Shown here: one piece after another, positions 1-64,000 of the stretch
Numbering within the stretch: position 1 is the first letter of the stretch
Layout: every line of letters starts with the position of its first letter
Source of the DNA: Candidatus Moraniibacteriota bacterium
GTDB lineage: Bacteria; Patescibacteriota; Minisyncoccia; Moranbacterales; UBA1568
DNA: 64,000 bases
NCBI GenBank assembly: GCA_016699975.1
Contig: CP064994.1
Span: 129,222-193,221 of the forward strand
Direction: 5' to 3'
Translations under genes and position numbers: made by a program
Notes under the pieces: generated by a model
The model's database searches: none
What the model was told of the DNA's origin: nothing
The model's input: only the letters and a program-made list of their open reading frames with translations

Positions 1-330
1 GAAAGGAGTTGGTGGAGGAGTTTTGGGAGGGTTCTCCGGGAGCGGCTTTATTTCAGGTTGAGCAGCAGGGGTCGTTGAAATAACGGGAGAACTTTTTTTC
101 TCGGGAGGGAGAGTTTTCAAAATGGGCTGTGTTTCTTTGACAGGCGACGCGGGAATTTCTGGGGTCGGCGATGGCGGTGGAGGAGGTGTTGGAGGTGAAG
201 AAAACGGGCCAAACGGTGGAGGAGTTTGAGGGGAAGAAGACTTCGGTGCATGCTGTGGAGAAGGAGGCGTGAGAGGAGCGGGTATTTCCGAATTGACGCT
301 TCGATTCGACCGCTCGAGATCCTGTGTCAT
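1..330 (-). CDS. Partial proline-rich hypothetical protein. N-terminus MTQDLERSNRSVNSEIPAPLTPPSPQHAPK...; the reading frame stays open to the window edge.
   Basis: Manual translation of the minus strand from the ATG at 328-330. Low-complexity P/S/T-rich sequence with no stop before position 1. Not in the ORF track because it is truncated by the window edge. Confidence 0.35.
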   Translation of the reverse strand, partial: MTQDLERSNRSVNSEIPAPLTPPSPQHAPKSSSPQTPPPFGPFSSPPTPPPPPSPTPEIPASPVKETQPILKTLPPEKKSSPVISTTPAAQPEIKPLPENPPKTPPPTPF

Positions 331-503
331 GGTACGAACCTTGGACAGAAGAATCGTAGACGTTTCCGGCGAAGAGATATCTGAATTTTTTTTTGAAAAT
401 ATGGAAAATATTCCCATAGGAGCGTTCCTATTTCGTATGAAAGCGAAAACAAAGAAAGCGGGAGAATCCCGCTTTGCATTGTATCATATTCGGTATCGCC
501 GAA

Positions 504-2699
504 CTACTCTTCTTTCGTTTCGGCGGAGTCGTGTCGAAGCGCGGCCTTTCGAGAAAGGTTGATGCGCCCCTGATCATCAATATTTTTCACGATTACTGGA
601 ACGATATCGCCCACGTGAACAACATCTTCTACTCGTTCAACTCGCGAGTCGGCAAGCTCAGAAATGTGAATGAGTCCTTCTTGATTTGGAAGCACCTCAG
701 CAAAGGCGCCAAAATTCATGAGTCTTGTGATTCGTCCCTGAAAAAGTTCTCCCGGCTTTACTTCGCGTGTCAGATTTTTGATCCATTCAACAGCTTTTTT
801 GGAGCTTTCTTCGTCCGGAGAAGTCACGAAAACGGACCCGTCGTCCTCGATGTCGATTTCGACACCGGTTTCATCAATAATGCGGTTGATCATTTTTCCA
901 CCCGGCCCAATAACATCGCGAATCTTTTCGGGATTGATGTGGAGCACGATGATACGCGGAGCATATGCCGAAAGGTTGGGTCGTGCCTCGGGAATGGTTG
1001 CGAGCATTTTCTCGAGGATGTCGGCACGGTTTCCCTTTGCTTGGAGAAGCACCGCTTCCAGCATGGGAAGAGTAACGCCATCAACTTTCACGTCCATTTG
1101 AATGGCGGTGATTCCTTTTGGTGTTCCTGCGGCTTTAAAGTCCATGTCCCCATAGTGGTCTTCAAGACCCTGTATGTCAGTGAGAACCTTGTAGTTCAAT
1201 TCATCGTGAACAATGATTCCCATGGCAATTCCTGAAACAGGCGCGGTTATCGGAACACCGGCATCCATGAGTGCAAGGGTCGATCCGCAGGTCGAAGCCA
1301 TGGACGAAGAGCCATTGGAAGAGAGAATTTCCGATACAAGCAAAATCGTATAAGGGAAGACGTCTTTTGTGGGAAGCACCGGGATCAACGCTTTTTCTGC
1401 GAGAGCTCCATGACCCACTTCGCGACGACCAGGTCCTCGCATGGGACGGACTTCACCGACGGAATATGGCGGAAAGTTGTAATGATGGATATAGCGCTTT
1501 TTGGTATCAACTTCCATGGTATCGATAATTTGTTCGTCTCCGGGAGAGCCGAGTGTTGCTACTGTGAGAGCCTGTGTTTCTCCTCGGGTGAAGAGTCCGG
1601 TTCCATGCGTTCTCGGGAGCACCCCGACGCGGCAGGTAATCGGTCGAATTTCAGTGAGCGCTCGACCATCGGGGCGCTTCTCATACTTTAGGATATTTTC
1701 ATGCACAATTTGGTCGGAGAGCTCTTCGAAAACTTGTTCCGTCACCTCTTTTATTTTCGGAACATTCGAGTACGTTTCGGCCACCTTTGCGTCAACGTAC
1801 TCACGGATTTCACGAAGACGTTCATGCGTTTCTTTTTTTCCTTTGAGATAGAGCGCTTGTGCGAGCCCTTTTTCTTCGAACCACGCTCGAATAGCCTCCT
1901 CAGTTTCGCGGGGCGCTTCGAGCAGTGTGGGAGTCGATTTCTCTTTCCCAATCTCTTCCCGGATCGACTCAAGAAACGAGGCAATTTTTTTGACCGCTTC
2001 AAATCCGAAGGAGAATGCTTCTACCATGATGGGTTCCGGCACTTCTTTCGCGGACACTTCCATCATGTTGATTTTGTCTTTCGTGCCCGACAGAAGAAGG
2101 TCGAATTCGCTTTCGTCGCGCTCAGCGTTTACTGGGTTTAAGACGAAATTTTGATCGATTCTGCCGACACGGACGGCACCAATGGGCCCATTCCATGGAA
2201 TGTCAGAAATAGCAAGTGCGGCAGAAGCAGCAATCATGCCAATTGTGTCGGGATCATTTTCTGTATCGAAGGACAGCGTGGTGACGATGACTTGTACGTC
2301 ATTTCGCATTCTCGGGTTAAAGAGCGGGCGGATGGTTCGGTCCACAGCGCGTCCGGTGAGAACAGCGTCATCCGACGGGCGGCCTTCCCTTTTGATGAAT
2401 CGTGACCCTTTAATTTTTCCAGCAGCGTAATAGCGTTCTTCGTAATCGACGAGAAGGGGGAAGTAACCCGAAATATTCGAGGGATTTTTCCCCATGACGG
2501 CAGTTGCAAGAACGACCGTATCGCCGTACTGCACTCGAACGGCGCCATTTGCCTGGCGAGCGAGGAAGCCGGTTGATATTTCAAGAACTCGCCCTCCGAT
2601 TTGGAGGGACCATGTTTTCTCTGACATAGACGGTGAGGCCCTCGAAGAGGCCGCTGTACACGGAAGAATTCCCAATATTTGGAGGCTCTTCTGTGTCAA
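504..2699 (-). CDS. pnp: Polyribonucleotide nucleotidyltransferase (PNPase)
   Basis: 731-aa ORF with two RNase PH-like cores and a KH plus S1 C-terminus (…GRITRLMNFGAFAEVLPNQEGLIHISEL…). Lies downstream of rpsO as in the classical rpsO-pnp arrangement. The true start may be the internal Met at about 2627. Confidence 0.95.
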   Translation of the reverse strand: MTQKSLQILGILPCTAASSRASPSMSEKTWSLQIGGRVLEISTGFLARQANGAVRVQYGDTVVLATAVMGKNPSNISGYFPLLVDYEERYYAAGKIKGSRFIKREGRPSDDAVLTGRAVDRTIRPLFNPRMRNDVQVIVTTLSFDTENDPDTIGMIAASAALAISDIPWNGPIGAVRVGRIDQNFVLNPVNAERDESEFDLLLSGTKDKINMMEVSAKEVPEPIMVEAFSFGFEAVKKIASFLESIREEIGKEKSTPTLLEAPRETEEAIRAWFEEKGLAQALYLKGKKETHERLREIREYVDAKVAETYSNVPKIKEVTEQVFEELSDQIVHENILKYEKRPDGRALTEIRPITCRVGVLPRTHGTGLFTRGETQALTVATLGSPGDEQIIDTMEVDTKKRYIHHYNFPPYSVGEVRPMRGPGRREVGHGALAEKALIPVLPTKDVFPYTILLVSEILSSNGSSSMASTCGSTLALMDAGVPITAPVSGIAMGIIVHDELNYKVLTDIQGLEDHYGDMDFKAAGTPKGITAIQMDVKVDGVTLPMLEAVLLQAKGNRADILEKMLATIPEARPNLSAYAPRIIVLHINPEKIRDVIGPGGKMINRIIDETGVEIDIEDDGSVFVTSPDEESSKKAVEWIKNLTREVKPGELFQGRITRLMNFGAFAEVLPNQEGLIHISELADSRVERVEDVVHVGDIVPVIVKNIDDQGRINLSRKAALRHDSAETKEE

Positions 2700-2790
2700 T
2701 GGCGCTTCTTCTGGGGTATTTAAAAATGTAAAACCCTACCAGTCGAGTGTAGGGTTTCTCCTTCCTGAAGTCAATTTTTCGAGGTGCTCT

Positions 2791-3297
2791 CTAGTAATTC
2801 CAGTTTACTTTGATGAACTCCTTTTCTGTGAGAAGTACGTCGAAGCCCTCCTCGCGTTTTGGTGGAAATTCTTGTAGATTATAGTGCATTTTTTTCAATA
2901 CACTTTCTTCTACTACCCGATCCCTTTTTGCGTTTCTGTTGAGGGCGGTTTCGAGCAGTGTATTAAAATATACGCCAATAATAGTTTTCACACCGCTCTC
3001 TCGCGAGAGAGAAATAATTCTCTCTCTTTGCTCGGGAAGCGTAAAAGTGGCATCAAAGACGAATGAAATTCCTCTTTGCAGTGAAGCTGCTACCCCCTGA
3101 AAGCACATCCTCCATACGAGAGGATTTTGAGACTGATCTTTGGATGAGCCCGTAAGTTCCTCTCGGACATTATCAGGACAAATGTAAATGTAGTGGTTTT
3201 GTCTTGAAAAAGGCTCGAGAAGAGTCGTCTTTCCGCTTCCAGGAATGCCTATTCCAATAACTGCTATCGGTAAACGGAGTATTGTCTCGGTTGCCAT
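2791..3297 (-). CDS. P-loop NTPase, AAA/zeta-toxin-like predicted kinase
   Basis: Walker A motif GIPGSGKTT near the N-terminus; 168 aa; no further family assignment possible from sequence alone. Confidence 0.55.
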   Translation of the reverse strand: MATETILRLPIAVIGIGIPGSGKTTLLEPFSRQNHYIYICPDNVREELTGSSKDQSQNPLVWRMCFQGVAASLQRGISFVFDATFTLPEQRERIISLSRESGVKTIIGVYFNTLLETALNRNAKRDRVVEESVLKKMHYNLQEFPPKREEGFDVLLTEKEFIKVNWNY

Positions 3298-3423
3298 TCT
3301 TTTCTCCTTTCTTGAAGTTTCTCAATTCTCAAAGAACGATCATTCTTGTGAGCCTAACAGCACAGAGGGTAACATGTATTCACCTTATCGTCAACCAAAA
3401 CTTCCTTGGACAGAGCTCTGGGA

Positions 3424-3967
3424 TTATATCAAAAACAATTTTTTGTCATCTGAAAGATTCGTAAAGTCGTCGAGATGCTCGATCAGCTTCGAGCTTGCCG
3501 ACTCTTTGAATGCCATCCCTTCGACGCGGCACCCGGTGGTCGACTGAATGTACTCGACGAGAGGAAGATAGTCGCCATCTCCCGATACGAGAATGATAAC
3601 ATCGAGATTTCTTGCCATTTTCACAGCATCCATCGCGATACCGACATCCCAATCACCTTTCTTTGAACCGTCCGGAAAAATTTGCAGGTCTTTGGTTTTG
3701 ACTTCGAACCCTGATTTTCCGAGCGCTTCGAAAAAATTTTTCTTCCATCCCCTCCACGGTTTTTATGCCATAGGCAATCGCGCGAATCAGCTTGCGGTTT
3801 GAAGTTCCGGCGAGGAGAACGTTTTTAAAATTTACTTTTTTACTAAAAAGGATGCGGGCGCTGTAGTACATGTTCTGGACATCGACGAGCATGCCGATTC
3901 GTTGTTCTTTAAATTTAGCCATAATGATAGGGAAGAAAATATTGGGGACGAAAGAGGATGTTCGCAT
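3424..3967 (-). CDS. NYN/LabA-like domain protein (DUF88), split by an apparent frameshift
   Basis: The N-terminal half (ORF 3653..3967: MAKFKEQRIGMLVDVQNMYYSA…) and C-terminal half (ORF 3424..3633: …NLDVIILVSGDGDYLPLV…) are both NYN-like and lie in different frames. The junction falls in an a7/t4 homopolymer near 3715-3735. Confidence 0.6.
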
Positions 3968-4184
3968 TGCTCTCTTTGGAATATCGCTTTTTCCGCCTCT
4001 CTTTTTTTGAACGTCGTAGCAAAAGAAGAGGTTCGAGAACAGCGAACGTGTTTGCTGCAGTGAGAAAAAGGATCGTGTGATAAACTTTTCTCGTTTTCGG
4101 CTGCGAGCTCAATAGGTTAGTGATGCCTTCTCTCAAAAAACAAAAAGGAAGGGGAAACAAACAAGTGAAATGAAAGAAATATTT

Positions 4185-4221
4185 CAAAAGAAAACACATT
4201 GTCCCGCCGAAGCGGGACAAG
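4185..4221 (-). terminator. Rho-independent terminator downstream of rpsO
   Basis: Minus-strand hairpin CTTGTCCCGC-TTCG-GCGGGACAA followed by TGTGTTTTCTTTT. Confidence 0.6.
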
Positions 4222-4225
4222 AGAC

Positions 4226-4543
4226 TTATGCGAGCTTGAGCTTCTTCGCGAGCGACTTTGCTCCTTTTTCGTCAGTTTTCTGGAGATAGGTCATGAGACG
4301 CTTTCGCTTTGAGACCATCTTGAGAAGACCACGACGCGAGTGAAAATCTTTCTTGTTTTTCTTGAGGTGATCCGTGAGCTTCTTGATACGCTCGGTAAAC
4401 ATGGCAATCTGGTATTCTGGGGATCCGGTATCCGTATCGTGTCGCTTTACCTCTTTCGTCACTTTCGCTTTCTGTTTACTCGTGAGCATAGTTATCTGTG
4501 CGGCATCGGACTCGTCTTGCGCATATGCGCGAAACCAATCCAA
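4226..4543 (-). CDS. rpsO: 30S ribosomal protein S15
   Basis: 105 aa with S15 hallmarks ([49 protein letters not shown]). Confidence 0.95.
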
Positions 4544-4815
4544 GCTCGTTCCCTAATAAATTATTTTAAAATCCTATCATACAAGTATCTTTCACGCAAA
4601 TGAAAAACCAAACACGGATGCTTGGTTTAGCGCTTTAAGCCCATTCTATCTAAGGAACACACGGATTGCAGTCTGCAGAAGTATTCCCCCGTACTTTCTA
4701 TTCATATTCCATTCTTGCGAAATGCTAGCCATAGGAAAGGAAAACCCGAATTTTCTGAGATAATCGACAGTTTTGGACCCTGAAACATAGCTCTTTCCGC
4801 ACTCTTTGTCAAGAC

Positions 4816-7277
4816 TTAAAGCACCGTGAATGAGGCAACATTGTCGCCTGATTGTGGTCGCATGACACGGACCCCTTGGGTCACGCGCGACAGGGAGGGC
4901 ACGCTTTTGAGAGGAATGCGAATAATCGTTCCTTTTTTGGAGGTAGCAATGAGATCGCAGTCGGAAATTTCATCTTTATGAATCACTTGAGCGCCGACCA
5001 GTGTGCCGATTTTCGGAGTGACTTTTGCTGTTTTCATGCCAATGCCGCCGCGGCGTTGGACCGTATAGTGCTTCATTTCTGTTCGTTTTCCGAAGCCGTT
5101 TTCGGAGAGGATGATGAGTTCGAAGTCTTTGCCTTCGGCGCGGATGATATTCATGCCAACAACTTTGTCGGCAGAAGTGAGCTTGATGCCGCGAACACCC
5201 GCAGCTCCCCGACCCATCGGGCGTGCATCGCTTTCCTTGAATCGAATCGACTGACCCTTGGAGGTTGTGAAAATAATGTGGTCGGATCCGGTTGTCGGAG
5301 CGACCCAGCCTAAGAAGTCGCCTTTTTCGAGATTGATAGCAATAAGACCGCTGCGTCGCACGTTTTCGAAGTCTTCGAGCTTTGTTTTTTTGATGGTTCC
5401 CTGTTCAGTTGCCATGAAGAGGTATCGGTAGTCATCATCCTTGTTGAAAGCGATGACGGCGGTAATTTTTTCTTCATTTCCAAGTTGCAAGAAATTCACG
5501 ATGGCTTGACCTTTGGCGGTGCGGGACGATTCCGGAATTTCGTAGGCTTTCGTTTGAAAAACTTTGCCGGTATTCGTAAAAAACATGAGGTTGTCGTGTG
5601 TCATGATGCCAAGTACCTTGGCGATCACATCGCCTTCTTTGGTAGTTGCACCAATAACGCCTTTTCCGCCGCGCTTCTGCACCCGGTATACATCCGGATT
5701 CATGCGTTTAACATAGCCATCTTGAGAAAGTGTAATAATCGCTTCTTCGTTCGGAATCAGATCTTCTTGTGAAAATTCGCCGATTGCGGAACGTATGACC
5801 TTCGTCTTTCGCGCGTCCCCGTACTTTTCTTTGAGTTCGAGGAGTTCCGTTTTGACGAGCGCAAGAATTTTCGCAGGATTTTTGAGGAGATCTTCGAGTT
5901 TTGCGATGAGCTTTCGTTTTTCGGACAGTTCGTCTTCGATTTTCTTTCGTTCGAGCCCCGAAAGTGTCTGGAGTCGCATCTCGAGTATCGCGTCTGCTTG
6001 TCGGTCGGAAAGCGCGAAATTTTTCATGAGTCGCGTGTTCGCCACTTCTTTATCGGGAGATTTCTTGATGGTCGCAATGATTTCGTCGATGTGGTCGAGC
6101 GCTTTCTTGAGTCCTTCGAGAATATGGGCGCGTTCTCGGGCGCGATCAAGTTCGAACTGCGCGCGCCGTGTGACGACGCTCTGCCGGTGCATCACGTACT
6201 GTTCCAAGATGCTCTTTAAATTGAGAACCTGAGGCTCGATCCCATCGACTAGGGCGAGCATATTCATGTTGAAGTTTTTCTGAAAGTCCGTGAGTGAATA
6301 GAGCTTATTCAAAACTTTTTGCGGAAAAGCTTCTTTCTTCAGCTCGATAACGATGCGTACGCCATCTTTGTCCGATTCATCACGAAGGTCTTTGATGCCG
6401 AGGAGCTTCCCGTCTTTTACGAGTTCGGCGATTTTTTGGATCAGCGTCGCCTTATTCGTCATGTACGTAATTTCGGTCGCCACGATCTGAAAAGAGCCGG
6501 CTTTCGTTTCGATAATCTCTGCCTTGGCGCGAGTGGTGATTTTTCCGCGTCCCGTCGCATAGGCTTCGCGGATATCTTTCGCATTGTAAATGATTCCACC
6601 CGTTGGAAAATCGGGCCCTTTGATGAATTTGAGGAGTTCTTCGATACTTGCTTCCGGATGGTCGATAAGATGAGCGATGCCATCGACGAGTTCAGAGAGG
6701 TTATGGGGCGGGATGTTGGTTGCCATACCAACCGCAATGCCGACGGTTCCGTTTGCAAGAAGTTGCGGAAGTTTTGCTGGGAGAACAACAGGCTCTTTGT
6801 GAACGCCGTCGAAGTTCGGAACAAAATTCACGGTATTCTTTTCGATGTCGAACAGCATTTCTTCGGCGATTGAAGAAAGTTTCGCTTCGGTATAGCGGTA
6901 AGCAGCGGGACTATCTCCGTCCATGGATCCGAAGTTTCCTTGTCCCAAGACGAGCGGGTACCGGAGTGAGAAGTCTTGTGCCATCCGGACCATGGTGTCG
7001 TAGACGGCAACATCGCCGTGGGGGTGATATTTTCCGAGCACTTCTCCGACCACAGTGGCAGATTTTCGAAATTTCGCATTCGCCTTGAGTCCGGTTGACC
7101 ACATCGAATAGAGAATGCGTCGATGAACGGGTTTGAGTCCGTCGCGCACGTCGGGAGTGCTCGCGATACGATAACGCTCATGGCGTAATCCAAGTAGGAC
7201 TTGCGCACCTCATCGGTGATAGGTTGAAGGCGAATGTGCTCAACAAAGGGAGTTTCGGGAAGAGTCTCTTTTTTCAT
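4816..7277 (-). CDS. gyrA: DNA gyrase subunit A, with a 1-bp deletion splitting the N-terminus
   Basis: ORF 4816..7149 begins [17 protein letters not shown] 6828..7277 carries the upstream conserved N-terminus …[16 protein letters not shown]. The sequence reads CCGACGTGCGCGAC where CCGGACGTGCGCGAC (PDVRDGLKP) is expected. Confidence 0.95.
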
Positions 7278-7311
7278 AAGCGCTCGGAATCAATATTCTT
7301 CTTTGGGGAGA

Positions 7312-7794
7312 TTAGGGAGCCTCGTTCGTCATTTCGGAAGGAGGAGGAGATTCAGTTGGAACATTTTTTTGTTCTCCAGGACCCTCCATTTTTTCGGAAG
7401 GCTGAGAGAGCTCTCCCTCTTTGCGTTCGGGGGAAGTAGGAGAAACGGTGTTGGGCTCTTTTGGTGCGAGGCTTGTCTCGGGGAGGTTTTGGAGGGGCTC
7501 TCCTGTTGTTGGTAGTGGAGCCGCTGAGTTTTGAAGACGATCTTCTGTAAGCGCCTCTCCCGATTTTATAAGATCTTTGAGTGAATCGGGGCTATCTCCA
7601 GCAGTCTTCTTTACGGTATTGAGGATCTCACTTGGAGCACTTTTTTCGCCAATTGCGCCAAGAGATGCTTTGAGAGAGAAAATCCATAGAAGCGCGATGA
7701 CAAAAAAAGAAATTCCGACCGAAGCAAAAAGGTATCGGACGCGTGTTGCTTCCGGTTTTTGTCGAATTCGCTCAAGAAAAGAGGAGGATGGCAT
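7312..7794 (-). CDS. Hypothetical membrane-anchored protein with a Pro/Ser/Glu-rich low-complexity tail
   Basis: N-terminal TM segment FFVIALLWIFSL followed by a PT/PE-rich disordered region. Confidence 0.45.
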   Translation of the reverse strand: MPSSSFLERIRQKPEATRVRYLFASVGISFFVIALLWIFSLKASLGAIGEKSAPSEILNTVKKTAGDSPDSLKDLIKSGEALTEDRLQNSAAPLPTTGEPLQNLPETSLAPKEPNTVSPTSPERKEGELSQPSEKMEGPGEQKNVPTESPPPSEMTNEAP

Positions 7795-8047
7795 ACGTCT
7801 TCAAATTTCTGGGGGGCATACCTCGAAAGCTCTCTCGGGAGATAAAGAATGGTTTTGATGTCCCCATATGCCCTGCACTCTTGGCGTAGGGAGGTTTATT
7901 TGGTTGCGAGAAAAAAGATCGGTGCGGATACGAAAATGCTCGTGCGGACCATACTCTTTTTTGTAAGAGAATTCGAGATCTCCTTTCTACAAAAGAAAGG
8001 GATGCGAATTCTTGAGCACGAAACCTAACAGAGAACATTTTGAGAAA

Positions 8048-8761
8048 CTATGCCCGCTCAAGAAGCACGACTTCCATGTTCTTTCCTTCCAGGTCTTTCT
8101 TTTTTACGGTCAGCTTTGTCTCGACGGATTCGGGACAATTTCCTATTTCTTTGCAAAAGGGGGTACGATCTTCGATGTTAGTTGCGAAGCCGGGTATTTT
8201 GTAGTGCATGGGAATAACAATGCTCGGCTCTATTTTTCGAATCAGTTCATCGATATTTGATATCGCGAGAGTATCGTGATTTCCGATCGGAACGAACAAA
8301 ATGTCTACATGTCCTATCTTTTCGATCGTGCTGCTTGAGAGCTCGTGACCCAAAGCGCCAATATGACAGAGGGAAATTTCTTCGCTTTGCACAACGAAAA
8401 GAGTATTTTGTCCGCGAGTCTCCCCTTTTGTTTCATCTCGAAAACTCGGAAGACCAAAAAACGTCACTCCTTTTACGTCGTATTCTCCGGGACAATCAAA
8501 AATCGCTTCAGCCTCTAAAGGACGATCATTTTCCTCCGCATGAGTTTTTAAAAGAATGTGAGCCTTTCCTTGAGGAGCTCGCAAACCACTCTCTTTGGGA
8601 GGCGGATCGGTAACGATAATGATTTCTTCGGTGGCGCGACCGCCAGGCTTTGTTGTTATTTTGAAACAGAAATCTCCGTAGTACTGAATATTCATAAGGG
8701 AGAATCTCCACGATTCATACAATAAAGAATTTTCGGAAGTGTCTCCCGAAAGCCTCCTCAT
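8048..8761 (-). CDS. MBL-fold metallo-hydrolase
   Basis: 237 aa with a beta-lactamase-fold pattern (…HIGALGHEL…HVDILFVPIGNHDT…). Confidence 0.65.
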   Translation of the reverse strand: MRRLSGDTSENSLLYESWRFSLMNIQYYGDFCFKITTKPGGRATEEIIIVTDPPPKESGLRAPQGKAHILLKTHAEENDRPLEAEAIFDCPGEYDVKGVTFFGLPSFRDETKGETRGQNTLFVVQSEEISLCHIGALGHELSSSTIEKIGHVDILFVPIGNHDTLAISNIDELIRKIEPSIVIPMHYKIPGFATNIEDRTPFCKEIGNCPESVETKLTVKKKDLEGKNMEVVLLERA

Positions 8762-8937
8762 GCTATCATGCCCCCACAGCCTTGTCGAGCCTTCTTTTTC
8801 AGGGAAAGCTGCTTCCCAGCTTTCTTGGTTGACGAGTATGAAAATATCTTTTAGAGTGTCAGGAGCGTAAAGGTTCTTGGTGAACCTTCTCTTTTTCTTT
8901 CGAAATAGTCATAATTGATTCTCTTTTCCACTTTCCT

Positions 8938-9366
8938 ATGAACCAGAAACTTATCGAGTTTAATCGGGCTCGACGTCGAAACGATCTTCCAGCCGATCTT
9001 CGAACCGGTGATGTTGTGCGGGTGACGCGGAAAATTACTGAAGGAGGCAAGGAGCGTCTCCAGGTATTTGAGGGAATGATCATCGCTCAAAAAGGGGGTC
9101 AGAGTGCTTCCCGAACGCTGACGGTGCGAAAGGTGTCGCTCGGTATCGGTGTGGAAATTATCTTTCCGCTCAATTCCCCGCACGTGGAAAAGATTGAACG
9201 TGTAAAGCGTACATCAGCGGGACGATCAAAGCTCTATTATGTGCGTGGAAAGTCCGCAAAAGTATTGAGTCGGAAGCTTAAAGAAGTCCCCGTAAAGAGT
9301 CGTGAAAACCATGCGGAAAAAGTTTCGGACCACAAGGAAACTCTGGACGAAAAGACAACTTCTTAA
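8938..9366 (+). CDS. rplS: 50S ribosomal protein L19
   Basis: RTGDVVRVTRKITEGGKERLQVFEGMIIAQKGG…TVRKVSLGIGVEIIFPLNSPHVEKIERV matches the L19 core. Confidence 0.95.
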   Translation: MNQKLIEFNRARRRNDLPADLRTGDVVRVTRKITEGGKERLQVFEGMIIAQKGGQSASRTLTVRKVSLGIGVEIIFPLNSPHVEKIERVKRTSAGRSKLYYVRGKSAKVLSRKLKEVPVKSRENHAEKVSDHKETLDEKTTS

Positions 9367-9421
9367 GAAAGACGTGGTAGAATGAGGAGAGAAAGACACG
9401 AGGTGGACAGTTTCAATTGCC

Positions 9422-11080
9422 TCAAGAGGCGATACCCCTCCAAAAGGCGCTTCTCTCGATTTCCGGGGATATGGTGGAATTGGTATACACACACGTTTGA
9501 GGGGCGTGGCCATCTTGGCGTGAGGGTTCGAGTCCCTCTATCCCCACCAAATTGCAACTTTTTGCGGAATTGTCGCCCATGCGGGCGATTTTTTCTTTGG
9601 TTTTGCGGAGCAAAACCCAGATGTTTTCAGGGGGGAGAGCTGCGTTTGGGGCAGCCGTTGGCTGCGCCTTTTTGGATTTTAGAAACAGGTTCAATCCGTC
9701 CATTTTCAGAAAAGCCTCTTTTATGGCACTCGGCTCGCCACTTTTTGCAATTTCACAGAGAGAAACGGCTTGTTTGAGCCATTGGCGCATAGGTTCAACC
9801 CAACTCTTGCTGGCAAGCGTTAGCTTGCCGATTTGTTCTTCCAGCGACTTCTTTTCGCTCATTAGTTCACCCTGTCTAGTGCGATAGGTGTTCTGGTCGA
9901 TATCTTGATCTAAATAACTGTCTAAAAGTCGCTGGAGCTTGCCCTGCAAGCTCGCAAGTCGTGTTTGTGCGCTCGCCACAAACAAGCCAGATGTTTGGTT
10001 GGCTTTCTTTTCGTCCTCGTCCAGCATTTTGCCCAGCGTGGTCGCCCACGCTTGCGGCATAGCGTAGCTATGCAAAATGTCCGCCAACTGCGCTACTAAA
10101 TCAGGTTCAGTTACGGCTGGCTCAGTGCAACGGATTGTTTTGTGCTTTCTTGTGCAACGATAATACACATACTCGTGAATATTACCGTTCTTTTGGTGCT
10201 TTATCTTTTTCTCGGCAGTAACGGACAGTTTACACGTTGCACATTTGAGCAAACCGCAAAATATTTGCGGGGCAGTCGCGCCTTTTTGTGGTCGTCCACG
10301 CTTGGCAAGCGTAGCTTGCACCTCATCGAACAGTTTTTTGCTAATAATTGGGGCGTGTTTGCCCTCATGTATCTCGCCAGCATATTTGAAATGCCCATAG
10401 TAAAACGGATTGGTGAGTATGCGCTTAATTTTATCTTTCGGAAACTGTTTGCCAGACTTCGTTAGTATTCCTCTACTTGCTAGAAAAGCGGCGATATCCT
10501 CAAGCCGTTGATCACCTTTGGCGTATAGTTCAAAGGCTTCAGCAACGAGCGGCGACTGCCGGTTGTCTACAACAACGGTTTTCGTTCTTACGTCATTTAT
10601 ATACCCCACAGGCGCAAGCCCAGGGCGTTCACCCCTGCGGACTTTCTGGCGCAAACCTCGTTTTGTATTTTCAGATAGGTTGTCTACATAATATTTTGAC
10701 TGCCCGAATGCTATGGAGAGCATAAACTTGCCTTGTGAGGTATTTTCAAACCAAAAACTAGGAAACTTCAGTGTTCCTAGTTTGCCGCTGTCCAACAAAT
10801 AGACAATCTGCCCACCGTCCACACTATTCCTAGCTAGTCTGTCAGGGTGCCACGCCAAAATATTGCCGCCATCTTTTTCGATTTCAGCCAACAGTTTGCC
10901 AAATACTGGTCTGCCTGTCGTTTTTGCTGACTTTTTCTCTATGAACTCGGCTGCAATATATAAGTTTTCTCTTTTGGCATACTCTCGCAACTCTACCAGT
11001 TGCGCCTCAATGGACAAAACTTGTTTGTCCTCTACGTCAGTAGACTTTCTGGCGTACAGATAATATTTATTGTTTTGCAT
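9422..11080 (-). CDS. Large serine recombinase (resolvase/invertase catalytic domain, recombinase domain and Zn-ribbon)
   Basis: N-terminus YLYARKSTDVEDKQVLSIEAQ has the catalytic Ser and conserved Q. A Cys cluster CGLLKCATCK…YYRCTRK follows, and the C-terminal half is coiled-coil. The last 85 or so residues read through IR-A and antisense across the tRNA, so the true stop is uncertain. Confidence 0.85.
   Translation of the reverse strand: MQNNKYYLYARKSTDVEDKQVLSIEAQLVELREYAKRENLYIAAEFIEKKSAKTTGRPVFGKLLAEIEKDGGNILAWHPDRLARNSVDGGQIVYLLDSGKLGTLKFPSFWFENTSQGKFMLSIAFGQSKYYVDNLSENTKRGLRQKVRRGERPGLAPVGYINDVRTKTVVVDNRQSPLVAEAFELYAKGDQRLEDIAAFLASRGILTKSGKQFPKDKIKRILTNPFYYGHFKYAGEIHEGKHAPIISKKLFDEVQATLAKRGRPQKGATAPQIFCGLLKCATCKLSVTAEKKIKHQKNGNIHEYVYYRCTRKHKTIRCTEPAVTEPDLVAQLADILHSYAMPQAWATTLGKMLDEDEKKANQTSGLFVASAQTRLASLQGKLQRLLDSYLDQDIDQNTYRTRQGELMSEKKSLEEQIGKLTLASKSWVEPMRQWLKQAVSLCEIAKSGEPSAIKEAFLKMDGLNLFLKSKKAQPTAAPNAALPPENIWVLLRKTKEKIARMGDNSAKSCNLVGIEGLEPSRQDGHAPQTCVYTNSTISPEIERSAFWRGIAS
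9465..9549 (+). tRNA. tRNA-Leu(GAG), class II with long variable arm and encoded CCA
   Basis: GGGGATA acceptor stem, anticodon loop TTGAGGG, T-arm GAGGGTTCGAGTCCCTC, 3' end TATCCCC-A-CCA. The last 7 nt (CACCAAA) are repeated at 14087-14093. Confidence 0.85.
9543..9682. repeat. IR-A left copy of about 140 bp. It begins inside the tRNA 3' end and is the reverse complement of 11228..11365 with 2 mismatches.
   Basis: Direct comparison of the two stretches: CACCAAATTGCAACTTTTTGCGGAATTGTCGCCCATGCGGGCG… against the reverse complement of …CGCCCGCATGGGCGATAATTCCGCAAAAAGTTGCAATTTGGTG. Confidence 0.9.
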
Positions 11081-11227
11081 GACACCCCCTCAACTTAAAT
11101 AGCCGCCCCGCTGGACACAAACTAGGCAAACCCAATTTGTACGGGACGGCTATTAAAGCCATCAAAAAAGATTTGCCGAAATTAGTTTGTGTCCACTTAC
11201 TATTTTACCAGAAACCGCCTATGGCGG

Positions 11228-11365
11228 CTAAAATCCAAAAAGGCGCAGCCGACGGCTGCCCCAAACGCAGCTCTCCCCCCTGAAAACATCTGGGTTTTGC
11301 TCCGCAAAACCAAAGAAAAAATCGCCCGCATGGGCGATAATTCCGCAAAAAGTTGCAATTTGGTG
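11228..11365. repeat. IR-A right copy, inverted relative to 9543..9682
   Basis: See IR-A left. ORF 11189..11410 encodes the same peptide as the recombinase tail because of this repeat, and is probably not a real gene. Confidence 0.9.
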
Positions 11366-11541
11366 TCTATATACGACCAAGCTCGAACCTATTTTGAGGA
11401 AAACTGCTAAATTGCAGCCCGCCGTCTAGCGGGTAAGTCTGCCCTCTGCGCCCCACCAGAAAAACCCTTTGCTTTTTTGAGATTTCCCCCCGCCGAACTT
11501 CTTTTTGAAGTTGAAAAGGGTGTTTCTGGTGGTTCGCCTGC
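11359..11541. repeat. IR-B left copy of about 183 bp, the reverse complement of 13912..14094 with 1 mismatch. It abuts and overlaps IR-A by the TGGTG/CACCA junction.
   Basis: GGTTCGAGCTTGGTCGTATATAGACACCA… versus …GGTTCGAGCTTGGTTGTATATAGACACCAAA. The internal sequence is otherwise identical across the whole length. Confidence 0.9.
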
Positions 11542-11607
11542 TGCTTTAGTGACTTGGCGACATGCATTACACTACGCTAGATATAGCGTATATTGCAAAT
11601 AAACTGT

Positions 11608-12153
11608 TTATGATTCGACACTATGCACGAGCGACTGTACGACCGCCCAGAAATGCCATCGAAACTCGCTTGTGCGAATATCTAGGTAGTCGACTCTGTC
11701 ATACATACGGCTACCTCGCCTGTACGGAATGACCGCTATAGTATCATTAAGGATATGTTGTTCAATCGTCTTTTGAGCCTTATTGAGTCTTCGCAGTAGT
11801 GTTGAAACTGACAACTCCCGACTTGTCCGCACACCTTCTCTTGTTGCGTCGCGCAATGACAACTTAATAGGGTTTGGTTTTACGCCGTTACTTACGTCTG
11901 CAATGTTTCGTGCAAAACTTTCATGCCAATACAAGATATCGCCAAGGTAGTCTTTCGCGCTCCAACCGACAACGAGATAATCCTTGTTATCGGTCTTGAT
12001 AATCGCATTGTAATTAACATTTTTTAGCTTATATAACTTTGTATATTCTTCGTATGCGTATTGCTCTCGCGCAAGTGCGTTTTTTAACTTCAGCTTTTCG
12101 TAAGAGTCGGTGGTAGCGGCTATTAGCGCGTCTTGGTTTTTGAAGATTGGCAT
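11608..12153 (-). CDS. Hypothetical protein (element cargo)
   Basis: 181-aa ORF with no recognisable motifs. Confidence 0.45.
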   Translation of the reverse strand: MPIFKNQDALIAATTDSYEKLKLKNALAREQYAYEEYTKLYKLKNVNYNAIIKTDNKDYLVVGWSAKDYLGDILYWHESFARNIADVSNGVKPNPIKLSLRDATREGVRTSRELSVSTLLRRLNKAQKTIEQHILNDTIAVIPYRRGSRMYDRVDYLDIRTSEFRWHFWAVVQSLVHSVES

Positions 12154-12336
12154 AAAGTTATTTTATCATATTTACGAGGTTGTTTTGTATGCGAAGCATA
12201 CCTTATCGGGGGACGGAGGACGGCGTAAGCCACCCTCTATATTTCTTGTTTCACTTTCAATTATCACGCTTAGCTTTCTTGTTAGTTATCCAGCCTGCAG
12301 GTCACAGGAGCGCGAGCGTCTCCGCTTTGCCAGAGG

Positions 12337-12597
12337 TTATTTATTATCTTTCCAATTCCACCACTTCAATTTTTCAGGGTCATGTTGCTCGTGTTCAGCG
12401 AAATATACTGCGCAGCGAAACACATACAGCACACAGCGGTCAATGTGTCCGCCTGCGTTGTCCATGAGTTTCGCATACATCACTTCCGGGTCTTTGTGTC
12501 GCAAATCTTTGACACTATAAATATTGAGACTGCGTAAATCGTTAGTGAGGCTTTTGCCGACACCGGGTATTGTTTGGAGGTCGTCAGTGGCTTGCAT
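12337..12597 (-). CDS. Small helix-hairpin-helix motif protein (element cargo)
   Basis: HhH-like IPGVGKSLTNDL near the N-terminus. Confidence 0.45.
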   Translation of the reverse strand: MQATDDLQTIPGVGKSLTNDLRSLNIYSVKDLRHKDPEVMYAKLMDNAGGHIDRCVLYVFRCAVYFAEHEQHDPEKLKWWNWKDNK

Positions 12598-12600
12598 AGC

Positions 12601-12951
12601 TTACTGCTCCGACCACGCCGCAAGCTCGTTGCCTGCTGGGTCTTTGAAGTGAAAGCGTTTGCCGCCAGGAAAGTCAAAAATCTCTTTGGTAATCGTGCCG
12701 CCCTCGTTTTCCACCTTACTGCGTGCTGACTCAATATCTGATACATAAATGACGACAAGCGTTGCGTTTGGTGGATTGTCGGCACTGATACCGCTTCCAA
12801 CACCGCTATCCTGCGTGTCTACATAGTCATCGCCCCACTGCTGATACGACCAGCCGAAGGCTCCACTGAAAAATGCTTTTGACTTGTTTAGATCGTCAAT
12901 ACTACTTGCCGGAAGCTCAACGTAGTTGATGTGATTATGTGTCTTACTCAT
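12601..12951 (-). CDS. VOC (glyoxalase/bleomycin-resistance fold) family protein (element cargo)
   Basis: HINYVELPASSIDDLNKSKAFFSGAFGW…GGKRFHFKDPAGNELAAW follows the typical VOC beta-alpha-beta-beta-beta pattern. Confidence 0.6.
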   Translation of the reverse strand: MSKTHNHINYVELPASSIDDLNKSKAFFSGAFGWSYQQWGDDYVDTQDSGVGSGISADNPPNATLVVIYVSDIESARSKVENEGGTITKEIFDFPGGKRFHFKDPAGNELAAWSEQ

Positions 12952-12982
12952 AGCAATATTGTAACAAGGTATAATAGTTTAT

Positions 12983-13852
12983 ATGAATAGTGAACAGCTA
13001 ACCACACTCCGCAACCAAATGACGGAAAAATGGTTTAGCTCATTAAAAGTCGGCGATAAAGTCTATAACTACAGCCTTAAATGGCAGAACAAACAAATAA
13101 TAGATAAAAAACTTCGCGAGGGCATAATCAAGGAAATTCATAATAACGGTCAATTTGACCGTTATGTTGTGGTTGATAACCTCACGACTGGACGACAGAA
13201 CAAATGGGGAGATTATGATCTGGTTAAACCGCAGGAAATCCAAGATATAGGAGAGCAGCTACACCAACAGTTATCAGAGATAGCTAGTTCGTCAATGCAA
13301 AACAATGAGTCAGAAAGGCACAAAACTGTTGATGAATATGCGGCTCAAGCCGCATATGAGCAACTTGTTAAAAATGCCGATGAGCTACTCAGGAATAGCG
13401 ATATACAACTAGGCAAATGTACGGGAATATATGGAGCTTTTAACAAGAACACTGGCGAATGTATCTATATCGGAAAGTCAAAATCTTTGATTAGTACCCG
13501 TTGGCGCGAACACGCTCGGTTCTGGAAAAAGTTACGACCAATTCATAGACAGCCGCTATTGACGCAGTATATGCACTTTTTTAGTGACCAAATCGAGTGG
13601 CGAGTGCTTTTGCCTGTCGAAAGCGACATAAACAATGACCTGATTGAGTTTTGTGAAAGACGACTTTTTGAAAAATACCGACCAATCGCAAACTCCATTG
13701 TTCCGAACGGAACATTTTTCGGCAGAAGCGTGTTAGAGGGCGAGGGAGATTCTGTCTTGGTGTCAGAGTGGAATCCTGATATGGTTACAATCAAAATCCA
13801 TAAAGGCAACTTTAATGGTTTTTCAGATGGTAAGAGTCATTTTGAAGTGTAG
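12983..13852 (+). CDS. Hypothetical protein with a GIY-YIG nuclease motif (element cargo)
   Basis: GIYGAFNKNTGECIYIGKSKSL…R…EH matches the GIY-(10)-YIG-…-R-…-E arrangement. Confidence 0.55.
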   Translation: MNSEQLTTLRNQMTEKWFSSLKVGDKVYNYSLKWQNKQIIDKKLREGIIKEIHNNGQFDRYVVVDNLTTGRQNKWGDYDLVKPQEIQDIGEQLHQQLSEIASSSMQNNESERHKTVDEYAAQAAYEQLVKNADELLRNSDIQLGKCTGIYGAFNKNTGECIYIGKSKSLISTRWREHARFWKKLRPIHRQPLLTQYMHFFSDQIEWRVLLPVESDINNDLIEFCERRLFEKYRPIANSIVPNGTFFGRSVLEGEGDSVLVSEWNPDMVTIKIHKGNFNGFSDGKSHFEV

Positions 13853-13911
13853 CGAGGGCGCGAAGCGCGGCGGCTTTGCCGCCTAAAGCACCGCCGTCTC
13901 TGCCATTTATG

Positions 13912-14094
13912 GCAGGCGAACCACCAGAAACACCCTTTTCAACTTCAAAAAGAAGTTCGGCGGGGGGAAATCTCAAAAAAGCAAAGGGTTTTTCTGGTGG
14001 GGCGCAGAGGGCAGACTTACCCGCTAGACGGCGGGCTGCAATTTAGCAGTTTTCCTCAAAATAGGTTCGAGCTTGGTTGTATATAGACACCAAA
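13912..14094. repeat. IR-B right copy, ending in the CACCAAA direct repeat
   Basis: See IR-B left. Confidence 0.9.
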
Positions 14095-14104
14095 GAAAGG
14101 AAGT

Positions 14105-14131
14105 CCCGGGCGCATCCGCCCGGGTTTTTGG
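14105..14131 (+). terminator. Rho-independent terminator at the element/tRNA-cluster boundary
   Basis: CCCGGGCG-CATC-CGCCCGGG followed by TTTTTGG. Confidence 0.6.
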
Positions 14132-14234
14132 TAGAAAACTTCTTGGCTTTTCGAGTATTTCTGGTATGCTATTTCTGTTCCTGTTGAGTAAAAGAATAGA
14201 GGGTTTTCTTTTTGGGAATCCTGCGCTACGATAG

Positions 14235-14308
14235 GGACAATTAGCTCAGATGGTGAGAGCGCCTCGTTTACACCGAGGAGGTCGCTGGTTCGAGTCCAGC
14301 ATTGTCCA
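14235..14308 (+). tRNA. tRNA-Val(TAC)
   Basis: Acceptor GGACAAT/ATTGTCC, D GCTC/GAGC, anticodon stem CCTCG/CGAGG, loop TTTACAC, T-arm GCTGGTTCGAGTCCAGC; CC encoded. Confidence 0.85.
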
Positions 14309-14321
14309 CCGATTGTCCTTT

Positions 14322-14393
14322 GCCGAGGTAGCTCAGTGGTAGAGCAGAAGACTGAAAATCTTCGTGTCGGGAGTTCGATTCTCCCCCTCGGCA
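14322..14393 (+). tRNA. tRNA-Phe(GAA)
   Basis: GCCGAGGTAGCTCAGTGGTAGAGCAGAAGACTGAAAATCTTCGTGTCGGGAGTTCGATTCTCCCCCTCGGCA. Confidence 0.9.
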
Positions 14394-14556
14394 CCGTGAA
14401 GTGGAAATGAACTGTTGGCTTCAACATGATTTGTATGGCTCTCCCTCTCTCGATTTTCTCTGACTGCTGTGTTTTTATTGTTCTCAAAGAGACTATTCCC
14501 TCACTCAGAAGAGAGATGACCTCTCATCATACGGGCCGAGTTTATTCAGAGAACTT

Positions 14557-14628
14557 GGGACCATAGCTCAGCGGTAGAGCAGGGGACTCATAATCTCTTG
14601 GTCGGAGGTTCGAATCCTCCTGGTCCCA
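14557..14628 (+). tRNA. tRNA-Met(CAT). Elongator type (G1:C72); tRNA-Ile2 (lysidine) cannot be excluded.
   Basis: GGGACCATAGCTCAGCGGTAGAGC…CTCATAA…GGAGGTTCGAATCCTCCTGGTCCCA. Confidence 0.8.
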
Positions 14629-14788
14629 CCGCGGAACTCTTCTCCCCTTTTCGTCTGCCCATCTTCCGGAAACACCAGATTTACTCGTGATATACTCGGT
14701 TTATTTGCTTTGGTTCTGGTAAGGTTGCCAAAAGAAAGAATATTTTCTAGTCTGAGACTGAGAATGAGGATATTGTGAAAGAGTATCG

Positions 14789-14860
14789 GCGGGTATCGTA
14801 TAGCGGCTATTATGTAACCTTGCCAAGGTTAAGATACGGGTTCGACTCCCGTTACCCGCT
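14789..14860 (+). tRNA. tRNA-Gly(GCC)
   Basis: Acceptor GCGGGTA/TACCCGC, anticodon stem TAACC/GGTTA, loop TTGCCAA, T-arm ACGGGTTCGACTCCCGT. Confidence 0.8.
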
Positions 14861-15213
14861 CTTTCGTAGAACAAAAAGAATGGTTTTGAGCCATTCTTTT
14901 TGCTTTTTGGACTACGAATGGAAGGGTCTGAACTGGATTTGGGCAAATACAGTGTCATGATCGTGGTGCCAAAGCTCAGATTCAGGCATCGATTCTGACT
15001 CTAGACACGAAAGGATTGGAGAAACTCCCCTTCCTCTTTCCGTCTTAAAGAAAATGTTATTCGAATACTCTCTTTTCGCAAGAAGTACATTCATACCGTG
15101 ATAAAATGGAGGAAATACTCGTATTATTTTGAAGCGAGCAACCAGTTTTCATGCCAAAGTAGTTTTCGCTCTGAACCAAGGAAGAGGCGTCTCCATACCA
15201 TTTCATTTTCTCG

Positions 15214-15840
15214 ATGAAAAAAGTATTACTTGCTACTCATAATCGGTCAAAGTTCGAAAGATACAGGAAAATATTAAAAGCCATTCCGGATTTGGAAGTG
15301 GTATCTCTCTTTGATGTGGGAATTACTGAAAAAGTTGAGGAAAACTACGCGACAAATAGAGAGAATGCTGAACACAAGGCTCAATCATATGGAAAAATTT
15401 CCGGTTTGATTACGATCGCAATTGACGATTCTTTGATGACCAATTTTTTACCCGAGAGTGAGCAGCCAGGAGTTTACGCCAGAAGGTTTGCAAAGGATAA
15501 AAAGGAGTTGACTGACCTCGAGCTTATAGCGGTATGGAAAAAAATATTTGATCGGTATCCGCAAGAAGAGAAGAAATTTATTTGGAATTTTGCCATAGCT
15601 TTTTATAATCCGAGCAATGGCTCTCTGGGAGGAGTGTCTCTAGAAGAAATAGATTATCTTGCTCAATACTTCTCCAGCATTGAAACGAACGGATACCCAC
15701 TGTCCGCGCTCCTTTCCTCAACGAAAGACGGCATACCCTACATTGAGATGAGTCAAGAAGAAAAGGAAATAATAGAGTCAGAAAGCTTTCTTCCTTTTGT
15801 GAAAGACTTTCAAAGGTGGTTGCGTTTCGCGGCGGAATAG
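15214..15840 (+). CDS. Non-canonical purine NTP pyrophosphatase-like (Ham1/RdgB family) protein
   Basis: N-terminal LLATHNRSKFERY resembles the ATxNxxKxxE motif of the family; 208 aa. Confidence 0.5.
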   Translation: MKKVLLATHNRSKFERYRKILKAIPDLEVVSLFDVGITEKVEENYATNRENAEHKAQSYGKISGLITIAIDDSLMTNFLPESEQPGVYARRFAKDKKELTDLELIAVWKKIFDRYPQEEKKFIWNFAIAFYNPSNGSLGGVSLEEIDYLAQYFSSIETNGYPLSALLSSTKDGIPYIEMSQEEKEIIESESFLPFVKDFQRWLRFAAE

Positions 15841-16132
15841 TTGGCGTACATTGGGTGTTCATTTGCAAAAAATGAACCGTATTTCTCTTCCATTGATCCG
15901 GAATTCAAATTTTTCCAGAGGAGCTTTGTTTTCTTGGTGATAATAATTGTGGGCGGCCTTTTTGAAACCGATTGAGGATTTGAAAAAGTAGGACGAAAAG
16001 GATGTTATTGGAGAGATTTGCTTTGCGGTCTCATTTCTCGCATCGCAAGTTCCCGAGTTGAACTGCAATGAGAAAGTTCTCTCTTATGAAAAGTGGTATA
16101 ATAAAGATGAAAATCTTTTGATACCTTTCCTT

Positions 16133-16534
16133 ATGGAAACGAGCGAACCGAAAAACCTCGTCCCTCGTCGAAAAGTTTGTCTCATTGATGACGAGGCGGA
16201 TATTCGGGAGATTTATACCGTAGGACTTACCACCGAAGGCTTTGAAGTCTTGCCTGCAGAAAACGGCGAAGCAGGACTTCGGTGCATTCGCGAAGATCGA
16301 CCAGATATAGTGGTGCTTGATCTTCAGATGCCCGTTCTCGATGGCTTTGACGTTCTCAAAACTTTAACGACTGACAAAAGCATTCCAAAGATCCCGGTTA
16401 TTATCTTAAGCAATACCGATAATGAAGAGACGTTTCGGAAAGCGGGGGAATTTAACGCCTCTTTTTTCTTTGTGAAGGCGCTTTCTCATCCCAAAAAGGT
16501 GGCGGGGGCGATTCGTGAAGTGCTTTCGAGCTAG
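16133..16534 (+). CDS. Single-domain response regulator (CheY-like receiver)
   Basis: KVCLIDDEADIREIY…DIVVLDLQMPVLDGFDVLKTL…IPVIILSN, with the conserved acid pocket, phospho-acceptor Asp and the T/K pair. The likely start is the internal Met; the ORF opens at 16058. Confidence 0.8.
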   Translation: METSEPKNLVPRRKVCLIDDEADIREIYTVGLTTEGFEVLPAENGEAGLRCIREDRPDIVVLDLQMPVLDGFDVLKTLTTDKSIPKIPVIILSNTDNEETFRKAGEFNASFFFVKALSHPKKVAGAIREVLSS

Positions 16535-16716
16535 ATGTTTTTGCAACACTCTCTTTCGAGACCTCCTTTTTGGGGAAAGACCAAGATCACTTTCCGCGTG
16601 AACCTGCTTTTATAGGAGTGATTTTAGGTAAAAGGAGTGCTGTGAATTCTACTCGACTCTGCAATTTTGAGTGTCGTGTCATCCCGATGACGTCCATAAT
16701 AAAAAAAGAAAGACAA

Positions 16717-16743
16717 AAGCGAGCCTCGAGCTCGCTTTTTTGT
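16717..16743 (+). terminator. Rho-independent terminator
   Basis: AAGCGAGC-CTCGA-GCTCGCTT followed by TTTTT. Confidence 0.6.
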
Positions 16744-16840
16744 ATGAATTTGTAGTGATTCTCTCAGTATGTAGAGGATAGAGTCCTTTCTATTCGGCAT
16801 CGATTTGGCATCAATTGCAAAAATTTTTAGGGAGTGGTTA

Positions 16841-16869
16841 TTGACACTATATTAAAATTGTGCTAATAT
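16841..16869 (+). promoter_or_regulatory. Sigma70-like promoter for the 3D-domain gene
   Basis: TTGACA, 17-bp spacer, TAATAT. It is followed by a leader of about 90 nt and an AGGAG Shine-Dalgarno 8 nt before the ATG. Confidence 0.55.
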
Positions 16870-16960
16870 TCTTGGTCAAATCTCTTAAGGTTTGGCACCG
16901 GAGAATGAAGAGGTATGAGGGAATGGCTTAAAAATCCGGGTTAATCTGTAAGGAGAACCT

Positions 16961-17521
16961 ATGAGGTACCTTGGTACGCTCTTTCTCCTGACACTCGTTT
17001 TTGCATGGAGTGGAAACGAGGCTCAGGCGTCGAACGATACCAAAACAGAACAAACCCAAAATCAAAGAAGTATCTCTGAAAAAACTCTCTTAACATGGTC
17101 AGATATCACGAAACAAGATCCTCACAAACAAGCCACAGAAACTTCCTTCAATGGGGAACACGTTCCTTCCGAAAAAGACAAGCTTCTGAATCGATGGAAG
17201 GAAAAACAGGCGAAATTGTGGGACTCGCTTCCCCGAGAAGCCTTTACTGTCAATGTATCTGCCTATACGGCGGCTCTAGACGAATGTGGAAAGTCGGACG
17301 GAATTACTGCCTCGGGAGTGAGTGTTTCTGAAAATCGTACTCTCGCTTGCCCGTCGCAGTATCCTTTCGGAGCTCAAATCCGTATTGAAGGATACGGAAC
17401 CTATGTTTGTGAAGATCGCGGCGGAGCGATCACAGGAAATAGATTCGATATTTATATGAAGACAAAAAAAGAAGCGTTCACCTTTGGTCGTCGAGAACTT
17501 CTTGCTCAGGTGATCCGCTAA
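16961..17521 (+). CDS. Secreted 3D-domain protein (YuiC/MltA-like cell-wall-associated)
   Basis: Signal peptide MRYLGTLFLLTLVFAWSGNEAQA. C-terminus VSAYTAALDECGKSDGITASGVSVSENRTLACP…GTYVCEDRGGAITGNRFDIYM, with the three conserved Asp. Confidence 0.7.
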   Translation: MRYLGTLFLLTLVFAWSGNEAQASNDTKTEQTQNQRSISEKTLLTWSDITKQDPHKQATETSFNGEHVPSEKDKLLNRWKEKQAKLWDSLPREAFTVNVSAYTAALDECGKSDGITASGVSVSENRTLACPSQYPFGAQIRIEGYGTYVCEDRGGAITGNRFDIYMKTKKEAFTFGRRELLAQVIR

Positions 17522-17548
17522 AAAACCACTGACGATTGATACTTTTTT

Positions 17549-17581
17549 GAACAGGCGCCTCGAGGCGCCTGTTCTCTTTTC
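17549..17581 (+). terminator. Rho-independent terminator after the 3D-domain gene
   Basis: GAACAGGCGCC-TCGA-GGCGCCTGTTC followed by TCTTTT. Confidence 0.7.
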
Positions 17582-17619
17582 GTTGACGCTCCTTCCTCCT
17601 TTTGGTACCCTTTTACTGT

Positions 17620-17690
17620 GGCCGGATGCCCGAGTGGTGAGGGAGGGGTCTGCAAAACCTCGTACAGGAGTTCAATTCTCCTTCCGGCCT
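17620..17690 (+). tRNA. tRNA-Cys(GCA)
   Basis: Acceptor GGCCGGA/TCCGGCC, anticodon loop CTGCAAA, T-arm AGGAGTTCAATTCTCCT, short variable loop. Confidence 0.7.
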
Positions 17691-17744
17691 CCGTTTCCCC
17701 AACTTTTCGAGATAAAATATATCTTCCTGTTCGGGAGATGATGT

Positions 17745-17831
17745 GGGCGAGTGGCGGAATCGGCAGACGCAGCGGACTTAAAATTCGCAGTCCCGATGAG
17801 GGACATGAGGGTTCGAGTCCCTCCTCGCCCA
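17745..17831 (+). tRNA. tRNA-Leu(TAA), class II
   Basis: Acceptor GGGCGAG/CTCGCCC, anticodon stem GCGGA/TTCGC, loop CTTAAAA, long variable arm, T-arm GAGGGTTCGAGTCCCTC. Confidence 0.85.
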
Positions 17832-17912
17832 CACGAATTTTTGCAGGAGTTTTTCAACAAAGGTGATGCTCAAGAGGAAACTCTTGAGCTACTTTTTTTA
17901 TTGCTGTTCTTG

Positions 17913-18536
17913 TCAAAAGTGGGATGGAGAGCTGGTACCCCCTCCCTCCTCTTTTCTCAGGAGTTCAAGAAGCTTTGGGATCCGACGAAAATCTCTGAGT
18001 AAGGTTTCGCGCATACTGCCATTATAGAGAGCTGCAGCAGGATGGTAGAGTGCGAAAAAAACGAAGGTTCCGAGCTCGGGAACCGTTCGTCGGAACGCTC
18101 TTCCGTGTTCTACTGATATGCGTTTTCCTGGCACGAATCGTTCGAGAGCGTGTTTCCCCAGGAGAATAATGAGTCGAGGATCAATCACTTCGAGCTGCGC
18201 TCGAAGCCATGGCCAACAAGCGGCCACTTCGTCCGGAAGAGGATCGCGGTTATTGGGGGGTCGATACTTCACGACATTCGTGATATAAATGTCGTTTCGA
18301 CTCATCTGGATAGACTCAAGCATTTCGTTTAAAAATTTTCCGGCAGCTCCCACAAAAGGCTCCCCTGTTTCGTCCTCTTTTTTCCCAGGAGCTTCCCCGA
18401 TGAAGACGATGGATGCTGAAGCATTTCCAACTCCTGGAACCACATTCGTTGCAGTTTTTCGAAGTTCGCACTCGCATGATTCTGCCATATGTCGATTTAC
18501 TTCCGCGAGCGCACGCTCCTTTTCATGTGAATTCAT
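17913..18536 (-). CDS. Uracil-DNA glycosylase, family 4-like
   Basis: GVGNASASIVFIGEAPGKKEDETGEPFVGAAGKFL…HPAAALY. Confidence 0.8.
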   Translation of the reverse strand: MNSHEKERALAEVNRHMAESCECELRKTATNVVPGVGNASASIVFIGEAPGKKEDETGEPFVGAAGKFLNEMLESIQMSRNDIYITNVVKYRPPNNRDPLPDEVAACWPWLRAQLEVIDPRLIILLGKHALERFVPGKRISVEHGRAFRRTVPELGTFVFFALYHPAAALYNGSMRETLLRDFRRIPKLLELLRKEEGGGTSSPSHF

Positions 18537-18590
18537 AGAAAATGGTGGATAAGATGTGGAAAATCTTCCATGCCTGCAGCCTTTTTCCTT

Positions 18591-19549
18591 TCAAATGACA
18601 ATCCATCCTTGATTTGATCGAGCAAGTTTTCCGGGGATTTCGAATCCGCTTGCAAGGCGATGTCCCCCTCCTCCGAATCGGTGCGCAATGACGGAAACAT
18701 CGGTATTATGTCGTTCCATAGATCGAAGGCTTCCTCTCACGGTTTTTTCGTCTCTCTCCGAAAGAACGAGGGCGAACTTTGCTTCCGGAACTGTACTCAG
18801 TATCGAAGTGACATTGTTATATCTTCTACGGAAGCAGCGCACTCCTCGATATCGGTTCGAGTGACTGCAGTAAGAAGCATGCCGGTTTTTTCGTAAAATA
18901 CAGACTGCTCAAATGCTTTGCCCCACAGGCGAAGCGCGGAAACGCTTTTATTGGTAAAGATGGTGTTGACTATTTTTCCTAAAGGGGCACCTTTCTTCAT
19001 GAGGGCGCCAGCAATTTCCATGACACGTGGTGTGGTGCAGGCATGTTGCAGGTTCCCGGTGTCGAAAATAATTCCTGCCAAGAGTCGCGTCGCCAACGCC
19101 TTTGAAATGGGAATATGAGAAAACTCAAAGAATCGATACAAGAGCTCGCACGTGGATGATGCCTGTGTATCTATGATTTTGACGTCAGCGGAACTCTCAA
19201 TATCAGGATGATGATCAATGACGACAGTCGCTTGTCCCGGCTTAATAATCGGAGAAATACGGTCAAATCCTCGGTCGACGGAATCGCAAGCGATAACTGC
19301 ATCAACCCCGGCAATATCCAGCTGACTCGGGTGCAGAAATTCCCCAGGAAGAATAGTGTTGAGGTAAGGCGGAAACGGGTCGAAACAGGCGATTGAAACC
19401 CTCTTTTTTTTGTTTTCCAAAAAAATTGCAAGCGCGAGTGTCGCCCCAATCGTATCGACGTCAGGTCGAGTGTGAGCAAAGAGAAGAACTGAGGAAGATT
19501 GTTCGAGGATGTAGGAAAGCGTCTGGAATTCTGAAGCAAACGATCTCAT
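18591..19549 (-). CDS. DHH/DHHA1 phosphoesterase (NrnA-like), split by an apparent frameshift
   Basis: ORF 18797..19549 carries DHH motifs (…VIDHHPD…). ORF 18591..18842 carries the DHHA1 GGGH motif (FGGGGHRLASGF). The frames differ near 18810-18840. Confidence 0.75.
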
Positions 19550-19905
19550 ATCTCGTCAACAGAAGTCTCTTTTTTTATCGTAAGGAGAGCGCTTTCCACA
19601 TCCTGCGCCGCAATTGAAGTTGTATCTTCCAAAAAGAGGATACGAGGGATAGGACGCATTCGAAGTCGCCTATTGAGCTCTCCTTGCAGAGTATACATCT
19701 CGCGCTTGAGAGCAGTAAGCGCATAGTGAGTTTCTTCTTCGGGAAAAGTACTGATCCCTATTCGTGCCGTTTTCAGGTCCGGTGTTGTAGAAACTTTTGT
19801 AATGGTAACAAGCACTCCTGACTTGAGATGAGTTTGAGAGGAGAGTATGTTTCCGAGCTCTTCTCGAATATGTTCATTTACTTTTTGGATTCGCAGTGAG
19901 GTCAT
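19546..19905 (-). CDS. rbfA: Ribosome-binding factor A
   Basis: 119 aa; KVNEHIREELGNIL…VLVTITKVSTTPDLKTARIGIS. Confidence 0.8.
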   Translation of the reverse strand: MTSLRIQKVNEHIREELGNILSSQTHLKSGVLVTITKVSTTPDLKTARIGISTFPEEETHYALTALKREMYTLQGELNRRLRMRPIPRILFLEDTTSIAAQDVESALLTIKKETSVDEI

Positions 19906-20157
19906 AGTATAGAAGGAATGCTTTCAAAGGGTGCTCTTTCAAGGAAATTGAATGATAGCAACCCCTTTCTTTTTGAGCAAGGACATCTAGTATGGCTCAA
20001 TCTCTTCCTCAAGAACTTCTTTTTATTTATAAGAACTCTATCCGACTCAAAAATTATAGAGTTTCCCACTCTACAATGACTTCTCACAAGCAAGAAGGAT
20101 ATCGCATGAGTTTTTAAAATACCATCCTATTGATTGATGCAAGTATTTTTCTACTTG

Positions 20158-20229
20158 TGCCCCCAGTATGAATCGAACATACATCGCTCCCTTAGGACGG
20201 GACCGTTCTATCCGTTGAACTATAGGGGC
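20158..20229 (-). tRNA. tRNA-Arg(CCT), tentative
   Basis: Acceptor GCCCCTA/TGGGGGC, D GTTC/GAAC, anticodon loop GTCCTAA with a 27:43 mismatch, T-arm GTATGTTCGATTCATAC. Confidence 0.6.
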
Positions 20230-20430
20230 GAAACTGTGTGTAATGGAGAGCTGTGCTCATTGTATAAAAAAATTCAGCTGCATTTCTACCAGAATCCCGA
20301 CTGAATTCGAGTACATCGCTCGTGGAGTGGACTGGGACTTATTCTTAGGCTCCCGATGGTATGCAAACTTTTGTTCTGATCCCTATTCTCATTGGGGAGC
20401 AGATTTTTCAACTCCCTGAATGAATTTTAG

Positions 20431-20503
20431 TGGACCGTAGGAGACTCGAACTCCTCACCTCCTCCATGCCATGGAGGCGCTCTACCAGATGAGCTAACGG
20501 CCC
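20431..20503 (-). tRNA. tRNA-Ala(GGC)
   Basis: GGGCCGTTAGCTCATCTGGTAGAGCGCCTCCATGGCATGGAGG…GAGTTCGAGTCTCCTACGGTCCA, with G3:U70. Confidence 0.85.
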
Positions 20504-20653
20504 AATTTTCATCTTATCCACTTCTTCTCCACAAATTTTTGCGGACCTTGTTCTCAATTATTTTGAAATCAATTGAGCTAAAAAGTGATTTTAGGTATCG
20601 TGCGCTATAATAACATGTCTTTTACCCGAGTCAAACAGAATATAATTCAATTG

Positions 20654-20667
20654 TTCCACAAGGAACA
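20654..20667. promoter_or_regulatory. Palindrome copy 1, GTTCCACAAGGAAC, with a half-site at 20679-20686
   Basis: Read directly from the sequence. Confidence 0.6.
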
Positions 20668-20977
20668 TATTTTAATATGTTCCTTGAATAATATTTCATA
20701 TTTATCTTTTACACATGTATGACTTTTATTTTACATAAAAAAGATGAGTAAATTTTTTATATCTTAGAACTTTTTAGTATCTCTTTTATCTTTTTATCTA
20801 TAGTGCTAACTTTTTATTTACAGAAAAATTTTAGATGTTTTTATTATTAATAAATAATCTATCGAGATGTTCTTCGTGAAACAAAAAATAAAAAATTAGT
20901 GAGCTTTCTAATAATCTAAGTTGACTAATACGATCGTCACGAGTTGCTTATTTTATTATTTGAGATTCTGAGGCATT

Positions 20978-20991
20978 GTTCCTTGTGGAAT
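20978..20991. promoter_or_regulatory. Palindrome copy 2, GTTCCTTGTGGAAT (reverse complement ATTCCACAAGGAAC)
   Basis: Read directly from the sequence. Confidence 0.6.
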
Positions 20992-21266
20992 ACCTGTTTA
21001 TAACTGTGAAAATATACTTACTAGATATAGATACTGAGAAAATCAATAATTGAGAATCCGAAAAATTAATTAATAGATGTCACTTACCAATGAGAGAAGC
21101 TTTGCTTTAAACTACAAAAGAAAAATACTTTGCTAAATTTGATTTAAAATACTCCAGAATTAGAATTGTTATTAGTAGTATGCGACAGTAAATTTTTACA
21201 CTTTTTCAATATATTCAATATATATTGTATCTCTAATATTTTATATACTATTTTTTATACACATTA

Positions 21267-21280
21267 GTTCCACATGAAAC
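21267..21280. promoter_or_regulatory. Palindrome copy 3, GTTCCACATGAAAC
   Basis: Read directly from the sequence. Confidence 0.6.
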
Positions 21281-21531
21281 TATTTTGAATATATAAATAA
21301 TATACATTACTGTTTAAATATCAATTTATATTTTATATTATTTTCTGTTATTTTAATGCAATTTGTCTCTCTTGATTTAAAATATACTCAAAGAATGAAA
21401 TCATAATTTAATTTGATAAATCTACATGATACTATAGTTTTCTAAATATTATTCAAAAAAATTGATTAGTATTATTCTTCATTTGCTAGAATAGAAGCTG
21501 TAACTTCATTTAGACGTGACCATATTTTAGT

Positions 21532-21545
21532 GTTCCACAAAGAAC
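21532..21545. promoter_or_regulatory. Palindrome copy 4, GTTCCACAAAGAAC
   Basis: Read directly from the sequence. Confidence 0.6.
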
Positions 21546-21632
21546 AGGTAAATTTTCAGAAAATTCTTACAAAATAAGAGTATTGAAAATTCGATCAGTA
21601 TGTATAAATTTTTAAAAGTGAGATTAACAAAT

Positions 21633-21646
21633 GTTTCATGTGGAAT
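21633..21646. promoter_or_regulatory. Palindrome copy 5, GTTTCATGTGGAAT
   Basis: Read directly from the sequence. Confidence 0.6.
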
Positions 21647-21852
21647 ATTATAATCCGTGTAGCTTCCTTCCATAGTAGAAATATGGAGGTAAAATTATAG
21701 AATCAAAATTTCCTTTTCGTAAAGGTTTTCTTGATTGGCTCCAAGCAGAGGGAAAATGAAAAAATTCTTAATTTTTGAAATTTTTTTATAAATTAAAAAT
21801 AAAGTATTTGAATAAGTCTTTTTTAATTAAAAACAAAATATATGTATTTAAT

Positions 21853-21866
21853 GTTTCACGTGGAAC
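21853..21866. promoter_or_regulatory. Palindrome copy 6, GTTTCACGTGGAAC
   Basis: Read directly from the sequence. Confidence 0.6.
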
Positions 21867-22730
21867 TTTTAAAAGAATAAGTTATTAATTATTAATGTCT
21901 TTTCTTATCGACCATAACTTTTTACACTTGTTTCCGACAAAAGTAGATTGATGAAAAGAGCTAAATCGCTTAAAAACATAAAAAAATATGAGGTGGTAGA
22001 GAATGATTTACAAGCCCATGGATAAAAAACACCAAATCATGAATGTCGAAACGGAAATTGCCAGGGAAACATGCTATGCGTTTCAGGTCATTTCGAAATG
22101 ATGGGTGGTGGAGTGGGATTTTTTGTGTTCTAAAAATTGTCGAAGATTCCAGAAAAAGTGTAAATAAACGCTTTTTATCGGGGACAATTTTGGGGTGACT
22201 GAGGAAGTGGACAGGCTTTTTATGTTCGGAGAACGGTTCCTTTTTTTAAAAGTTGCAAATGTACCTGAGAGTGAAGATTGCCGGTGAATTTCTTAGCTTT
22301 TGTGAGGATTTATTCTGAAGGTGAATGGTGAAAAGAAATTGAAAATGACCGCTGGGAGCTATAGAGCGTATAGGAGGAAATGTTTTTTCTTTCACTCGAA
22401 AGTATTTTTCCAACACTTAGTCTCGATTCTTTCTATCATCCACATAAATACAGTGTATTGATGGGGCAATCTTGTTGGAAAAAGACAAAAAGAGTGAATT
22501 GTAATGAGGATGTATGGTTTTCTTTGAGGGTATGTCGCACATTTCACATCGTACTTATATTCCAGGGAACACAGGCGAATCTTTTCATTTTTATTTCCAG
22601 GGCTCTTTTGTTGAGAAGGAGAAAGAAAGAGGGGCGGCGGAAGGTGATTTTTCATGAAAAGAAAAGTGAAAGAGCAAAATGCGGCGAGGCTCTCTTCTTA
22701 TAGATATTCTTTTCTTTCGTAAAAGCATTC

Positions 22731-22773
22731 CTCTTTCTCTTTCTCTTTCTCTTTCTCTTTCTCATTGCTGTTT
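22731..22773. repeat. Hexanucleotide microsatellite (CTCTTT)x7
   Basis: Direct read of the repeat. It produces the SLSLSL low-complexity stretch in ORF 22679..22975. Confidence 0.9.
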
Positions 22774-23131
22774 TTCCTTCAAGAGTTCAGGGTATTTTGA
22801 TGTATGTGTGACTATATCACTGAGACAAATCTCGAGACCTGAGAAACACACCGCCAGCCTCGTTTTCACTTTTGAAGTGGGAGAAAGAAGTGGTATGAGT
22901 TTTTCAAGAGAAGACCTAGGGCATCTTTCAATGGACCTCTTTAGAGCTCTTTCCTTCTCTCAGGCTATTTTCTAGAAAAATAACCTTATGCATTTTCATG
23001 CGAATCAAAGAATTCTTATAAAAGAGAGTGTCTTCATAGAAAAATTCTCTTCTGAAAACCCTTAAAAATTTTCTTGCCAAAAAAATATGGTATACTGCAG
23101 GCGCAGTTTTGGAATTTGAACGTTTTTTTCT

Positions 23132-24234
23132 ATGAAGGATTTTTTTTCCTACATGATACCGAGAAGTGTCCTGCGTGTGCCGGCTCTCACTTTTCTCTCG
23201 CTTGTAATTCTCGGTTTCTCGTTTTTTTCTGTTGCTTCAGAAAATGGTTCAGGCAAAAGTATTTTTGAAGATGTCGACCAAGATGGTTTGACCCTCGAGG
23301 AGGAAACTCTTTATGCCACCGATCCTCGGAAAATGGATACCGATGGAGACGGGTACAGTGATGGAGCTGAAATACGAAGTGGATATAATCCGTTGAAGCC
23401 CGCTCCGGGAGATAGAATTCTTGCGGAGCAAACAGGGGAGAGCTCGAGAAAAAAGGTGAGGCACAGGCACCTCAAAGTGTTGCAAAAACTCTGACTTCTT
23501 CTCCGAACACGGGTATCGACGAACTTTCTCAAACAGTACTTTCAAATGCGGGGGGTGTGGAGAATGAGAACCTAACTCAGCAAGTATCAGAGCAGATTGC
23601 CGATATATTGAAAAGTTCTTCAGGAAAAGATGAGAAGGGAGACTTTTCGTTTGAAGAAATGCAATCGAAGCTTCAATCACTTCTTGATGGACAGCAAGCT
23701 GGAGGGCCAGTGACTCTTCCTGACATACCAGAGGAAAGTATTCGGATAAAAGAACAATCCTATGAAAATCTTTCGGAGGAAGAGCGTAATGCCAAATTAA
23801 AGCAGGATTCTCTCGAGTATGTGACAAAAGTCGCTTATATTCTTACGAGTAGTGCGCCCGATCTCTTTTCTTCTCAGGAAGATATAAATAAGATCTCAGA
23901 GAGCATGATTGAAAGCATTACGAACTCTTTTGAAAGTGGGAGCATGGAATATATTGACACTCTTTCTAAAAGAGGGGATCAGGCGATCAAGGAATTGGAA
24001 GTTGTAGAAGTTCCCAGAAATATGTTGAGTGCACATAAAAAAGCTCTGCAACTTTTTCAATATGCGAAAAGATTACGCACAGAATTAAAATCTCCTAACG
24101 AAGATCCTCTGGCGGCACTTGTTTCACTCTCTAAGGTGCAGTCTTTTCTTTCTACGATCTCAGGTTTTGTAAATGAAGTTGATCAAAACTTGAAGAGCAT
24201 CGGCATAGAAGAAATTCCCGATCTCTTGCAGTAA
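23132..24234 (+). CDS. Secreted hypothetical protein with a calcium-binding TSP3-like motif. Probably one gene joined across an A-run frameshift; otherwise two ORFs, 23132..23494 and 23557..24234.
   Basis: Signal peptide MKDFFSYMIPRSVLRVPALTFLSLVILGFSFFSVASE; DTDGDGYSDGAE motif. The downstream frame is open from about 23450 (…GEAQAPQSVAKTL…VENENLTQQ) and the frames meet at GAGAAAAAAGGTG. Confidence 0.4.
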
Positions 24235-24277
24235 TCGAGAAATTTTCAAATCCGGTTATGACAAATCAGGGAAGAAG

Positions 24278-25483
24278 TTGAATACCAATCGTCTCGAATC
24301 CTTGTTTGGAATTTTGAGTTTCGTGTTCCTGTGCTGCTATTTCTCAAGCATTTATATACTTCGTGTGAAGAAAAAACAAAAAAAAGTGAGCATCGGCATC
24401 AAGATTCTTGTTGTCTCTTGTTCTTTTTTTGCAAACTTTTGGTTTGCTGCAAATGCCCGAGCCGGATACTGGGGTGAGCCGACCGCTGCCAGTATGATGC
24501 TTTTTAATTTGCAACAAATAGCCGAAAATATTAAAGGCGTTACATTAAGTATTGCGAAAAACGCAGCTATCCAAGCCATAAATCAACAGGTGTTGGGAAT
24601 GGTGAACGGTACCTGGGGACAGGGATCACTCATTATTGAAGATTGGCGAGGGTTTATCTATACGCAGTCCTCTCAAAAAGCACAGGATGTCGTACTGAAC
24701 AGTTTTTTCCCGGCCATGTTTGGAGGGAAAGGATCTGGGGGAAATTATATAGCTGCATCGGAAGGGGTTCTTTTGGCGCAAGGCGTTTCGAACTCCATTA
24801 ATACGATAAAAAACTATCCAGAATATCTCTCCACAATTGGAAAAAATACTCTGCAAGGTCTTGCTGTGAATACCACTCCTCGGTATACTCTCGATCAACA
24901 ATGTCCGGATCCCCAAGCGGGTCTTGCACGAGGCGACTATCGTTGTTTCTCTTCCATAATGGAGATACAGAATAATCCTCGAGGCATCCCGATTCTTACT
25001 GAGCAGAAGTATCTTGCAGAAAAAATGATGAATGAGCGTATTGCCGCGACTCAAGCGGGAATTACAGGATACAAGCCTCAAACAAATGCCCAAGGATTGG
25101 TGGTTACCCCTCCTGAAACAGTGGCGAACGTTATTGCAAGTACACTTGCTCTCCCTGGACAAGCGCTCGCTGCTGCCCAACATCCTACAGAACTCCTTAC
25201 AGGATTAATTCAGATGTATGTCAATTCACTCGTGCAGAAGACATTGAGCAAAGTTGGGCTTGGATCGACCACAGCGTCCTCTTATCAGAATCTTAATATG
25301 CAGATGAACCAAAATGGACAAATGCTAATGCAAAATAATGTGGGGGCGCTCTTTAACAACGGAAATGCTTCTGGCGTAGGAACAAATATTATTGGCCCCA
25401 TGAATCTTGGAAACTTTGGAACCAGTTCCACTCCAAATCTTGATAACTCAAATTCAGGACCCAATTGGCGGTATTTGAATTAA
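24278..25483 (+). CDS. Hypothetical secreted or membrane protein with a Q/N/G-rich C-terminus
   Basis: 401-aa ORF with an N-terminal hydrophobic segment and no recognisable catalytic motifs. Confidence 0.45.
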   Translation: MNTNRLESLFGILSFVFLCCYFSSIYILRVKKKQKKVSIGIKILVVSCSFFANFWFAANARAGYWGEPTAASMMLFNLQQIAENIKGVTLSIAKNAAIQAINQQVLGMVNGTWGQGSLIIEDWRGFIYTQSSQKAQDVVLNSFFPAMFGGKGSGGNYIAASEGVLLAQGVSNSINTIKNYPEYLSTIGKNTLQGLAVNTTPRYTLDQQCPDPQAGLARGDYRCFSSIMEIQNNPRGIPILTEQKYLAEKMMNERIAATQAGITGYKPQTNAQGLVVTPPETVANVIASTLALPGQALAAAQHPTELLTGLIQMYVNSLVQKTLSKVGLGSTTASSYQNLNMQMNQNGQMLMQNNVGALFNNGNASGVGTNIIGPMNLGNFGTSSTPNLDNSNSGPNWRYLN

Positions 25484-25504
25484 TTTTCGAGAAGATCTCT
25501 TTCA

Positions 25505-25542
25505 GAAATCAAAAACTCCCGCGAAAGGGAGTTTTTGATTTC
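25505..25542. terminator. Strong hairpin terminator with a perfect 16-bp stem, possibly bidirectional
   Basis: GAAATCAAAAACTCCC-GCGAAA-GGGAGTTTTTGATTTC. Confidence 0.7.
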
Positions 25543-25566
25543 TCTAGCTGAGAGTTTTATGGGTGG

Positions 25567-25640
25567 TGGGTCTGTCCAGACTCGAACTGGAGGCCTCTAC
25601 AATGTCAATGTAGCGCTCTAACCAACTGAGCTACAGACCC
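25567..25640 (-). tRNA. tRNA-Val(GAC), with CCA encoded if extended to 25564
   Basis: GGGTCTGTAGCTCAGTTGGTTAGAGCGCTACATTGACATTGTAGAGGCCTCCAGTTCGAGTCTGGACAGACCCA-CCA. Confidence 0.9.
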
Positions 25641-25741
25641 ATTCTATCGCCTCATCTTTCTTCTGAGAAATCTTTTCTTTTCTACTTAAGATACTGAAAA
25701 GCCTAAAACCGCCACGCAGTATTTCTCCCTCTCTGCTTTAT

Positions 25742-26605
25742 CTATATCTTGTCGAGCTCGGCCACCTGTTTTTGTTGTACCATAGCTTCTTCCGTTCTCG
25801 CAACCGCCTCCGGATCTTTGGGAAGTGCGATCATGCGAAAAAAGAGTGTCCAAGAAATGAGACTCCATGCTTCAAACAGTGAAAAGGCGGGGAAGCTAAT
25901 GTACCACAGAAGGGTGTCCGGCAGCATTGATGTACTGAGGAAGAGAACACTATTGATGAAGAGGAGTATTCCGACAAAAAGAACGGTGGCGCGGAGGCGT
26001 GCACGAAACAGCCGAACGGCTGCTTCTAGGGAAGCGCGTAATGAAAGGGAAGAAAGAGTAATATAGAGAGTCGCGTACTGCCTGAGAGCGTGAAACAAGA
26101 AGGCAAGAGAAATGAAAATCCCAAAAGCGGAAAGAAAAAGTCCGCGAGAAAGAGAAGAAATTCCTTGTGTTTGTGCGAGTATTCCTGGAAGAGTAAGCAC
26201 TAAACCAATCCCTAGTAACAAAAAACCAATAACAACCTCCAGGCGAAAAAGCGTCCAGACTCGAAGAGTCGTTTTCTTTGATATGAGCGTTTGGATCAAA
26301 GAAAAAGTATTTGATGGCGTCTCTTTTTCGCCATGGTGTGTCATAAGGATCACCAAGACGGTTCCCAAGAGGCTCGCTATAAAAGAAAAGAGAGCGACGC
26401 CAAGAAAGATGATGAGTGTGGTAACGGGAATGTTCGAGAAGGATTCTTGCGAAAGATTTTCTTCGAACGGAAAATATTCAAGAAAGAGAGATCCTGTCGC
26501 CTGAGGAGTAATTATCAGGAGACCAAGCACGAAAAAAGCAGGACGAGAGAGAAGTATTTTCGTCGCTTTTTTGAGAAGCGTGAAGATATCGGCAATGGAA
26601 TTCAT
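25742..26605 (-). CDS. Polytopic membrane protein, hypothetical
   Basis: Multiple hydrophobic helices with no recognisable motifs. Confidence 0.45.
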   Translation of the reverse strand: MNSIADIFTLLKKATKILLSRPAFFVLGLLIITPQATGSLFLEYFPFEENLSQESFSNIPVTTLIIFLGVALFSFIASLLGTVLVILMTHHGEKETPSNTFSLIQTLISKKTTLRVWTLFRLEVVIGFLLLGIGLVLTLPGILAQTQGISSLSRGLFLSAFGIFISLAFLFHALRQYATLYITLSSLSLRASLEAAVRLFRARLRATVLFVGILLFINSVLFLSTSMLPDTLLWYISFPAFSLFEAWSLISWTLFFRMIALPKDPEAVARTEEAMVQQKQVAELDKI

Positions 26606-28419
26606 GCGATCGAAAGAAGGGAATTGAATTCGTCTTTCTCAATGGTCTCTTTTTCGAGAAGCGTTTCGGCGATTTTGTTGAGGGTAGCTCGCTTTTCCTG
26701 AAGAATTTCAGTCGCATGACGGAATGCTTCTTCAACCAGGCGAGAAACTTCAGCATCTATCGCTTCGGCAGTTTTTTCAGAATAGTTTCGTTCTTCATGC
26801 ATTTCTCGTCCGAGGAACACAAGTTCTTGTTTCTTGCCAAAGGTTCGCGGCCCCAAAGCGCTCATGCCATATCGGGTCACGATGCTTCGCGCCATTTGTG
26901 TGGCACGTTCAAGGTCGCTCGAAGGGCCGGTTGTTACATCACCGAAGACGAGCTTTTCGCTTGCATAGCCACCAAGGAAAGTGGCAAGTTCATCTTTAAA
27001 ATGATTGAAAGATTGGAGTGTTTTGTCTTCTGTTGGAACGGCGAGTGTGTAGCCACCGGCATGACCTCGGGAAATAATCGAAACTTTTTGTACCGGATCA
27101 GCGTGTGGAAGACTCGCAGCAACGAGGGCATGACCTCCTTCGTGGTAGGCGATGATCTCTTTTTCTTTCGGGTTTATGGCGCGGCTTCTTCGTTCCGGCC
27201 CAAGAATCACTTTCTCAATGGACTCGGTCAATTCTTTCATGCCGATTTGTTGCTTGTTGCGTCGTGCCGAGAGAATAGCTGCCTCGTTCACGAGATTTGA
27301 AAGGTCCGCTCCCGAAAAGCCAGGAGTGCGCTCTGCGATCGTTCGCAAATGGACCGCTTCTTCAAGAGGTTTATTCTTTACGTGAATGTTGAGAATTGCT
27401 TCGCGCTCGTTGATATCCGGAAGATCCATCATAACACGACGATCGAACCGTCCGGGGCGTAAGAGTGCCGGGTCAAGTACGTCGGGGCGATTGGTAGAGG
27501 CAATAACGATCACGTTCGTATCAGTTTCGAAGCCGTCCATTTCGACGAGAATTTGGTTCAATGTTTGCTCTCTTTCGTCGTGACCGCCCCCTAAACCCGC
27601 ACCACGATGCCGCCCGACGGCATCAATTTCGTCGATAAAGACGATTGCGGGAGCATTCTTTTTCGCTTGTTTGAAGAGGTCTCGAACGCGACTTGCGCCG
27701 ACGCCAACGAACATCTCCACAAATTCCGATCCACTAATATTAAAAAAAGGTACCTTTGCTTCGCCTGCGACCGCTTTCGCCATCAAGGTCTTCCCAGTGC
27801 CCGGAGAGCCCAAGAGAAGTACCCCTTTGGGGATACGTGCGCCAATTGCGAGAAATTTCTTCGGGTGTTTCAGAAATTCAACGACTTCTTGGAGTTCGTT
27901 CTTTGCTTCCACAGCTCCCGCCACGTCAGCAAAGGTAATGCGTTTTTTCTTATCCTTCGGATCAAGCATGCGTGCACGACTCATGCCAAACGAAAGCGCT
28001 TGGGCATTTCCGCGCTGAGCTTGGCGCATCATAAGCCAGACGAGCCCTCCAATAAGAAGAAAGGGAAGGAGAAAAGGGAGAATATTTCCGGCCCAGAGAG
28101 CCAATCCCGAAGGCTCTTTGATTGTGGTCTTTACTTCTTTCAGTCGATCAGCGTTCACGCCGTAATTTCCCAGAGTTTCGGTGAGCGATCCCTCGGTTTC
28201 TTTGGTTGCTTTTTGTTGATCGCCGTTTTTGAGGGTAATGGCGAGGCTGTTTCCGCTTACCTCTATGGAAGAGACTTTTGCTTCGTTTATTTCCGAGACG
28301 AGCTCATTGAGAGAAATGGAAGCAGGGCGTCCTTTTGGGGATTGGTAGAGAATGAGGATGCCGGAAACGAGAAAAAAGAGGAGAACAATGGCGCTAATAT
28401 TCTTGAGGAGTTTGTTCAT
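26602..28419 (-). CDS. ftsH: ATP-dependent zinc metalloprotease FtsH
   Basis: N-terminal TM segment, AAA Walker [12 protein letters not shown] region, and the HEGGHALV zinc-binding motif. Confidence 0.95.
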
Positions 28420-29497
28420 GGGAATAGAATTTTGAATTTAGTATCGGTTCGAGTATCGCTACCTTACCACCCTTTCGGACCAATTTCAAGCCTCGAAATG
28501 ACTTCTGACTCTCTTTATTTTTGTGTCCTTCAAAGAACTTTCGCATCTCTTCAACTTCGCTCCACGAGGGAGCGCGTCCGAGAGTGTCACGAGCTTTGAG
28601 AAGGTTTCGCAAAAAAATGCGCCGTACTCCCACGGGGGTGTCGAGGAATCGCGACTGGTCGATTGAGAGAGAATCTGTGGAGACAAAAGACGTTTCGTGA
28701 TGAAAAAATTTTTGTGTAAAGAAATCAAGCGCTTCAGCGTCGCTTTCGAGACAAAGAGCGCTTCGAGCCAATGTGCTGTGGATATTCGGGTTTAGTTTTT
28801 GAAGGACGGGGAGCAGTTCGTGGCGAATGCGGTTTCGAGCGAATCGCAGATCGGCGTTACTGGTGTCGATTCGAAACGGGATATGGTGTTTCTCAAGATA
28901 TTTTCGCAGTTTTTCTTTGGTCGTGAAGAGAAGGGGGCGGATGATTGTGGAATTTTTTGGTTTCATGCCTCGGAGACCCTCAAGACTCGCACCACGAATG
29001 AGTCGAAGGAGAACAGTTTCCGCTTGGTCGTCCTCGGTATGGCCGAGTGCAATCGAATGACAATCGTATTTTTCTCGAAGTTCTTCAAAAAAGCGGTATC
29101 GAATGGTTCGAAGAACTTCCTCGAGATTCCGCGTAGAGCGTTCTGGGGCATTTTCTTGTTCTTTCGTGCGAAGAACGGAAAGTGGAATGCCATATTTCTT
29201 CGTTTCTTCCCGAACAAGTTGCTCGTCCTCATCCGAGTCGGTGCCGCGAAGACCATAATTTACGTGAGCGACATGGAGCGTCAATCGGTACTTGGTGGCG
29301 AGCGATACCAAGAGGTGAAGCAGGGCTTTGCTGTCGGGCCCTCCCGAAACCGCGACGAGAATGCGGTCTCCTCGTCGCCACAACTCAAATCGGTTTGCCG
29401 TCGCTTCAATATTCTTGATGAGGGGGGGCATAGTTTGAAACAAGAGAGGGAAGAGGCGTGGTCTACTAGAGAGACGGTCGAGGCCATTGTGGACCAA
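28394..29497 (-). CDS. tilS: tRNA(Ile)-lysidine synthetase
   Basis: PP-loop ILVAVSGGPDSKALL. Sits immediately upstream of ftsH, the typical tilS-ftsH neighbourhood. Confidence 0.85.
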   Translation of the reverse strand: MVHNGLDRLSSRPRLFPLLFQTMPPLIKNIEATANRFELWRRGDRILVAVSGGPDSKALLHLLVSLATKYRLTLHVAHVNYGLRGTDSDEDEQLVREETKKYGIPLSVLRTKEQENAPERSTRNLEEVLRTIRYRFFEELREKYDCHSIALGHTEDDQAETVLLRLIRGASLEGLRGMKPKNSTIIRPLLFTTKEKLRKYLEKHHIPFRIDTSNADLRFARNRIRHELLPVLQKLNPNIHSTLARSALCLESDAEALDFFTQKFFHHETSFVSTDSLSIDQSRFLDTPVGVRRIFLRNLLKARDTLGRAPSWSEVEEMRKFFEGHKNKESQKSFRGLKLVRKGGKVAILEPILNSKFYSHEQTPQEY

Positions 29498-29986
29498 AGT
29501 GGTCTCATTTTAGTTATCAACGAGACAAAAATTGTCCGAAAGCGTCCCCAGCATTCGGAGATAAGAAAAGGGAGTTTCTCTCGCGCTCAATCACTCTTCC
29601 TGCTTTCGTAAACTCCCCGAACGTCCTTGAAAGACCCTTCATCATCTCAAGTTTGGCGTTGGTATGTCTCGAATATTTCGTCTCTTGTCGGAATACATGT
29701 ATTCATATTCTCGACTTTTTGCGTGTTCGGTCGAGAAATTCTTCCTGTCGCCTCAGCATTCTCTCTTTCACGAAGAATATGGATAGCGCCTGTTTCCCTT
29801 GAGTTTTAAAAAAGTGCGAAGGGAAGCGAACTATTTTTTTGCGAGAAGATGTTTTGTGACGAATTGTTTCCGAGTCCGTCTCTCCACTTCCCCATACCAT
29901 GCACACTCTTTCGAAGAGGAGAAGCTCAGCTTTTTTAAATTTCGCTTTGGAAAGCTCGAAGAGAAAGTTCTTCGAATGTAAGGGAT

Positions 29987-30561
29987 TTAGGCTGAGACTT
30001 TTTTCAGATACTCGACGAGAATAGCAGAGACGCGACTTACGGCTTCGTCCAAGTGGCCATCTTCGTTTTCTACAACGAAGTCGTAGAGATCGTGATGGGC
30101 TTCGTATTCCCGAGAGTAGGCCATCCGTTCGGCGAGAGAAGCCTCTGATCGTTCGGGATCGCGCCGCCGCAGGCGTGCTTCCAAAACCGAGGCTGGTGCG
30201 GTTATGAGAATTGCTGGCATGTCGGGGAACAGCGCTTTTATATTCCGGACGCCTTGCCAGTCAACCTTCCATATGCCCACTTTTCCCGAATGTCGAACGC
30301 GTTCCACTTCTTCTTGAGTAACGCCGTAATATTCGCCGCCATAGTGGCGCGCGTATTCGAGAAACGCTTTTTGCTTGCACTTCTCTTCAAAGACATCGCG
30401 CGTTACGAAATGGTAGGGATGTCCATTTGATTCACCAGGACGCGCGGGTCTTGTGGTCATGGTAATGACGCGCTCGATGGGGAGGGATTCGGCAAGTTTC
30501 TCGATAATCGAGTCTTGACCGGAACCCGAGGGCCAGAAATGAGAAATACAGGATATTCCAT
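29987..30561 (-). CDS. gmk: Guanylate kinase, with a 1-bp deletion separating the P-loop exon from the body
   Basis: ORF 29987..30460 reads TRPARPGESNGHPYHFVTRDVFEE…FLEYARHYGGEYYGV. Upstream in another frame: MEYPVFLISGP then SGSGQDSIIEKLAESLPIERVITMTTRPAR. The sequence reads GGCCCTCGGG where GGCCCTTCGGG is expected. Confidence 0.8.
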
Positions 30562-30603
30562 AAGCGCATGCTAGCGTGCTTTTGGCGGGGAATCAAGAAT
30601 TTT

Positions 30604-30656
30604 GAAAAAAAAACCCCCTCAACCGAGAGCTCCTTACGGGAGTTCGGATGAGGGGT
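30604..30656 (-). terminator. Rho-independent terminator after rpsA
   Basis: Minus-strand hairpin CCCCTCATCCGAACTCCCGTAAGGAGCTCTCGGTTGAGGGGG followed by T9. Confidence 0.65.
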
Positions 30657-31186
30657 GTGGTCCGCTGCACTGCAAGGCATTTCCTTTTGCTTTGCAGTGT
30701 ATTTTATCGATAGCGGGGAAGAGAAGTCCATTTCTCTTTTTTGTGGGGGTCCTTAATGAATGTGGATGCCCCCAATACTTCTCTCGAGATAGGAAGCCGT
30801 ATTTTACGGAGAATCCCTTGCATTCACAATGCACCTCCTAAAATCACTAAAATCAAAAAAAAGAAAAATTCTATTCTACTCTAGGAAACTCTAGAAAATT
30901 CCTCAATTAGATTTTTAAGGCGAGTCTCTCGCATTCATGATGCGCCTCCTATTTATATTTAAGAAGGGAAAATTGTTAAAGGTCTGGAACTCCTGTCGGA
31001 CTTCTGAGAAGGCTTTTTAAGCCCCATTCATTAATTCGACTTAGAGATACCAGCAGAAGAGAAAAATCTTGTCAATACCCGAAAAATAAAAGAGTACGTA
31101 TCTCAATTTTGAACGGAGAATAATAAAAATATCCCGTCTTCAAAAGGAAAGACGGGATATTTTATAAGATTTTGGTGAAAGTAAGG

Positions 31187-32602
31187 TTACTTTACCGGAA
31201 GAAGGCCCATTCGATGACTTTTCGGTTCCATTGAGAGAATTTTCCATTGGTATGTATTCCCGATTTGGAACACTTCTTCCATTTTGCGTCCCGGAAAAAC
31301 ATTTTGAAACTCGCTTACATAGGCAAGGCCATGAATATCTTTGTCGAGATAGACAAAGGCGCCGAAGTGGTTCATCTTGTCGACTTTTCCGGAGACAGTG
31401 TCGCCCACATGGTAGCGATCGGCAACGGAATTCCACGGATCGTCTTTGAGTGCTTTCATGGAAAGAGAAATGCGCGTATCTTCGATACCGATAACCTTTG
31501 CTTCGACATGATCACCAGTTTTGACGACGGTGCGCGGGTCGTCGATGAGTTGCCAGGCAAGTTCGGAGATGTGCACCAGTCCTTCAACGCGCTCTTTCTC
31601 ATTACCGGGAATGGGGAATTTCACGAAAGCGCCGAAATCTACAACTCCGCTTACTTCGCCCTCAATAACATCGCCGACCGAAAGCGAGGAGATAGCGGCA
31701 CGCTCTTTCTCGCTTCGTGCTGCTTTTTCACTCACGATCAATTTTTCATTCAGGCGGTCGATATCGAGAATGCGAACACGAAGTTCGAGGCCGATCAAGC
31801 GTTTGAGAAGCTCCAGAATCTTATTCTTGTCGCCATCCTCGACGCGAGGATAGTGGTCGCTCGCGAGTTGCGAGACGGGCAAGAAGCCGGGAACGCCGTT
31901 TACTTCAATCATGAGACCTCCCTTATTCGCTTCGAGAACTTTGGTTGGCACAACGTCTTTGTTTACGAGTTTCGCTTCGATATCTTCCCATGATTTTTCG
32001 TAAGAAGCGGCACGAATGGAAAGCTCTATAGAGCCTTCATCGTTTTCGAGTGAAAGGAGTGTTGCACTTACTTTGTCGCCGAATTTCATTTTGACGCCGC
32101 CTGCAAGCCCATCTTTCATTTCTTTGCCAAGCACGATCCCCGTCCCGATGGGACCGAGGTCAATAAGAGCGAAATTGGACCCCACTTCGATAACGGTGCC
32201 CTGAAGAACATCTCCTATTGATGGAATTTCGAGCGGATTTTGAGCCAAAAGGCGACCCATTTCGGAATCATCCACCATCTCTTCTTCCACGAGGGATATC
32301 TTTGCTGGCTTTTCTTTTTTGGCACCTTTTTTTTCCTCCATCTTTTCGCTTGGGAGGGGAGAAGGGGCTTCTTCCTCGGAAGAAGATCCCGAATCGTTCA
32401 GAAGGGATTCGTTTTCAGGGGCTTCTTTTGTGAGGGCATCTTTCTTTTTGGAGGGAGCTTTTTTAACAGATTTCGTGGCTTTTTTGACGGATTTTTTCTC
32501 TTCTTCCTCCCCCTTACTTTTCCCAGACGTCTTTGTGGTTTTGGAGGAATGGAGTGCGAGCGTCTCGTCAAGGAGGGAACTCAATGTTTTCTTAAGAGAC
32601 AT
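31187..32602 (-). CDS. rpsA: 30S ribosomal protein S1, with multiple S1 domains and a K/E-rich N-terminal extension
   Basis: Repeated S1 OB-fold signatures (…GTVIEVGSNFALIDLGPIGTGIVLGKEM…, …GEVSGVVDFGAFVKF…, …GKVDKMNHFGAFVYL…). Confidence 0.8.
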   Translation of the reverse strand: MSLKKTLSSLLDETLALHSSKTTKTSGKSKGEEEEKKSVKKATKSVKKAPSKKKDALTKEAPENESLLNDSGSSSEEEAPSPLPSEKMEEKKGAKKEKPAKISLVEEEMVDDSEMGRLLAQNPLEIPSIGDVLQGTVIEVGSNFALIDLGPIGTGIVLGKEMKDGLAGGVKMKFGDKVSATLLSLENDEGSIELSIRAASYEKSWEDIEAKLVNKDVVPTKVLEANKGGLMIEVNGVPGFLPVSQLASDHYPRVEDGDKNKILELLKRLIGLELRVRILDIDRLNEKLIVSEKAARSEKERAAISSLSVGDVIEGEVSGVVDFGAFVKFPIPGNEKERVEGLVHISELAWQLIDDPRTVVKTGDHVEAKVIGIEDTRISLSMKALKDDPWNSVADRYHVGDTVSGKVDKMNHFGAFVYLDKDIHGLAYVSEFQNVFPGRKMEEVFQIGNTYQWKILSMEPKSHRMGLLPVK

Positions 32603-32929
32603 ATGGTGGGGCTCAGGCGGCGACCGGCGCAGAAGAGTCGCTTTCTAAAAATTAATATGCGCACAAAAACATTCAGGCCATTCGGCCTGGAATTCTTGGA
32701 GTGTACGTGGAGAAAGAGAAATTGTCAAAAAGCGTGTGGCATTTTTTCTACGAGCACGCTTTCTCCTCATACTTCACAAAACGCCCGAAAATTCCCCCTC
32801 GTTTGAAAGTTTTTTGAACTTCATCTTTGAAAAGTCCCGTCCCCCTCGTTCCTTCTTTGGAAATACTTTATCATTTCTATCTTGTTCTGACCCGAGTGTT
32901 CCTGGGCAGAGCTCTTTTTCTCACCCCCT

Positions 32930-33934
32930 TTATTTTCTTTGGGAAGCTGCTCGGAATCGTTCTACTATCATCTGGAAGTCTTGAGGAAGCGAAGAGGAAA
33001 AGGTGTAAGACGTTTCAAAAAACGTGAATGAGAGTTTCTGGGCATGAAGGAGATGCCTTGGAACTTTATTTTTTTTCGAGAATGCTTTGGATCCCTTTGA
33101 GGCATAGAGTGTATCACCGAGGACGGGGTGTCCGATCGAGGCCAAGTGCACGCGAATTTGATGCGTGCGCCCCGTGTGGGGGCGTGCCTCGATGAGGGAA
33201 GCGTTCGAAAATGTTTCAAGAACCGTGTACTCGGTTTCCGCTTCTCGTATGACTCCTTTCGTACGGCGCCCGGGCAGTACTGCTTGTTGGCGATTGCCTC
33301 TGGAAGATCGGGCGAGTGGTGTCGTTATACTTTCGGAGTGTTCTGCGGGGTGTCCGAAAACGAGTGCGAGATAAGTTTTTTGAATCAAGCGATCGTGAAA
33401 AATTCGTTTCAGTGCCTCTTGTGCGGCTTGGTTTTTTGCGACGAGAAGAAGTCCCGAGGTCTCTTTGTCGAGGCGGTGCACAATGCCTGGTCGTTCCGAA
33501 TTATTGTGCTCAAAAAAAGCCTTGTTCGAATGGGAGGCGACCCAATTTGAAATGGTGTCCTCGTGCTTGGTGGTGGAGGGGTGAACTTGGATGCCGGCCG
33601 GCTTTTCGAGAACCCAGAAGTCGTCAGTTTGTGCCTGTATTTGAATGGGAATGGATAACTGATTGAGAGAAATAAGTTGAGCCATTTCCGGAGCAAATTT
33701 TTTAGGAGCAATGAAGAGTGACATTTTTTCCCGGACAAGCGTGTGTGGCGCGAGTCTACCCGATGGACTGGTAATAGCACCTTCTTTTATGGCGCGCTGT
33801 ATCTCGGCGCGGCTCAATTTTCTTCCCACGATGTTTTGGAATTCTTGCGAGTGAGCCAAAAACTGATCCACCCTTTTTCCCATATGCAGGGTAGTCGGAG
33901 TAATAACAGACGTATTTTTGGAGAAAGTGTCCAT
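32930..33934 (-). CDS. RluA-family 23S rRNA pseudouridine synthase (RluD-like), with an S4-like N-terminus
   Basis: HRLDKETSGLLLVAKN catalytic Asp motif; …GRTHQIRVHLASIGHPVLGD…. Confidence 0.85.
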   Translation of the reverse strand: MDTFSKNTSVITPTTLHMGKRVDQFLAHSQEFQNIVGRKLSRAEIQRAIKEGAITSPSGRLAPHTLVREKMSLFIAPKKFAPEMAQLISLNQLSIPIQIQAQTDDFWVLEKPAGIQVHPSTTKHEDTISNWVASHSNKAFFEHNNSERPGIVHRLDKETSGLLLVAKNQAAQEALKRIFHDRLIQKTYLALVFGHPAEHSESITTPLARSSRGNRQQAVLPGRRTKGVIREAETEYTVLETFSNASLIEARPHTGRTHQIRVHLASIGHPVLGDTLYASKGSKAFSKKNKVPRHLLHAQKLSFTFFETSYTFSSSLPQDFQMIVERFRAASQRK

Positions 33935-34182
33935 TGTGATTTGATATGAGGAGCGGACAGTTGACAGTGAAAAATACGAACTTTATCATGGACGAACGGC
34001 GTGACCAAAGAAAAATTTTTCAAACATTTTTCTCGCATTATTCCAGACTCTTTTCTTTTCTCGCTCTTCGAAGACATTAGTTTCGTAGCAATCGTTTTCG
34101 CGGAGAGGTTTTTGAGTGGAGAAATAGACGAGTCGCGTCCAGTTTTACCCTGTTATTTATAGACATAATCGAATTCTACTAT

Positions 34183-34857
34183 ATGAATACTCATGAAAAA
34201 TGCGAGTCAGCATGCGAATGTGAAGAGGAGAAAGAGTGTTGCGGTGGAGGGTGTTGCGACCCCTGTGAAAATGAGGCGGACTCTTTTGAATACGGTATCT
34301 CGATAGGAGAGAAAATGCCGGATTTTAAGTTGACACTGTACCACGAAGACAAAATTGTGGAAAGCCGTATCTCTCACTATAGAGGAAAATGGATGGTACT
34401 TTTCTTTTATCCGGCAGACTTTACGTTTGTATGTCCTACAGAACTTGAAGATCTGGCCGATCATTACGAAGAGTTCCAAAAACTCAATACCGAGGTCTTC
34501 GGCGTGAGTACCGATACGGTGTATGTGCACAAAGCGTGGCACGATCATTCGCCGGCAATTGCAAAGGTTCGCTATCCCCTGGTTGCCGATCGGAGCGCTC
34601 GGCTTGCGCAATTTTGCGGAGTATATCTCGAAGAAGAGGGAGTGGCGCTTCGGGGAACCTTTCTTCTTGATCCCGATGGGGTTCTTCAGGCATATGAAGT
34701 GAATTCAAATAGTGTGGGACGATCAGCGGGAGAGCTTCTTCGAAAGCTTCAGGCGGCTCAGTTTGTCCGAGAGCATGGCGGTGAAGTGTGCCCTGCAAAA
34801 TGGAAACCGGGGGAGAAAACGCTGAAGCCCGGTCTTGATTTGGTGGGAAAACTCTAG
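34183..34857 (+). CDS. Peroxiredoxin (AhpC/TSA family, 2-Cys type) with a cysteine-rich N-terminal extension
   Basis: Core FFYPADFTFVCPTELEDLADHYEEF with peroxidatic Cys, and a resolving Cys near the C-terminus (EVCPAKW). The first 30 or so residues, CESACECEEEKECCGGGCCDPCENE, hold 9 Cys. Confidence 0.85.
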   Translation: MNTHEKCESACECEEEKECCGGGCCDPCENEADSFEYGISIGEKMPDFKLTLYHEDKIVESRISHYRGKWMVLFFYPADFTFVCPTELEDLADHYEEFQKLNTEVFGVSTDTVYVHKAWHDHSPAIAKVRYPLVADRSARLAQFCGVYLEEEGVALRGTFLLDPDGVLQAYEVNSNSVGRSAGELLRKLQAAQFVREHGGEVCPAKWKPGEKTLKPGLDLVGKL

Positions 34858-35269
34858 TTCTCGAGCATTCTGTTTGCGAGTTCCTCTTCCCTGTATTGCC
34901 GGAGTGAGTGTGACAGTGATTCCTTTCGGTTCAAGTGGCCGATTGATTATTTGATTATTATCGTGTTCGGTCAGGATTCTTTCGAAGGTCTTTGTAGGAG
35001 GGATCACCAGAGTCTTGAAATCCTCGTTCTCCAATTCTCTGCTGGAATGAGAGGAGCTGTTCGAGACTCGCTACAGTTTTAAGAGCATTCTGAGTGGAGG
35101 GTAAAACAGATGGGTTCTGAAAGATGTTCGCTCAGGATCCTCTGATAAGAGAAAAGGAGACATATTGTTCCAAAAAATCGAATTCTTTTATTCTCGGAAA
35201 AAATTTGAAAACATGTATTTCGTGAGGAAGTGAAAGCATTGTCCCCCTTTAATACACCAAGAAAATTCT

Positions 35270-35875
35270 ATGAGCGATATCTATAAGCCGAAAGACTTCC
35301 GAGGGCTTCTTGGCACATCGGGGATGAGCGAAGCTCTTCTCACGAACCATTTCACCCTCTATGAAGGGTATGTAAAAAATACCAACGCGCTTCTCGATCT
35401 TTTGCAGACAAAAGAAGTTGGTACTCCCGAATATGCCGAACTCAAAAGGCGATTCGGATGGGAATGGAATGGGATGCGGCTTCATGAATATTATTTCGGC
35501 AATCTTTCGCCTTCTCCGAAAGGAAGGGATGGGGGAGATCTACTTGCCGCTTCTCTCAAAAAAGACTTCGGAAGTTTCGAGGCCTGGGAAAAAGATTTCC
35601 GGGGAGTTGGTGCGATGCGCGGGATTGGCTGGACAATACTGAGCTATGATCCAGTCGCCGGGCGACTTTTTAATGGATGGGTGAATGAGCATGATGGGGG
35701 ACACCTTTCAGGAAGCATTCCTCTTCTTGTGCTGGATGTATTCGAACATGCTTTTATGCTTGACTATGGGCTGAAGCGCGCAGAATATATTGAGACTTTC
35801 TTTCGTGCGATCGATTGGGAAGTAGTATCGAAGCGTTTCGACGAGGTTTCAAAAAATGAAAATAAATCTTCTTAA
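35270..35875 (+). CDS. Fe/Mn superoxide dismutase
   Basis: N-terminal HxxxH helix region and C-terminal DVFEHAFMLDY metal ligands. Confidence 0.9.
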   Translation: MSDIYKPKDFRGLLGTSGMSEALLTNHFTLYEGYVKNTNALLDLLQTKEVGTPEYAELKRRFGWEWNGMRLHEYYFGNLSPSPKGRDGGDLLAASLKKDFGSFEAWEKDFRGVGAMRGIGWTILSYDPVAGRLFNGWVNEHDGGHLSGSIPLLVLDVFEHAFMLDYGLKRAEYIETFFRAIDWEVVSKRFDEVSKNENKSS

Positions 35876-36109
35876 AAATTGTTTTTGATTCGGAGTGCGA
35901 GTCTTGCTTCGTTTTATTGCACTCGTTCTTTGGATCGTGATGAAAGCGAGAGGATCATTGGTTTGTGCGGTGTGAAAACGTTGTTTCTTTGCGGAAGGAG
36001 TGGCGGGGGTTAACGAAATTTGTTGGGAATACTTGAGAATCGGCTCTGCCGAGGAGCTCTTTTTCGCTCTCCAAAATAAGTGAACAGGGGAATACTTTCT
36101 TTTTTCAAT

Positions 36110-38957
36110 ATGCCTACCATTCAGAAAATCAAGAAGCGAAACGGTGACGTCGTGGATTTTGACATGTCAAAAATAGAGCGAGCGGTGCGCGCCGCATTTA
36201 TCGAGGTGAGGGGAGCGGTTGACAGCGCGCCGATCAAAACGGTGGGCACATCGGTAACCGAGAAGCTCTCTCGAATTTTCGGATCGGACTCCATCGGTCG
36301 AGAATGTGCAAGATTTCGTCGAGAAAGAACTTATGGCAAGCGGACTTTTCGATGTTGCGAAAGCTTACATTATTTATCGTTACGAACACGCCAAAATTCG
36401 GGAGGAAAAAAAGAAGGAGATTGCGAGAAAGATAGAAGAGCACGAACTGTCCGTTACGAAGCGCTCAGGGAAACGCGAAGTGTTCTCGATCGACAAGATT
36501 CGCCGTACGCTCGGCTATCATGTGCTCGGGATTGAGTCGGACATTGATATCGACGCGATTCTCAAGCAATGTCGGCTCGAAGTTTACGATGGTATCACGA
36601 CGCGAGAAGTGGCTCGGGTCGTTACCATGATTACGCGCTCCATGATCGAGCGAGACCCTGCGTATTCGAAGCTCGCCGCGCGACTTCTTCTCGACCGACT
36701 GTACCGAGACGTTTTGGGCGCCGACATTACCAAGGAAACCTTTGCCGAACGTCATCGGGAAGTTTTCAAACGAAATATCATGTGGGGTGTGCGCGAAGGA
36801 GTGTTTGATCCGCGTATGCTCGCTTTTGACTTGGAGGCGCTTTCCGGAATTTTTTCACTTGAAAACGATGCCCTCTTCGAATATATGGGTCTCGAAATTC
36901 TTTCATCTCGCTATCTTTTGGAAGATCCTCACACCAAAATGCCACTCGAGACGCCGCAAATGCTGTGGATGAGAATTGCGATGGGCACTGCCCTTCCGGA
37001 GCCAAAGGAGATTCGCGACCGAGTTGCGAAGGATTTCTATTGGGTGCTCTCCTCGTTTCTGTATACGCCTGGAGGACGAACACTTTTCCAGGCAGGCATG
37101 ATAAAGGCGCAACTCTCAAATTGTTTCCTCAATGTGGTGCCGGATTCCCTCGATCTCATTTTCAAAACCTATTCCGACAATGCGCAACTTCTCAAATGGA
37201 GTGGTGGTACCGGTACTTCATGGACGCCAGTTCGAGCGACAGGATCATTCATAAAAGGTACGGGTGTTGGGAGCCAGGGAGTGGTACCGTTTCTCAAAAT
37301 CGCCAACGATGTCAATGTTTCTATTAACCGCAGCGGGAAGCGTCGCGGTGCCGGGTGTGTGTATCTCGAAACCTGGCACTACGATATCGAGGATTTTCTG
37401 GAACTCAGAAAAAATACGGGTGACGAGCGCCGCCGAACGCATGATATCGATACGGCAAGCTGGATTCCCGATTTGTTTATGAAGCGTGTGCGCGATGGAA
37501 AAGACTGGACACTTTTCTCGCCTGACGAGACGCCGGATCTTCATGAGCTCTATGGCCGAGACTTTGAGGCCCGGTATGAGGAGTACGAGCGTCGAGCGGA
37601 TGCCGGAACCATACAGCTTTTTCGGCGAGTTTCTGCGAAGGATCTCTGGAAAAAGATGCTCATCATGCTTTTTGAGACGGGCCACCCGTGGATTACCTGG
37701 AAAGATCCGTCCAACGTTCGCTCGCCGCAAGACCATGTCGGAGTTGTTCATTCTTCGAACCTTTGTACAGAAATTACCCTGAACACTTCTCCCGATGAAA
37801 CAGCGGTGTGTAATTTAGGATCGCTCAACTTTGCGAAACTCATCCGAAATGGTGCTTTTGATCGGGAACTCGTTTCGAAGGTGACGAAAATCGCAGTTCG
37901 CATGCTCGATAACGTGATCGATATCAATTACTACCCGATTCCCGAAGCGAAACGTTCCAACCTGAAACACCGACCGCTTGGTCTTGGCATTCGCGGTTAT
38001 CATGATGCGCTCTACCTCCTTGGCATCAACTTTGACTCTGCGGAAGCGCTCGATTTTGCCGACGAGTCGATGGAGCTCGTTTCATATGAAGCAATTCTCG
38101 CTTCATCAGAGCTCGCTCGAGAACGCGGCGCTTATCAGAGCTTTAAAGGATCCAAGTGGGCGCGCGGCATTTTCCCACAGGACACCATTGATCTTTTGGA
38201 AAAAGAGCGCGGCGAATCAATTCCGCTTCCCCGGGAAGGAAAACTTGACTGGACTCCTGTTCGTGAACACGTGAAGCGCTACGGCATGAGAAATTCCAAT
38301 ATTCTCGCAATCGCACCAACTGCGAGTACGGCAAATCTGGTCGGGTGTGTACCGTGTGTCGAACCCATGTATAAAAATATCTATGTGAAATCCAACAAAG
38401 AAGGTGACTTTGTGGTGGTCAATACCTACTTGGTGAATGACCTCAAGAAGCTTGGGCTCTGGACGCGTGATATGTTGAACCAACTTAAATTTAACGATGG
38501 GAGTATTCAGAATATCAAAGGCATCCCTGCAAACATGAAAGAAAAATACAAGGAAGTATTCGAAATTTCCGCTTCGTGGCTTGTAGAAGCAGCTGCGCGT
38601 CGCGGAAAATGGATTGACCAGTCTCAATCATTGAATATTTTCTTCCGCAGTGTCTCGGGACGGGAACTTTCAGAAATTTACTTCCGTGCATGGGAGCTTG
38701 GGCTCAAAACAACCTACTACCTCCGCACCCTCGGCGCCTCTCAGGTGGAAAAATCAACGGTCTCGACGGCGGAATATGGCTCCACCCACACGAGGAAGTC
38801 GCACGAAGAAAGCGTGAATGCGTCAGCTTCTTCATCGCAAGAAACGCCGCCTGCCGCAACCGAAGAAGCGCAAAGGAGTGTGTCCGGAAGTCTCGAAACT
38901 TCTGAACCGAAACTCTGTCGCATCAATGATCCGGACTGCGAATCGTGCCAAGGATAG
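36110..38957 (+). CDS. nrdA: Ribonucleoside-diphosphate reductase alpha subunit (class I NrdA), with an apparent frameshift inside the ATP-cone
   Basis: ORF 36080..36535 reads MPTIQKIKKRNGDVVDFDMSKIERAV (ATP-cone). ORF 36306..38957 continues VQDFVEKELMASGLFDVAKAYIIYR and the catalytic body, including NLCTEI and the C-terminal CxxC tail. The frames switch near 36290-36305. Confidence 0.9.
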
Positions 38958-40024
38958 GTTTTATCGTGAAAGAAAATCGAAACAACTTTATGCCCATACA
39001 AAAAGGAGCAAAACCAGTCGACATCAATAAGCGACGCGTTATAAACGGCGAAGATGCGGATGTCATTCAGCTCTACCCGATGCGCCACACCTTTGCGTGG
39101 GAAGCGTACAATGTGGGGAATGCAAATCACTGGCTTCCGACCGAGATGAGCATGCAGAAAGATATTGAGCAGTGGAAGTCGAAAGACGCGCTTTCCGAAG
39201 ACGAACGCACGGCCTTTAAGACTGTGCTCGGGTTTTTTACGACCGCCGATTCGATCGCGGCGAACAATATTGTGCTCGCTTTCTACCGACACATTACTTC
39301 GCCGGAATGTCGCATGTATCTCTTGCGCCAAGCATATGAGGAGGCGATTCATACGCATGCCTATCAGTATATTGTCGAGTCGCTCGCGCTCGATGAGAGT
39401 GAAATCTTCAACATGTATCGAGAGGTGGATGCGATTTACAACAAAGATGCCTTCATTCTTTCTTTCAACGAAGGAATATTCGATCGAGGATTCCAAACCG
39501 GCACCTTCTCGTCCGATCAAAAATTTCTCGAAAACATCGCCGTATTCTCACTTATTCTCGAAGGAATTTTCTTTTACAGTTCTTTCGCGGTGATGTTCGG
39601 ATTTCAGCGGCAGAACAAAATGCCTGGGAGCGCCGAACAAATTCAATACATCATGCGAGACGAATCTCAGCACCTCAACTTCGGCATCAATATGATGAAT
39701 GCCATCAAAGAGGAACAGCCCGAGCTTTGGACAGCAGATTTCCAGGCGCACTTGGTGGACTTGGTCCGAAAGGCGGTCGTTCTCGAATATACGTTTGCGC
39801 AGGAAGTATTTCCTCGTGGCATATTCGGCATGAACGCCGCAGGATTTAAGCAGTACATCGAACATATTGCCGATCGCCGACTTGAGCGTGTGGGTCTCCC
39901 GGTACAGTACGGTGTCGAGAATCCTTTTCCATGGATGAGTGAGGCGGCTGATCTCTCGAAAGAAAAAAACTTTTTCGAAACGCGTGTGACAGAATACCAA
40001 ATCGGCGGTGCGCTCGAGTGGTAG
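38945..40024 (+). CDS. nrdB: Ribonucleoside-diphosphate reductase beta subunit (NrdB, ferritin-like di-iron). Alternative start at about 38990.
   Basis: Iron ligands …EEAIHTHAY… and …RDESQHLNF…; C-terminal …EYQIGGALEW. Confidence 0.9.
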   Translation: MPRIGFIVKENRNNFMPIQKGAKPVDINKRRVINGEDADVIQLYPMRHTFAWEAYNVGNANHWLPTEMSMQKDIEQWKSKDALSEDERTAFKTVLGFFTTADSIAANNIVLAFYRHITSPECRMYLLRQAYEEAIHTHAYQYIVESLALDESEIFNMYREVDAIYNKDAFILSFNEGIFDRGFQTGTFSSDQKFLENIAVFSLILEGIFFYSSFAVMFGFQRQNKMPGSAEQIQYIMRDESQHLNFGINMMNAIKEEQPELWTADFQAHLVDLVRKAVVLEYTFAQEVFPRGIFGMNAAGFKQYIEHIADRRLERVGLPVQYGVENPFPWMSEAADLSKEKNFFETRVTEYQIGGALEW

Positions 40025-40253
40025 AGATGAATAAAAGAGAAATCTCGGGAGAAAGTATATCTAGACTCTCCAGAATTACATTCCGGAGAGCTATTTTTTC
40101 CTAGAATAGGATACTTCTGGATAAAATTTTTTTGATTTGCAAAACATCTTCTTTAAGGGATTCCCCCAGGTTGACATCTGGGGAGTTCTCGCTGGATTAA
40201 AAAACCACTCTTTGAAGTGGAAATATGCTTTCCGTTTTTGAAATGAGCTTTGA

Positions 40254-41018
40254 TTGATTATACTAAGGCTGATGTATACCCCACAGCAAAATGGCAGAGA
40301 AAAATCCGTACGCTCGGTTTATTATGTTGAGGAGGCGCCGCCGAGTGACCTTTCTCCTTTGGTGTACTGTTTTTGGGAATTAAAAACAGAAGGGTTGCTA
40401 CCTCAAGATTTCAGATATCATGTTGTGCCCGATGCTTGTATAGATATAGTATTCAATCTCTCAGAACCAAAAAGAGCGACGATAATGACGCCACACACTG
40501 TATCTGAGGTACTCTGTCTTGGTCGGGCGTTTCACTATGTCGGCATCCGGCTTTTCCCTGGAGTGTGGCGAGGTGAACTCGATACGGTTGTCGGTGGTTT
40601 TATTGATACGCCGAAAATTGGTAGCGTGTCTGTTGCGAGTGAGTGCAAGAAACTTATTTTTACTAAAAAAGATTTTTCTTCTCAACAGGTAATATTAGTG
40701 AAAATAGTTCGACAGCTCGCTCATGAAAAGTTTGTTGTGGCGAATGCTGCAATGGTAAAAATACTGAATAACGCTCATACTCTTCGTACGGTGGCTGATA
40801 TGTCGGCGCTGGTGAATATGTCGCCTCGCCAATTGCAACGAACGCTCAAACAAGTAACGGGATTCTCTCCGCACGACTTTCTCAAAGTACTGCGTTTTCA
40901 ACAGTCTTTTGGGCGACATTACCTTGCCTTTTACGCCGACCAGTCACATTTTATTCACTCGTTTCGCAAAATTACTGGCTATACGCCTGGAGAATACGCT
41001 CAAAAATTTGATGTCTGA
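40254..41018 (+). CDS. AraC-family transcriptional regulator
   Basis: C-terminal HTH_18 region (…LVNMSPRQLQRTLKQVTGFSPHDFL…DQSHFIHSFRKITGYTPGEY). Confidence 0.75.
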   Translation: MIILRLMYTPQQNGREKSVRSVYYVEEAPPSDLSPLVYCFWELKTEGLLPQDFRYHVVPDACIDIVFNLSEPKRATIMTPHTVSEVLCLGRAFHYVGIRLFPGVWRGELDTVVGGFIDTPKIGSVSVASECKKLIFTKKDFSSQQVILVKIVRQLAHEKFVVANAAMVKILNNAHTLRTVADMSALVNMSPRQLQRTLKQVTGFSPHDFLKVLRFQQSFGRHYLAFYADQSHFIHSFRKITGYTPGEYAQKFDV

Positions 41019-41084
41019 TTTCTACAATACGCGGCTTACCGGAATGGTTACACTGTAATCGTAAGAAATTAACAAATTAAGAGA

Positions 41085-41471
41085 ATGGCTATGAAAATAA
41101 TCTACCCGGTAACCGTTACTAGCAAACTGAATGAAAGTAAAGCGTTTTATCAAGAAGTATTTGGCTTTCACGTTGTATTTGAAGCCGACTGGTATGTGCA
41201 ATTGTTGCATGAAGCGAGCGGCATTGAAATAGGGCTCATGAAACCGAATCTTGAGAGTCAATCGCATCAACTTCATGAGGAATTTCCTGGAAAGGGTATC
41301 ATTTACAGTTTTGAGGTTGAAGATGCAGCTCAAGAGTACGAAAAAATCAAAAAAACTTCCACTCATATCTTTTATCCGCTCATAACCGAAGAGTGGGGAC
41401 AAATACATTTTATGTTGAAAGATCCTGCGGGGGTTACGATTGATGTTGTTCAACAAGCGAAGGAACAGTGA
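41085..41471 (+). CDS. VOC (glyoxalase/bleomycin-resistance fold) family protein
   Basis: 128 aa; KLNESKAFYQEVFGFHVVFE…HFMLKDPAGVTIDVV. Confidence 0.6.
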   Translation: MAMKIIYPVTVTSKLNESKAFYQEVFGFHVVFEADWYVQLLHEASGIEIGLMKPNLESQSHQLHEEFPGKGIIYSFEVEDAAQEYEKIKKTSTHIFYPLITEEWGQIHFMLKDPAGVTIDVVQQAKEQ

Positions 41472-41534
41472 CCCGTCTCTATTTGCTATCACTACTCGTA
41501 TCTTCTCGCAAAAAAGCAACAAACAGTAAACATT

Positions 41535-41966
41535 TCACACGAAAAATATGTTGGGAAGGCAGGCGTCGCCGTGTGTCAATACGTGGTTTGCACCGTGAGT
41601 TCCGAAGGGGCAGTCATGCGCATCAGTTTCATGAAAAACTCGGATCACTTTGGCAACTTTCTCTACGATGAGCAAAGGAGTTTTTTTGCGGCATTGTTGC
41701 GCAAGATTTTCCCCCGGCACTTTAGTCAGAAGAAGCGCTTCGACTTCTGTCGGACTTTGTAGGTAATCGATAATTTCGGGTACGGGGAGTTTTTTCTGGA
41801 GCCACGCGAGGCGTTTAAATTCATTTTTAAGTCGATCAGCTATCTTGAGATAAGCGTTTTTTTGGTTGATGTTTCGATCCGGATAGACGATACTTTGATC
41901 GCCGTAGAGTATCGTAGAGTATCTCTGTTGCGCGGTGGGCGTTGAGTTTTTTTCTTGCCCAATCAA
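41535..41966 (-). pseudogene. Aminoglycoside/choline-kinase-type phosphotransferase (APH-like), C-terminally truncated
   Basis: …RVFHETDAHDCPF…VLTHGDACLPNIFFV then a stop. The catalytic HGDxxxxN loop is present, but the usual DFG/activation-segment region of about 100 aa is missing. Confidence 0.5.
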
Positions 41967-42197
41967 GAAAAATCGTGTGAGTGGTAATCTATTTTCATAT
42001 GCTTATTTCTATAGATTCAGTATAAAATAAAAAGAAAGAAATCGCACTGTCGTTTTACAGGGCGCTTGAGTACTCTTGGTTATGTACTGAGAAGTCTTTG
42101 GGCGCTCTTACTTACCTCCTGAGCTCCACCTCGCACCAGTTCCCGCCACGTTGTGAGTTCGGGGTGGGGATCGCCAAGGAGATTGACTATGTGTCTG

Positions 42198-42280
42198 GTG
42201 CCGGAGAGAGGACTTGAACCTCCATGATGTTTCCATCGTCAGCTCCTAAAGCTGATGCGTCTGCCATTTCGCCACTCCGG
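42198..42280 (-). tRNA. tRNA-Leu(TAG), class II
   Basis: Acceptor GCCGGAG/CTCCGGC, anticodon stem TCAGC/GCTGA, loop TTTAGGA, long variable arm, T-arm GGAGGTTCAAGTCCTCT. Confidence 0.85.
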
Positions 42281-42411
42281 CAAAGGGTATTCATGAGGAA
42301 TTTTGCTTCTTTATTATTTTACCTCAAAGAGAGGGATCGTTTTGAAAAGCACGCATTCAGTCGAGACTTCTTTCCAAGGGCGAAAGGGGAAAGTGGGCAC
42401 AGCTCCTTTTA

Positions 42412-42738
42412 TTATATCGGACTCACCGTAGAATCGTCCGGAGCCGGACTAGAGAGTGCTTGGATGCGCTCCGCTTCTTGTTTCAAAATGCCGGACTCTT
42501 CATATTCGCCGTGGTGACGCGTGTCGTCGCCGTAGGTCTCTCGTTTCTGGTCGAGGTGAAAACTTGCTCGAAGACACTCGCCCTCAATCTGAACATACAG
42601 GTGGAATCGGGGATATCCTCCTCCTGCAAGTGGGCGAACGAAACTCATTTCACTCCCTTCGCGGCGCTGAAAAGTATAGCCGGCGCGACGCAAGAGATTT
42701 ACGGGATTATCACTGAGGTCATGTATCGTGAAACGCAT
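42412..42738 (-). CDS. Hypothetical protein
   Basis: 108-aa ORF with no recognisable motif. Confidence 0.35.
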   Translation of the reverse strand: MRFTIHDLSDNPVNLLRRAGYTFQRREGSEMSFVRPLAGGGYPRFHLYVQIEGECLRASFHLDQKRETYGDDTRHHGEYEESGILKQEAERIQALSSPAPDDSTVSPI

Positions 42739-42777
42739 ATCATGAAATTGATTTTGAGCCGAAGGGAAAGGGCGTCG

Positions 42778-43149
42778 TTACGAATGATGTTTTGATTTGT
42801 CAAGATCATTGATGTATCCCGCTATGCTTTTTACATTCGTTGTGATGGTTTTTCGGAAATTTTTCATCATGAGGGGCTCGCCTATTTTGGCTGATACTCC
42901 CTTGAGGAGAACGGTTATTTCTCCTGTTTCATTCGCACCGCTCCTTGCGTCTGTGATCGTGCATGTCGTGGGAGTTTCTCTTTTGAACGTATACACATTT
43001 TGAGAGATGGTAGTAATTTTTACGACCGCAAAGCTCTCCAGAAGATCACTGAGCGAGAATCGCTCCGCTCGTTCTCTCTTTTCGTACTGTTCTCTTATCT
43101 CATTTTCTCTTTGTCTCCGGTTTGCTTTTTCGATTAAGTCAAGAACCAT
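42778..43149 (-). CDS. Hypothetical protein
   Basis: 123-aa ORF with no recognisable motif. Confidence 0.35.
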   Translation of the reverse strand: MVLDLIEKANRRQRENEIREQYEKRERAERFSLSDLLESFAVVKITTISQNVYTFKRETPTTCTITDARSGANETGEITVLLKGVSAKIGEPLMMKNFRKTITTNVKSIAGYINDLDKSKHHS

Positions 43150-43324
43150 AAGGAGCAGAAGCTTTTTTATTTCTTGTGCTCCTCATCGCATGAGGGCAAA
43201 GATTGAGACTTTTGATTGGTGCTCGATAGGGAAGCAGAAGTGCTTCGAAGTCTCGTCAGACTTTTTCGGTTCGTTTTTTTGAGAACCGTAATCGTTGCGA
43301 TTTTTCCTCTCTCGACTTCCAATG

Positions 43325-43395
43325 TCGGGGCACTGGGAATTGAACCCAGTCTACACCCACCCGAAGGGTGCGTACTACCGGTATACGATGCCCCG
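43325..43395 (-). tRNA. tRNA-Pro(CGG)
   Basis: CGGGGCATCGTATACCGGTAGTACGCACCCTTCGGGTGGGTGTAGACTGGGTTCAATTCCCAGTGCCCCGA, with C1:G72. Confidence 0.8.
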
Positions 43396-43410
43396 AAACT
43401 CTGCTCTCTA

Positions 43411-44997
43411 TTATGAAACTCGGTGACGATTTTTGAGTTTGTCTTCGTCTTCCGCTCGTTTTTCTTGTATGGCCTCTGTGGCTCGAGCACGCAGCGCATC
43501 TTCGTTTTCTTTGGCGAGTATGCGCGCTTGCTCCAGGAGAAAAGGGACGGTATTTTTCTCGGGATCTTCGATTACTTCCGCGAGGAGTGCGTCGAGAATG
43601 ATACCAATTTTTGGGCTTGGGCGAATGTCGAGCGCTTTCATGATATCGTGCCCGTTTACGGCGAGCATTTTTACGGAAACCGGATCGTTCGAGACTTTCT
43701 CGATCATGTATTCGAGGTGGCGAAGTTTGTAGGGCTTCGCCTTCGGCGTGCCGGATCCCAATCGATCGGCGATTCGAATATGCATGAGGTCGCGCATATT
43801 CTCGAGTCCCACTCTTTTTATGAGGCGGCGTACCGACGCGGCCGTTACTTCTTCCACATTATAGTAAAAGAGATGGTTGTCAACGAGGAGCGTTGCTTGT
43901 TCGACAATGCGTGTCGGGAACCGCAAGCGCGTAAGGAGTGATCGAGTCATGCGGGCGCCTACGTGGTCGTGATTGTAGAATGTGGATCGGTACCCATTTC
44001 CCCTTTTGGTGCGGGGTTTTCCGACATCGTGGAGGAGGGCGGCGAGCCGCACTTCGAGACGGGAAGAGGGGCATGTCGCGAGCGCGCGGAGGTTATGTTC
44101 GTAGACGGTATAAATATGGTGCAGATTTTGTCCTACTCCCACTCCCTCTTCGAGTTCGGGCGCAATCTGTTGTAAGAGTCCGCTTATTCGCAAGAGATCG
44201 ATTCCTTGTGCGGGGTTTTCCGACAAAAGAATTTTCGAGAGTTCGTCAGAGATTCGTTCGGCAGAAATGTTTCGAAGAGCGAAAGCATGCCGGGTAAGAG
44301 ATGAAAATGTTTCAGGGTCGATATGCCAATCGCTTCCTTCGTGGAGTTTTGTGCTCTCGTTGCGTTCGTTCATAAACGGCTCTCCGGAAAGCGGTGTCGG
44401 CGTACGAAGTTCAGAGAGGAGGCGAATTGCTCGCAACATGCGGAGAGCGTCTTCGGCAAAACGCGTGTCGGGATCTCCGACCGCGCGGAGAGTTTTGTGG
44501 CGAATATCTTCTTGACCACCGAAAGGATCAATCAATACAAGATCGATGTGATGATTGTCTTCTGTTTGCTTCAGCGAGTTCTCGAGCCGAATCGCCATTG
44601 CGTTTATTGTGAAGTCGCGACGCGCAAGGTCTTCCTCTATCGTTTTGACGAAAGCGACTCGTGACGGATGGCGATTGTCTTCGTAGTGGGATTCGGCGCG
44701 AAATGTGGTTGCTTCGATAACTTCTTCGGTCGCGTTCTGTTCAATCCCCTTTTTCGAAAAAGGCGGAACCTTGATGCCGACTGTGCCGAAGATATTTTCG
44801 TAGAAGCTTTCCGGAAACAGCGTTTGAATTTCTTCGGGAGTGGCGTTCGTTGCGATGTCCCAGTCTTTTGGGACTCGCTTGAGGAGGAGATCACGAACGG
44901 ATCCGCCAACCACGAAGGCTTGATACCCAGAACCATTCAGGGTTTTGAGAATTTGCCGAACCGGTTGGGGAAGCATGTTTCCGTGAAGCACTTCCAT
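43411..44997 (-). CDS. cca: CCA-adding tRNA nucleotidyltransferase with a C-terminal HD domain and a long C-terminal extension
   Basis: Pol-beta-type head FVVGGSVRDLLLKRVPKDWDIATNATPEE; HD motif …LLHDVGK…. The ORF opens at 45120 but MEVLHG at about 44997 is the likelier start. Confidence 0.8.
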   Translation of the reverse strand: MEVLHGNMLPQPVRQILKTLNGSGYQAFVVGGSVRDLLLKRVPKDWDIATNATPEEIQTLFPESFYENIFGTVGIKVPPFSKKGIEQNATEEVIEATTFRAESHYEDNRHPSRVAFVKTIEEDLARRDFTINAMAIRLENSLKQTEDNHHIDLVLIDPFGGQEDIRHKTLRAVGDPDTRFAEDALRMLRAIRLLSELRTPTPLSGEPFMNERNESTKLHEGSDWHIDPETFSSLTRHAFALRNISAERISDELSKILLSENPAQGIDLLRISGLLQQIAPELEEGVGVGQNLHHIYTVYEHNLRALATCPSSRLEVRLAALLHDVGKPRTKRGNGYRSTFYNHDHVGARMTRSLLTRLRFPTRIVEQATLLVDNHLFYYNVEEVTAASVRRLIKRVGLENMRDLMHIRIADRLGSGTPKAKPYKLRHLEYMIEKVSNDPVSVKMLAVNGHDIMKALDIRPSPKIGIILDALLAEVIEDPEKNTVPFLLEQARILAKENEDALRARATEAIQEKRAEDEDKLKNRHRVS

Positions 44998-45237
44998 AAG
45001 AATTTCGGTACGCACACAAATAAGAGGGTGAGGAGTTCCTTGAAGAAAAACTCTTTCTGAAGCGTGTTCTCTCTCGCGCCTTCCCGAGACGGATTGTAAA
45101 CTTAAAGGGAGTTCCTTCACAACCTTCGCTCCTGTTTCTTTTTGATTTCTCGAGAGCGGAGGGGGGGGCGGTGTTTTCTGAAAACCGCTCCTCTTGGAGG
45201 GAGAGAGCGGCTTTTTTCGAAAAAAGAAGAGCGAGTG

Positions 45238-47007
45238 TTAGAGAGTTCGACGTTTTTCCTCGAGAGTAAACGAGAGTAGCGTGTCTCCTTCTTTTATCTT
45301 GATCGGAGTTTCAATCGTGAGGCCGCATTCGTTCCCACTCCCGACTTCGTCGGTATTTTTCTTGTTCTGTTGGAGATTTGCAAGGCGACCCGTTCCGAGC
45401 ATTTCTTCGCCGCGGTGTATTTCTATCTGTGAACTTTTTGCGATCTTTCCGTTGCCGACACGGCCACCCACGATCATGTCGTGTTTTCCGGTTTTAAAGA
45501 CGGCTAGTACACTCAGGCTTCCGAGATCGGTGCGGATGATTTCGGGCGGGAGAAGTGCGGCGAGTCGCTCCTTCACGAATTCAACCAATTTATAGATAAT
45601 GGAAAAACTCCTGATTTCGATCTTCGCGTTTTCCGCCATGCGGCCGGCGACGGGAGTGGGTGTCACGTTAAATCCCACAATGAGCGCCCCTGAACTTTCC
45701 GCCATTTTGACATCGGATTCGGTGATAGCGCCAATGCCACGCGAAACAATGTCGAGGGCGATTTCTTCGGACTGAATGGTGCCGAAAATCTGCTCGATTG
45801 CTTCGAGAGAACCATGAACGTCTGCCTTGACGATGAGGGGGAATTTTTTAATATGCTCATCTCGAACGGTTTGCATTTCTTTTTTGTTCGCGCCTCCCGT
45901 TATCCGCTCTCGCGATTTGAGTCGCGCGGCAACTTTGCTTCCTACAACCTGCACGACATCATTGGTGTTCGGCGTGCCGCTCAGTCCGTAGAGTTGGACG
46001 GGCGTCGACGGGAGCGCGTACTCGATATTTTTTCCGGAAAAATCCTCGAGCCGGCGAATGCGTCCGTGGGCCGATCCCACGGTTACGTCTTGACCTACCT
46101 TGAGCGTGCCAGTTTTTACGAGTGCGATCGCGACTGGACCTTTTTGCGGATCAAGGTGTGACTCAAGTACGACGGCCAAACCATCACGCTTCGTGTCACT
46201 TCGAAACTCGCTGATTTCAGAGACGATCACGATATGTTCGAGAAGTTTATCGATATTCTTTCCGTGTTTTGCGCTGATTTCTATTGCGGGAACGTTCCCA
46301 CCCCATTCCTCGATCAGAATGCCATGATCAGCGAGCTCCTGTTTCACTCGCGCAACATTTGCTTCTGGTTTATCGACTTTGTTGATCGCGACGATGGTAG
46401 GAAGTGCATGATCCCGCAGGTAGGCGATCACTTCTTTGGTTTGGGGACGAACACCGTCGTCTGCCGCAACCACGAGGATGGCGATATCGGCGAGTGCCAC
46501 GCCGCGTTCGCGCATGGATGAAAAAGCCTCATGGCCAGGCGTGTCGATAAACGTAATCAGTTTTCCGCGCTTCTTTACTTGATACGCGCTCATTGCCTGT
46601 GTGATGCCTCCCGCTTCCTTTCCTGCGACGTTTGTTTTCCTGATGGTATCGAGGAGCGTGGTTTTTCCGTGGTCGACGTGTCCCAAAATAGTGACGACGG
46701 GAGGGCGTTCATCAAGTGTTTTTCCGGAGGCTTTTTCCTGCGCGCAAATTTCGAGGAGGCGCTCCAGCGTGAAGGTGCCCGTCTCGTCCGATTCGAGATC
46801 CTCTTCCGTTTCAAAGCCCATGTCCTGCGCAATAATGCTCGCCGTTTCGAAATCAATTTCCTCGTTAATGGTCGCGAGGATTTTGTTCTTCATGAGTTCC
46901 ATGATGACGGCGGAAACAGGGACGCCGAAAATTTCCGAGAGCCGCTTGATGCTGACGGAAGAGGGGATTTTGACGGTTTTTTTTGGCTCATCCATAAGAA
47001 AATTCAA
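45238..47007 (-). CDS. infB: Translation initiation factor IF-2, short form of 589 aa
   Basis: G-domain VVTILGHVDHGKTTLLD…DTPGHEAF…NKVD, followed by the IF-2 beta-barrel domains. Confidence 0.95.
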   Translation of the reverse strand: MNFLMDEPKKTVKIPSSVSIKRLSEIFGVPVSAVIMELMKNKILATINEEIDFETASIIAQDMGFETEEDLESDETGTFTLERLLEICAQEKASGKTLDERPPVVTILGHVDHGKTTLLDTIRKTNVAGKEAGGITQAMSAYQVKKRGKLITFIDTPGHEAFSSMRERGVALADIAILVVAADDGVRPQTKEVIAYLRDHALPTIVAINKVDKPEANVARVKQELADHGILIEEWGGNVPAIEISAKHGKNIDKLLEHIVIVSEISEFRSDTKRDGLAVVLESHLDPQKGPVAIALVKTGTLKVGQDVTVGSAHGRIRRLEDFSGKNIEYALPSTPVQLYGLSGTPNTNDVVQVVGSKVAARLKSRERITGGANKKEMQTVRDEHIKKFPLIVKADVHGSLEAIEQIFGTIQSEEIALDIVSRGIGAITESDVKMAESSGALIVGFNVTPTPVAGRMAENAKIEIRSFSIIYKLVEFVKERLAALLPPEIIRTDLGSLSVLAVFKTGKHDMIVGGRVGNGKIAKSSQIEIHRGEEMLGTGRLANLQQNKKNTDEVGSGNECGLTIETPIKIKEGDTLLSFTLEEKRRTL

Positions 47008-47225
47008 AACAAATGCGAGGGGGAAAGGAATATTTTTTTGGCTTCTACACTTTTTGTTGACTCCTTTTTTCTCACCTCTCGTCTCAAGAACGGACTACTC
47101 GGGAATGCTTCCTGACAAGGTGTTTTCAAAAAATTCAAAAAAGAGAGCTTCCCATTTCTTGTTTCTCAATTTTGTTGTGTGCTTCTTTCGAAGACTCTGT
47201 TTTTCGGAAATTTTTGAAATGAGTC

Positions 47226-47819
47226 TTACAATTTCCGCGGAGCCTCCTCTTTATTATTCTCTTGATCCTCGTTCTCTGCTGGCTCTCCTTTTTTGGGAGA
47301 AGGAGTTTTTGCTGTTCGGGAGATTTGCGCGATATCGATCGCGCGGCGCTCCTCGGTAGTCAAGGGAAAATCCTGAGGTTCTCCGCGAAGAACGGGTTTT
47401 GCATACACGCGGCCCGATTCGCGGGAAAGGAGGGATGAAATGACAATACCGGTATTCGCGCCGTCGAGAAGAGCAATGCTCCAGCTCTGATTGCTCCCCG
47501 TGTCTTGGAAAGGATTGAAGCGGACGATGCCCACTTTGTGGATACCAATCGCAGCGAGTGATCGAATTTTTTCCCCGATTTCATAAAGCTCTTGAATTTC
47601 GCTGTCGAGCGTGCCGATTTCTTTGTCGTGGCGCAGAACAACGGATTCCAGGTCGGCACCGTTTTTTCCTTTGAGAAACATCTTCTGCCGCTCTTCGAGC
47701 TCGCGCACTTTCCGAAAAAGTCGGACAAAGAGAATGGTTCCTGAGAGAAAAAGAATGCCTCCGCCGATTGAGAGAGCTGCAAGCCCCACAGGCGTCGTAA
47801 AGAAGCCCAAACTTGCCAT
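47226..47819 (-). CDS. Hypothetical membrane-anchored protein with a coiled-coil
   Basis: N-terminal TM segment LAALSIGGGILFLSGTILFV followed by a coiled-coil region. Confidence 0.45.
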   Translation of the reverse strand: MASLGFFTTPVGLAALSIGGGILFLSGTILFVRLFRKVRELEERQKMFLKGKNGADLESVVLRHDKEIGTLDSEIQELYEIGEKIRSLAAIGIHKVGIVRFNPFQDTGSNQSWSIALLDGANTGIVISSLLSRESGRVYAKPVLRGEPQDFPLTTEERRAIDIAQISRTAKTPSPKKGEPAENEDQENNKEEAPRKL

Positions 47820-48077
47820 AGAAACGCTTTTATGTGCCTTGACTTCACTCTATCACTTCTTTCGTCGCTCTGTAAAGGCTTTTTCCTTTTTGAGAAATCA
47901 CTCTTTCTCTTCAAATGTCTCTCTCATCAAGAGAGCAGAGTCAGGAAAGTTTATCTTATTTCTCAAAGATTCCGCATATGTTTTGGAACGGTGCTATTTT
48001 ATTGTACGAAAATCATCGAATTGTACGCGTTATCGGAGTATAATTACGAATCTCTTTCTCCATCCACATGATTCCCT

Positions 48078-48106
48078 CGAATTAAAAACCCCGGCGATGC
48101 GGGGTT
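48078..48106 (-). terminator. Rho-independent terminator
   Basis: Minus-strand hairpin AACCCCGCATCGCCGGGGTT followed by TTTTAATT. Confidence 0.55.
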
Positions 48107-48115
48107 ATCAGGATA

Positions 48116-48622
48116 TTATCCGGGAATGGGTTTAAGGTTGAACCAGGAGTTTTTCTGTTTCTTTCCCCTGGGAATTTTTCGCCAGTGGACGGCGCTCTTC
48201 GGTACTTTCGGGGAGGTTTCTATTTGAGAGTCTCCTTCTTTTGTCAAAGTTGGGAACTCTGCACACTCTGCCATGCCGCAGATTTGGAGCGTGTGCAACG
48301 CGACCTCAATATTGGTATTGGTGCATGCGGGGATTCTTGTGTCTTTCCGCGCTTTGGCATAAACTTCCGACTCCACGGTATATATTAGCGGAAGTATTTC
48401 ATAGTCTGCGAGTGCTACTTCCGTATTTTTCTTCCAAATTTTTCGTATCGCTCCTAATCGGAGCTGAAATAGGGGAATAAAAAACACGAAAAGTACAATA
48501 ATGGCGAGCGCCAAAAGCGCCGATTTAAGTGCTTTCAAAACTTGCATTTTTGCTCTCCTTATACCAAAGAACCACCATAAAGGTATATCTTTTTCTGGAA
48601 GGGTGCAATAGGAAGTGAACAC
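48116..48622 (-). CDS. Hypothetical membrane protein
   Basis: One or two TM segments with no recognisable motifs. Confidence 0.4.
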   Translation of the reverse strand: MFTSYCTLPEKDIPLWWFFGIRRAKMQVLKALKSALLALAIIVLFVFFIPLFQLRLGAIRKIWKKNTEVALADYEILPLIYTVESEVYAKARKDTRIPACTNTNIEVALHTLQICGMAECAEFPTLTKEGDSQIETSPKVPKSAVHWRKIPRGKKQKNSWFNLKPIPG

Positions 48623-48898
48623 AAAATAAAAAAAGCCAATAGCTATGTATTGGCAGTTCGTTTATTTTAGTGGTTCGCTTGAGGGAGCCCAATGTTCGTG
48701 TGATAGAGGTTTTTATTAAAATTTCCTCCAAAATCCGTATAACGAGATTTTCTACTTTATTTTCCACTGTGTATACGTTTTATCACGCCTCGATTCAAAC
48801 TCTTCTAGCTCAACCACTTTTCTCCCATCTCTCGGCTTTGTCTGTATTGCAGGCGCAATTTCTTCAATTCCTTCTTTTTCTTTTTGCTGAGATATTTA

Positions 48899-49345
48899 TT
48901 ATTGTAGTTTTTGAAGGTAGTCAGTAATCATTTTTTTGGCAGACGGATTAAAACCAGCATACGCTTGATCCGCAGTATAGTCACGAACTGGAACCCATTT
49001 CCACTCTGAGAACTTTTCTGGCTCCATGAGCTTTGCTTCCTGTTTTGTTGCGCAATGAAACAAAAGAACTATGTCCCCCTCTTTTGCTCCAGGCGCTTCA
49101 CCAATAAAATTCAAAATTTCCAGATCTGTGATGCCCACTTCTTCGTCAACTTCGCGTCGCAGAGTTTGTTCAATGGTTTCTCCCACATCAGAACGACCGC
49201 CGGGAATTGTCCAAACCGATATCTCCTTCCATTTGTCAGCCGTGTAATGGCGATGACCCGTCAAAATTTTCCATCTTTTACGATCACCGCTATTGGACAG
49301 GTAATACCATCCCCACTTCTTGTAAGTTCGTTTTCCATAATGGAA
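48899..49345 (-). CDS. NUDIX hydrolase, with a homopolymer frameshift near the N-terminus
   Basis: Nudix box GGRSDVGETIEQTLRREVDEEVG. The upstream piece MENELTRSGDGITCPIAVIVKDGKF is in another frame, with the junction at GGAAAATTTTGACGGG. Confidence 0.75.
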   Translation of the reverse strand, partial: FHYGKRTYKKWGWYYLSNSGDRKRWKILTGHRHYTADKWKEISVWTIPGGRSDVGETIEQTLRREVDEEVGITDLEILNFIGEAPGAKEGDIVLLFHCATKQEAKLMEPEKFSEWKWVPVRDYTADQAYAGFNPSAKKMITDYLQKLQ

Positions 49346-49840
49346 TTATCTCAAGTCTGTCTAAAGCGCGAATTTTCTTTTTGCGGTGCGTATTAGATGA
49401 TGGTTAGAACTTATTTTTAGATCACTGCTGAACGTTTCTCAATCCCCAACTTATAAATAAGATTTGCAAAAGTCAATATTTCGGTCGGAGGAAAGGAAGT
49501 GGAAGTACGCTTCCCGTACGTCATCGAGGAGTATGGTGACGACTAGGTGTAAGCAGTTCTTGCAGGTCTGCCAAAAAACCTGTTTCCTTCTCCCGATGAG
49601 ATCGGGATTGATGAGTCCAAAGTCTTTTTGGCAGGACGAAAAGGAATAGGTTAAAAAGTAGTATTCCGTTATGCGCTGAGTAAAAAAGACGGAATCAGAC
49701 AGAGTGAAAGCACGAAAGTACCTTGATCTAACTTGTGTGGAAAGAGGCACTAAATCTCTCTCCTCTAAACACCGCTTCTCGGTCTGTATCATTTCTGACA
49801 TTTGGCTCGTGGCTTAGGAGGAGTACTATTTGATCAACCT

Positions 49841-49870
49841 AAAACCGCCCTGACTTGGGCGGTTTTAATT
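49841..49870. terminator. Hairpin terminator between tRNA-Ser and the NUDIX gene
   Basis: AAAACCGCCC-TGACTT-GGGCGGTTTT followed by AATTTAATT. Confidence 0.6.
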
Positions 49871-49919
49871 TAATTGTATTCGAGGCTTTTGGGTTTCCCT
49901 CTGTACCAGAAGCCTGATG

Positions 49920-50006
49920 CGGAGAGAGAGGGATTCGAACCCTCGATCCCTGTTACGGGACACCCGCTTTCCAAGCGGGCGCACTCGGCCACTATGCGAC
50001 CTCTCC
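49920..50006 (-). tRNA. tRNA-Ser(GGA), class II
   Basis: Acceptor GGAGAGG/TCTCTCC with discriminator G, anticodon stem CCCGC/GCGGG, loop TTGGAAA, long variable arm TGTCCCGTAACAGGGATC, T-arm GAGGGTTCGAATCCCTC. Confidence 0.85.
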
Positions 50007-50136
50007 GATTTCTCTTTTGTGCAGTTTCTTCTTCGTTCAAGCCTTCGTTGTTTGGTGTGTCTGCTTTTCTGTTGTACAATGCGAGTATTCTTTTTGCAAG
50101 AAATTTTTCTCTCATCTCTTCGTTTTTCTTTTCTCT

Positions 50137-50673
50137 ATGGGCGTCGCCCTTACCAATTCATTCGTGAAGCCGGAAGATGTACTTGGCCAACTCTCGTTGT
50201 CTCTGGGTGCTTCCGTTGCCGACTTTGGGTGCGGATCGGGATTTTTTTCGCTCGCTTTTGCAAGAGCGGTCGGCACATCGGGAACCGTCTATGCGCTCGA
50301 CATTTTGCCTTCGTCACTTGAGGCGGTTGCGAGTCGAGCGAAGGCGCTCGGGCTTTCGAATTTGGTGGTGAAGCGTGCAAACCTTGAGCGAGAAAAAGGC
50401 TCGGGACTCCCGGACAATCACCTCGATTGGGTTCTCTTAAAAGACGTCCTTTTCCAGAATAAGAGCCAAGAAACACTTCTTTGGGAAGCCTATCGGGTGC
50501 TGAAGCCGGGAGGTTCTCTTTTTATTATGGAATGGAATGACCGGGAATTGTCTTTGGGGCCCGATCCGAATATTCGGATTTCTCGTGAGCGTCTTGTCGA
50601 ACTCCTTTCGGAACGGGGATTTCAGAATTTCACCGATATCGAGGCGGGAGATTTTCACTACGCGCTCGTGTAA
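50137..50673 (+). CDS. Class I SAM-dependent methyltransferase
   Basis: Motif I VADFGCGSGFFSLAFA; post-I acidic D in YALDIL; motif II/III LKPGGSLFI. Confidence 0.75.
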   Translation: MGVALTNSFVKPEDVLGQLSLSLGASVADFGCGSGFFSLAFARAVGTSGTVYALDILPSSLEAVASRAKALGLSNLVVKRANLEREKGSGLPDNHLDWVLLKDVLFQNKSQETLLWEAYRVLKPGGSLFIMEWNDRELSLGPDPNIRISRERLVELLSERGFQNFTDIEAGDFHYALV

Positions 50674-51123
50674 AAAGTGAGGAGTTTTACAAACCGAATG
50701 ATTTGAGGAAGGAGATGTTGGCGCAGTTTTTTTTCTTTCATTTTCAGGATTTTTTCGTGTAGAGGTGTCGCTGATTCTTTTGCGAGATTGGAGGAGATTG
50801 ACGGGCAAGGTTCTCTTCCGGGTCTTTTTCAGAGAGGAAATGGTTGTGACGGGCCCTCTGAACCTCCTTGCTTTCGTGAGTGTATCTTGAAAAAGAATTT
50901 CGAATTGCATTCGGGACGGAAGGGGGTTCTCACACTTTTGATTCGAGAAGCGGAGGTGGCGACCGGAATATCATTTTTGTGCGGGTTGAGAGCAGTGCCC
51001 CCCTCTTTTTTCTGGGAGTAAAATTTTGAAAAGGGTAATATTTGGTCGCCTCAATTCCGATACTTCGGTCACGCTGATGAGCACTGCAGAACTTTCTCTC
51101 ATCTCTTCTTTGAAGGTTTTCTT

Positions 51124-52505
51124 ATGAAAACGAAAACATGTTTCGCGAGGGCGGCTGCAGCCTTTCTTCTCGCGAGTTCGACGCTTCTTTTGTCTGGCTG
51201 TGGGCTCCGTACGTCGGACACGACCTACAAAATGAATTTGGAAATCTGGGGCGTTTTCGATGATTCCGATGCGTTCCAGCAAGTTATTGGGAAGTATAAG
51301 GAACTTAATCCGAATGTTGGGGAAGTTTCTTATCGAAAGTTTGCGGTTGATACGTATCGGCAAGACTTGATTGAAGCGCTCGCCGCCGGAAAGGGTCCAG
51401 ATATTTTCCTTGTGCGCAACTCTTGGACGCCGTCTTTTTCGGACAAAATCGTTCCTGCGCCGGAAGGTATGATGACGGAGCGAAACTATCGTGATACGTT
51501 CGTAGACACGGTTTCCGACGACTTCATTTCGAATGACAATAAGATACTCGGTGTTTCTTTGTCGGTCGATTCGCTCGCGCTCTACTATAATGAAGACCTT
51601 TTAAATGCTGCCGGTATCGCGACTCCTCCTAAAACATGGGACGAGTTTCAAGACGATATCCGCCTCCTGACACGCATCAATTCTTTCGGGGAAATTACGC
51701 AGGCGGGTGCCGCTCTTGGGACGGCGGAAAATATCAATCGCTCGACCGATATTTTAAGCGCCCTCTTTTTGCAAAATGGCGTCTTGGTGCCTCGAGGAAA
51801 TAGCAATGAACTGCACCTCAGTTCTGCGGCAGGTGTGAACGCCCTCTTCTATACACAATTTTCGAACCCCCAGGTCCTCTCTTTATACGTGGAACCCCTC
51901 TCTTCATTATTCGATTGACTCGTTTCCACGAGGGCACGACCGCAATGATGATTAATTATTCTTGGCACTACGATACGATTAAGCGAAAAAATTCGAAACT
52001 CAATTTCGGTGTGGCGCCGCTTCCTCAGTCAGTGGGAACGCAACCGTATAACTTTCCCGCATATTGGGGGTTTGTGGTGGCGAAGAACAAAACTGCTCCC
52101 GCGGGAACCAAAGATACGGCACTCTACGAAAGGGTACGGAGTTTTGAAGCGTGGCAATTTCTGAAGTATGCTGCTTTCCCAAACTCGGGGACGATTACAC
52201 TGCAGAATGCGCTCTCAGGAAATACGAAAAATTTTCAAACAAACTTTGATCCTGCAGCTGCTTACCTTACGAAAACTCGGCGTCCGGCAGCTCGGCGCGA
52301 CCTCGTCGAAAAGGAGCGGAATGATCCGGTGCTTGGTCCGTTTGCGGATGGGAATTTGCTTGCGCGAAACTGGCGGCAAGCCGATCCAGAAAGTATCGAA
52401 AAAATTCTCGGTGATATGATAACATCGGTAAACTTAGGTCGAGCGGATATATCGCAGGCGCTCGCGACAGCGGAGAGTCGCATTCAACAGCTTGGAAAAC
52501 GCTAA
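51124..52505 (+). CDS. ABC transporter extracellular solute-binding lipoprotein (sugar/oligosaccharide family 1 type), split by an apparent frameshift near 51905-51925
   Basis: Lipobox LLLSGCG after the signal peptide. The two adjacent ORFs (51124..51918 and 51915..52505) abut in different frames and together make a typical 450 aa SBP. Confidence 0.7.
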
Positions 52506-52539
52506 GATTTCATTCCTCTTCTCTTTTCTTCACTCTTCT

Positions 52540-54150
52540 CGTATGACGGTGATTCACACGATGGGACGATTTTTGTTCGCTGCGTTCTTTGGAGGAATTG
52601 CCTTGTTCCCAGTTATTTCGCGCGCCGCAGAGGTCAATTGCGAAGCGATTGGCGGAAGCTGTTCAACGAGTGTTTATTGTACGGATACGGCGCGATACGA
52701 GCCGCAATCAAAATCGGGAACGAGCTGTGAATCGAATACACTTGCAAAGCAATGTTGTATTCCAAAGGCGACTGCCGGATCATGTGACCCCTCCAAATGT
52801 CTCGCGAGCGCCAATTGCTCGGGAACGCTCGACTTTAACAAACACTGCTCGGGCGCCTCTTTTTGTTGCGGAGCTCCAAGCGCTGCCCAAGCCTGTACTG
52901 GCAAAGATGCAAGTGGAAATTCGCGTACAGGACAATGTTCGACATCCGCAACATGCGCGTCGGGAAACCCTCTTTCGGGCGCGTCGGGGTGTTCCGCAGG
53001 AATCGCGTGTTGCGGGTCTCTCTCTCCATCGCCCAGTGGGAGCTGCGAATCGACGGCGGGGCAAAAGTGTTCGTCTGACTGTACCAAAGAAAGCGGCTTT
53101 ACTGCGGGAGGCACCGGCAGCTGCTTTGATGCGGCGAAGAATCAATGTTGCAAACCGACGCAACCAACAGCGGGCAATTCCACAACAATGTGTTCCGGAT
53201 CGCAAAATTCCGGAATCGTGCCTTGTGGACGATCGTGCGACAATCCGGCGACACCGAACGATGAATCAAAAATTTGTACCCTCTGCCATCTTCTGTTGCT
53301 GGTACAAAATATCACCACATGGATTTTTACGGTGATGACGTATATCGCAATCGCCGTCATTGTAGCGATGGGTATTCTCTATATTGTTTCGGCGGGGAAG
53401 CCGGGACTTATCAATATTGCAAAAGGCGGCCTTTGGTCGACGCTTGTTGGATTTGCAGTGGTACTTCTTGGATGGGTCACCATCAATGTGATTTTGTTCG
53501 TTCTTGCAAATGGAACGCTCGGGCAAGATACGGCGACATTTTCGATCAAACAAAACGGAGCGTGGTTCGAATACCGTTGTGATGCGGAATCGAAATACAA
53601 ACGAACGGGACTGACGACTGGCGCCCCGGGATCTGCTCAGAATTCAGGAGGAGTGAATATTGGGGGAAGCAGCGGGGGAGGAGGAAATTGTTCCGTGGTC
53701 AACAATGCTTCATGCTTGTGCAGTCAAAATATGACCTGCTTTGGCTCTCAAAGTGCGCAAGAAGCGAGTAAAATTTGTAACTTTGAGAGTGGAGGGAAAG
53801 TTGATGCGGTGAGTGGTACGGATAAGTGTAAGGACGGAGCTTCTTTCTCGCATGGCATATGGCAAATAAATTTAGTAACTACAAAAGCGAGTAATGGGTT
53901 GCCGAGCGCCTGTGAAGGAGTATTTGTGGGTTCGATGGAATGTGTTCCGGGAGGCTATGTTACCAACTCGCAAGGAGTTCGGTATTGTGGAAAAAGGGAT
54001 TGCTCTGTGGCAAAGAAAGATCAGCTCGATGCATGTCTCAAAGCTATTCGAACTCCAGCTATAAACACAGCAGCCGCGTGCAGTCTCTATAAAGTTCAAG
54101 GATTTGATGCGTGGCCTCATACAAGAAGTACGTGCGGAGTTTCTAAGTGA
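52540..54150 (+). CDS. Pilin-array protein P1: signal peptide, about 240 aa of Cys-rich repeats, a two-helix VirB2/TrbC-like pilin module, a Gly-rich linker and a C-terminal lysozyme/SLT-like domain
   Basis: About 40 Cys in repeated CCxP…C units. Module …MTYIAIAVIVAMGILYIVSAGKPGLINIAKGGLWSTLVGFAVVLLGWV…. C-terminus …NFESGGKVDAVSG…GASFSHGIWQINL… resembles the ES…S…G…GLMQI pattern of lytic transglycosylases. The ORF opens at 52492; the start is chosen at MTVIHTMGRFLFAAFFGGIALFPVISRAAE. Confidence 0.6.
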   Translation, partial: RMTVIHTMGRFLFAAFFGGIALFPVISRAAEVNCEAIGGSCSTSVYCTDTARYEPQSKSGTSCESNTLAKQCCIPKATAGSCDPSKCLASANCSGTLDFNKHCSGASFCCGAPSAAQACTGKDASGNSRTGQCSTSATCASGNPLSGASGCSAGIACCGSLSPSPSGSCESTAGQKCSSDCTKESGFTAGGTGSCFDAAKNQCCKPTQPTAGNSTTMCSGSQNSGIVPCGRSCDNPATPNDESKICTLCHLLLLVQNITTWIFTVMTYIAIAVIVAMGILYIVSAGKPGLINIAKGGLWSTLVGFAVVLLGWVTINVILFVLANGTLGQDTATFSIKQNGAWFEYRCDAESKYKRTGLTTGAPGSAQNSGGVNIGGSSGGGGNCSVVNNASCLCSQNMTCFGSQSAQEASKICNFESGGKVDAVSGTDKCKDGASFSHGIWQINLVTTKASNGLPSACEGVFVGSMECVPGGYVTNSQGVRYCGKRDCSVAKKDQLDACLKAIRTPAINTAAACSLYKVQGFDAWPHTRSTCGVSK

Positions 54151-54701
54151 TTTTTTCGGTAATTTTTCATAGACTTATGAGAAAAGGATACATAATACTT
54201 CTTTTTTTGATCGGCACCCTCCTTGCTGGAGGAATAATTTTCTTCTTGAGATATAGAGGAAATACGGACTCTCTTCCTGTAATTGTTGAGAATAATCGTG
54301 TCACGGGGTATTTCAAAATTGAGGAATCGTCGTCGGCGCCACAAAAGAGGGTATCGATTCAGAATGAAAAAGGAGAGAAGGTGGTAGTAAACAATTTCTT
54401 ACCCGAAGCGAAGCCTCTTAATGAGGCAGGGGACTTAGCGCTTACTCCTGCTCCCGATGTCTATACTCTTCCTGACTACGATATTGCATTTTATGAGCAA
54501 GGGGCGGTATTTCGAATCAGTATCAATGTGGGACCGATCGATACCGTGCGCAAGACTGCAGAAAACGAATTTTTAAGGAAACTTGGTATCTCTCAAGAGG
54601 AAGCATACAAGCTGAACACGTATGTCGGTGTCTCAAAAGAAGTGGATGAAACGTATGCTGGCAGAAATATCGGGCTTAGTTTTTGCAATCCTTCAAGGTA
54701 A
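54147..54701 (+). CDS. Hypothetical membrane-anchored protein inside the pilin array
   Basis: N-terminal TM segment ILLFLIGTLLAGGIIFFL, then a soluble domain with no motifs. Confidence 0.45.
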   Translation: MIFSVIFHRLMRKGYIILLFLIGTLLAGGIIFFLRYRGNTDSLPVIVENNRVTGYFKIEESSSAPQKRVSIQNEKGEKVVVNNFLPEAKPLNEAGDLALTPAPDVYTLPDYDIAFYEQGAVFRISINVGPIDTVRKTAENEFLRKLGISQEEAYKLNTYVGVSKEVDETYAGRNIGLSFCNPSR

Positions 54702-54727
54702 AGCATACGAAGTAATAGCATATTAAT

Positions 54728-55027
54728 ATGATTGCTGCAGCTGCTGGAGTGATTGATGATGCGCCGACATTTGCGGAAGCGTTTCTTCGTCTCTTGCAAT
54801 TTTTGTTGGCGATATTCGGAATACTTGTTATAATTCTTCTCGTTATCGCAGGAGTTTTGTACATGACTTCTGGCGGAAGTGAGGCGCAGGCCACTCTTGC
54901 GAAGAAGGCGCTTTCCGGGGAATTCCCGGTTCTTGGGACTGGGGTCGTTCGTACTCGTTCGTGCGTTTGCCGCATTTTTCGCCGTCTGAGTCTTCCTCAT
55001 TCGAAAAGATCTTCTGAATATTTTTGA
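54728..55027 (+). CDS. Pilin-array protein P3, a short pilin-like hairpin protein with a probable frameshift (true stop at about 54989)
   Basis: …FLRLLQFLLAIFGILVIILLVIAGVLYMTSGGSEAQATLAKKAL. The second hydrophobic helix (…SRFLGLGSFVLVRAFAAFFAV*) appears only after a 1-bp shift in the GGGG run. Confidence 0.5.
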   Translation: MIAAAAGVIDDAPTFAEAFLRLLQFLLAIFGILVIILLVIAGVLYMTSGGSEAQATLAKKALSGEFPVLGTGVVRTRSCVCRIFRRLSLPHSKRSSEYF

Positions 55028-55284
55028 TGGAAATTTGGTGGATTCTCTGGAAATTTGTTTGTAAGAGAGGATGTGCAATCTTTATAAGAGATTTGAGAAA
55101 AACCGTAAGATATTTTTTGTTCTCTCATTGAGAAAGGGAAAAAGATTTGACAAGAAAGTACTCGAAAAGAAAGATGGGTGCCGTTTTCTTTCTTCTCACG
55201 GTGCTTTTTCGGATGTCTTCGACAAAAAATATTTCAGAGTTGTTAAGAGAGAAGTACGTACTTTGATAGAAAGGAGGTGGATAT

Positions 55285-55665
55285 ATGAAACAATCACTCA
55301 TATTGAAGCACGTGGGGGCACTCGCTGTTTCACTTCTCGTGTTTTCGGTGCCTTTGGTGGTATTCGGACAGTGGACCGCGGGGCAAAATAACGCTCAGAG
55401 TGGCGGAACGCCAGACTCTTCTATTTACGAGATTATTCGCACGACGATGAACTATCTCCTCGCGATTCTTGGCTTCATCGCGATTATTGCGTTTGTTATT
55501 GCGGGTATTCTCTACCTTACCGCGTTTGGAGATGAAAAACGTATTGGAACGGCAAAAAATGCAATGTTCTATTCGATAGTCGGCATTATCGTGGCGCTTA
55601 TCGGCTACGTTATCGTAAACGCGGTAGACTCGTGGCTTCGTGCCGGAGCGAACACGCAAATATAG
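55285..55665 (+). CDS. Pilin-array protein P4, the minimal form: signal peptide, a short polar N-region and the pilin module
   Basis: MKQSLILKHVGALAVSLLVFSVPLVVFGQ | …IYEIIRTTMNYLLAILGFIAIIAFVIAGILYLTAFGDEKRIGTAKNAMFYSIVGIIVALIGYVIVNAVDSWLR. Confidence 0.65.
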   Translation: MKQSLILKHVGALAVSLLVFSVPLVVFGQWTAGQNNAQSGGTPDSSIYEIIRTTMNYLLAILGFIAIIAFVIAGILYLTAFGDEKRIGTAKNAMFYSIVGIIVALIGYVIVNAVDSWLRAGANTQI

Positions 55666-55887
55666 GAATTCTTCGAAGGTTTCTTACGAAGCGCTTCTGA
55701 CTCTCATGTCGGAAGCGTTTTGGTTTTTATCTGAGAATTACAAAGAAGGAATGGGAAAAAACTTTTTGAGAATTTTTCCTCCGTACCGCTGAGAAGTGTT
55801 TGGGTGCTTTTGGGAAAAAGTTTCATTGTGTCTTCGCATTGGAAAAAGCGTTTCTTACAAAATGTCTTTTTGTGGTATACTTTCTGT

Positions 55888-56316
55888 ATGCTTTTCGTTC
55901 GCACCACTTTTTCTTTTTTGGTCCTCGTGTCACTCCTCTTTGTGCCGAGCAATTTTTCGGTTGCCCAAACAACAACGCCGACGCCGGGCACAATCGACAC
56001 AAGTACCGGATGGACAGGAGGATTCCAGGCGGTGAAAGACAATTCGGGATTGTCAGGGAAGGGTGTTGATGTGATTGTCTCGGGATTTATGATGTGGCTT
56101 CTCGTCATTGTTGGCTTTCTCTCGATTATCGCCTTTATTATTGCCGGCATCATGTACCTGACCGCAGCGGGAAATGACGGGCAGATCAAAAATGCAAAGC
56201 AAGCCATGTTCTATTCTATTGTCGGCGTTATCGTAGCGCTCGTCGGGTATGTGGTGATACAGGCAGTCGACTTTCTGTTGCGCGGGGCGGATTCAACTGG
56301 TTCAATAACTTTGTAA
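55888..56316 (+). CDS. Pilin-array protein P5: signal peptide, a Thr/Gly-rich N-domain and the pilin module
   Basis: MLFVRTTFSFLVLVSLLFVPSNFSVAQ | …MMWLLVIVGFLSIIAFIIAGIMYLTAAGNDGQIKNAKQAMFYSIVGVIVALVGYVVIQAVD…. Confidence 0.65.
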   Translation: MLFVRTTFSFLVLVSLLFVPSNFSVAQTTTPTPGTIDTSTGWTGGFQAVKDNSGLSGKGVDVIVSGFMMWLLVIVGFLSIIAFIIAGIMYLTAAGNDGQIKNAKQAMFYSIVGVIVALVGYVVIQAVDFLLRGADSTGSITL

Positions 56317-56345
56317 TTTTACCTTTAAATTTCTGAAGCTTTATT

Positions 56346-56666
56346 ATGGAGCCATTTTTTATAGAGGACAGTATAGAGGACAAGCCTTACATGCAGGGAG
56401 CGGCTACTTCGAATCTTCCCGATGCGGGAATTTACGAAATTGTTGCCGCCACTATGGATTGGCTTCTCGCGATTCTCGGTTTTATTGCAATTATCGGCTT
56501 TGTCATTGCCGGCATCATGTACCTGACCGCAGCGGGAAATGACGGGCAGATCAAAAATGCAAAGCAAGCCATGTTCTATTCTATTGTCGGCGTTATCGTA
56601 GCGCTCGTCGGGTATGTGGTGATACAGGCAGTCGACTTGTGGCTCAATGCGAGCTCCCAATTTTAG
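56346..56666 (+). CDS. Pilin-array protein P6. Its pilin module is 100% identical at DNA level over 139 bp to P5; the N-region differs and has no obvious signal peptide.
   Basis: …IYEIVAATMDWLLAILGFIAIIGFVIAGIMYLTAAGNDGQIKNAKQAMFYSIVGVIVALVGYVVIQAVDLWL. Confidence 0.6.
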   Translation: MEPFFIEDSIEDKPYMQGAATSNLPDAGIYEIVAATMDWLLAILGFIAIIGFVIAGIMYLTAAGNDGQIKNAKQAMFYSIVGVIVALVGYVVIQAVDLWLNASSQF

Positions 56667-56681
56667 AGGTCTTGGGTATCT

Positions 56682-57401
56682 ATGAAGAAATATCTTTTCG
56701 TTTTTCTTGTTTCTCTGTGTGCAGGCGCTTTTTTTTCTCCCGAAGCGCTCTTTGCGCAGAAGAAAGATCCCTGCGGTGCGGGGGGAGCGGGAACTTGTCA
56801 AACGCCCGTGAACGGATCGCAGTGTCCTCAGGGGAGTTACCTTGGCTGGAGCCCAAGCTGTTCCTCCCCGACTATTTGTTGCGCTTCTTCGGGAGGAACA
56901 GGAACGCAGGTGACGGGATGTCCGATGTTAAACCCGGCTCGTTGCCAGACCACGCCTTGCCCGGATAAAACTTTCAATAATGCTGCTTGCGCCTCGCAGT
57001 GCTCTGCCGGCACGTATTATTGTGAACCAGTTATCGATGTCACGGGATCCGTTACCACGGTGAAATGCGATCCGACAAAGTTTAAAGAATATGCGGGAGT
57101 TTGTTTTCCTCTCAAGGAGACAACAGGATTGTCAGAAACATCGGTTGCCGAGATTGTCGTCAATCTCATGCGCTGGATGCTCTTTCTGTTCGGGTTTCTC
57201 GCGATCATTGCATTTATTATTTCTGGTATTCAGTACCTCACGTCGGCTGGCAATATGAATACGATCGAAACGGCGAAGCGCAATATGAAGTATTCCATCA
57301 TCGGTGTTATCGTTGCTCTTGCGGGGCTTGTCATCATAGTGGCGATCGATGCACTCCTGCGCGGAACAGCTTGGGGAGGTGGCGGAGCGGTGACCTTTTA
57401 A
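56682..57401 (+). CDS. Pilin-array protein P7: signal peptide, a Cys-rich domain of about 130 aa and the pilin module
   Basis: MKKYLFVFLVSLCAGAFFSPEALFAQ | 17 Cys including CCASSGG…C. Module …MRWMLFLFGFLAIIAFIISGIQYLTSAGNMNTIETAKRNMKYSIIGVIVALAGLVIIVAIDALL. Confidence 0.65.
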   Translation: MKKYLFVFLVSLCAGAFFSPEALFAQKKDPCGAGGAGTCQTPVNGSQCPQGSYLGWSPSCSSPTICCASSGGTGTQVTGCPMLNPARCQTTPCPDKTFNNAACASQCSAGTYYCEPVIDVTGSVTTVKCDPTKFKEYAGVCFPLKETTGLSETSVAEIVVNLMRWMLFLFGFLAIIAFIISGIQYLTSAGNMNTIETAKRNMKYSIIGVIVALAGLVIIVAIDALLRGTAWGGGGAVTF

Positions 57402-57435
57402 CTTTTCGAACGACGGTCGTTATTTCATAATTTCT

Positions 57436-58358
57436 ATGAAGACTTGCACGAGTTTCGTAAGGGGGATTTTCCTTGGGATGGTTTTTTTTTCTCGAGCCTA
57501 TTTTTTGTTACCGAAAATGCCGCTGCGCAAGGCACGAGCTGCCCGAGCCCTGAAACAAACTGCAAGGCGGAATGTACGAATCAGGTGACTGCTTGTGCGA
57601 GCGCGTGCGCAAACCAAGGAAGCAACTTGTACTACTGCCCTTCTGGCTCAAGCACTTGTAATGCAAGCTACTGCAAGTCGGCCTGTGATATGAATACTGA
57701 TGACACCACGCAAACGGCTTGCAACAGTGTTTGTAAGACGCCAGGCTTGTCACAGTATTGTCCTCCGAAAGGGAGCTCTCCTCCTGATGGAACGACGGGA
57801 CCCGGCGCGACCAATGTCATCGATATTTCTCTTCCTAATCCGCTCAAGTACAATACGGTTCAAGAAGTTGTCATGGCGCTCCTCTACGCGCTTCAGGGCA
57901 TCATCGTGATTCTTTCTTTGGTTTTTATTGTTTTTGGTGCGGTTCTCTACATTACGTCGGCCGGGAACCAATCTCGCGTGACCGCTGCAAAAACAGCGAT
58001 TACCGCGGCCCTTATCGGACTCGCGATCGGAATTCTCGCGCCCACATTTCTCAAAGAGATCGCTACTATTCTCGGATGGAATGCTACCGCGCCGCTTCCG
58101 CCCGAAGTCACGAATGCGCGTGGCGCGGCCGATATTCTTCTTTCGGCGCTCAATTTCCTCTTGGGAATGGTAGGAATTCTCGCGATTATTATGTTGGTGG
58201 TGGGTGGCATTATGTTCTTGGGAGCGGCGGGCGATACAACTCGTGTTTCTACAGCAAAGAAGATTGTAACGTATGCGCTCCTCGGTCTTGTCGTCGCGCT
58301 CGGATCTTTGGTGGTGGTGAGACAGCTCGCAGAATTTTTTGCAGGGACAACCTCATAG
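57436..58358 (+). CDS. Pilin-array protein P8: signal peptide, a Cys-rich domain and two tandem pilin modules. The start is restored across a T9 homopolymer; the ORF as sequenced runs 57444..58358.
   Basis: With T10 instead of T9 the N-terminus reads MKTCTSFVRGIFLGMVFFFSSLFFVTENAAAQG | TSCPSPETNCKAEC…. Module A …GIIVILSLVFIVFGAVLYITSAGNQSRVTAAKTAITAALIGLAIGIL. Module B …FLLGMVGILAIIMLVVGGIMFLGAAGDTTRVSTAKKIVTYALLGLVVALGSLVV. Confidence 0.6.
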
Positions 58359-58416
58359 AAAGAAAGTATTTTTGGAATAAAAAGACAGGCAAGGAAATTT
58401 TTCCTTGCCTGTTTCG

Positions 58417-59790
58417 CTAAAGGGGGAAGTCTACTTCCCTTATAACGAACCCGAGATTTGTCTCGTCTTCCACTCCTCGATACTGTTCGTACGAAGGAGG
58501 AACATTGAAACGAAACTCGACGCAACCATCCTGCTGCGTTTTGAATATCCTTCCCACTGGTACCCCGCCGAGGAGGGGCACATAGGCGCTCCCTGAATCC
58601 TGATAGGGGAGATCTTCGGGGGTTGAATAGAACAGCCCTGTGACTCGGTGTGCCTCCGAAACCCCCGTACTGCGGTCAATCGTGCGAAAGGATATCCTAT
58701 CACTTGCCGCCGTTGTCACGCTCACAAAGGTGTAGCGAGCGTTGGGTTTCAAACCGCAAAGTTTTTCAGGCTTCAGGGTTTGTATGCTCAATGAGCGGGT
58801 CGTCTCGTTTCCTGCGAACAGTTTTTTCACCTTTGGATTGTGCGCGGCGTCCCTCACGACATCTCGCCCCGAGGAGAGAAGAAGCAAGCCTAATACCAAG
58901 AGCGAGACAAGGATAAAGATTGTCCTCAGTATACGACTCCACGAGAGCGTTATGGTACTTCCACTCCATTTCAATAGGAGTAGACCGATGAATGCTACGG
59001 CCAGCACTCCGAAGAGGAGAGCTCTATTGTCGGGATCTGTCACAAATTCCCCGAGAGTAGAGAGCGTTTGAATAGTATTTTGCTTGAGTTGTTGTCGATG
59101 AGATCCTCTCTTTGTCTCATTGAGAAGAGCAACTTCTTCCGAAGTTAGTTGGTCAGAGGTGAGATTCTTTTCACGAATCCTTTTTTGTAACTCCCTCTGT
59201 TTCGTAATGAGAGACAGAGATTCGTTTTCTTCCAGTAAGGCTTCGGTGTAAGCAATCTCTTTCTCTACCTTGTCGGGGGTAAGAACTGGGAAAATAGTGT
59301 TCAGAAGTGCCAAAATGATTACAATTGCACCGTACCAAAGGGAAACTTTTTTAAACCATTCCCCCTCTCTGTACACCATGCCCCAGTATCCCAATGTTAA
59401 TGAAGCCGCAATTATAATTCCGGCCATTTTTGGGTGTTGACCAAAGTCCCATGTTCCCAAAAACAAAAACATGAAACTATTGACGAATGCAATGTTTACG
59501 GCAGCAGTGATCAGACTCTTGATCGCAACATTTACAGTGTGCGTCGCAGTTGGACCCGCTGGGAGCAAACCCCAGAGGAAACCTCCTAACAAGGTTATCC
59601 CTATTATGTCTGGAGATAATCCTACCCCGATAACAAAGACTGAAAAGAGGACCGATATCGCAATACAAACTCCTCCAAATCCGAATGCTATTGCCACGAG
59701 CCCTACCCCGTAAGCGAATGCATGGATAAGAAAAAGAAAAAAAAGAAGTGCTTTCCAGGCTTCTCGAGTCGTTTGCCAAGTTGTAAGCAT
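58417..59790 (-). CDS. Large polytopic membrane protein with a central coiled-coil and a C-terminal soluble domain, hypothetical
   Basis: Six or more hydrophobic helices at the N-terminus, a second TM cluster after a coiled-coil, and no catalytic motif. Confidence 0.45.
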   Translation of the reverse strand: MLTTWQTTREAWKALLFFLFLIHAFAYGVGLVAIAFGFGGVCIAISVLFSVFVIGVGLSPDIIGITLLGGFLWGLLPAGPTATHTVNVAIKSLITAAVNIAFVNSFMFLFLGTWDFGQHPKMAGIIIAASLTLGYWGMVYREGEWFKKVSLWYGAIVIILALLNTIFPVLTPDKVEKEIAYTEALLEENESLSLITKQRELQKRIREKNLTSDQLTSEEVALLNETKRGSHRQQLKQNTIQTLSTLGEFVTDPDNRALLFGVLAVAFIGLLLLKWSGSTITLSWSRILRTIFILVSLLVLGLLLLSSGRDVVRDAAHNPKVKKLFAGNETTRSLSIQTLKPEKLCGLKPNARYTFVSVTTAASDRISFRTIDRSTGVSEAHRVTGLFYSTPEDLPYQDSGSAYVPLLGGVPVGRIFKTQQDGCVEFRFNVPPSYEQYRGVEDETNLGFVIREVDFPL

Positions 59791-59808
59791 GGGAAATTTC
59801 CTTCTAGT

Positions 59809-60465
59809 TTAGGAGAATTTGACTAAAAGTATGATCAGTAGAAGAAAAACGAAAATTCCAAGGGGCAATAGTCCCCATTTCCTGAATTTTCCGAGTTTCT
59901 GGTTTGCTTGAGTTGTCCATTTGGGATTGTTAATCGAGTCCAGAATTGGATATCCCAATTCTTTCGCTTTCGCAATAGCCCAATTCACTTGTTCTGGCAG
60001 AGACGACTCACTGATCATATTCTTTGCAATGAGAGCTTGTACTGTCTTTTGTTCTCCTTCTTGGTATATCATGCGAGCCCATTGGGCCAAATTATGAAGA
60101 CGAGGATCATTCGGATTGAGCTCTTCTCGAACCTCGTGAGAAGCGAACTTGTCTCCCTTTTTTCCTCCCCATACACCCTTTTTCACCACTGGTAGTGGCA
60201 GGCTAATAATAGATATCCGAAATTGATTGGCTTGGTGTCTTTTTAGAACATCGGTCATCAATTCCTGGATCTTTTTGTGCAACATCGGACCATTCTTCAT
60301 TTGAAGAAGAAGGGTGTGTAGTGTGTCAAAAGTGGATTCGTCTCTTTTGTCGAGAGATCCACCCAATAACCCTGGGAGATATTGCTTTGCCATTTGTTCT
60401 GCCTCTCCTCCTGATGGGAGTAAGGAAAAAATCATTCTTGCAATTTCGCCGGGTCTTATGACCAT
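59809..60465 (-). CDS. Hypothetical tail-anchored protein
   Basis: Single C-terminal TM segment LLPLGIFVFLLLIILLV. Confidence 0.4.
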   Translation of the reverse strand: MVIRPGEIARMIFSLLPSGGEAEQMAKQYLPGLLGGSLDKRDESTFDTLHTLLLQMKNGPMLHKKIQELMTDVLKRHQANQFRISIISLPLPVVKKGVWGGKKGDKFASHEVREELNPNDPRLHNLAQWARMIYQEGEQKTVQALIAKNMISESSLPEQVNWAIAKAKELGYPILDSINNPKWTTQANQKLGKFRKWGLLPLGIFVFLLLIILLVKFS

Positions 60466-60786
60466 GAGGGCTCCTTAAGCTAGTATGTGGTTGTTAAAAA
60501 GCGAGGTGAATATTTGCCCATCTTCATTTTGTCAATTTCCCTTTGAAATGCGGGGAAAGAAACAAGAGAGATGGCTCGAAACAGTAGCATTTTTTGAATA
60601 GCGTGTCAATAAGAGGGTGTCAGGCGATTCCTTTTTAAAAATTTAGTACGGAAACGATTCTGGGTGTTGGGAGTTCAGGCGTGATCTGCTTCTACCGAGT
60701 TTGACAGAGTGCATCGAAGGTGCTAAAGTAGGAAGCGTAAGAGTGGTGTGTGGTTCGCGTGAGCGGGCCTTTTTTTATAGCTTTTA

Positions 60787-62244
60787 ATGAATATTATGGC
60801 GCGAAAGAAACGGGCGCTCGACCGAGAGGATCTCGAACGCGGAGATGACGATGAAACGAAAGAGAAGAAAGAGAGTGGGCAGTCGGGCTCTATTCGCCTC
60901 GGCGAATTCGGGAGCGCGGTTCTTCAGCTTGCCGAAGAGAAAGGCATTTCCGAAGAAAAAGTGATCGAAGTGGTGGAAGCGGCTTTGTCTGCGGCGTATA
61001 AGAAAGATTACGGAAAGCGCGGACAGGTGATTCGTGCCGAATTTGATCGTATCACGAAATCGGCGAAGTATTTTCTGGTGAAAGAAGTGGTCGATGAGAC
61101 GACACGCGAATTTGTGAGCGAGGAAGAGCTTTCCTCCGAAAGCGCCGCTCGAGAATCGACTGCCGAAACGCGCGGCGAACGTCGGGAAGAGCAGCCTGAG
61201 GCTGCCGCGGGTGTTCCCGAAGAAGATCGACTGCCGCGCTTTAATGGGGAGCGCGATATGACACTCGAAGAAGCGCGTGCCATAAAAAGTGATGCGGCAC
61301 TTGGAGATTTTATCGACCTTCCACTTGAGGAACATCAGGAGTTCGGACGCGTCGCAGCTCAAACGGCAAAACAGGTGATCATCCAACGGATTCGCGAGGC
61401 GGAACGCGAAAGCATGTTTGCGGAGTACAAGGGAAAGGAAGGCACGATTGTAAACGGTGTGGTGCAGCGAATCGATGGGCGAATCGTTTTTGTGGACTTG
61501 GGAAAATCGGTTGGAGCGCTTTTCCCGTCGGAACAAATGGAGGGCGAGAACTACCGCTTAGGGCAGCGCGTCAAAGTGTATATTCTCCGGGTCGAGTCCG
61601 ATACGAAGGGTCCTGGCATTACTTTGTCTCGCGCCCACGCCGAAATGGTGCGCCATCTTTTTACGCTTGAAGTGCCGGAAATATTTGCGGGCACCGTTCA
61701 AATAAAAGCGATCGCGCGCGAGGCGGGGTCTCGTACAAAAATCGCGGTCTTTACTGCGGAAGAGGGCGTCGACCCGATCGGTTCGTGCGTCGGGCAAAAA
61801 GGAACGCGGGTGCAGGCCGTGATCGATGAACTCGGCGGAGAAAAAATCGACATCATTGAGTGGAGCGACGACCTCCAAAAATTTATTAAGGCGGCACTCT
61901 CTCCGGCGAAAGTGAGCAAAGTGGAAGTGAACGACATGACGAAAAGCGCAATTGTTCATGTCCCCGAAGATCAGCTCTCGCTTGCTATTGGGCGGCGTGG
62001 GCAAAACGTGCGGCTCGCTTCGAAACTCACAGGACTTCGCCTTGATATTGCCGGGAGCGGCACAAGAAAGGGCGCCGAGGCGAGTCTCGGGTCCGAAGAA
62101 ACACCGGAGCCGACAAGCGAAGAAGTGAATGCCGAGCCGGCACCGGAGTCGACTCCCGAAACCGATTTTCCGGAAGAAAGGGAAAGTATTTCCACGGAAA
62201 ATGCTGAGATTTCCCGAAACGGTTTCGGACGACACGGAACATGA
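60787..62244 (+). CDS. nusA: Transcription termination/antitermination factor NusA, with an acidic C-terminal tail
   Basis: N-terminal domain, then an S1 domain (GTIVNGVVQRIDGRIVFVDLG), then tandem KH domains (…VDPIGSCVGQKGTRVQAVIDELGGEKIDII…, …LAIGRRGQNVRLASKLTG…). Confidence 0.9.
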   Translation: MNIMARKKRALDREDLERGDDDETKEKKESGQSGSIRLGEFGSAVLQLAEEKGISEEKVIEVVEAALSAAYKKDYGKRGQVIRAEFDRITKSAKYFLVKEVVDETTREFVSEEELSSESAARESTAETRGERREEQPEAAAGVPEEDRLPRFNGERDMTLEEARAIKSDAALGDFIDLPLEEHQEFGRVAAQTAKQVIIQRIREAERESMFAEYKGKEGTIVNGVVQRIDGRIVFVDLGKSVGALFPSEQMEGENYRLGQRVKVYILRVESDTKGPGITLSRAHAEMVRHLFTLEVPEIFAGTVQIKAIAREAGSRTKIAVFTAEEGVDPIGSCVGQKGTRVQAVIDELGGEKIDIIEWSDDLQKFIKAALSPAKVSKVEVNDMTKSAIVHVPEDQLSLAIGRRGQNVRLASKLTGLRLDIAGSGTRKGAEASLGSEETPEPTSEEVNAEPAPESTPETDFPEERESISTENAEISRNGFGRHGT

Positions 62245-62384
62245 AATGAAGTAAGAGGCTTTCTTTTCGTGAGCTTTGGTAAGAGCGTTCATGATTCTAT
62301 CGTGTCTTACTCATTTTTTTCACTCCTTTTCTCGAGGAGAACAGCAAGTTTTCAAAACGATTTTTATTCATAATCTCCACCCCT

Positions 62385-62918
62385 ATGAACTTGTGGAAAG
62401 ACATTTCGTACGGAGAACGTGCGCCCGAAATAGTCAACATGATTGTCGAGTGTCCGCGCGGCACGAAAAACAAGTACGAAATCGACAAGGAAACCGGTCT
62501 GATCATGCTTGATCGTGCCATGAAGACCGCGCAAGACTATCCGTTTGACTACGGATTCGTGCCGCAGACTCTCTGGGACGATGGTGATGCGCTCGATGTC
62601 GTTCTTCTTTCGACATATCCCTTGGCGCCCGGCATTCTTGTTTCGGCGCGCGTTGTGGGGGTTATGCATATGGTGGACTGCGGAGAGGGAGATGATAAGA
62701 TTCTTGCGGTTCCCGCAAAGGATCCGCGGTGGGATAGTGTCAAAAATCTGAAAGATGTGAACCCGCACACTCTGAAAGAAATTCGCCATTTCTTTGAAAC
62801 CTATAAGTCGATTGAAGAGGGAAAGAAGGTGACCGTGAGCGGATTCGAAGGAAAAAAAGAAGCGCTTGCCGCCGTGAAGAAAGGCATTCGCCTCTATGCC
62901 GAAAAGTTTGCGAAGTAG
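62385..62918 (+). CDS. ppa: Inorganic pyrophosphatase, family I
   Basis: …VECPRGTKNKYEIDKETG…DGDALDVVLL…ILAVPAKDPRW…. Confidence 0.95.
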   Translation: MNLWKDISYGERAPEIVNMIVECPRGTKNKYEIDKETGLIMLDRAMKTAQDYPFDYGFVPQTLWDDGDALDVVLLSTYPLAPGILVSARVVGVMHMVDCGEGDDKILAVPAKDPRWDSVKNLKDVNPHTLKEIRHFFETYKSIEEGKKVTVSGFEGKKEALAAVKKGIRLYAEKFAK

Positions 62919-62953
62919 GAAGGATACTTCCAAAAAAGCGGCGCCCGTCGCAC

Positions 62954-62990
62954 AAAAGCCCCGAAACACTCTTGTTTCGGGGCTTTTGGA
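62954..62990 (+). terminator. Rho-independent terminator after ppa
   Basis: AAAAGCCCCGAAACA-CTCT-TGTTTCGGGGCTTTT. Confidence 0.75.
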
Positions 62991-63121
62991 AATTTCTCGG
63001 CTTTTTCTTTTGCGGGACCACTCTTTGAGTGTGCTCTTCACAAAAGCGGAGATCTGTGTGAAGATGATGTTTCGTGAGGGTGAAGTCCAGCCTATCTTTT
63101 GTTTATTGTTTATCGTTTTTT

Positions 63122-64000
63122 ATGCGTGTCGATATTACTCCTCTTCCTGATTCCGAAGTCACACTCTCGATCGCCCTTTCGTGGGAAGAGTGGAAGAAAG
63201 ATGTTGATAAAGCGGTTTTGACGCTTGGAAAAAGTGTGAAAGTCGAGGGATTTCGGGCAGGAAAAGTGCCGCGTGAGGTTCTGGAGCGGAAAATTGGGAA
63301 GGGCGCTCTTCTTGCGGAAGCCGCGGACAGTGCAATTCGGCGTTCGTACGCCACTCTTCTTCGCCAAAATGATATTGAGGCGATCGGTCGTCCTGAAGTG
63401 ACGCTTAATGAACACGAAGAAGGAGGAGAATTTCGGTACACGGTAAAAACCGCCCGTATGCCGGAGGTGACGCTTGAGTCCTGGGAAGAGAAGATACGAG
63501 AAGTGAATCGCAAACAGGCAAACGAAACAGAAGGAGTGACGGAATCAGAAGTGGATGAAGCGCTCCAAAAGATCGCTGAGAGTCGCGCGAAGTTTGTGAC
63601 GGTGCCGCGCGAGGCGAGAACGGGAGATGGGGTCGAAATAGACTTTCTGGTCTTGCAAGAAGGAGTGCCGATCGAGAATGGGACATCGAAAGGGCATCAC
63701 CTTATTCTTGGGAAAGGGACATTTATTCCGGGCTTCGAAGAAGCCATTCTCGGCATGCAGGCGGGTGAAGAAAAGCAATTCAATCTTTCCTTCCCTCTCG
63801 AGTATCACGCGAAGCATCTGGCTGGGAAGCCAGCTCGCTTTGAAGTGAAACTAAAAGCAGTTGAGGAGCGCACCATTCCCGAAATCGATGATGCCTTTGC
63901 AGCTTCTCTCGGCGCATTCGAGACGGCAGAAGCGCTCCGAGCGAGTGTGCGAGGAGGACTCGAGAAGGAAAAGAAAGAGGCACAGAAAGAATCTTGGCGC
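63122..64000 (+). CDS. tig: Trigger factor, partial, continuing past the window end
   Basis: N-terminal ribosome-binding signature GFRAGKVP. The FKBP-type PPIase region …GTFIPGFEEAILGMQAGEEKQFNLSFP… follows, and there is no stop before 64000. Confidence 0.85.
   Translation, partial: MRVDITPLPDSEVTLSIALSWEEWKKDVDKAVLTLGKSVKVEGFRAGKVPREVLERKIGKGALLAEAADSAIRRSYATLLRQNDIEAIGRPEVTLNEHEEGGEFRYTVKTARMPEVTLESWEEKIREVNRKQANETEGVTESEVDEALQKIAESRAKFVTVPREARTGDGVEIDFLVLQEGVPIENGTSKGHHLILGKGTFIPGFEEAILGMQAGEEKQFNLSFPLEYHAKHLAGKPARFEVKLKAVEERTIPEIDDAFAASLGAFETAEALRASVRGGLEKEKKEAQKESWR

Follow-up and report, generated by a model that had tools for sequence, protein, structure and literature searches.

We show that the segment at 9550-14094 of the window (the whole 64,000-nt stretch of DNA analyzed here, from a Candidatus Moraniibacteriota bacterium) is an integrated mobile element, ~4.5 kb long, whose insertion point is precisely the discriminator/CCA end of a tRNA gene. 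It belongs to a large family, apparently not described before, that is found across the ultra-small Patescibacteria. Along the window, tRNA-Leu(GAG) is followed by arm X, the gene of a large serine recombinase (LSR), X′, Y, four cargo genes, and Y′, with recombinase and cargo each enclosed by their own pair of long mirror-image repeats (Table 1).

Insertion at the end of a tRNA gene

The target gene is recognized by ARAGORN and by Rfam (tRNA score, 52 bits), and the features by which tRNA-targeting genomic islands are recognized occur together here: the tRNA is intact after insertion, the integrase gene adjoins it, and a direct repeat of CACCAAA lies at the far boundary. The same combination of intact tRNA, adjoining recombinase, and far core repeat was found in 102 relatives at tRNA genes of 17 isotypes. 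An earlier reading of this DNA (the initial annotation) had placed the far repeat at 14087-14093 and had assigned all of it to the tRNA end; the repeat is real, lies at 14088-14094, and shares only CACCA with the tRNA. The claim made there of a tRNA 3′-end element driven by a large serine recombinase is borne out.

One copy of the element is present in the window. As a blastn query, the site 2 segment matches the two arms of which it is the mirror image. The empty target site of this genome was not found. Domain and family searches detected no replication gene in the window's element, and no transfer, replication, or packaging genes were found in elements of the family. One locus, L083, is compatible with a free circular form and is ambiguous.

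Table 1. Coordinates of the element's features within the window
Feature	Position	Strand	Evidence or remark
Large serine recombinase gene, integrated form, 552 aa	9422-11080	-	ORF call, Pfam
tRNA-Leu(GAG), integration target, attB left arm	9465-9549	+	ARAGORN and Rfam; its 3′ CACCA belongs to the core
Core copy 1 (CACCAAA), in site 1 = attL (tRNA-core-X)	9545-9551	+	Sequence; three-site comparison across loci
Arm X	9545-9682	+	- strand encodes recombinase codons ~467-512
Recombinase promoter and leader	11081-11227	-	Alignment A1, covariation counts
Shine-Dalgarno GAGGGGG	11085-11091	-	Leader alignment A1
Conserved H-type pseudoknot in leader	11098-11195	-	Alignment A1, covariation counts
Extended -10 TGGTAAAAT	11202-11210	-	Leader alignment A1
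Hairpin and T run	11215-11227	-	Leader alignment A1
Arm X′, inverted copy of X	11228-11365	+	Repeat search
Site 2, X′-core-Y	11228-11541	+	blastn of segment matches 14094-13912 and 9682-9545
Core copy 2 (TTTGGTG), common to both repeat pairs	11359-11365	+	Sequence
Arm Y: core, native tail, conserved structured element	11359-11541	+	Repeat search, alignment
Spare native recombinase tail SIYDQARTYFEENC and stop, in frame with X′	11366-11410	+	ORF 11189-11410; codon-periodic conservation, 57 sequences
Cargo 1, 181 aa, without family match	11608-12153	-	ORF call, family searches
Cargo 2, 86 aa, Cdd1 family PF11731, 3e-29	12337-12597	-	Pfam
Cargo 3, 116 aa, glyoxalase/bleomycin-resistance fold PF00903, 6e-8	12601-12951	-	Pfam
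Cargo 4, 289 aa, weak GIY-YIG nuclease match, 3e-4 (below Pfam cutoff)	12983-13852	+	Pfam
Y-arm structure extension, on Y′ side only: closing strand 13887-13900, small hairpin 13901-13914	13887-13914	-	Sequence
Arm Y′, inverted copy of Y	13912-14094	+	Repeat search
Core copy 3 (CACCAAA), within arm Y′, in site 3 = attR (Y′-core-B′)	14088-14094	+	Sequence
Terminator hairpin (B′)	14105-14124	+	Moved 4.5 kb from the tRNA by insertion

Two pairs of inverted repeats and three sites

The arms of the first pair (X/X′, 138 nt) are 99% identical with two mismatches, at arm positions 27 and 114, and those of the second (Y/Y′, 183 nt) are 99% identical with one; the next-best inverted repeat in the 7-kb region is only 30 nt long and 70% identical, which excludes a chance origin of both pairs. 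Both had been described in the initial annotation. For the first, the pair and its two mismatches stand and the start moves from 9543 to 9545; the second, with its single mismatch and the four cargo genes inside, is confirmed as described; and the overlap of the two pairs, given there as TGGTG/CACCA, exists and covers exactly the whole 7-nt core. X and Y′, the outer ends of the element as a whole, do not form an inverted-repeat pair.

Each core copy belongs to one site: site 1 (attL) reads tRNA-core-X, the internal site 2 reads X′-core-Y, and site 3 (attR) reads Y′-core-terminator. Locus after locus, sites 1 and 2 agree to the right of the core and sites 2 and 3 agree to its left, and all three have nothing in common but the core itself, which is 3-7 nt per locus (minimum CAC, in L063 and L075) and covaries with the discriminator base of the target tRNA. 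The earlier suggestion that the three core copies are the recombination sites of the element is supported. Site 2 reads as the reverse complement of the Y′-core-X junction expected on excision, and it thus amounts to a complete inverted attP together with a spare recombinase 3′ end (the final 60 codons of the gene plus its 3′ region). The initial annotation had missed this relation, and also the passage of the recombinase ORF through the tRNA gene in antisense.

The recombinase and its exchanged C terminus

The recombinase reading frame crosses arm X and then continues antisense through the tRNA gene (11080 down to 9422), such that residues 1-512 are authentic and the last 40 are an antisense translation of the tRNA gene. 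Pfam matches cover Resolvase (PF00239, 1e-21, residues 7-151), Recombinase (PF07508, 9e-19), and Zn_ribbon_recom (PF13408, 2e-7); Arg10 and Ser12 of the catalytic motif YARKS and the zinc-ribbon residues Cys274/279/282/308/317 are invariant in 60 homologs, and long helices are found at 342-389 and 395-424 in an AlphaFold2 model of P0049 (medium confidence). Judged by its sequence, the enzyme belongs to the LSR family, with a catalytic-serine resolvase domain, Recombinase and zinc-ribbon domains with a coiled-coil insertion, and a short core.

Because the crossover core lies inside the recombinase reading frame, integration exchanges the last 14 codons for antisense-tRNA codons; with the native tail, the protein is 526 aa long. 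Among the C termini of 120 homologs, ~100 end in ...GLEP... (the antisense T-arm) and ~17 in xFYxxARTYFxxxC. Across 57 distinct Y arms, the Tyr, Arg, Thr, and Phe of the native tail are invariant, nucleotide changes fall at synonymous positions only (CGA/AGA/CGC/CGG, ACC/T/A/G, TAC/T, TTT/C), and the stop codon has the same position in 50. This pattern shows clear protein-level selection on the 14-residue tail, which is also explained simply by use of the tail in the circular form. In the AlphaFold2 model, which is poor overall (mean pLDDT 65, shallow alignment), the tail forms a terminal helix with pLDDT 70-80. Standard-state recombinase genes are mostly intact ORFs, which is compatible with periodic reactivation and equally with continued function.

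The recombinase module has only 147 noncoding nt. An Rfam search gave no match for the leader, in which U-G wobble pairing points to an RNA rather than a DNA structure. Arm X carries three terminator-like hairpins on the + strand (9572-9589, 9599-9617, and 9651-9665), aimed into the recombinase module, and the mirrored hairpins of X′ are aimed into the same module from the cargo side. In the Y arm, a conserved stem (11448-11470/11515-11537) encloses the invariant loop motif TTTGAGATTTCCCCCGCCGA; the extension of this structure next to Y′ is a marker of cargo-module orientation.

The family and the orientation of its modules

Well over 100 independent Patescibacteria assemblies contain this nested layout, and their recombinases are 45-97% identical. 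Relatives number in the thousands (7995 scored), and every named one is from Saccharibacteria or other CPR. The LSR is the sole conserved gene of the family, no second one (a possible directionality factor) being found, and cargo content varies among close relatives. Targets are tRNA genes of 17 isotypes, with insertion at the discriminator/CCA end. The recombinase repeat was found in 115 nonredundant copies, 76 of them at least 99% identical, with mismatches located away from the core, and the abutting cargo repeat in 48. In the wider family, the arms vary in length between 64 and 160 nt. There are also tandem arrays (L021/L090 and L086), a composite (L001), and a nested copy (L072); the tandem arrays imply an attP × attR-type reaction, such that the site rules of the recombinase may be looser than the canonical ones. 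The initial annotation knew of no standard element class with this nested layout, and we found no description of it in the open-access literature searched.

The orientation of the recombinase module is decidable in 104 copies and is standard in 102 and flipped in two, L084 and L100. The order in L084 is tRNA-Ser, X, promoter, and then the gene with its native tail, and this locus was assembled at k = 141, exceeding its own 135-nt repeat. Whole cargo operons are inverted end-for-end between L036 and L037 and between L013 and L014/L018, with cargo orientation mostly one way (roughly 12:3).

Proposed explanation and alternatives

We tentatively favor an explanation in which integration would lock the recombinase by a tail swap, and rare recombination between repeats would rejoin the gene to its spare native end. 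A 4.55-kb circle would produce full-length recombinase and integrate by attP × attB; integration via the copy at the 3′ end of the gene would exchange the tail and leave the enzyme crippled or silenced, and the tail-swapped integrated state would build up, as may be reflected in the 102 standard copies. Rare X × X′ recombination, probably of RecA type because 138 identical bp far exceeds what a serine recombinase site needs, would invert the recombinase module and join the gene to the spare end in site 2, and this flip would return an active enzyme, which could then excise or relocate the element independently of any separate directionality factor. The portion of attP on the far side of the core has to be part of the spare end, and this alone would give rise to the Y/Y′ repeat and, occasionally, to inversion of the cargo. 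The arms might serve additionally as transcriptional insulators. The flipped state of L084 and L100 could stem from integration via the internal attP copy instead of from inversion. Should both attP copies of the circle work equally well, the 102:2 bias could be explained only by further supposing that flipped copies do not last.

A bolder form of this explanation, which we consider rather doubtful, is that a one-gene element steers its own directionality by DNA rearrangement: integration would remove an essential C-terminal helix of the integrase, and the inverted spare end, kept identical by recombination, would let rare flips rebuild the gene and release the element. In its radical version, the spare copy would be a single-strand splint that rebuilds attP from transforming DNA. 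If true, rearrangement-controlled directionality would be a widespread and so far unrecognized strategy of gene mobility in Patescibacteria.

An unlikely alternative is that the internal inverted attP serves not as a switch but as a second functional attachment or docking site, which would permit integration in either orientation and at which cargo cassettes and further elements could be captured or exchanged. By binding there, the recombinase may also control its own promoter, 150 bp away; on this view, inversions would be accidental and arm identity would be maintained by gene conversion. The extra cassette of L001, which occupies precisely the internal site and is flanked by direct copies of the Y′ arm, fits this idea, as do the rise of tandem arrays at Y-type arms, the variation of cargo, the position of site 2 just upstream of the promoter and its elaborate leader, and mismatches that become more frequent farther from the core, a gradient predicted if the functional site is the part next to the core. 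However, a docking or operator site needs ~50 bp, whereas site 2 spans 314 bp with 46 gene codons and 135 nt of 3′ region; the inner repeat boundary falls at the same codon in the close relatives examined (the window and L001-L004) despite the range of arm lengths in the family; and a second attP reactive with other chromosomal tRNA genes should be costly.

The initial annotation had proposed invertible segments, and both modules do occur in both orientations in relatives. At the outer repeat ends, the three cores alternate in orientation, and the recombinase lies inside the segment to be flipped, as in Hin-type systems. A programmed switch, in which the recombinase would recombine inverted cores (site 1 × 2, 2 × 3) and so change the expression states of both modules, is nevertheless improbable. 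Free switching is difficult to reconcile with the orientation bias of both modules and with repeats of 138 and 183 nt, far larger than serine-invertase sites, given half-sites of ~20-25 bp for serine recombinases. Further, a cargo flip would have no obvious effect because the Y arms are identical and the window's cargo genes are transcribed outward from the center, and the enzyme belongs to the LSRs rather than to the small invertases that work with an enhancer.

We consider it very unlikely that the arms act by fold-back of single-stranded DNA in transit (for example, by natural transformation, which has been reported for cultured Saccharibacteria), in which X would pair with X′ and Y with Y′, and X′-core-Y would be a splint joining the element ends, rebuilding a double-stranded attP or permitting circularization of one strand, with structures in both orientations making either strand competent. 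The internal segment is the exact complement of the joined ends, which parallels the internal complementary region (ICR) of DIRS retroelements; conserved hairpins are abundant in both arms, and the elements have no transfer, replication, or packaging genes. Against this, we know of no serine recombinase that acts on folded single strands, single-stranded DNA could not express the recombinase, and the U-G wobble in the leader speaks for RNA.

An assembly artifact (a chimeric or fold-back contig across a repeat) has next to no probability: many relatives do lie on contigs broken inside the repeats, which indicates that assemblers struggle here, but the recurrence of the layout in well over 100 independent assemblies that differ in project, assembler, phylum, and target tRNA, with element-specific repeat sequences and recombinases down to 45% identity, effectively refutes misassembly and excludes both the chimeric assembly and the recent one-off inversion that had been raised initially.

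Comparison with known systems

The recombinase has the same Resolvase, Recombinase, and zinc-ribbon domains as LSR elements and prophages (phiC31, Bxb1, A118/LI integrase; SCCmec CcrAB; Tn4451 TnpX), with weak NCBIfam similarity to CcrB/CcrC/XisF and at most 31% identity to phage and plasmid recombinases in the collections searched. Those systems likewise have a very short identity core between element and target, and a single gene suffices; for the Ccr and TnpX types, which work both ways, no directionality factor is known. The present element differs in targeting tRNA 3′ ends, the usual target of tyrosine rather than serine integrases, and in having its crossover inside the recombinase ORF. 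To our knowledge, in none of the named LSR systems is a complete attP present a second time, inverted and joined to a spare gene end. Insertion sequences and transposons with terminal inverted repeats (IS607, Tn4451) were considered and rejected: X and Y′ are not inverted repeats, insertion is specific to tRNA ends, and the window holds one copy; the IS607 model scored 27.7 bits against a cutoff of 110.

Hin, Gin, Cin, and Pin resemble the element in having the recombinase gene within inverted sites and in occurring naturally in both orientations. Hin/Gin-type enzymes are small serine recombinases with a C-terminal helix-turn-helix, ~26-bp sites, and an enhancer; the LSR domains, the native length of 526 aa, and the 138- and 183-nt arms place the present system outside that group, as do the 102:2 bias and the mobile, tRNA-integrated context. 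The internal segment is complementary to the adjoined termini like the ICR of DIRS elements, which are eukaryotic retroelements with a reverse transcriptase and a tyrosine recombinase and in which the ICR serves reverse transcription; no reverse transcriptase is present here.

In the immunity systems of mycobacteriophages BPs/Brujita, where attP lies in a phage gene, and in the SSV1 integrase, the attachment core likewise lies in coding sequence and the C termini of free and integrated forms differ; these are tyrosine integrases without an inverted spare gene end, and in SSV1 the whole gene is split by integration. The predicted excised circle would resemble the yeast 2-micron plasmid (FLP/FRT, 599-bp inverted repeats) in its geometry, with two long inverted repeats that each hold a recombinase site and two unique segments invertible relative to each other. 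In the 2-micron plasmid, FLP is a tyrosine recombinase, replication is autonomous, and inversion leads to copy-number amplification, whereas the element described here, in which no replication gene is seen, lives integrated.

Layout of the integrated element

The element beside tRNA-Leu(gag) consists of two abutting modules, one in which inverted-repeat arms X and X' bracket a recombinase gene and one in which arms Y and Y' bracket cargo. The initial annotation had described both repeat pairs, the recombinase and the cargo correctly, apart from coordinates 1-2 nt off; in 7 kb, a repeat search found no further inverted repeat better than one of 30 nt at 70%. A minus-strand ORF between X and X' carries Resolvase, Recombinase, and zinc-ribbon domains, and its product is a large serine recombinase (LSR); the ORF passes beyond the end of X and continues antisense through the tRNA gene. 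The four cargo ORFs between Y and Y' encode an unknown protein of 181 aa, Cdd1, a glyoxalase-like protein, and a protein with a weak GIY-YIG match. A defence role for this cargo was considered and set aside, as PADLOC returned no match to anti-phage families among the window's cargo genes. With one gene and about 450 bp of sites, the element is minimal. In the Rfam search, only tRNAs reached the gathering score, and three weak sub-threshold matches overlap neighbouring tRNA genes.

Features of the element and their positions in the window
Feature	Position	Strand	Details	Basis
tRNA-Leu(gag)	9465-9549			ARAGORN
Core, site 1 (attL)	9545-9551		CACCAAA	sequence
Core, site 2 (internal)	11359-11365		TTTGGTG, overlap of X/X' and Y/Y'	sequence
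Core, site 3 (attR)	14088-14094		CACCAAA	sequence
X/X' inverted repeat	9545-9682 with 11228-11365		138 nt, 2 mismatches	repeat search
Y/Y' inverted repeat	11359-11541 with 13912-14094		183 nt, 1 mismatch	repeat search
LSR gene as integrated	9422-11080	-	552 aa	
ORF with spare gene end	11189-11410			
Terminator-like hairpins	9572-9665; 11245-11338	+; -	opposite strand encodes recombinase C-terminal region	
Y-arm structured element	11411-11541, mirror 13912-14042, plus 13887-13914		3' of spare stop codon	
Y-arm long stem	11448-11470 / 11515-11537			
Y-arm closing stem and small hairpin	13887-13914		site-3 side only	
Recombinase leader		-	147 nt	
Leader pseudoknot	11098-11195	-		
Leader promoter	11202-11210	-		
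Leader hairpin	11215-11227	-		

Three copies of the core define three sites: tRNA-core-X (site 1), X'-core-Y (site 2), and Y'-core-terminator (site 3). The primed arms are reverse complements of their unprimed partners, and site 2 is consequently Y'-core-X in reverse complement; a blastn search with the X'-core-Y segment confirmed its matches to both arms in the window. Excision at sites 1 and 3 followed by circularisation would produce the Y'-core-X junction; site 2 therefore contains the complete attP of the element in inverted form. In gene sense, X'-core-Y specifies recombinase residues 467-512, then SIYDQARTYFEENC and a stop codon, so that site 2 is also a spare of the authentic 3' end of the gene. 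The native-tail form of the gene comprises 11080-9552 plus 11366-11410; the integrated gene has 40 codons of antisense tRNA in place of its native last 14 codons.

Recurrence of the layout among relatives

Relatives of the recombinase number in the thousands (7995 scored), and those that carry a name are from Saccharibacteria. The three closest loci, from three unrelated assemblies, all have abutting inverted-repeat pairs; one sits at tRNA-Leu(cag), one at tRNA-Leu(tag), and one within a composite array. Scanning metagenomes and a set with a single genome for each species added 159 loci, and all survey loci were processed by script (tblastn, self-blastn, ARAGORN). The yield was 169 non-redundant copies of the recombinase (45-97% identical), found in Saccharibacteria, Nomura-, Paceibacterota, Davies-, Woese-, Microgenomates, and other taxa. 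The recombinase-bracketing repeat occurs in 115 copies (at least 99% identical in 76 of them), and the abutting repeat, around 0.5-6 kb of variable cargo, in 48. The gene's 3' end abuts the 3' end of an opposite-strand tRNA in 102 copies, representing 17 isotypes. Many of the relatives' contigs terminate within the repeats, which is the expected effect of such repeats on short-read assemblers. Since the layout recurs across the family in independent assemblies, a chimeric contig and a one-off recent inversion, both raised in the initial annotation, are excluded.

Phage and plasmid collections yielded recombinase relatives at no more than 31% identity, and the best curated models for the window's enzyme (CcrB, CcrC, and XisF) scored far below their cutoffs. 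A look-up of the exact protein sequence of the window's recombinase found no record. No uninterrupted tRNA-Leu(gag)-terminator junction was recovered from a close relative in scans aimed at recombinase relatives; at the closest relative's locus (L001, 97%), the element copy adjoins another element, 8.4 kb from tRNA-Leu(gag).

Sites, core, and choice of target

Compared locus by locus, sites 1 and 2 share an identical flank right of the core (arm X), sites 2 and 3 share an identical flank left of it (arm Y'), and only 3-7 nt are common to all three: CACCA, TACCA, (A/C)GCCA, or CTCCA, with CAC as the minimum. The terminator hairpin that originally stood 3' of the tRNA is now to the right of site 3. 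Judged from these alignments, the pattern marks conservative, site-specific integration in which the crossover region is very short, and this is how a serine integrase is expected to act. The core follows the discriminator base of the target tRNA, and the residue encoded across it shifts accordingly (V, A, or E).

Recombinases ~78-82% identical to that of the window are found at different tRNAs (loci L008/L009, L010, L017, and L019; targets Leu-tag, Ile-tat, Arg-cct, and Met-cat). The Y' arms of these loci differ only in a few bases beside the core, which suggests that retargeting is easy and governed largely by the core. With the core tracking the discriminator base, such enzymes form a natural series for studies of serine-integrase retargeting. 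Among the window's 13 tRNA genes (e.g., 14235-14310, 14322-14395, and 17745-17832), 10 have no encoded 3' CCA, and the other three, the occupied tRNA-Leu(gag), tRNA-Val(gac), and tRNA-Leu(tag), encode ...CACCA.

The native recombinase tail

C-termini of 120 homologues fall mainly into two types: about 100 read ...V-R-x-x-G-L-E-P..., the antisense T-arm, and about 17 read xFYxxARTYFxxxC. The Y arm at the internal site was taken from 57 distinct elements and translated in the gene frame. Within the motif, Tyr, Arg, Thr, and Phe never vary, nucleotide changes fall at synonymous positions (CGA/AGA/CGC/CGG; ACC/ACT/ACA/ACG; TAC/TAT; TTT/TTC), and the stop codon has the same position in 50 arms; invariant residues together with synonymous changes indicate that the Y arm evolves as coding sequence. 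When the element is integrated in the usual way, this arm is not attached to the gene. As it is under coding selection though detached, a state in which the gene reads through X'-core-Y must, by this reasoning from sequence, be a working part of the life cycle, either as the circle or as a flipped recombinase module. A medium-quality AlphaFold2 model of a native-tail homologue (mean pLDDT 65) predicts the tail to be a terminal helix (pLDDT 70-80) with the core at its start.

The Y' arm had also been considered as a mimic of the tRNA T-arm (GGTTCGAGC, 4 nt further from the core). This idea was downgraded because variation in GGTTCGAGC follows the codon positions of ARTYF, so that protein coding accounts for most of it.

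Module orientation and rearranged loci

Long inverted repeats around a recombinase had initially been taken to suggest invertible segments, and this was borne out in part: both modules occur inverted in relatives, but neither behaves as a freely flipping switch. The recombinase module has the standard orientation, with the gene's 3' end towards the tRNA, in 102 copies and is clearly exceptional in two. In the first (L084), the order is tRNA-Ser(cga), X, promoter, and then a native-tail gene running into X'-core-Y; the assembly k of 141 exceeds the 135-nt repeat, so the orientation is resolved by single k-mers. In the second (L100), the module is flipped at tRNA-Leu(taa). Eight other native-tail contigs are tandem arrays or undecidable. 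A contig of 4705 nt with both ends within repeats (L083) fits a circle but also a flipped or tandem copy.

Cargo is inverted end-for-end between loci L036 and L037 (748 nt at 94%, the whole operon on the opposite strand) and between L013 and L014/L018 (630 nt at 88%). An asymmetric marker beside one Y arm gives a prevailing cargo orientation, roughly 12 to 3, and random orientation was rejected in favour of a majority with a minority of flips. From these flips and inversions, both modules appear able to invert, the cargo more often.

In tandem arrays (L021/L090, L086), the junctions link an element's gene end with the Y arm of the following element, which implies that an attP x attR-type event has taken place. 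Tandem, composite, and nested arrangements, as read from the assembled sequences, confirm mobility. At the L001 locus, a further cargo module is present, and direct copies of the Y' arm flank a cassette at the internal site (6220-11536); the gene end of this copy abuts a different element, 8 kb long, which lies beside tRNA-Leu(gag) (11536-19999) and has a decayed recombinase, about 30% identical. This locus is an accretion of unrelated serine-recombinase elements at one tRNA.

Other loci depart from the plan in other ways. A recombinase gene beside tRNA-Lys (L072, 5447-10270) is split (residues 5-127 and 122-473) through insertion, at a non-tRNA site, of a second, complete element that has a cargo module and a recombinase module of its own. 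In a Paceibacterota subfamily (L074, 1-3412; also L078 and L082), cargo lies inside X/X', between the spare gene end and the recombinase, so the two-module plan is not the sole arrangement; this cargo encodes a P-loop kinase-like protein of 248 aa and a GrpB-like protein of 175 aa. The cargo of L086 (3184-8418) consists of a DNA methyltransferase and a helicase/restriction-like gene, and at least some family members thus move restriction-modification systems.

Structured elements in the arms and leader

X contains three terminator-like hairpins with T runs pointing into the recombinase module, and X' contains their mirror images; the module would thus be insulated on both its tRNA side and its cargo side, and the hairpins may be likened to paired insulators. 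Expression of a flipped recombinase by tRNA read-through was dropped as an idea in view of the inward-facing hairpins in X. X and X' seldom differ near the core and differ more often toward their inner ends, a gradient that fits either core-initiated gene conversion or stronger constraint near the core. In some elements, such as L003, L040, and L088, the arms diverge by 7-8%.

The conserved Y-arm element comprises a variable hairpin and then a long stem with an invariant loop motif, TTTGAGATTTCCCCCGCCGA; compensatory changes affect 8 of 12 predicted pairs. RNAalifold gave no structure for untrimmed Y arms and one stem for the trimmed alignment. It may serve as a 3' UTR or an accessory site, or as a signal in single-stranded form.

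The recombinase leader holds a hairpin with a T run, an extended -10 box, and an H-type pseudoknot directly 5' of the Shine-Dalgarno sequence, with stems TGGACACAAACTA/TAGTTTGTGTCCA, GGCAAA/TTTGCC, and AATAGCCGTCCCG/CGGGGCGGCTATT. In an alignment of 45 leaders, 94.5% of cells are paired, and double changes at 18 pairs amount to 227 cells; the corresponding numbers are 66 for shuffles and no more than 45 for slid controls. Of the 45 sequences, 40 have a U-G pair, a wobble that indicates sense-strand RNA. Rfam gave no family match at the leader, which makes the pseudoknot a candidate new cis-regulatory RNA; the Y-arm structure is another candidate.

Possible mechanisms

The data establish site-specific integration at tRNA 3' ends by an LSR element that keeps a conserved, inverted spare of its attP and gene end. 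The reading that we tentatively prefer, at somewhat less than even chances, is that integration locks the enzyme through the tail swap and that a rare X/X' flip restores the native gene end. The free circle would express full-length enzyme and integrate; use of the attP copy at the gene's own end would exchange the tail helix for junk and lock the element. Such a lock would explain the 102:2 excess of the standard state and the absence of a directionality-factor gene. The 138-bp X/X' homology would permit rare recombination in which the module flips, the gene joins the spare end at site 2, and the enzyme is restored; the Y/Y' repeat and cargo inversion would follow, because the spare end must contain the attP half beyond the core.

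Selection on the native tail is also explained by the circular form alone. A second attP that serves for docking or autoregulation, with the inversions as by-products, is an unlikely account, if the best of the others. A true invertase switch, to which the inverted modules would lend themselves, is a little less likely still given the 102:2 and ~12:3 ratios, and a single-strand fold-back in which site 2 splints the element ends is improbable. An assembly artefact is next to inconceivable, as the layout recurs in independent assemblies.

Comparison with known systems and implications

The enzyme and its integration chemistry are the same as in known serine integrases. To our knowledge, however, phiC31/Bxb1-type phages, SCCmec, and Tn4451 have no tRNA 3'-end target, never have the core inside the integrase ORF, and, as the main difference, have no obligatory inverted internal copy of the joined ends. 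The 2-micron circle is the nearest formal analogue in repeat geometry, and the internal complementary region of DIRS is a formal analogue as an internal complement of joined termini; in both, the enzyme is unrelated. The initial annotation knew of no standard class with this nested layout, which agrees with our finding no description of the family or layout in the open-access papers searched.

A large part of bacterial diversity belongs to the Patescibacteria (CPR), and gene exchange of their tiny genomes is poorly known. With thousands of homologues and 17 tRNA targets, the family appears to be among the commonest CPR integrative elements; its variable cargo includes restriction-modification genes, and its geometry is conserved and unusual despite the minimal element. 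If the self-locking and spare-end idea were true, it would be a new route to serine-integrase directionality and could serve as a compact, tRNA-targeting, resettable integration tool. The repeats also account for many contig breaks beside tRNA genes in CPR metagenome-assembled genomes.

Follow-up and report, generated by a model that had tools for sequence, protein, structure and literature searches.

Seven genes of one array share a two-helix module

The forward strand of the window (the whole 64-kb stretch of DNA analysed) carries, at positions 52492-58358, eight consecutive genes, P1 to P8, seven of which encode a common two-helix module of about 80 amino acids. The seven module genes span 5.9 kb of one strand with P2 alone interposed, and the open reading frames (ORFs) P1 to P8 were all found on the forward strand, at the positions where an earlier note on this DNA had placed them. 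The features of the locus are as follows:

P1, 52492-54150, +: ORF with a signal peptide, a cysteine-rich ectodomain, a pilin-like hairpin, a linker and a lysozyme-like domain
P1 ectodomain, 52627-53196, +: four six-cysteine units, each with CC at its end
P1 pilin-like two-helix module, 53275-53514, +: amino acids ~262-341
P1 C-terminal lysozyme/lytic-transglycosylase-like domain, 53677-54147, +: E432-S433 and G455-I-W-Q458-I-N motifs
P2, 54147-54701, +: 184 aa, membrane-anchored, without the module
P3, 54728-55027, +: small pilin-like gene, frameshift at 54916-54930
P4, 55285-55665, +: putative pilin, 126 aa
Terminator-like hairpin, 55687-55732, +: 15 pairs and a T tract, directly 3' of P4
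P5, 55804-56316, +: putative pilin with a cysteine-free ectodomain of ~55 aa; likely start at 55888
P6, 56346-56666, +: short putative pilin, without an evident signal peptide
P7, 56682-57401, +: signal peptide, cysteine-rich ectodomain and module
P8, 57436-58358, +: signal peptide, 12-cysteine ectodomain and two tandem modules; frameshift at the T9 run 57482-57490
Terminator-like palindrome, 58385-58412, called on the minus strand and also self-complementary: between P8 and the convergent membrane-protein gene
Two membrane-protein genes, 58417-60465, -: 457 and 218 aa, fast-evolving, downstream of the array

A hidden Markov model (HMM) built from the alignment of the eight modules and run on the ORFs of the window matched exactly seven of them, all in 52438-58355 and P8 twice, and had no match in the window outside the array. 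This distribution is a non-chance pattern, and it bears out the earlier note, which had counted seven module genes among the eight and two modules in P8. Most of the seven paralogues have an N-terminal anchor or signal peptide ahead of the module, their cysteine counts differ (43 in P1, 15 in P7, 12 in P8 and none in P4), and the GC content is unremarkable. As to P2, it has one N-terminal transmembrane (TM) segment and homologues at the same position in 15 loci, with no match in Pfam, NCBIfam or the PDB.

Two ORFs are interrupted in the window. P3 is truncated by a 5-nt deficit at 54916-54930, and it is intact, as an 88-aa two-helix protein, in the 99.7%-identical contigs L001 and L002. P8 is read as an ORF at 57444-58358 and its true start is the ATG at 57436; in this window the T9 run detaches its signal peptide. 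The run is T7 in three short-read contigs, and P8 is an intact 306-aa protein with T7 in L094 and L095. The poly-T tract lies within the signal-peptide codons of P8, with T7 in three assemblies and T9 here.

The module belongs to the T4SS_pilin family

The hydropathy segments of the array proteins fit a signal peptide and, after it, a pair of hydrophobic helices connected by a short polar/basic loop; this loop is basic and has an invariant G...AK. Two checks put forward in the earlier note turned out in favour of a pilin-like hairpin. First, AlphaFold2 (AF2) predicted a helix-loop-helix hairpin preceded by the helix of a signal peptide, with a pLDDT of 77-88 (in P4, helices at 3-39, 47-79 and 84-122, the last two forming the hairpin). 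Second, the Pfam model PF18895, T4SS_pilin (gathering cut-off, 26.6 bits), matched P4 (38.3 bits), P6 (34.4), P7 (29.7) and P8 (57.4, in two stretches). It scored below the cut-off for P1 (19.0), P3 (24.3; first helix only) and P5 (25.3), the modules of which still align with the rest. The NCBIfam model NF045849, "pilin-like conjugal transfer protein" (Mbov_0395/MMCAP2_0565, from Mycoplasma ICEs), is similar over the entire two-helix module and gave sub-threshold E-values of 2e-5 to 2e-8 for P4-P8 (24-34 bits, below the 40-bit equivalog cut-off); unlike the array, members of this family are single genes on mobile ICEs. Close homologues, from Moraniibacteriota, are annotated "pilin" or "Type IV secretion system pilin".

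The hairpin had been described as VirB2/TrbC-like, and this holds for the T4SS_pilin family and the predicted fold, and could not be demonstrated for the canonical family. Indeed, the array proteins had no match to PF04956 (canonical TrbC/VirB2) at E<=0.1, and hhalign against a seven-sequence VirB2/TrbC alignment gave a probability of only 13.8%, with the aligned region (SPase site, N-terminus and helix 1) in register. A PDB profile search returned no pilin, and Foldseek gave no significant match, the fold being too simple for Foldseek to be informative. Direct similarity to canonical VirB2/TrbC or to solved pilins thus does not appear demonstrable here from the sequences.

The extra domains flank the hairpin on its N- and C-terminal sides, so that a cytoplasmic loop would place them outside the cell. 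Between species the modules are 66-88% identical and the ectodomains 14-37%, cysteine-rich units having been gained and lost; P7 and its orthologues are 79-88% identical in the module and 23-34% in the ectodomain. The ectodomains had been considered mutually unrelated and, in P1, P7 and P8, packed with repeated CC units. They are not all unrelated, since P7 has one six-cysteine unit of the type found four times in P1. P5, for which a counterpart in L003 is called as a 142-aa gene, probably starts at 55888 and is then 142 aa long, and its orthologue in L005 contains 18 cysteines. Over 187 nt, the module DNAs of P5 and P6 are 92.5% identical, suggesting that duplication or gene conversion took place recently.

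P4 is the most conserved paralogue (60-79% identity, N-terminus included). It is likely the major subunit, as it combines this highest conservation with the best ribosome-binding site (AGGAGG) and a terminator of its own.

P1 fuses the hairpin to a lysozyme-like domain

In P1, whose likely start is the ATG at 52543 or 52561, as judged from gene calls on near-identical contigs, the module is embedded between a cysteine-rich ectodomain and a lysozyme-fold domain, in agreement with the fusion to a cell-wall-hydrolase-like domain initially proposed. The abundance of cysteines in CC-ended units was equally confirmed, the four units being C50..CC88/89, C98..CC125/126, C135..CC173/174 and C185..CC219/220. 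The ectodomain is beta-rich in the AF2 model (pLDDT >90 at aa 130-225), and an exhaustive phmmer search with it found just seven representatives, all P1 homologues. The hairpin helices (263-299 and 304-341 in the AF2 model) belong to a module 71-77% identical to that of the orthologues. The hairpin is flanked by ~230 aa on one side and ~210 aa on the other; domains of this size, larger still in relatives, are a poor fit to a tightly packed fibre and suit an anchor better.

The C-terminal domain of P1 has a lysozyme-like fold, and its E432-S433 and G455-I-W-Q458-I-N motifs are invariant in 10 homologues. No Pfam lysozyme/SLT model matched P1 of this window at E<=0.1, and PF01464 (SLT) matched its positional orthologues in L023, L050 and L058 above the cut-off, after the module. 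Among 46 P1 homologues, PF18895 was found in 43, PF18896 (SLT_3) in nine, weakly, and PF01464 in three. Furthermore, in all 13 loci with a lysozyme-like match, this match and the module share one ORF at the array's 5' end; the first gene of the array is, repeatedly across relatives, a fusion of the hairpin with a lytic transglycosylase. Judging from these sequences, the fusion is likely a VirB1 analogue.

A two-TM hairpin beside a lysozyme-like domain superficially resembles a prophage holin-endolysin cassette. This reading of P1 and the neighbouring hairpin is extremely unlikely, given that the window contains no phage genes, that the array shows chromosomal-core synteny and that there are seven paralogues. 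The same judgement applies to type IV (T4P) or sortase pili, since the class III signal G↓(F/M)TLxE, a C-terminal LPxTG and a lipobox are absent from P1-P8.

The array occupies a conserved slot away from recognisable T4SS genes

As the earlier note had described, the array lies downstream of a methyltransferase and a solute-binding protein (SBP) gene and upstream of two minus-strand membrane-protein genes and nusA. This slot, methyltransferase-SBP-array-nusA, is kept among housekeeping genes in 42-49 of the 87 fetched loci, and the gene order is repeated in a complete 1.11-Mb genome and other contigs. One metagenome contig is 99.7% identical. The 87 loci include 78 species loci from a genome scan. 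These 78 loci carry one to eight module ORFs each (four to eight where no contig end cuts the array), on one strand and usually with a double-module gene last, two modules being present in the last gene of most of the 78. The syntenic loci and the nearest homologues are named Candidatus Moranbacteria/Moraniibacteriota. The two downstream membrane proteins are conserved in position; they have no family match, and positional homologues in few loci only.

The absence of T4SS core genes from the window was corroborated: no VirB4, VirB6 or VirD4 was found there, no relaxase, T4CP or other core gene was recognised, and VirB4, VirB6 and VirD4 were not recognised within ±10 kb of the 78 related arrays either. 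The family name, the origin of the NF045849 model in Mycoplasma ICEs and a serine recombinase encoded elsewhere in the window (9422-11080) might suggest that the array encodes no more than the conjugation pilins of a plasmid remnant or of an integrated conjugative element. We regard this as very improbable in view of the shared slot among housekeeping genes, the lack of a relaxase, T4CP or VirB4 nearby, the unremarkable GC content and the 41 kb that separate the recombinase from the array.

According to Quinonero-Coronel et al. 2025 (PMC12102498), 383 assemblies of Patescibacteria carry arrays of 2-11 VirB2-like genes that are tandem or interrupted by a single gene. The present locus falls within the array definition of that work (2-11 pilin genes, at most one gene between), and its host is a Patescibacterium. 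In the same study, PF18895-family pilins adjoin virB4 in 1135 of 1948 VirB4-positive, pilin-bearing Patescibacteria assemblies, the pilins are away from virB4 in ~40% of VirB4-positive assemblies, and VirB4 is recorded for 13 of the 15 Moranbacteria assemblies in a portion of Table S1. Other such arrays are SEML1_0006-0019 of Southlakia epibionticum ML1 (Wang et al. 2023, PMC10633639), which is essential and lies within a T4SS cluster (PMC10633639; PMC12857230), and the "Sec-secreted array" of TM7x. As VirB2 arrays had already been reported in Patescibacteria (PMC12102498; PMC10633639), the novelty seen in the earlier note, which recognised no characterised system of this kind, is not supported: the locus type was described in 2023-2025 and is not a new kind of system. 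We conclude, with a probability of about 0.7, that the locus is a chromosomal array of VirB2-like T4SS_pilin (PF18895) genes of Candidatus Moranbacteria (Patescibacteria, class Paceibacteria), the products of which would work as proposed below.

Alternatively, the hairpin could be a membrane anchor only, in a surface-display family in which conserved two-TM or four-TM anchors carry rapidly evolving, disulfide-rich adhesins and a cell-wall hydrolase, with neither fibre nor VirB4. Consistent with this are the lack of recognised T4SS genes around the 78 arrays, the big domains on both sides of the P1 hairpin, the four TM-like segments of P8, the absence of a significant match to solved pilins, and the occurrence in relatives of subtilase (P0040, 887 aa) or InlB B-repeat domains and of a 791-aa ORF (L059). 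We nevertheless consider it unlikely, on the following grounds. First, P3 (88 aa), P4 (126 aa) and P6 (106 aa) have little to display, and P4 is the best conserved and seems the most expressed. Second, the family frequently adjoins virB4, as indicated above. Third, it is essential in the T4SS cluster of S. epibionticum.

Comparison with known systems and proposed mechanism

Like the published Patescibacteria arrays, the VirB2-like array described here is a same-strand PF18895 tandem of divergent paralogues on a Patescibacteria chromosome, without relaxase or coupling protein nearby. It differs from them in being unlinked from virB4, in a lineage-conserved slot between the SBP gene and nusA, and in belonging to Paceibacteria (Moranbacteria), whereas Microgenomatia and Saccharimonadia are reported to hold most of the published arrays. 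Identity between the modules of P5 and P6 is ~90%, as compared with a reported within-array maximum of 54%, and the cysteine-rich ectodomains, the terminal double-hairpin gene and the hairpin-lysozyme first gene are without description in the published array papers.

Similarly, the order lytic transglycosylase then pilin at the head of MPF_T systems (Agrobacterium virB, TrbC-VirB2, PF04956) is mirrored by P1 followed by P3-P8, and canonical VirB2 and the array pilins both have an AxA↓Q-type signal peptide site and a pair of hydrophobic helices that a short loop connects. In contrast to the MPF_T head, the transglycosylase is here fused to the pilin hairpin, the paralogues are many, no VirB3/VirB4 follows and the host is a monoderm. 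The VirB2 paralogues of Bartonella and Anaplasma (cited in PMC12102498) are also tandem and diversified, and have been read as antigenic or host-range variation; they are, however, canonical VirB2 proteins of diderm pathogens, without added ectodomains and inside virB operons.

We infer that PF18895 proteins would polymerise into a pilus in a VirB4-dependent manner, and we propose that the array proteins would be inserted via Sec, cut at AxA↓Q and then stay embedded in the membrane, each as an N-out/C-out hairpin. These hairpins would be extracted by a T4SS (VirB4, VirB6, VirB3/PrgI type) whose genes lie at another place in the genome, and which would polymerise them into a conjugative-type pilus, of which P4 would be the major subunit and P3, P5 and P6 variant or minor subunits. 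The fast-evolving, disulfide-rich ectodomains of P7 and P8 would sit along the fibre or at its tip and attach to host surfaces, while P1 would act as a hairpin-anchored lytic transglycosylase that, as a VirB1 analogue, opens the peptidoglycan of its own wall, or possibly of the host's, for the apparatus.

It is quite doubtful that the Moranbacteria hairpin, freed from the T4SS cluster, has become the universal assembly or anchor module of a host-attack organelle; there, P4 may form the fibre, P5, P7 and P8 its interchangeable, rapidly diversifying disulfide-rich tips, and the transglycosylase of P1 may act at the host wall instead of its own. On this view, poly-T slippage in the signal-peptide codons of the terminal double-hairpin subunit might act as a switch for its expression.

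A tandem array of PF18895 hairpin proteins

The array comprises eight consecutive ORFs, P1 to P8, all on the + strand (52492-58358). An HMM built from an alignment of the eight candidate modules of P1 and P3 to P8 (P8 contributing two) and run on the 64-kb window matched exactly seven ORFs, all within 52438-58355, with two matches in P8 and none elsewhere in the window, thereby bearing out the earlier note's description of a seven-gene array with a shared module. Hydropathy analysis revealed two strong transmembrane-like segments per module (four in P8); P2 has a single N-terminal anchor and no module, and family and structure searches gave it no assignment. The loop between the module helices is basic; the extra domains flank the hairpin N- and C-terminally and are thus extracytoplasmic if this loop is cytoplasmic. 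Signal peptides are present on P1, P4, P5, P7 and the corrected P8. Over 187 nt, the modules of P5 and P6 are 92.5% identical at the DNA level, a sign of recent duplication or gene conversion.

PF18895 (T4SS_pilin) matched all seven module proteins: above its cut-off of 26.6 bits for P4 (38.3), P6 (34.4), P7 (29.7) and P8 (57.4 bits), below it for P1 (19.0), P3 (24.3) and P5 (25.3 bits). NCBIfam NF045849, the pilin-like conjugal transfer protein family of Mycoplasma ICEs, matched P4 to P8 with E-values of 2e-5 to 2e-8, short of its equivalog cut-off. Nearly all P4 homologues (n = 226, from Candidatus Moraniibacteriota) carry the PF18895 annotation, and several bear the name 'pilin' or 'Type IV secretion system pilin'. 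In the AlphaFold2 model of P4 (40 homologues), residues 3-39 form a signal-peptide helix and residues 47-79 and 84-122 a hairpin, with a pLDDT of 77-88 in the module. The pilin reading is supported at the PF18895 level.

Regarding canonical pilins, no array protein matched PF04956. Searched as a profile against the PDB, the module alignment retrieved no pilin, only chance matches to designed 'Pizza' propellers, and Foldseek found nothing below E 0.78 for the P4 model against the PDB, a bare helical hairpin being poorly discriminating. Using hhalign, the module aligned to Agrobacterium VirB2 and six TrbC/VirB2 proteins with a probability of 13.8%, the AxA|Q cleavage site, the N-terminus and the first helix being in register. 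As no direct link to canonical pilins could be demonstrated, the module is assigned to PF18895 rather than to TrbC/VirB2 proper; the pilin-family likeness first proposed was found for PF18895, but not for PF04956. The motifs of type IV pilins, sortase pilins and lipoproteins are absent, and these three readings were rejected.

A conserved chromosomal slot with no virB4 recognised nearby

No T4SS component was recognised in the 64-kb window, as the earlier note had observed for the core genes. Outside the array, the window encodes mainly housekeeping functions (PNPase, GyrA, FtsH, ribonucleotide reductase, CCA-adding enzyme, IF-2, NusA, ribosomal proteins), with 13 tRNA genes (ARAGORN). The same array was found in CP064974.1 (a complete 1.11-Mb Moraniibacteriota genome) and in 78 species loci from a survey that took a single genome for each species. 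CP064974.1 and other long contigs share the gene order of the window: methyltransferase, solute-binding protein (SBP), P1, P2, pilins, double-module pilin, two minus-strand membrane proteins and nusA. The 78 loci, nearly all from Moraniibacteriota and some labelled 'uncultured Bdellovibrionales', hold one to eight module ORFs on a single strand (four to eight where no contig end cuts the array), the double-module gene being usually the last. Flanking genes across the 87 fetched loci include the methyltransferase (46), SBP (49) and NusA (42), and the recurrent large ORFs flanking the 78 arrays encode SBP, TypA/BipA and NusA. Among the large ORFs within ±10 kb of these 78 arrays, neither VirB4 nor VirD4 was recognised, and two unannotated ones (887 aa in locus L078, 765 aa in L087) had no T4SS match. 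Readings of the locus as a mobile conjugative element, as a lysis cassette or as T4P or sortase pili were each rejected, given its synteny, gene content and motifs.

Many public TPA MAG records bearing the title 'uncultured Bdellovibrionales bacterium' (L010, L012, L013 and many more loci) hold a Moranbacteria-type syntenic locus and encode a P4 that is 60-75% identical; these titles look taxonomically mislabelled.

The absence of a T4SS gene near the array favours the main rival explanation, namely that the hairpin is a mere membrane anchor for surface display; against it, the family is linked to virB4 in other classes. Applying PF18895 and related profiles to 3,035 Patescibacteria genomes, Quinonero-Coronel et al. 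found VirB2-like pilins in 1,948 VirB4-positive assemblies (near virB4 in 1,135/1,948); 383 assemblies had arrays, 441 in all, each with 2-11 pilin genes in tandem or one gene apart and with high internal divergence (PMC12102498). Of 15 Moranbacteria assemblies taken from Table S1 of that study, 13 have VirB4, so a VirB4 machine is likely encoded elsewhere in the genome studied here. Contrary to the earlier view of an unrecognised system, the locus belongs to these known Patescibacteria VirB2-like pilin arrays; it has some lineage-specific, under-described features, Cys-rich ectodomains, double-hairpin pilins and pilin-lysozyme fusions being unmentioned in PMC12102498. It contributes detail and no new category: this lineage keeps the array fixed in its core genome but uncoupled from virB4.

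P1 is a predicted hairpin-anchored lytic transglycosylase

Among the P1 homologues (n = 46), PF18895 occurs in 43/46, PF18896 (SLT_3, lysozyme-like) in 9/46 and PF01464 (SLT) in 3/46, and InlB B-repeat domains replace the Cys-rich units in 10/46. In more distant Moranbacteria (L023, L050, L058), the first array gene encodes a PF18895 module and, C-terminal to it, a canonical SLT domain that scores above cut-off. With narrow HMMs, a lysozyme-like match was found in 13/78 loci, without exception in an ORF that also has a module and stands at the array's 5' end. The P1 C-terminal alignment, searched as a profile against the PDB, had no significant match. P1 carries a lysozyme fold and, from the SLT and SLT_3 domains of the homologues and the 5'-end module-lysozyme ORFs of the related loci, is a predicted hairpin-anchored lytic transglycosylase. 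Its bulky, two-sided architecture favours the membrane-anchor reading. As a pilin-array protein, P1 recalls classical virB1-virB2 operons, where the transglycosylase likewise comes first and the pilins after. Most genomes with VirB2 lack VirB1 (PMC12102498); a divergent lysozyme on a pilin hairpin may be the VirB1 'missing' from HMM censuses in most genomes, and such fusions could account for some of the apparent absences in that study.

The window encodes another cell-wall enzyme that has no relation to P1, a separate 186-aa 3D-domain protein (MltA-like peptidoglycan-lytic fold family; 16961-17521), adjoining tRNA-Cys and tRNA-Leu.

Conserved P4 and fast-changing ectodomains

Between species, the modules are 66-88% identical and the ectodomains (the regions N-terminal to the module) 14-37%, with the exception of P4, the N-terminal part of which is still 60-62% identical. 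P4 is also the only gene preceded by a strong Shine-Dalgarno sequence, AGGAGG, and immediately 3' of it lies a terminator-like hairpin of 15 bp. From these three features, P4 appears to be the best candidate major subunit; that it is minimal, best conserved and predicted best expressed argues against a mere membrane anchor.

The cysteine counts are 43 in P1, 15 in P7, 12 in P8 and 0 in P4. The N-terminal part of P1 consists of four six-Cys units, each with a CC pair at its end, and one copy of this unit occurs in P7. The 'CC-x-P...C' description given previously is therefore correct, whereas the ectodomains are not all unrelated, P1 and P7 sharing a unit. With the P1 Cys-rich region as query, phmmer run exhaustively on 1.84 billion representatives matched only seven proteins, all P1 homologues. 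Cys-rich units are gained and lost between species (0 vs 18 Cys in P5; 15 vs 20 vs 3 in P7). A conserved hairpin with fast-changing exposed domains is the pattern expected of host-contact surfaces.

A diversity-generating retroelement is unsupported as the origin of this variation, as the window holds no template/variable repeat pair; its DNA repeats are the modules themselves only. In one related species, a toxin-antitoxin pair interrupts the array after P2, and a four-helix-bundle gene lies between two pilin genes, with no reverse transcriptase visible within ±10 kb of it:

L008 12256-13556 (also L009), AbiEii/AbiEi toxin-antitoxin pair
L008 16292-16669 (also L009), 23S_rRNA_IVP/bAvd-like gene

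Proposed mechanism

We propose that the array proteins would be inserted by Sec and cleaved at AxA|Q, the module proteins adopting an N-out/C-out hairpin topology. Costa et al. 2016 reportedly found that pilin termini point outward in solved conjugative pili. A distant VirB4 system would extract and polymerise the hairpins. P4 would be the main subunit, P7 and P8 (in other species P5 too) would be variable host-binding decorations, and P1 would open the wall. The putative P4 fibre, P1 muralytic enzyme and P7 and P8 adhesins offer concrete targets for the study of Moranbacteria-host contact.

Patescibacteria make up a large, mostly uncultured share of bacterial diversity, and their T4SS is, according to a 2025 review, unique among monoderms in its potential to build conjugative pili (PMC12857230). 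The T4SS and pilin array are needed for epibiotic growth in the sole species tested: the S. epibionticum array is essential (Wang et al. 2023, PMC10633639), as cited in PMC12102498, which also cites a TM7x pilin array.

Gene-model corrections

Over 45294-56169, the window shares 99.67% identity with the contig of a near-identical strain (L001), from which it differs by small indels; these split the SBP gene upstream of the array in the window (51846-51926). Compared with 99.7%-identical short-read metagenome contigs, P1 is locally shifted by an indel at 53712-53752. P3 lacks 5 nt at 54916-54930 and is truncated; in L001 and the related locus L002 it is an intact 88-aa two-helix protein. The true start of P8 is ATG 57436; the T run at 57482-57490 is T9 in the window, which detaches the signal peptide, versus T7 in three independent short-read contigs, which encode an intact 306-aa P8 with its signal peptide. 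The T tract could be a site of phase variation; as the window indels also occur outside homopolymers, consensus error is the simplest explanation, and they are probably errors of the assembly.

Other features of the window

A small cluster at 23132-25483 (+) encodes secreted or membrane proteins: one of 120 aa with bacterial TSP3 repeats, one of 225 aa and one of 401 aa without family match. The AT-rich region at 20500-22380 (about 1.9 kb, ~29% GC, no ORFs of at least 70 aa) adjoins tRNA-Arg(CCT) and tRNA-Ala(GGC), and shows no clear GC-skew switch. A palindromic motif resembling TGTTCCAC-N2-GTGGAACA recurs there about seven times; 13/18 window matches to this motif fall in 20652-21867, the chance expectation being 3.1 for the whole window. 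This region could be origin-like or an iteron/operator region. Finally, a large serine recombinase ORF (Resolvase, Recombinase and Zn ribbon; 9422-11080, -) overlaps at its 3' end a predicted tRNA-Leu(GAG) on the opposite strand (9465-9549, +), with a GIY-YIG protein at 12983-13852 and a tRNA cluster at 14.2-14.9 kb; an integrated element may have its edge here.

Follow-up and report, generated by a model that had tools for sequence, protein, structure and literature searches.

A pilin-type hairpin joined to a predicted lysozyme-like domain at the head of a pilin array in Candidatus Moraniibacteriota

How might a pilus pass through the cell wall of a bacterium when no separate wall-cutting protein accompanies its pilins? 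The question is raised by P1, the product of the first gene of a pilin array in the 64-kb stretch of DNA analyzed here (the window), which ends in a domain reminiscent of muramidases. Patescibacteria are noted for their pilin arrays (PMC12102498, PMC10633639, PMC12857230), and in Southlakia epibionticum, the sole species analyzed genetically, the array is essential (PMC10633639); that a pilus connects epibiont and host is a speculation made in reviews (PMC12857230). In a 2025 survey, most Patescibacteria genomes with VirB2 were found to be without VirB1, and for this reason pilus biogenesis was taken to be seemingly independent of VirB1 (PMC12102498). Our analysis suggests that, at least in the Moraniibacteriota/Parcubacteria lineage, the first pilin of the array has a predicted wall-cleaving enzyme as part of its own chain, which may explain how a pilus could traverse the wall without such a separate protein.

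Architecture of the P1 gene product

P1 is encoded by a single ORF on the + strand, which extends from a TTG at 52492 (an alternative start) to 54150; the ATG at 52543 is the likely start, and residue numbers are counted from it. The 535-aa product is identical to GenBank QQS21079.1 (P0216, from a Candidatus Moraniibacteriota MAG), which is publicly labeled "AzlD domain-containing protein," and NCBIfam gave no match for P1 or for its tail. Full-length homologues share 41-49% identity with P1 over the whole length, and near-identical 535-aa proteins were found in other samples. The gene comprises the following features.

52543..54150, + strand: P1 coding sequence, 535 aa plus TGA stop (ORF list; ATG as likely start)
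52543..52626, + strand: Sec-type signal peptide MTVIHTMGRFLFAAFFGGIALFPVISRA (read from the sequence)
52630..53277, + strand: Cys-rich region outside the cytoplasm, with four modules of six Cys each (C..C..C..C..CC) and part of a fifth (Cys spacing, module alignment)
53278..53505, + strand: T4SS_pilin (VirB2/TrbC-like) helix-loop-helix hairpin, loop motif Y-I-V-S-A-G-x...A-K (Pfam, AF2, hhalign)
53533..53583, + strand: conserved post-hairpin motif ATFSIKQNGAWFEYRCD, predicted beta-hairpin with an invariant Cys (conservation, AF2)
53620..53688, + strand: Gly/Ser-rich linker ending in GSSGGGGN (sequence)
53689..54147, + strand: predicted C-terminal lysozyme-like domain of divergent SLT_3/PF18896 type, 153 aa, 13 Cys (HMM, hhalign, AF2, Foldseek)
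53785..53790, + strand: Glu415-Ser416, candidate catalytic pair (conservation, alignments, AF2)
53842..53871, + strand: SFSHGIWQIN, counterpart of lysozyme "DYGILQIN" and SLT "GLMQ" (conservation, alignments)

The original prediction had described P1 as a three-part fusion of a Cys-rich stalk, an internal pilin hairpin and a lysozyme-like tail, and these parts are indeed joined in one ORF, in the order signal peptide, four six-Cys modules, T4SS_pilin hairpin, beta-hairpin motif, Gly-rich linker and 153-aa C-terminal domain. As read from the sequence, the n-region of the signal peptide is basic, its hydrophobic core lies at aa 7-11 (windows with KD>1.6), and its cleavage site falls between SRA and AE. 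Residues 30-250 hold 29 Cys, the fifth, partial module ending in an invariant CTLC where the first helix begins, and Pfam gave no match for this Cys-rich region; at the stalk position, relatives of P1 have variable N-terminal regions (PF18998, for example). The full-length AF2 model of P1 was poor overall (pLDDT 52) and was used solely for the hairpin helices and for part of the stalk, in which small beta units at aa ~120-200 reached pLDDT values of 85-92.

The P1 hairpin is homologous to the pilins of the neighboring array. Its helices span aa 246-282 and 287-321 in the AF2 model and coincide with the hydrophobic stretches of the protein; they are followed by the GSSGGGGN linker (aa 375-382, nt 53665-53688) and then by the tail, so that the pilin module is not C-terminal, as had been proposed. 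P1 itself scored 19 bits (E 0.0015) against Pfam PF18895 (T4SS_pilin), below the 26.6-bit cut-off, and several of its full-length relatives carry a precomputed PF18895 annotation. The family hairpin aligned with the window's own above-threshold PF18895 pilins at an hhalign probability of 97.7% (E 1.8e-12), and a family hairpin HMM matched these pilins at E 1e-13 to 1e-21. The residues of the loop are invariant in alignment A2, the loop motif being the most conserved part of P1, and both the signal-peptide-like N terminus of P1 and the location of its gene among pilin genes fit the features of T4SS_pilin proteins. The post-hairpin motif ATFSIKQNGAWFEYRCD, whose two strands (aa 330-337 and 340-347) appear at low confidence in the full-length model, is kept in nearly all relatives regardless of their tail domain, and low-complexity linkers equivalent to that of P1 are present in all of them.

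The C-terminal domain

The tail (aa 383-535) had been predicted to comprise about 150 aa with two muramidase-like motifs and additional Cys, all of which are present: it has 153 aa and 13 Cys and contains NFESGGKVDAVSG (aa 413-425, nt 53779-53817) and GASFSHGIWQINL (aa 432-444, nt 53836-53874). Sequence profiles and a structural model support its assignment as a predicted, divergent lysozyme-like domain of SLT_3 type, with the profile support lying at the family level. P1 alone was below threshold in Pfam, with 15 bits for SLT (PF01464; cut-off, 21.3 bits), 15 bits for SLT_3 (PF18896; E 0.034; cut-off, 27 bits) and 17.7 bits for Transglycosylas. Among 33 diverse members of the tail family, 31 matched SLT_3 and 9 matched SLT, with no match to Pfam Lys at E<=0.1, and two relatives passed the SLT_3 gathering score (P0144 with 29.9 bits and P0186 with 33.6 bits). 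The P1-tail profile also retrieved 23 PF18896-annotated proteins, 9 of them annotated with both PF18895 and PF18896.

P1-type tails aligned with canonical SLT tails borne on the same pilin scaffold (hhalign E 1.2e-4); the alignment covers the ES and GLMQ motifs and ends after motif II. Motif I (E-S) and motif II (G-[LI]-[FW]-Q) of the family-1 lytic transglycosylases are accordingly found in the tail family, and tail alignment A1 has no conserved column corresponding to their motif III (A-Y-N-x-G). With the P1 tail alone, a word-index homology search and a phmmer search of the PDB retrieved nothing. A PDB profile search with the tail family ranked insect C-type lysozymes first (E 0.034), and hhalign of A1 with one hen-lysozyme sequence gave a weak alignment (E 0.021, 29 columns) in which ES and GILQIN were paired. 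An Rpf-like (PF06737) identity of the tail was considered and rejected, given that its match was a 19-residue, sub-threshold one at the C terminus and that the PDB profile search brought up no Rpf structure.

The AF2 model of the tail domain reached a pLDDT of 92.4 and gave lysozyme-like matches only, all of them weak when compared to solved or viral structures (E 0.03-0.1, TM 0.44-0.55, large rmsd). The top Foldseek matches in the PDB all belonged to GH22, comprising C-type lysozymes and alpha-lactalbumins (probability 0.96, TM 0.44-0.55), and the other meaningful matches were phage SLT, goose-type or lysozyme proteins, with phage tape-measure and SLT proteins among them. The best solved-structure matches were C-type lysozymes (Bombyx mori 1GD6, Musca domestica 2FBD and hen egg-white lysozyme), with which the tail shares colinear C-x-x-x-E-S, G-L-F-Q-I-N and A-x-x-I-Y-K...W...C elements and three aligned Cys; it differs from them in the marginal quality of the match (E 0.03-0.07, TM about 0.45-0.55), in a Ser at the Asp52 position and in an insertion of ~45 aa that is Cys rich and contains beta strands.

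In the tail-domain model, the first long helix (helix 26-37) has the candidate catalytic Glu at its C-terminal end, as in lysozymes. The position of Glu415 is occupied by E in 155/155 homologues and that of Ser416 by S in 154/155; the pair aligns with Glu35-Ser36 of hen lysozyme and with the ES of canonical SLT tails, and the Glu with that of the LVEHE stretch of insect lysozymes. In the columns of SFSHGIWQIN, S is found in 153/155, G in 155/155, Q in 155/155 and N in 153/155. Over the tail homologues as a whole (n=155), the Glu, Gly and Gln thus never vary, and 153-154/155 sequences keep each of the motif residues Ser, Asp and Asn. The position of lysozyme Asp52 is a Ser in 153/155, and with this Ser and the absence of AYNxG, the chemistry of the tail cannot be read from the sequence.

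PF18896 proteins ("Lysozyme like domain") of Patescibacteria belong to the same family as the P1 tail (profile E 1e-15 to 1e-40). They include proteins of ~280 aa with both PF18895 and PF18896, and share with P1 the signature ES...SGxD...FSxGLFQIN...W...C; the PF18895+PF18896 proteins also have the same order of parts, i.e., signal peptide, pilin hairpin, Gly-rich linker and lysozyme-like domain. P1 differs from PF18896 proteins in its divergence (15 bits versus the 27-bit cut-off), as a result of which its tail is missed by public annotation, and in the Cys-rich stalk of ~220 aa before the hairpin. The PF18896 proteins are labeled "hypothetical protein" in their sources, and none is characterized; a built-in enzyme would escape annotation because its domain is divergent.

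The pilin array and related loci

P1 heads an array of 6-7 pilin genes in the window. The genes downstream of it are as follows.

54147..54701, + strand: gene for a 184-aa signal-anchored protein, its GTG start overlapping the P1 stop (GTGA)
54728..58358, + strand: further T4SS_pilin array (Pfam PF18895, hairpin HMM), comprising the six genes below
54728-55027, + strand: apparently frameshifted or truncated pilin
55285-55665, + strand: pilin
55804-56316, + strand: pilin
56346-56666, + strand: pilin
56682-57401, + strand: pilin
57444-58358, + strand: pilin with a double hairpin (NCBIfam Mbov_0395 pilin-like, 33.9 bits versus a cut-off of 40)

The assembly of the window has probable frameshifts near P1, in a split SBP gene (51124-52505) and in the truncated pilin (54728-55027). 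A scan of the larger ORFs of the 64-kb window revealed no VirB4, VirB6, VirD4 or other T4SS core gene, nor does the annotation of the related loci list one within 10 kb; the link of P1 to a T4SS machine is therefore one of pilin homology only. In the related loci, array pilins give weak matches to TrbC (PF04956). A mobile-element or conjugative-plasmid context was rejected on the basis of the housekeeping flanks (IF-2, NusA, CCA-adding enzyme, ribonucleotide reductase) and of synteny conserved across genomes.

The first position in the array is fixed, and the tails found there are interchangeable. In 7/7 related loci the first gene of the array encodes a pilin with a tail domain, which is SLT_3-like in three, canonical SLT in two and SLT-like of type B in one, with one tail left without assignment. 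The type B tail ("AGEGCN...SCGYSQ") had no direct hhalign match to the P1-type tail and matches canonical SLT at 95% probability. No family was assigned to the type D tails (P0046, 47, 49, 55 and 66), for which P0066 gave a weak Hedgehog/LAS-type match (E 0.0096), and in another relative, P0090, a GDSL/SGNH esterase is added after the lysozyme-like domain.

The gene following P1 appears to vary with the tail type. Homologues of the 184-aa protein (E 1e-14 to 1e-46) lie directly after SLT_3-type fusions in three loci (L001, L003 and L010), and the window is the fourth locus with this arrangement; such a homologue is absent after the SLT-type and unassigned tails of L006-L008, and a different gene follows in L009. 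The protein, which has no Pfam or NCBIfam match, is possibly a partner of the lysozyme-like tail.

An exhaustive search placed the tail domain in 313 representative clusters at E<=1e-3, and a pilin hairpin lies upstream of it in 138/166 homologues examined. The fusion recurs in independent assemblies (ENA, JGI, NCBI and Logan), and precomputed Pfam annotation already shows it as PF18895+PF18896. The expectation that such a fusion would be unusual was thus not borne out, as it is the dominant architecture of the tail family in Patescibacteria. It is a recombination of two known modules, latent in Pfam annotation, rather than a new principle.

Possible role of P1

It is, in our view, rather probable that P1 acts as the modular "lead" pilin in a VirB2-like (T4SS_pilin) array on the chromosome and supplies a VirB1-type wall-cleaving function. 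Its topology, catalysis, incorporation into a filament, position at the tip and target wall are what we infer, as follows. After Sec export and signal-peptide cleavage, the hairpin would reside in the membrane with its conserved short loop (AGKP...AK) facing the cytoplasm, and both appendages would lie outside the cell, namely the N-terminal stalk with its many disulfides and, tethered by the Gly-rich linker, the lysozyme-like domain. The tail is predicted to cut the glycan strands of peptidoglycan with Glu415 as general acid; as there is no second carboxylate of the Asp52 type, this would fit a lytic-transglycosylase-like chemistry or a lysozyme using the near-invariant Asp427. The hairpin would keep the enzyme where pilins assemble and in this way provide the VirB1-type wall-opening function. 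The most likely arrangement would be that of a low-copy initiator or tip subunit, which may breach the wall of the producing cell during filament emergence and may then be presented to the wall of a host cell.

The known systems provide partial analogies to this proposal. VirB1, PrgK (pCF10), TraG (pIP501), TcpG and CwlT have a lysozyme-superfamily/SLT module encoded with T4SS genes, and VirB1 and the Gram-positive conjugation hydrolases presumably open the wall for the apparatus (PMC12102498), the role also proposed here for P1. SEML1_0006 of Saccharibacteria is a T4SS-encoded hydrolase of the VirB1/PrgK kind. Each of these enzymes is a protein in its own right, either soluble or held by a simple anchor at the N terminus, and many have a second domain (CHAP or M23), whereas in P1 the enzyme would be attached covalently to a VirB2-like pilin, first in its array and away from any virB4. 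VirB2/TrbC/TraA pilins and the pilins of Patescibacteria arrays share with P1 a signal peptide, a two-helix hairpin and a conserved loop, and tandem arrays of divergent pilin paralogues occur in S. epibionticum and TM7x as they do in the window; however, classical VirB2-type pilins have 70-130 aa and no appended domains, in contrast to the large extracytoplasmic domains at both ends of P1. Fusions of an assembly protein to a muramidase include flagellar FlgJ (rod cap plus muramidase) as well as SLT- or lysozyme-containing phage proteins of the tail tip and tape measure; they follow the same design logic, i.e., a part of a growing appendage carries the enzyme it needs, on unrelated scaffolds. 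The modular type-4 pilins of Streptococcus sanguinis (PMC9934059) similarly equip an appendage subunit with a functional module, again on an unrelated scaffold. In our literature search, we found no paper that explicitly described a fusion between a VirB2-type pilin and a wall hydrolase.

An alternative that we regard as unlikely, and yet as the most serious one, is that P1 is a membrane-anchored wall hydrolase and no filament subunit, its pilin-type hairpin serving only for anchoring or docking, much like the N-terminal transmembrane anchors of PrgK, TraG (pIP501), TcpG and CwlT. Such an enzyme would act locally on the wall of its own cell, remodeling it for growth or for assembly of a secretion apparatus. 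Bulky domains at both termini would be awkward within a packed pilus, and P1, which carries appendages of about 220 and 150 aa at its two ends, may be unable to enter a filament, which speaks against a lead pilin. We know of no pilus built of PF18895 proteins that has been demonstrated in Patescibacteria, a further point on the side of an anchored enzyme, as are the separate status of SEML1_0006 in S. epibionticum and the membrane-anchored, multidomain nature of the Gram-positive VirB1 analogues (PMC12102498). However, the pilin loop signature is the most invariant segment of the hairpin, which is more constraint than a plain anchor requires; the gene always heads a pilin array and is never beside cell-division or wall-synthesis genes; and the conserved post-hairpin motif, presumably extracellular, is common to all tail types.

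It appears quite improbable that the tail is an inactive, lysozyme-fold binder of glycan or peptidoglycan, comparable to alpha-lactalbumin, which would make P1 an adhesive modular pilin with the tail as adhesin head. The alpha-lactalbumins among the best fold matches, the Ser at the Asp52-equivalent position and the adhesin-like look of the N-terminal Cys-rich modules would agree with such a binder, and there is precedent for modular type-4 pilins that bear lectin or vWA modules (PMC9934059). Yet the general-acid Glu is invariant among the 155 homologues, with the adjoining Ser and the G-L-x-Q-I-N motif invariant or nearly so, and single-carboxylate catalysis is normal in lytic transglycosylases; moreover, relatives carry canonical SLT tails with intact motifs in the same position, and P0090 has an esterase co-fused. 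Finally, a chance likeness of motifs, or an assembly or frameshift artefact fusing a pilin to an unrelated downstream gene, could draw on the sub-threshold Pfam scores and empty tail-only searches of P1 and on the frameshifts nearby, but is already refuted by the recurrence of the fusion in 138/166 homologues from independent assemblies, by the near-identical 535-aa proteins elsewhere and by family HMM, profile-profile and fold evidence that is lysozyme-like throughout.

The lead-pilin reading can be extended to the host, in a version that we hold to be speculative and, taken as a whole, doubtful. The lead pilin would then form the tip of a T4SS pilus, with the Cys-rich stalk binding the host and the tethered tail cutting host peptidoglycan, so that the pilus could reach the host membrane. 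The interchangeable tails (SLT_3-like, SLT, type B, an unassigned type and the added SGNH esterase) would track host wall chemistry, and the co-varying 184-aa protein would shield the producer by acting as a cognate inhibitor or an immunity factor. If true, this would identify the missing VirB1 of Patescibacteria and offer a molecular handle on how epibionts breach their hosts.

The 153-aa domain is a concrete, expressible target with named residues (E415, D427 and S436), and the comparative pattern of a fixed array position with a swappable enzyme lends itself to a survey of many genomes. A search for related loci with the P1 protein returned one locus, from genome_contigs, which is labeled "uncultured Bdellovibrionales."

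Organization of P1 and its pilin hairpin

P1 is encoded by a single plus-strand open reading frame (ORF) that runs from a TTG at 52492 to a TGA at 54148-54150; its start is likely the ATG at 52543, which gives a protein of 535 amino acids (aa) and the residue numbering used here. GenBank QQS21079.1, encoded on a 1,048,819-bp contig of a Candidatus Moraniibacteriota MAG, has the same 535-aa sequence, and near-identical proteins are present in other samples. The three-part order of the original prediction is borne out by sequence and model, with a Cys-rich stalk, an internal pilin hairpin, a linker, and a lysozyme-like tail, and the strings quoted in it are all found in P1 (the linker string listed below, NFESGGKVDAVSG at aa 413-425, and GASFSHGIWQINL at aa 432-444). 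The parts are as follows.

aa 1-28: signal-peptide-like N-terminus
aa 30-250: Cys region with 29 Cys, in four C..C..C..C..CC modules and a partial fifth
aa 246-282 and 287-321: hairpin of two long hydrophobic helices with a four-residue connecting loop
C-terminal to the hairpin: conserved motif ATFSIKQNGAWFEYRCD
Between this motif and the tail: Gly-rich linker, with GSSGGGGN at aa 375-382
C-terminal end: tail of 153 aa with 13 Cys

The P1 hairpin alone scored 19 bits against Pfam T4SS_pilin (PF18895), under the 26.6-bit cutoff. An HMM built from the hairpins of 67 relatives matches the five intact downstream pilin genes of the window (E values of 1e-13 to 1e-21), and hhalign of the hairpin alignment against the window-pilin alignment gave a probability of 97.7% (E = 1.8e-12). 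No stretch of the entire protein is more invariant than the loop signature, Y-I-x-S-A-G...A-K. As judged by these comparisons, the middle part of P1 is a pilin. The public label of P1, "AzlD domain-containing protein," presumably derives from the hydrophobic hairpin; AzlD itself was supported by none of our results.

The lysozyme-like tail

Searched alone, the P1 tail returned nothing from a word-index search or from phmmer against the PDB, and its Pfam matches were all subthreshold and all to the lysozyme clan (Transglycosylas, 17.7 bits; SLT and SLT_3, 15 bits each). With the tail as query, an exhaustive representative search recovered 313 clusters at E ≤ 1e-3. Of 33 diverse tail domains aligned as A1, 31 match SLT_3 (PF18896) and 9 match SLT, and the SLT_3 gathering score is exceeded by two relatives. 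The profile search proposed with the original prediction therefore supports a lysozyme-like assignment for the tail family, although P1 itself remains subthreshold. The A1 profile also recovers proteins with precomputed PF18896 annotations, nine of them carrying PF18895 plus PF18896; those that are named belong to Patescibacteria, Parcubacteria, or Moranbacteria. Aligned by hhalign with canonical SLT tails on the same pilin scaffold, the tail domain gave an E value of 1.2e-4 over a region spanning the ES and GLMQ motifs. When the PDB was searched with the A1 profile, insect C-type lysozymes ranked at the top (1GD6, E = 0.034), aligning in two colinear segments, C-x-x-x-E / GLFQIN and A-x-x-I-Y-K...W...C.

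The AF2 model of the tail domain is confident (pLDDT, 92.4; pTM, 0.84) and, as the original prediction had proposed to check, it matches lysozymes, albeit weakly. The only meaningful Foldseek matches in the PDB were C-type lysozymes and alpha-lactalbumins (e.g., 2FBD; probability, 0.96; TMq/TMt, 0.44/0.55), and the named matches in BFVD were mainly phage SLT, goose-type, and lysozyme proteins. Each structure or PDB score is individually weak; we nevertheless regard the tail as lysozyme-like because these matches are unanimous and agree with the family-level Pfam result.

Across 155 homologous tail domains, the candidate active site is strongly conserved at the ES pair (Glu, 155/155; Ser, 154/155), at Asp427 (154/155), in the G-L-F-Q-I-N motif (G and Q, 155/155 each; N, 153/155), and at a Trp (155/155) and the last Cys (154/155). 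The position aligned with lysozyme Asp52 is Ser in 153 of the 155, and the domain has only one obvious carboxylate where it is classically expected. Neither the A1 alignment nor hhalign showed the SLT motif AYNxG in the tail domain. We regard the tail as a divergent SLT_3-type domain of the lysozyme superfamily that is similar to C-type lysozymes in its C-terminal half.

Relative to the 99%-identical copies P0001 and P0219, P1 in the window differs by paired in-frame indels at about 53713-53754 (aa 391-404), where the lysozyme-like domain opens: it reads ASCLCSQNMTCFGSQSAQ versus ASSACAVQNMTCFGSRAQ in the two homologs, and the family consensus is closer to the latter.

Recurrence of the fusion and its pilin array

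The pilin-hydrolase fusion is genuine and predominates in the tail family: a pilin hairpin lies upstream of the tail in 138 of the 166 homologs analyzed, and most of the others are fragments or large proteins that have a different N-terminal region. In the literature we found no account of a wall hydrolase joined to a VirB2-type pilin. The architecture is nevertheless already visible in precomputed Pfam annotation, and the adjacent accession numbers of T4SS_pilin and SLT_3 suggest that both families may have been built from the same proteins. At about 280 aa, the usual fusion consists of a signal peptide, a hairpin, a linker, and SLT_3; P1 is an elaborated form with an added Cys-rich stalk. 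P1 is a divergent, misannotated member of a recurrent, uncharacterized Patescibacteria architecture, plus the stalk.

Relatives found through the hairpin (P0039 to P0066 among them) carry alternative tails at the same position. Canonical SLT (PF01464) tails occur, for example, in P0040 (E = 2e-15), P0054, and P0057 to P0064; a type B tail, "AGEGCN...SCGYSQ," matches SLT with 95% probability; and another group, with His/Asp/Cys motifs, was assigned no family, with only a weak Hedgehog/LAS-like match for P0066. In P0090, a GDSL/SGNH esterase follows the lysozyme-like domain. Lead-pilin tails vary between genomes (L006 to L009 among the related loci), which looks like domain swapping at one fixed position.

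Seven related loci in other genomes share a recurrent block of an SBP_bac_1 lipoprotein gene, the fusion, four to seven T4SS_pilin genes of which the last is large, and two convergent genes; a methyltransferase gene precedes SBP_bac_1 in six of the seven, and NusA follows in six of the seven. Array pilins in related loci also match TrbC/VirB2 weakly. The fusion is the first pilin gene in all seven, irrespective of its tail. The corresponding features of the window are as follows.

51124-51918 and 51915-52505 (+): SBP_bac_1 lipoprotein gene split into two overlapping ORFs, immediately 5' of P1
54728-55027 plus the next ~80 nt (+): truncated pilin ORF matching only helix 1 and the loop of the hairpin
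57444-58358 (+): last array pilin, with two tandem T4SS_pilin hairpins after a Cys-rich N-terminus
58417-59790 and 59809-60465 (-): two convergent genes ending the block, without family match

In relatives, SBP_bac_1 is one gene of 458 to 482 aa and a conserved upstream neighbor of the fusion; its split in the window reflects a frameshift or an indel from assembly. The second helix of the truncated pilin, LGLGSFVLVRAFAAFFAV, is encoded in a different frame, and the L001 counterpart is an intact pilin of 90 aa; the window ORF is probably a frameshifted pilin or reflects a sequencing indel. The pilin at 56682-57401 likewise has a Cys-rich N-terminus, and the last pilin scored 33.9 bits, below the cutoff of 40, against the NCBIfam Mbov_0395 pilin-like conjugal transfer family of mycoplasma ICEs. 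The convergent genes encode a polytopic membrane protein (58417-59790) and a protein with a C-terminal anchor (59809-60465); similar-sized genes, also without Pfam match, occupy this position in the related loci, and the products are candidate assembly components of the pilin system.

A signal-anchored protein of about 180 aa is encoded directly 3' of the SLT_3-type fusion in 4/4 loci examined (homologs at E values of 1e-14 to 1e-46).

54147-54701 (+): window, with a GTG start overlapping the P1 stop (GTGA)
10799-11329: L001
11461-12057: L003
11516-12043: L010

It has no family match and is absent after the SLT-type and unassigned tails in L006 to L008; in L009, a different gene, of 240 aa, follows the type B tail. 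Possible roles are those of a cognate inhibitor, an immunity factor, or a chaperone for the lysozyme-like domain.

Proposed role and other features of the window

Membrane hairpins with the loop inside are the established topology of VirB2 and TraA. If P1 follows it, Sec export would put both Cys-rich appendages outside the cell, with the hairpin in the membrane and its loop on the inner side, and the tethered lysozyme-like domain could cut glycan strands at the site of pilin assembly. That wall cleavage is selected and serves the pilin array is argued most strongly by the fixed position of the fusion combined with swappable tails that are mostly lysozyme-like. In the main rival explanation, the hairpin merely anchors or docks a nonpolymerizing hydrolase. 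We favor a low-copy initiator or tip subunit because each array has a single fusion gene, this gene always comes first, and the bulky ends of its product would fit poorly inside a packed filament; we infer this role, with the wall of either the producer or its host as the putative target. The structural interpretation of P1 is supported, and pilin-linked wall cleavage is plausible. Design analogues include FlgJ, which combines a rod cap with a muramidase; phage tail tips and tape-measure proteins that bear lysozyme or SLT domains; and Streptococcus sanguinis modular type 4 pilins.

Patescibacteria T4SSs are like Gram-positive conjugation systems but, atypically, have VirB2-like pilin arrays, and in Southlakia epibionticum the array is essential (PMC10633639; PMC12857230). 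The S. epibionticum hydrolase SEML1_0006, with two lysozyme-like domains and a Cys protease, is encoded separately from the pilins; in P1, the lysozyme-like domain is fused to the pilin. A 2025 survey found VirB1 missing from most VirB2-containing genomes and suggested that other glycosidases might substitute (PMC12102498).

The window is ordinary chromosome, with genes for PNPase, GyrA, FtsH, TilS, S1, ribonucleotide reductase, the CCA-adding enzyme, IF-2, and NusA; no VirB4, VirB6, or VirD4 was recognized among the window ORFs scanned. A 1.5-kb stretch at about 20500-22040 (GC content of about 0.29) lacks ORFs of ≥50 aa, adjoins two tRNA genes (20158-20229 and 20431-20503, both minus strand), and holds at least six copies of a TTCCACA-containing motif in both orientations (e.g., TGTTCCACAAGGAACA and GTTTCACGTGGAA); possible readings are a replication origin, a regulatory region, and the remnant of an element. 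At 9422-11080 (-) is an ORF for a large serine recombinase (Resolvase, Recombinase, and Zn ribbon), with an Rfam tRNA match at 9465-9546 (+) on the opposite strand within the 3' end of the ORF, and several more tRNA genes are located at 14.2 to 17.8 kb; these features may mark an integrated element.

Follow-up and report, generated by a model that had tools for sequence, protein, structure and literature searches.

A perfect repeat in two adjacent VirB2-like pilin genes of a Candidatus Moraniibacteriota genome as the probable footprint of recent gene conversion

Two adjacent pilin genes of a Candidatus Moraniibacteriota genome, here called P5 and P6, share a long stretch of perfectly identical DNA between divergent flanks, which raises the question of how this identity arose and whether it belongs to a system that varies the pilins. 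The maximal exact direct repeat in the window, the 64-kb stretch of DNA that was analyzed, is 134 bp long, with copies at 56140-56273 and 56505-56638 (both on the + strand) at a spacing of 365 bp. A sequence-only reading had given it as 139 bp, base-for-base identical over 56135-56273 and 56500-56638. The long perfect repeat is real, but the maximal match starts 5 bp later than was claimed, and the identity over the longer interval is refuted by mismatches among its first 5 bp, which read TTATT in P5 and TTGTC in P6 and are unlike at two of the five positions. The string quoted for the repeat, attgccggcatcatg...caggcagtcgac, is correct when its start is placed at 56140 and 56505.

The pilin array and the repeated segment

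The array spans 52492-58358 (+) and holds eight pilin modules in seven genes together with one non-pilin ORF. Scores against PF18895 (T4SS_pilin, VirB2-like; cut-off 26.6 bits) are 38.3 bits for P4, 29.7 bits for P7, and 57.4 bits for P8. The first gene of the array, P1 (52492..54150, +), encodes 552 aa with Cys-rich repeats, one pilin module, and a C-terminal domain for which phmmer found no match in the PDB; its orthologs hold the equivalent position in contigs L009 and L007. It is followed by the non-pilin ORF (54147-54701, +), which has no Pfam match, and by P3 (54728..55027, +), a pilin gene that appears truncated in the window and whose counterpart in L007, a contig of the same species, is an intact 88-aa pilin. 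P4 (55285..55665, +) encodes a 126-aa pilin paralog; its helix-1 part is the nearest relative in the window of the helix-1 part of P6, and its module is unconverted, with 67–68% identity in the tract. Downstream of P6 lie P7 (56682..57401, +), a 239-aa pilin with a Cys-rich N-domain and likewise unconverted, and P8 (about 57436..58358, +), a pilin with two modules. In the window, P8 is broken by a T-run at 57482-57490, which Illumina-derived contigs have shorter by 2 nt. This array layout is kept in L009, in L010, and in the contigs of two related lineages (lineages B and C).

Because a terminator-like hairpin with a T-run follows P4 (55687..55722, +) and a promoter-like site, CTTACA-16-TG-TATACT (55854..55881, +), lies 7 nt upstream of the P5 ATG, the genes P5-P6-P7-P8 may form one transcription unit; both elements come from a consensus scan only. 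The rest of the window is occupied by housekeeping genes, namely those for PNPase, GyrA, FtsH, TilS, ribosomal protein S1, ribonucleotide reductase, IF-2, and NusA. No virB4-sized gene was found in the 64-kb window, in which the ORFs of at least 550 aa are housekeeping genes, a serine recombinase, or P1. As a pilin gene lies near virB4 in only 1135 of 1948 assemblies (PMC12102498), proximity to virB4 is not strictly required of such pilins. The genome itself is a metagenome-assembled genome of Candidatus Moraniibacteriota (Patescibacteria) in a single contig of 1,048,819 bp, and the nearest GTDB genomes are likewise Moranbacteria. The organism is an ultrasmall, probably epibiotic wastewater bacterium with a genome of roughly 1 Mb. 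To judge from its locus-tag series, the source record is probably one of the circular Nanopore-based Patescibacteria MAGs.

P5 (55888..56316, +; GenBank QQS21083.1, IPL87_00915) encodes a 142-aa VirB2-like pilin composed of a signal peptide, a short Thr/Gly-rich N-domain, a two-helix core, and a tail of its own, FLLRGADSTGSITL. Its score against PF18895, 25.3 bits, falls slightly below the cut-off of 26.6; it aligns with the other pilins of the array over its whole length, and the exact P5 protein is on record in an entry annotated with PF18895. The motif DTSTGWTGG.QAVKD is common to P5 and its orthologs P0002–P0009. P6 (56346..56666, +; QQS21084.1, IPL87_00920) encodes a 106-aa VirB2-like pilin that scores 34.4 bits against the same cut-off and consists of a two-helix core and its own tail, LWLNASSQF, without a signal peptide. 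Leaderless orthologs of the P6 type, 95–113 aa in length, occur in many lineages, and the N-terminal motif KPY.EGG...MDWLLAI is kept in them. The AlphaFold2 model of P6 (mean pLDDT 73.7) is a helical hairpin with helices at residues 29–61 and 66–104, so that P6 is, as modeled, a small protein whose two hydrophobic helices are predicted to fold back on each other across a short loop. In the search for similarity to solved VirB2, TraA, and TrbC pilins, a sequence profile run against the PDB returned nothing significant and Foldseek with the AlphaFold2 model returned no matches, simple helical hairpins being poor queries. Both genes are complete ORFs, 29 bp apart with one promoter-like site ahead of them, and their products are 73% identical across the aligned part.

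As the sequence-only reading had it, the two copies sit in these neighboring pilin genes. Copy 1 (56140..56273, +) lies inside P5, where it covers codons 85–128 and 2 nt of codon 129 and encodes IAGIMYLTAAGNDGQIKNAKQAMFYSIVGVIVALVGYVVIQAVD, whereas copy 2 (56505..56638, +) lies inside P6, where it covers codons 54–97 and 2 nt of codon 98. The repeat starts at a codon boundary in both genes and is in frame in both, corresponding to residues 85–128 of P5 and 54–97 of P6. According to the model of P6, the tract falls within the pilin core: it begins eight residues before helix 1 ends, crosses the loop, and covers helix 2 for the most part. This is the best-conserved part of the pilin module, and the gene-specific N-domains and C-tails of both proteins fall outside it. 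The flanks are divergent, as had also been noted. On the 5' side, the 79 bp that form the first part of the P5 pilin module (helix 1; 56061..56139, +) are homologous to 56426-56504 in P6 at ~64% identity and constitute an unconverted flank; on the 3' side, the sequences of P5 and P6 are unrelated (~20–25% identity). The segment between the copies (56274..56504, +) comprises the P5 tail and stop, the 29-bp gap, the P6 N-terminus, and P6 helix 1, and with one copy added it amounts to 365 bp, the length that would be lost or duplicated if the two copies crossed over.

The repeat in independent contigs

An identity of this kind could be produced by the assembly itself, if assembly or polishing had made two differing copies identical or had duplicated a single copy. 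The source does look like a long-read assembly with residual indel errors, some of them near the array: compared with Illumina-derived contigs, indels cluster in the window at 53712-53752 and at 54916-54933, and homopolymers differ in length at 55112 and at 57482-57483, with no indel difference located within the repeat. Exact look-ups of the neighboring proteins led to eight short contigs from six other samples, which were produced by at least three assembly approaches as judged by their naming (k141-style, NODE-style, and Logan). The sequence is reproduced by seven independent short-read contigs (L001–L007) from these six samples, which break at the edges of the repeat. L001–L003, at 99.8–100% identity to the window, run from P4 or P5 through the whole of copy 1 and the spacer and end within copy 2, and L004 and L006 begin within copy 2. 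In two contigs of one sample, the break falls exactly 30 nt inside an edge of the repeat: L007 (Logan, k=31) stops that far into copy 1, and L005 begins within copy 2 at the same distance from its end. The label of L003, "MUNK22-1", presumably points to a global sewage survey.

Break points located k-1 nt inside the repeat edges imply a true exact repeat with two copies, as internal differences would have shifted the breaks to those sites. Since the short-read contigs of six samples also match copy 1, the spacer, and both ends of copy 2 at 99.8–100%, an artefact private to the source assembly is ruled out, and an assembly origin of the identity, largely refuted already, is very improbable. Exact look-ups of P6 with both of its possible starts gave no match, which means that no independent contig covers copy 2 completely; the linkage of the P6 N-part, the repeat, and the P6 tail is drawn solely from the source assembly. 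The suspicion that the site is prone to collapse in assembly proved correct in that contigs from public short-read data are interrupted at the repeat or within it, and the two-copy arrangement is nonetheless real. In practical terms, the repeat is a site at which short-read assemblies break, and local indel errors in the neighboring pilin genes of the source genome affect the annotation of the array.

Origin of the identical tract

When P5 and P6 are aligned by codon, all 44 codons of the tract are identical. The tract has 100% nucleotide identity and a third-position identity of 1.00, compared with third-position identities of 0.29–0.62, near saturation, for every other paralog or ortholog pair. 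As synonymous sites have been homogenized along with the rest, selection at the protein level cannot explain the identity of the tract. In a repeat search of the window, the two copies fell into a family of four 213-bp modules with 61–65% identity elsewhere. We applied a GENECONV-style permutation test to the four closest paralog modules (P4–P7), with 116 sites varying among them and 20,000 permutations. P5 and P6 share a run of 69 of the 116 variable sites without a difference, a length reached in none of the 20,000 permutations (p<5e-5), and no other pair among P4–P7 was significant in this test.

Parts specific to the N-terminus of P5 and to that of P6 are recognizable, as neighbors, in lineages with ~65% protein identity, and the duplication that separated the two genes is therefore old. 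Synonymous divergence among the relatives is too great for a detailed DNA phylogeny, and nearest-neighbor tables were drawn up for the 26 codons upstream of the tract versus the 44 codons within it. Over the upstream codons, P5 of the window is closest to the P5 orthologs of L023, L026, and L025, and P6 is closest to the P6 orthologs of L010, L023, and L026. Over the tract codons, P5 and P6 are each closest to the other, their neighbor in the same genome. The sequence-only proposal of recent gene conversion or recombination between cassette genes is borne out by the synonymous identity, the sharp edges, and this conflict between tract and flank. The 134-bp repeat was thus very likely left by a gene conversion that took place very recently within this genome between the old adjacent paralogs P5 and P6.

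Two further explanations of the identity bear weighing against gene conversion. P6, or its 3' half, could have been copied recently from part of P5, and indeed P6 is short, lacks a signal peptide, and lies directly downstream of P5. However, leaderless P6 orthologs with the same motif stand directly after P5 in L010, L023, L025, and L026–L031 and are recorded in many further lineages, and the region just upstream of the tract is homologous yet saturated with substitutions. A recent partial duplication of P5 is excluded by the P6 orthologs, and we regard such an origin as barely credible. Alternatively, selection on a DNA- or RNA-level element present in both genes could maintain the identity. 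Nothing specific speaks in favor of such an element, and no Rfam match at E<=1 overlaps either copy, the four Rfam matches in 52–59 kb all falling outside the repeat copies and far below the gathering scores. Moreover, the folding of the tract does not surpass that of shuffled sequence (z = -1.29), and in related genomes the same tract is only 74–87% identical between the two genes, which makes a conserved element vanishingly unlikely.

Under gene conversion, non-reciprocal homologous recombination between tandem paralogs 365 bp apart would have homogenized the core, and RecA-type recombination is the mechanism that we would expect. The direction of transfer may not have been single. At the 5' end of the tract, the residues "IAG" and the V53I variant found in L002 are of the P5 type, while in the 3' half YSIVGVIVALVGYVVIQAVD is identical to P6 of lineage B. 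These few residues suggest a 5' end of P5-type and a 3' half of P6-type sequence, and the tract may be a mosaic of events with exchanges in both directions. As to why conversion tracts stay confined to the core, they might persist there because the subunits must remain compatible within one filament. In F-type pili, the N- and C-termini of the subunit are exposed at the filament surface, and the loop faces the lumen. By analogy, the converted part would be the buried core and the unconverted ends the exposed parts, and we speculate that the limits of the tract might be set by selection to keep the cores compatible within a mixed filament and by diversifying pressure acting on the ends. The tails are swappable in L024 and L022, a point that counts against this co-assembly rationale.

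Recurrence, variation, and known systems

Further pilin arrays for comparison were gathered by a metagenome scan; the species of the window itself has no JGI source. Among the relatives, identity in the P5/P6 tract is highest in lineage C (L024 and L025), at 87% with a third-position identity of 0.71–0.73. It amounts to 83% in L041 and L042 (third-position 0.67) and in L016 (0.60), to 81% in L009 and L033 (0.62), and to 79% in L017 and L044 (0.62). This raised identity marks older tracts exchanged by the same gene pair. Lineage B, at 76–81% identity and 0.38–0.53 at third positions, represents the background. Over the part of the module upstream of the tract, the P5/P6 pairs of these relatives have third-position identities of 0.27–0.54.

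The tract also differs between members of the same species. Over 985 bp, L002 departs from the window at only two sites, 56502 and 56504 (G/C in the window, A/T in L002), and at each of them P6 takes on the P5 state; identity consequently begins 7 bp earlier, for a tract of 141 bp, and Val53 of P6 becomes Ile. Because the flanking mismatches are only 4–5 identical bases apart, this variant is not a chimera of the de Bruijn graph. Lineage C comprises two strains, L024 and L025 (the latter from activated sludge, according to its record name), which are 98% identical overall. In L025, the homology between P5 and P6 ends before the tails, whereas in L024 it extends over 177 bp at 92.7%, through the tail and stop, so that P6 carries a P5-type tail; the 13 mismatches show that this tail swap is not a graph loop. 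In a distant lineage (L048), two adjacent pilins with unlike N-domains share a tract of 224 bp at 94.6%, 172 bp of which are exact. Within one sample of lineage B, the N-domain of P7 occurs in a long and a short form (L030 versus L035). Concerted change of the loop is not universal, as P0008 and P0104, possibly from different genomes, show no co-variation. Overall, gene conversion of the pilin core is recurrent and ongoing, with the core evolving in concert while the ends diverge.

A crossover between the two copies is predicted to yield an in-frame P5::P6 fusion of 137 aa. Such a fusion is found in L022 of lineage B (sample ERZ27283032), which carries a normal P5 with one mismatch up to nt 1242, then P6-type sequence to the stop, and then P7, and which therefore joins the P5 N-part to the P6 C-part without the P6 N-domain. 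It is a single contig against more than 30 with the normal gene, and it could also have arisen where the assembler ran through an exact repeat shared by P5 and P6 of that strain, a repeat that would itself imply a conversion tract. The comparison of sister arrays for shuffled modules, which had been proposed as a check, turned up the L022 fusion and the L024 tail swap, the former tempered by its low count. A role of the repeat as substrate for deletion or duplication, as had been claimed, is plausible, with an in-frame product predicted and an example of it in a sister lineage only. For the species of the window, only the two-gene arrangement was seen, in fragmentary, low-coverage contigs. No recombinant joining the P5 N-part to the P6 tail, or the P6 N-part to the P5 tail, was found for this species in a set of 5.8 billion proteins, a search of low power given the short contigs. 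The cluster listings of the P5 and P6 proteins are single-member clusters.

The further claim of phase or antigenic variation of the N-domains is not supported, as the exchanged part is the conserved core and those contigs of the species that span the region all have the same gene order. A dedicated system of this kind would use recombination in the core to shuffle, delete, and duplicate N-domains and tails at a useful frequency, much as pilE/pilS do, and its outcome would be phase or antigenic variation or a switch in host range. The in-frame fusion expected from a crossover and its occurrence in L022 would fit this, as would the swapped tail of L024, the long and short P7 N-domains within one sample, the variation of the tract edge between samples, and the speculation that pilin arrays aid adaptation to different host strains (PMC12102498). 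On the other hand, it is the conserved core and not a variable segment that moves. The two genes, each a complete ORF, apparently share one operon, with no layout of silent cassettes and an expression site, and no G-quadruplex motif (G3+N1-7 x4) is present on either strand of the whole window. Contigs of the species from other samples keep the same order, no recombinant protein of the species is on record, and the sister fusion is outnumbered by normal contigs and could be a path through an exact repeat. We therefore consider a dedicated variation system improbable. A broader version, in which the helix-loop-helix core of the pilin acts as a built-in recombination anchor by which arrays continually reshuffle, fuse, delete, and re-pair surface-exposed N-domains and C-tails, is improbable as well, if slightly less so; were it true, host-dependent bacteria could quickly alter the surface of a pilus that is essential in one cultivated Saccharibacterium and so follow or switch host strains.

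Recent gene conversion in the core bears on how pilin arrays are understood. Their pilin family is thought to mediate contact with host bacteria. In Ca. Southlakia epibionticum, the single cultivated Patescibacterium with genetic studies, a series of pilins in the T4SS cluster is essential, and the T4SS is needed for epibiotic growth (PMC10633639). Our results indicate that some members of an array are not independent of one another, their core being repeatedly homogenized while N-domains and tails are kept distinct or swapped. This constrains models of co-assembly of multiple pilins, and the ends of the proteins are indicated as the parts under diversifying pressure.

The closest comparison is with other arrays of the phylum. 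VirB2-like pilins of Patescibacteria (PF18895/PF04956) form 441 tandem arrays of 2–11 genes, which are widespread and divergent; amino acid identity within arrays has a mean of 25% and a maximum of 54%, and gene conversion is not mentioned (PMC12102498). These arrays share with that of the window the Pfam family, the tandem layout with divergent members, and the phylum. What sets the array of the window apart is the perfect 134-bp tract common to P5 and P6, the 73% identity of these two over their aligned part, and the lack of a virB4-sized gene in the window. We found no report in the literature of gene conversion in Patescibacteria pilin arrays, and it goes unmentioned in PMC12102498, in PMC10633639, and in a recent T4SS review. 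Multiple virB2 paralogs are also present in the T4SS loci of Bartonella and Anaplasma (cited in PMC12102498). There, too, tandem amplification and divergence are discussed in terms of host interaction or immune evasion, although the T4SS class and the organisms are different.

The pilE/pilS system of Neisseria resembles P5/P6 in that pilin genes undergo homologous recombination between copies, with conserved stretches as recombination anchors. However, it concerns the pilin of a type IV pilus, which is unrelated to the VirB2-like P5 and P6, and the window has neither the layout of silent cassettes and an expression locus nor a G4 motif; moreover, the core and not a variable region is transferred here. 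Concerted evolution by gene conversion is known from tufA/tufB in Salmonella and from the 3' segments of babA/babB in Helicobacter pylori, where the conserved 3' part is homogenized, the 5' part remains distinct, and chimeric genes occur. P5/P6 belong to another gene family and organism, and the partners are only 365 bp apart. They share with these pairs paralogs that are closer to each other than to their orthologs in one segment, sharp edges, and synonymous homogenization. Gene conversion between tandem paralogs is a textbook process, and P5/P6 are a fresh instance of classical partial concerted evolution in a newly appreciated gene family.

N-domain forms and shared tracts in other lineages

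The sister-lineage ortholog of the pilin gene P7 occurs in two forms within a single sample, ERZ724522 (L030 962-1492 versus L035 ~252-1314). While the long form opens with ~480 coding nt of its own, the short form carries ~100 nt in their place, and the signal peptide, which lies within the swapped segment, differs between the two. The pair is an N-domain polymorphism inside a population. The observation also covers L022 1385-2130, a lineage B sequence. In L048, a contig from a distant Patescibacteria lineage, two neighboring pilin genes share a 224-bp tract (187-410 versus 723-946) with 94.6% identity, 172 bp of which is exact. This tract spans the entire module and tail of both genes, while their N-domains differ; therefore, an event of the kind seen between the adjacent paralogs P5 and P6 happens elsewhere too.

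Within the pilin array of sister lineage C, a small GIY-YIG nuclease gene lies between P3 and P4 (L025 2589-2873), and a nuclease inside the array could stimulate recombination. Genes encoding AbiEii (L028) and Fic (L026) border the arrays in other lineages. The window also encodes a large serine recombinase of 552 aa (9422-11080, minus strand) with Resolvase, Recombinase, and zinc ribbon domains; it is surrounded by housekeeping genes and may mark an integrated element.

Reading frames of P3 and P8

Comparing the window with Illumina-derived contigs of the same species (L004, L005, L007, and L008) revealed clustered small indels and differences in homopolymer length at 53712-53752 (P1), 54916-54933 (P3), 55112, and 57482-57490 (start of P8). 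In the contig versions, P3 encodes an intact pilin of 88 aa, and the reading frame of P8 opens at ATG 57436, giving a 306-aa product that has a proper signal peptide. Long-read errors left uncorrected in the window probably account for its "truncated" P3 and its split P8; the alternative is frameshifts specific to the strain.

5' ends of P5 and P6

Upstream of P5 (55854-55888), an extended -10 element (TG-TATACT) stops 7 nt short of the ATG, and no Shine-Dalgarno sequence is present between the two. The P5 transcript may therefore be a leaderless mRNA.

P6 (56346-56666) and its orthologs from many lineages (P0013-P0022 and P0104-P0109) are 95-113 aa long and lack a signal peptide, in which they differ from the remaining array members. 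A leader is present in one relative (L009 10396-10776). Judging from the sequence, P6 could alternatively start at the internal ATG 56391, served by GAGGA 11 nt upstream. The 5' end of P6 also holds two direct copies of the 10-nt TATAGAGGAC with a 12-nt period (56360-56381), which code for IEDSIED.

Architecture of P1

In P1 (52492-54150), approximately four Cys-rich repeats, each terminating in CC, are joined to a single pilin module and a ~190-aa C-terminal domain, and the architecture in L009 is identical in kind. The C-terminal domain had no matches in Pfam or among PDB sequences. It includes the motif ESGG...GIWQIN, whose sequence is similar to catalytic motifs in VirB1-like lytic transglycosylases.
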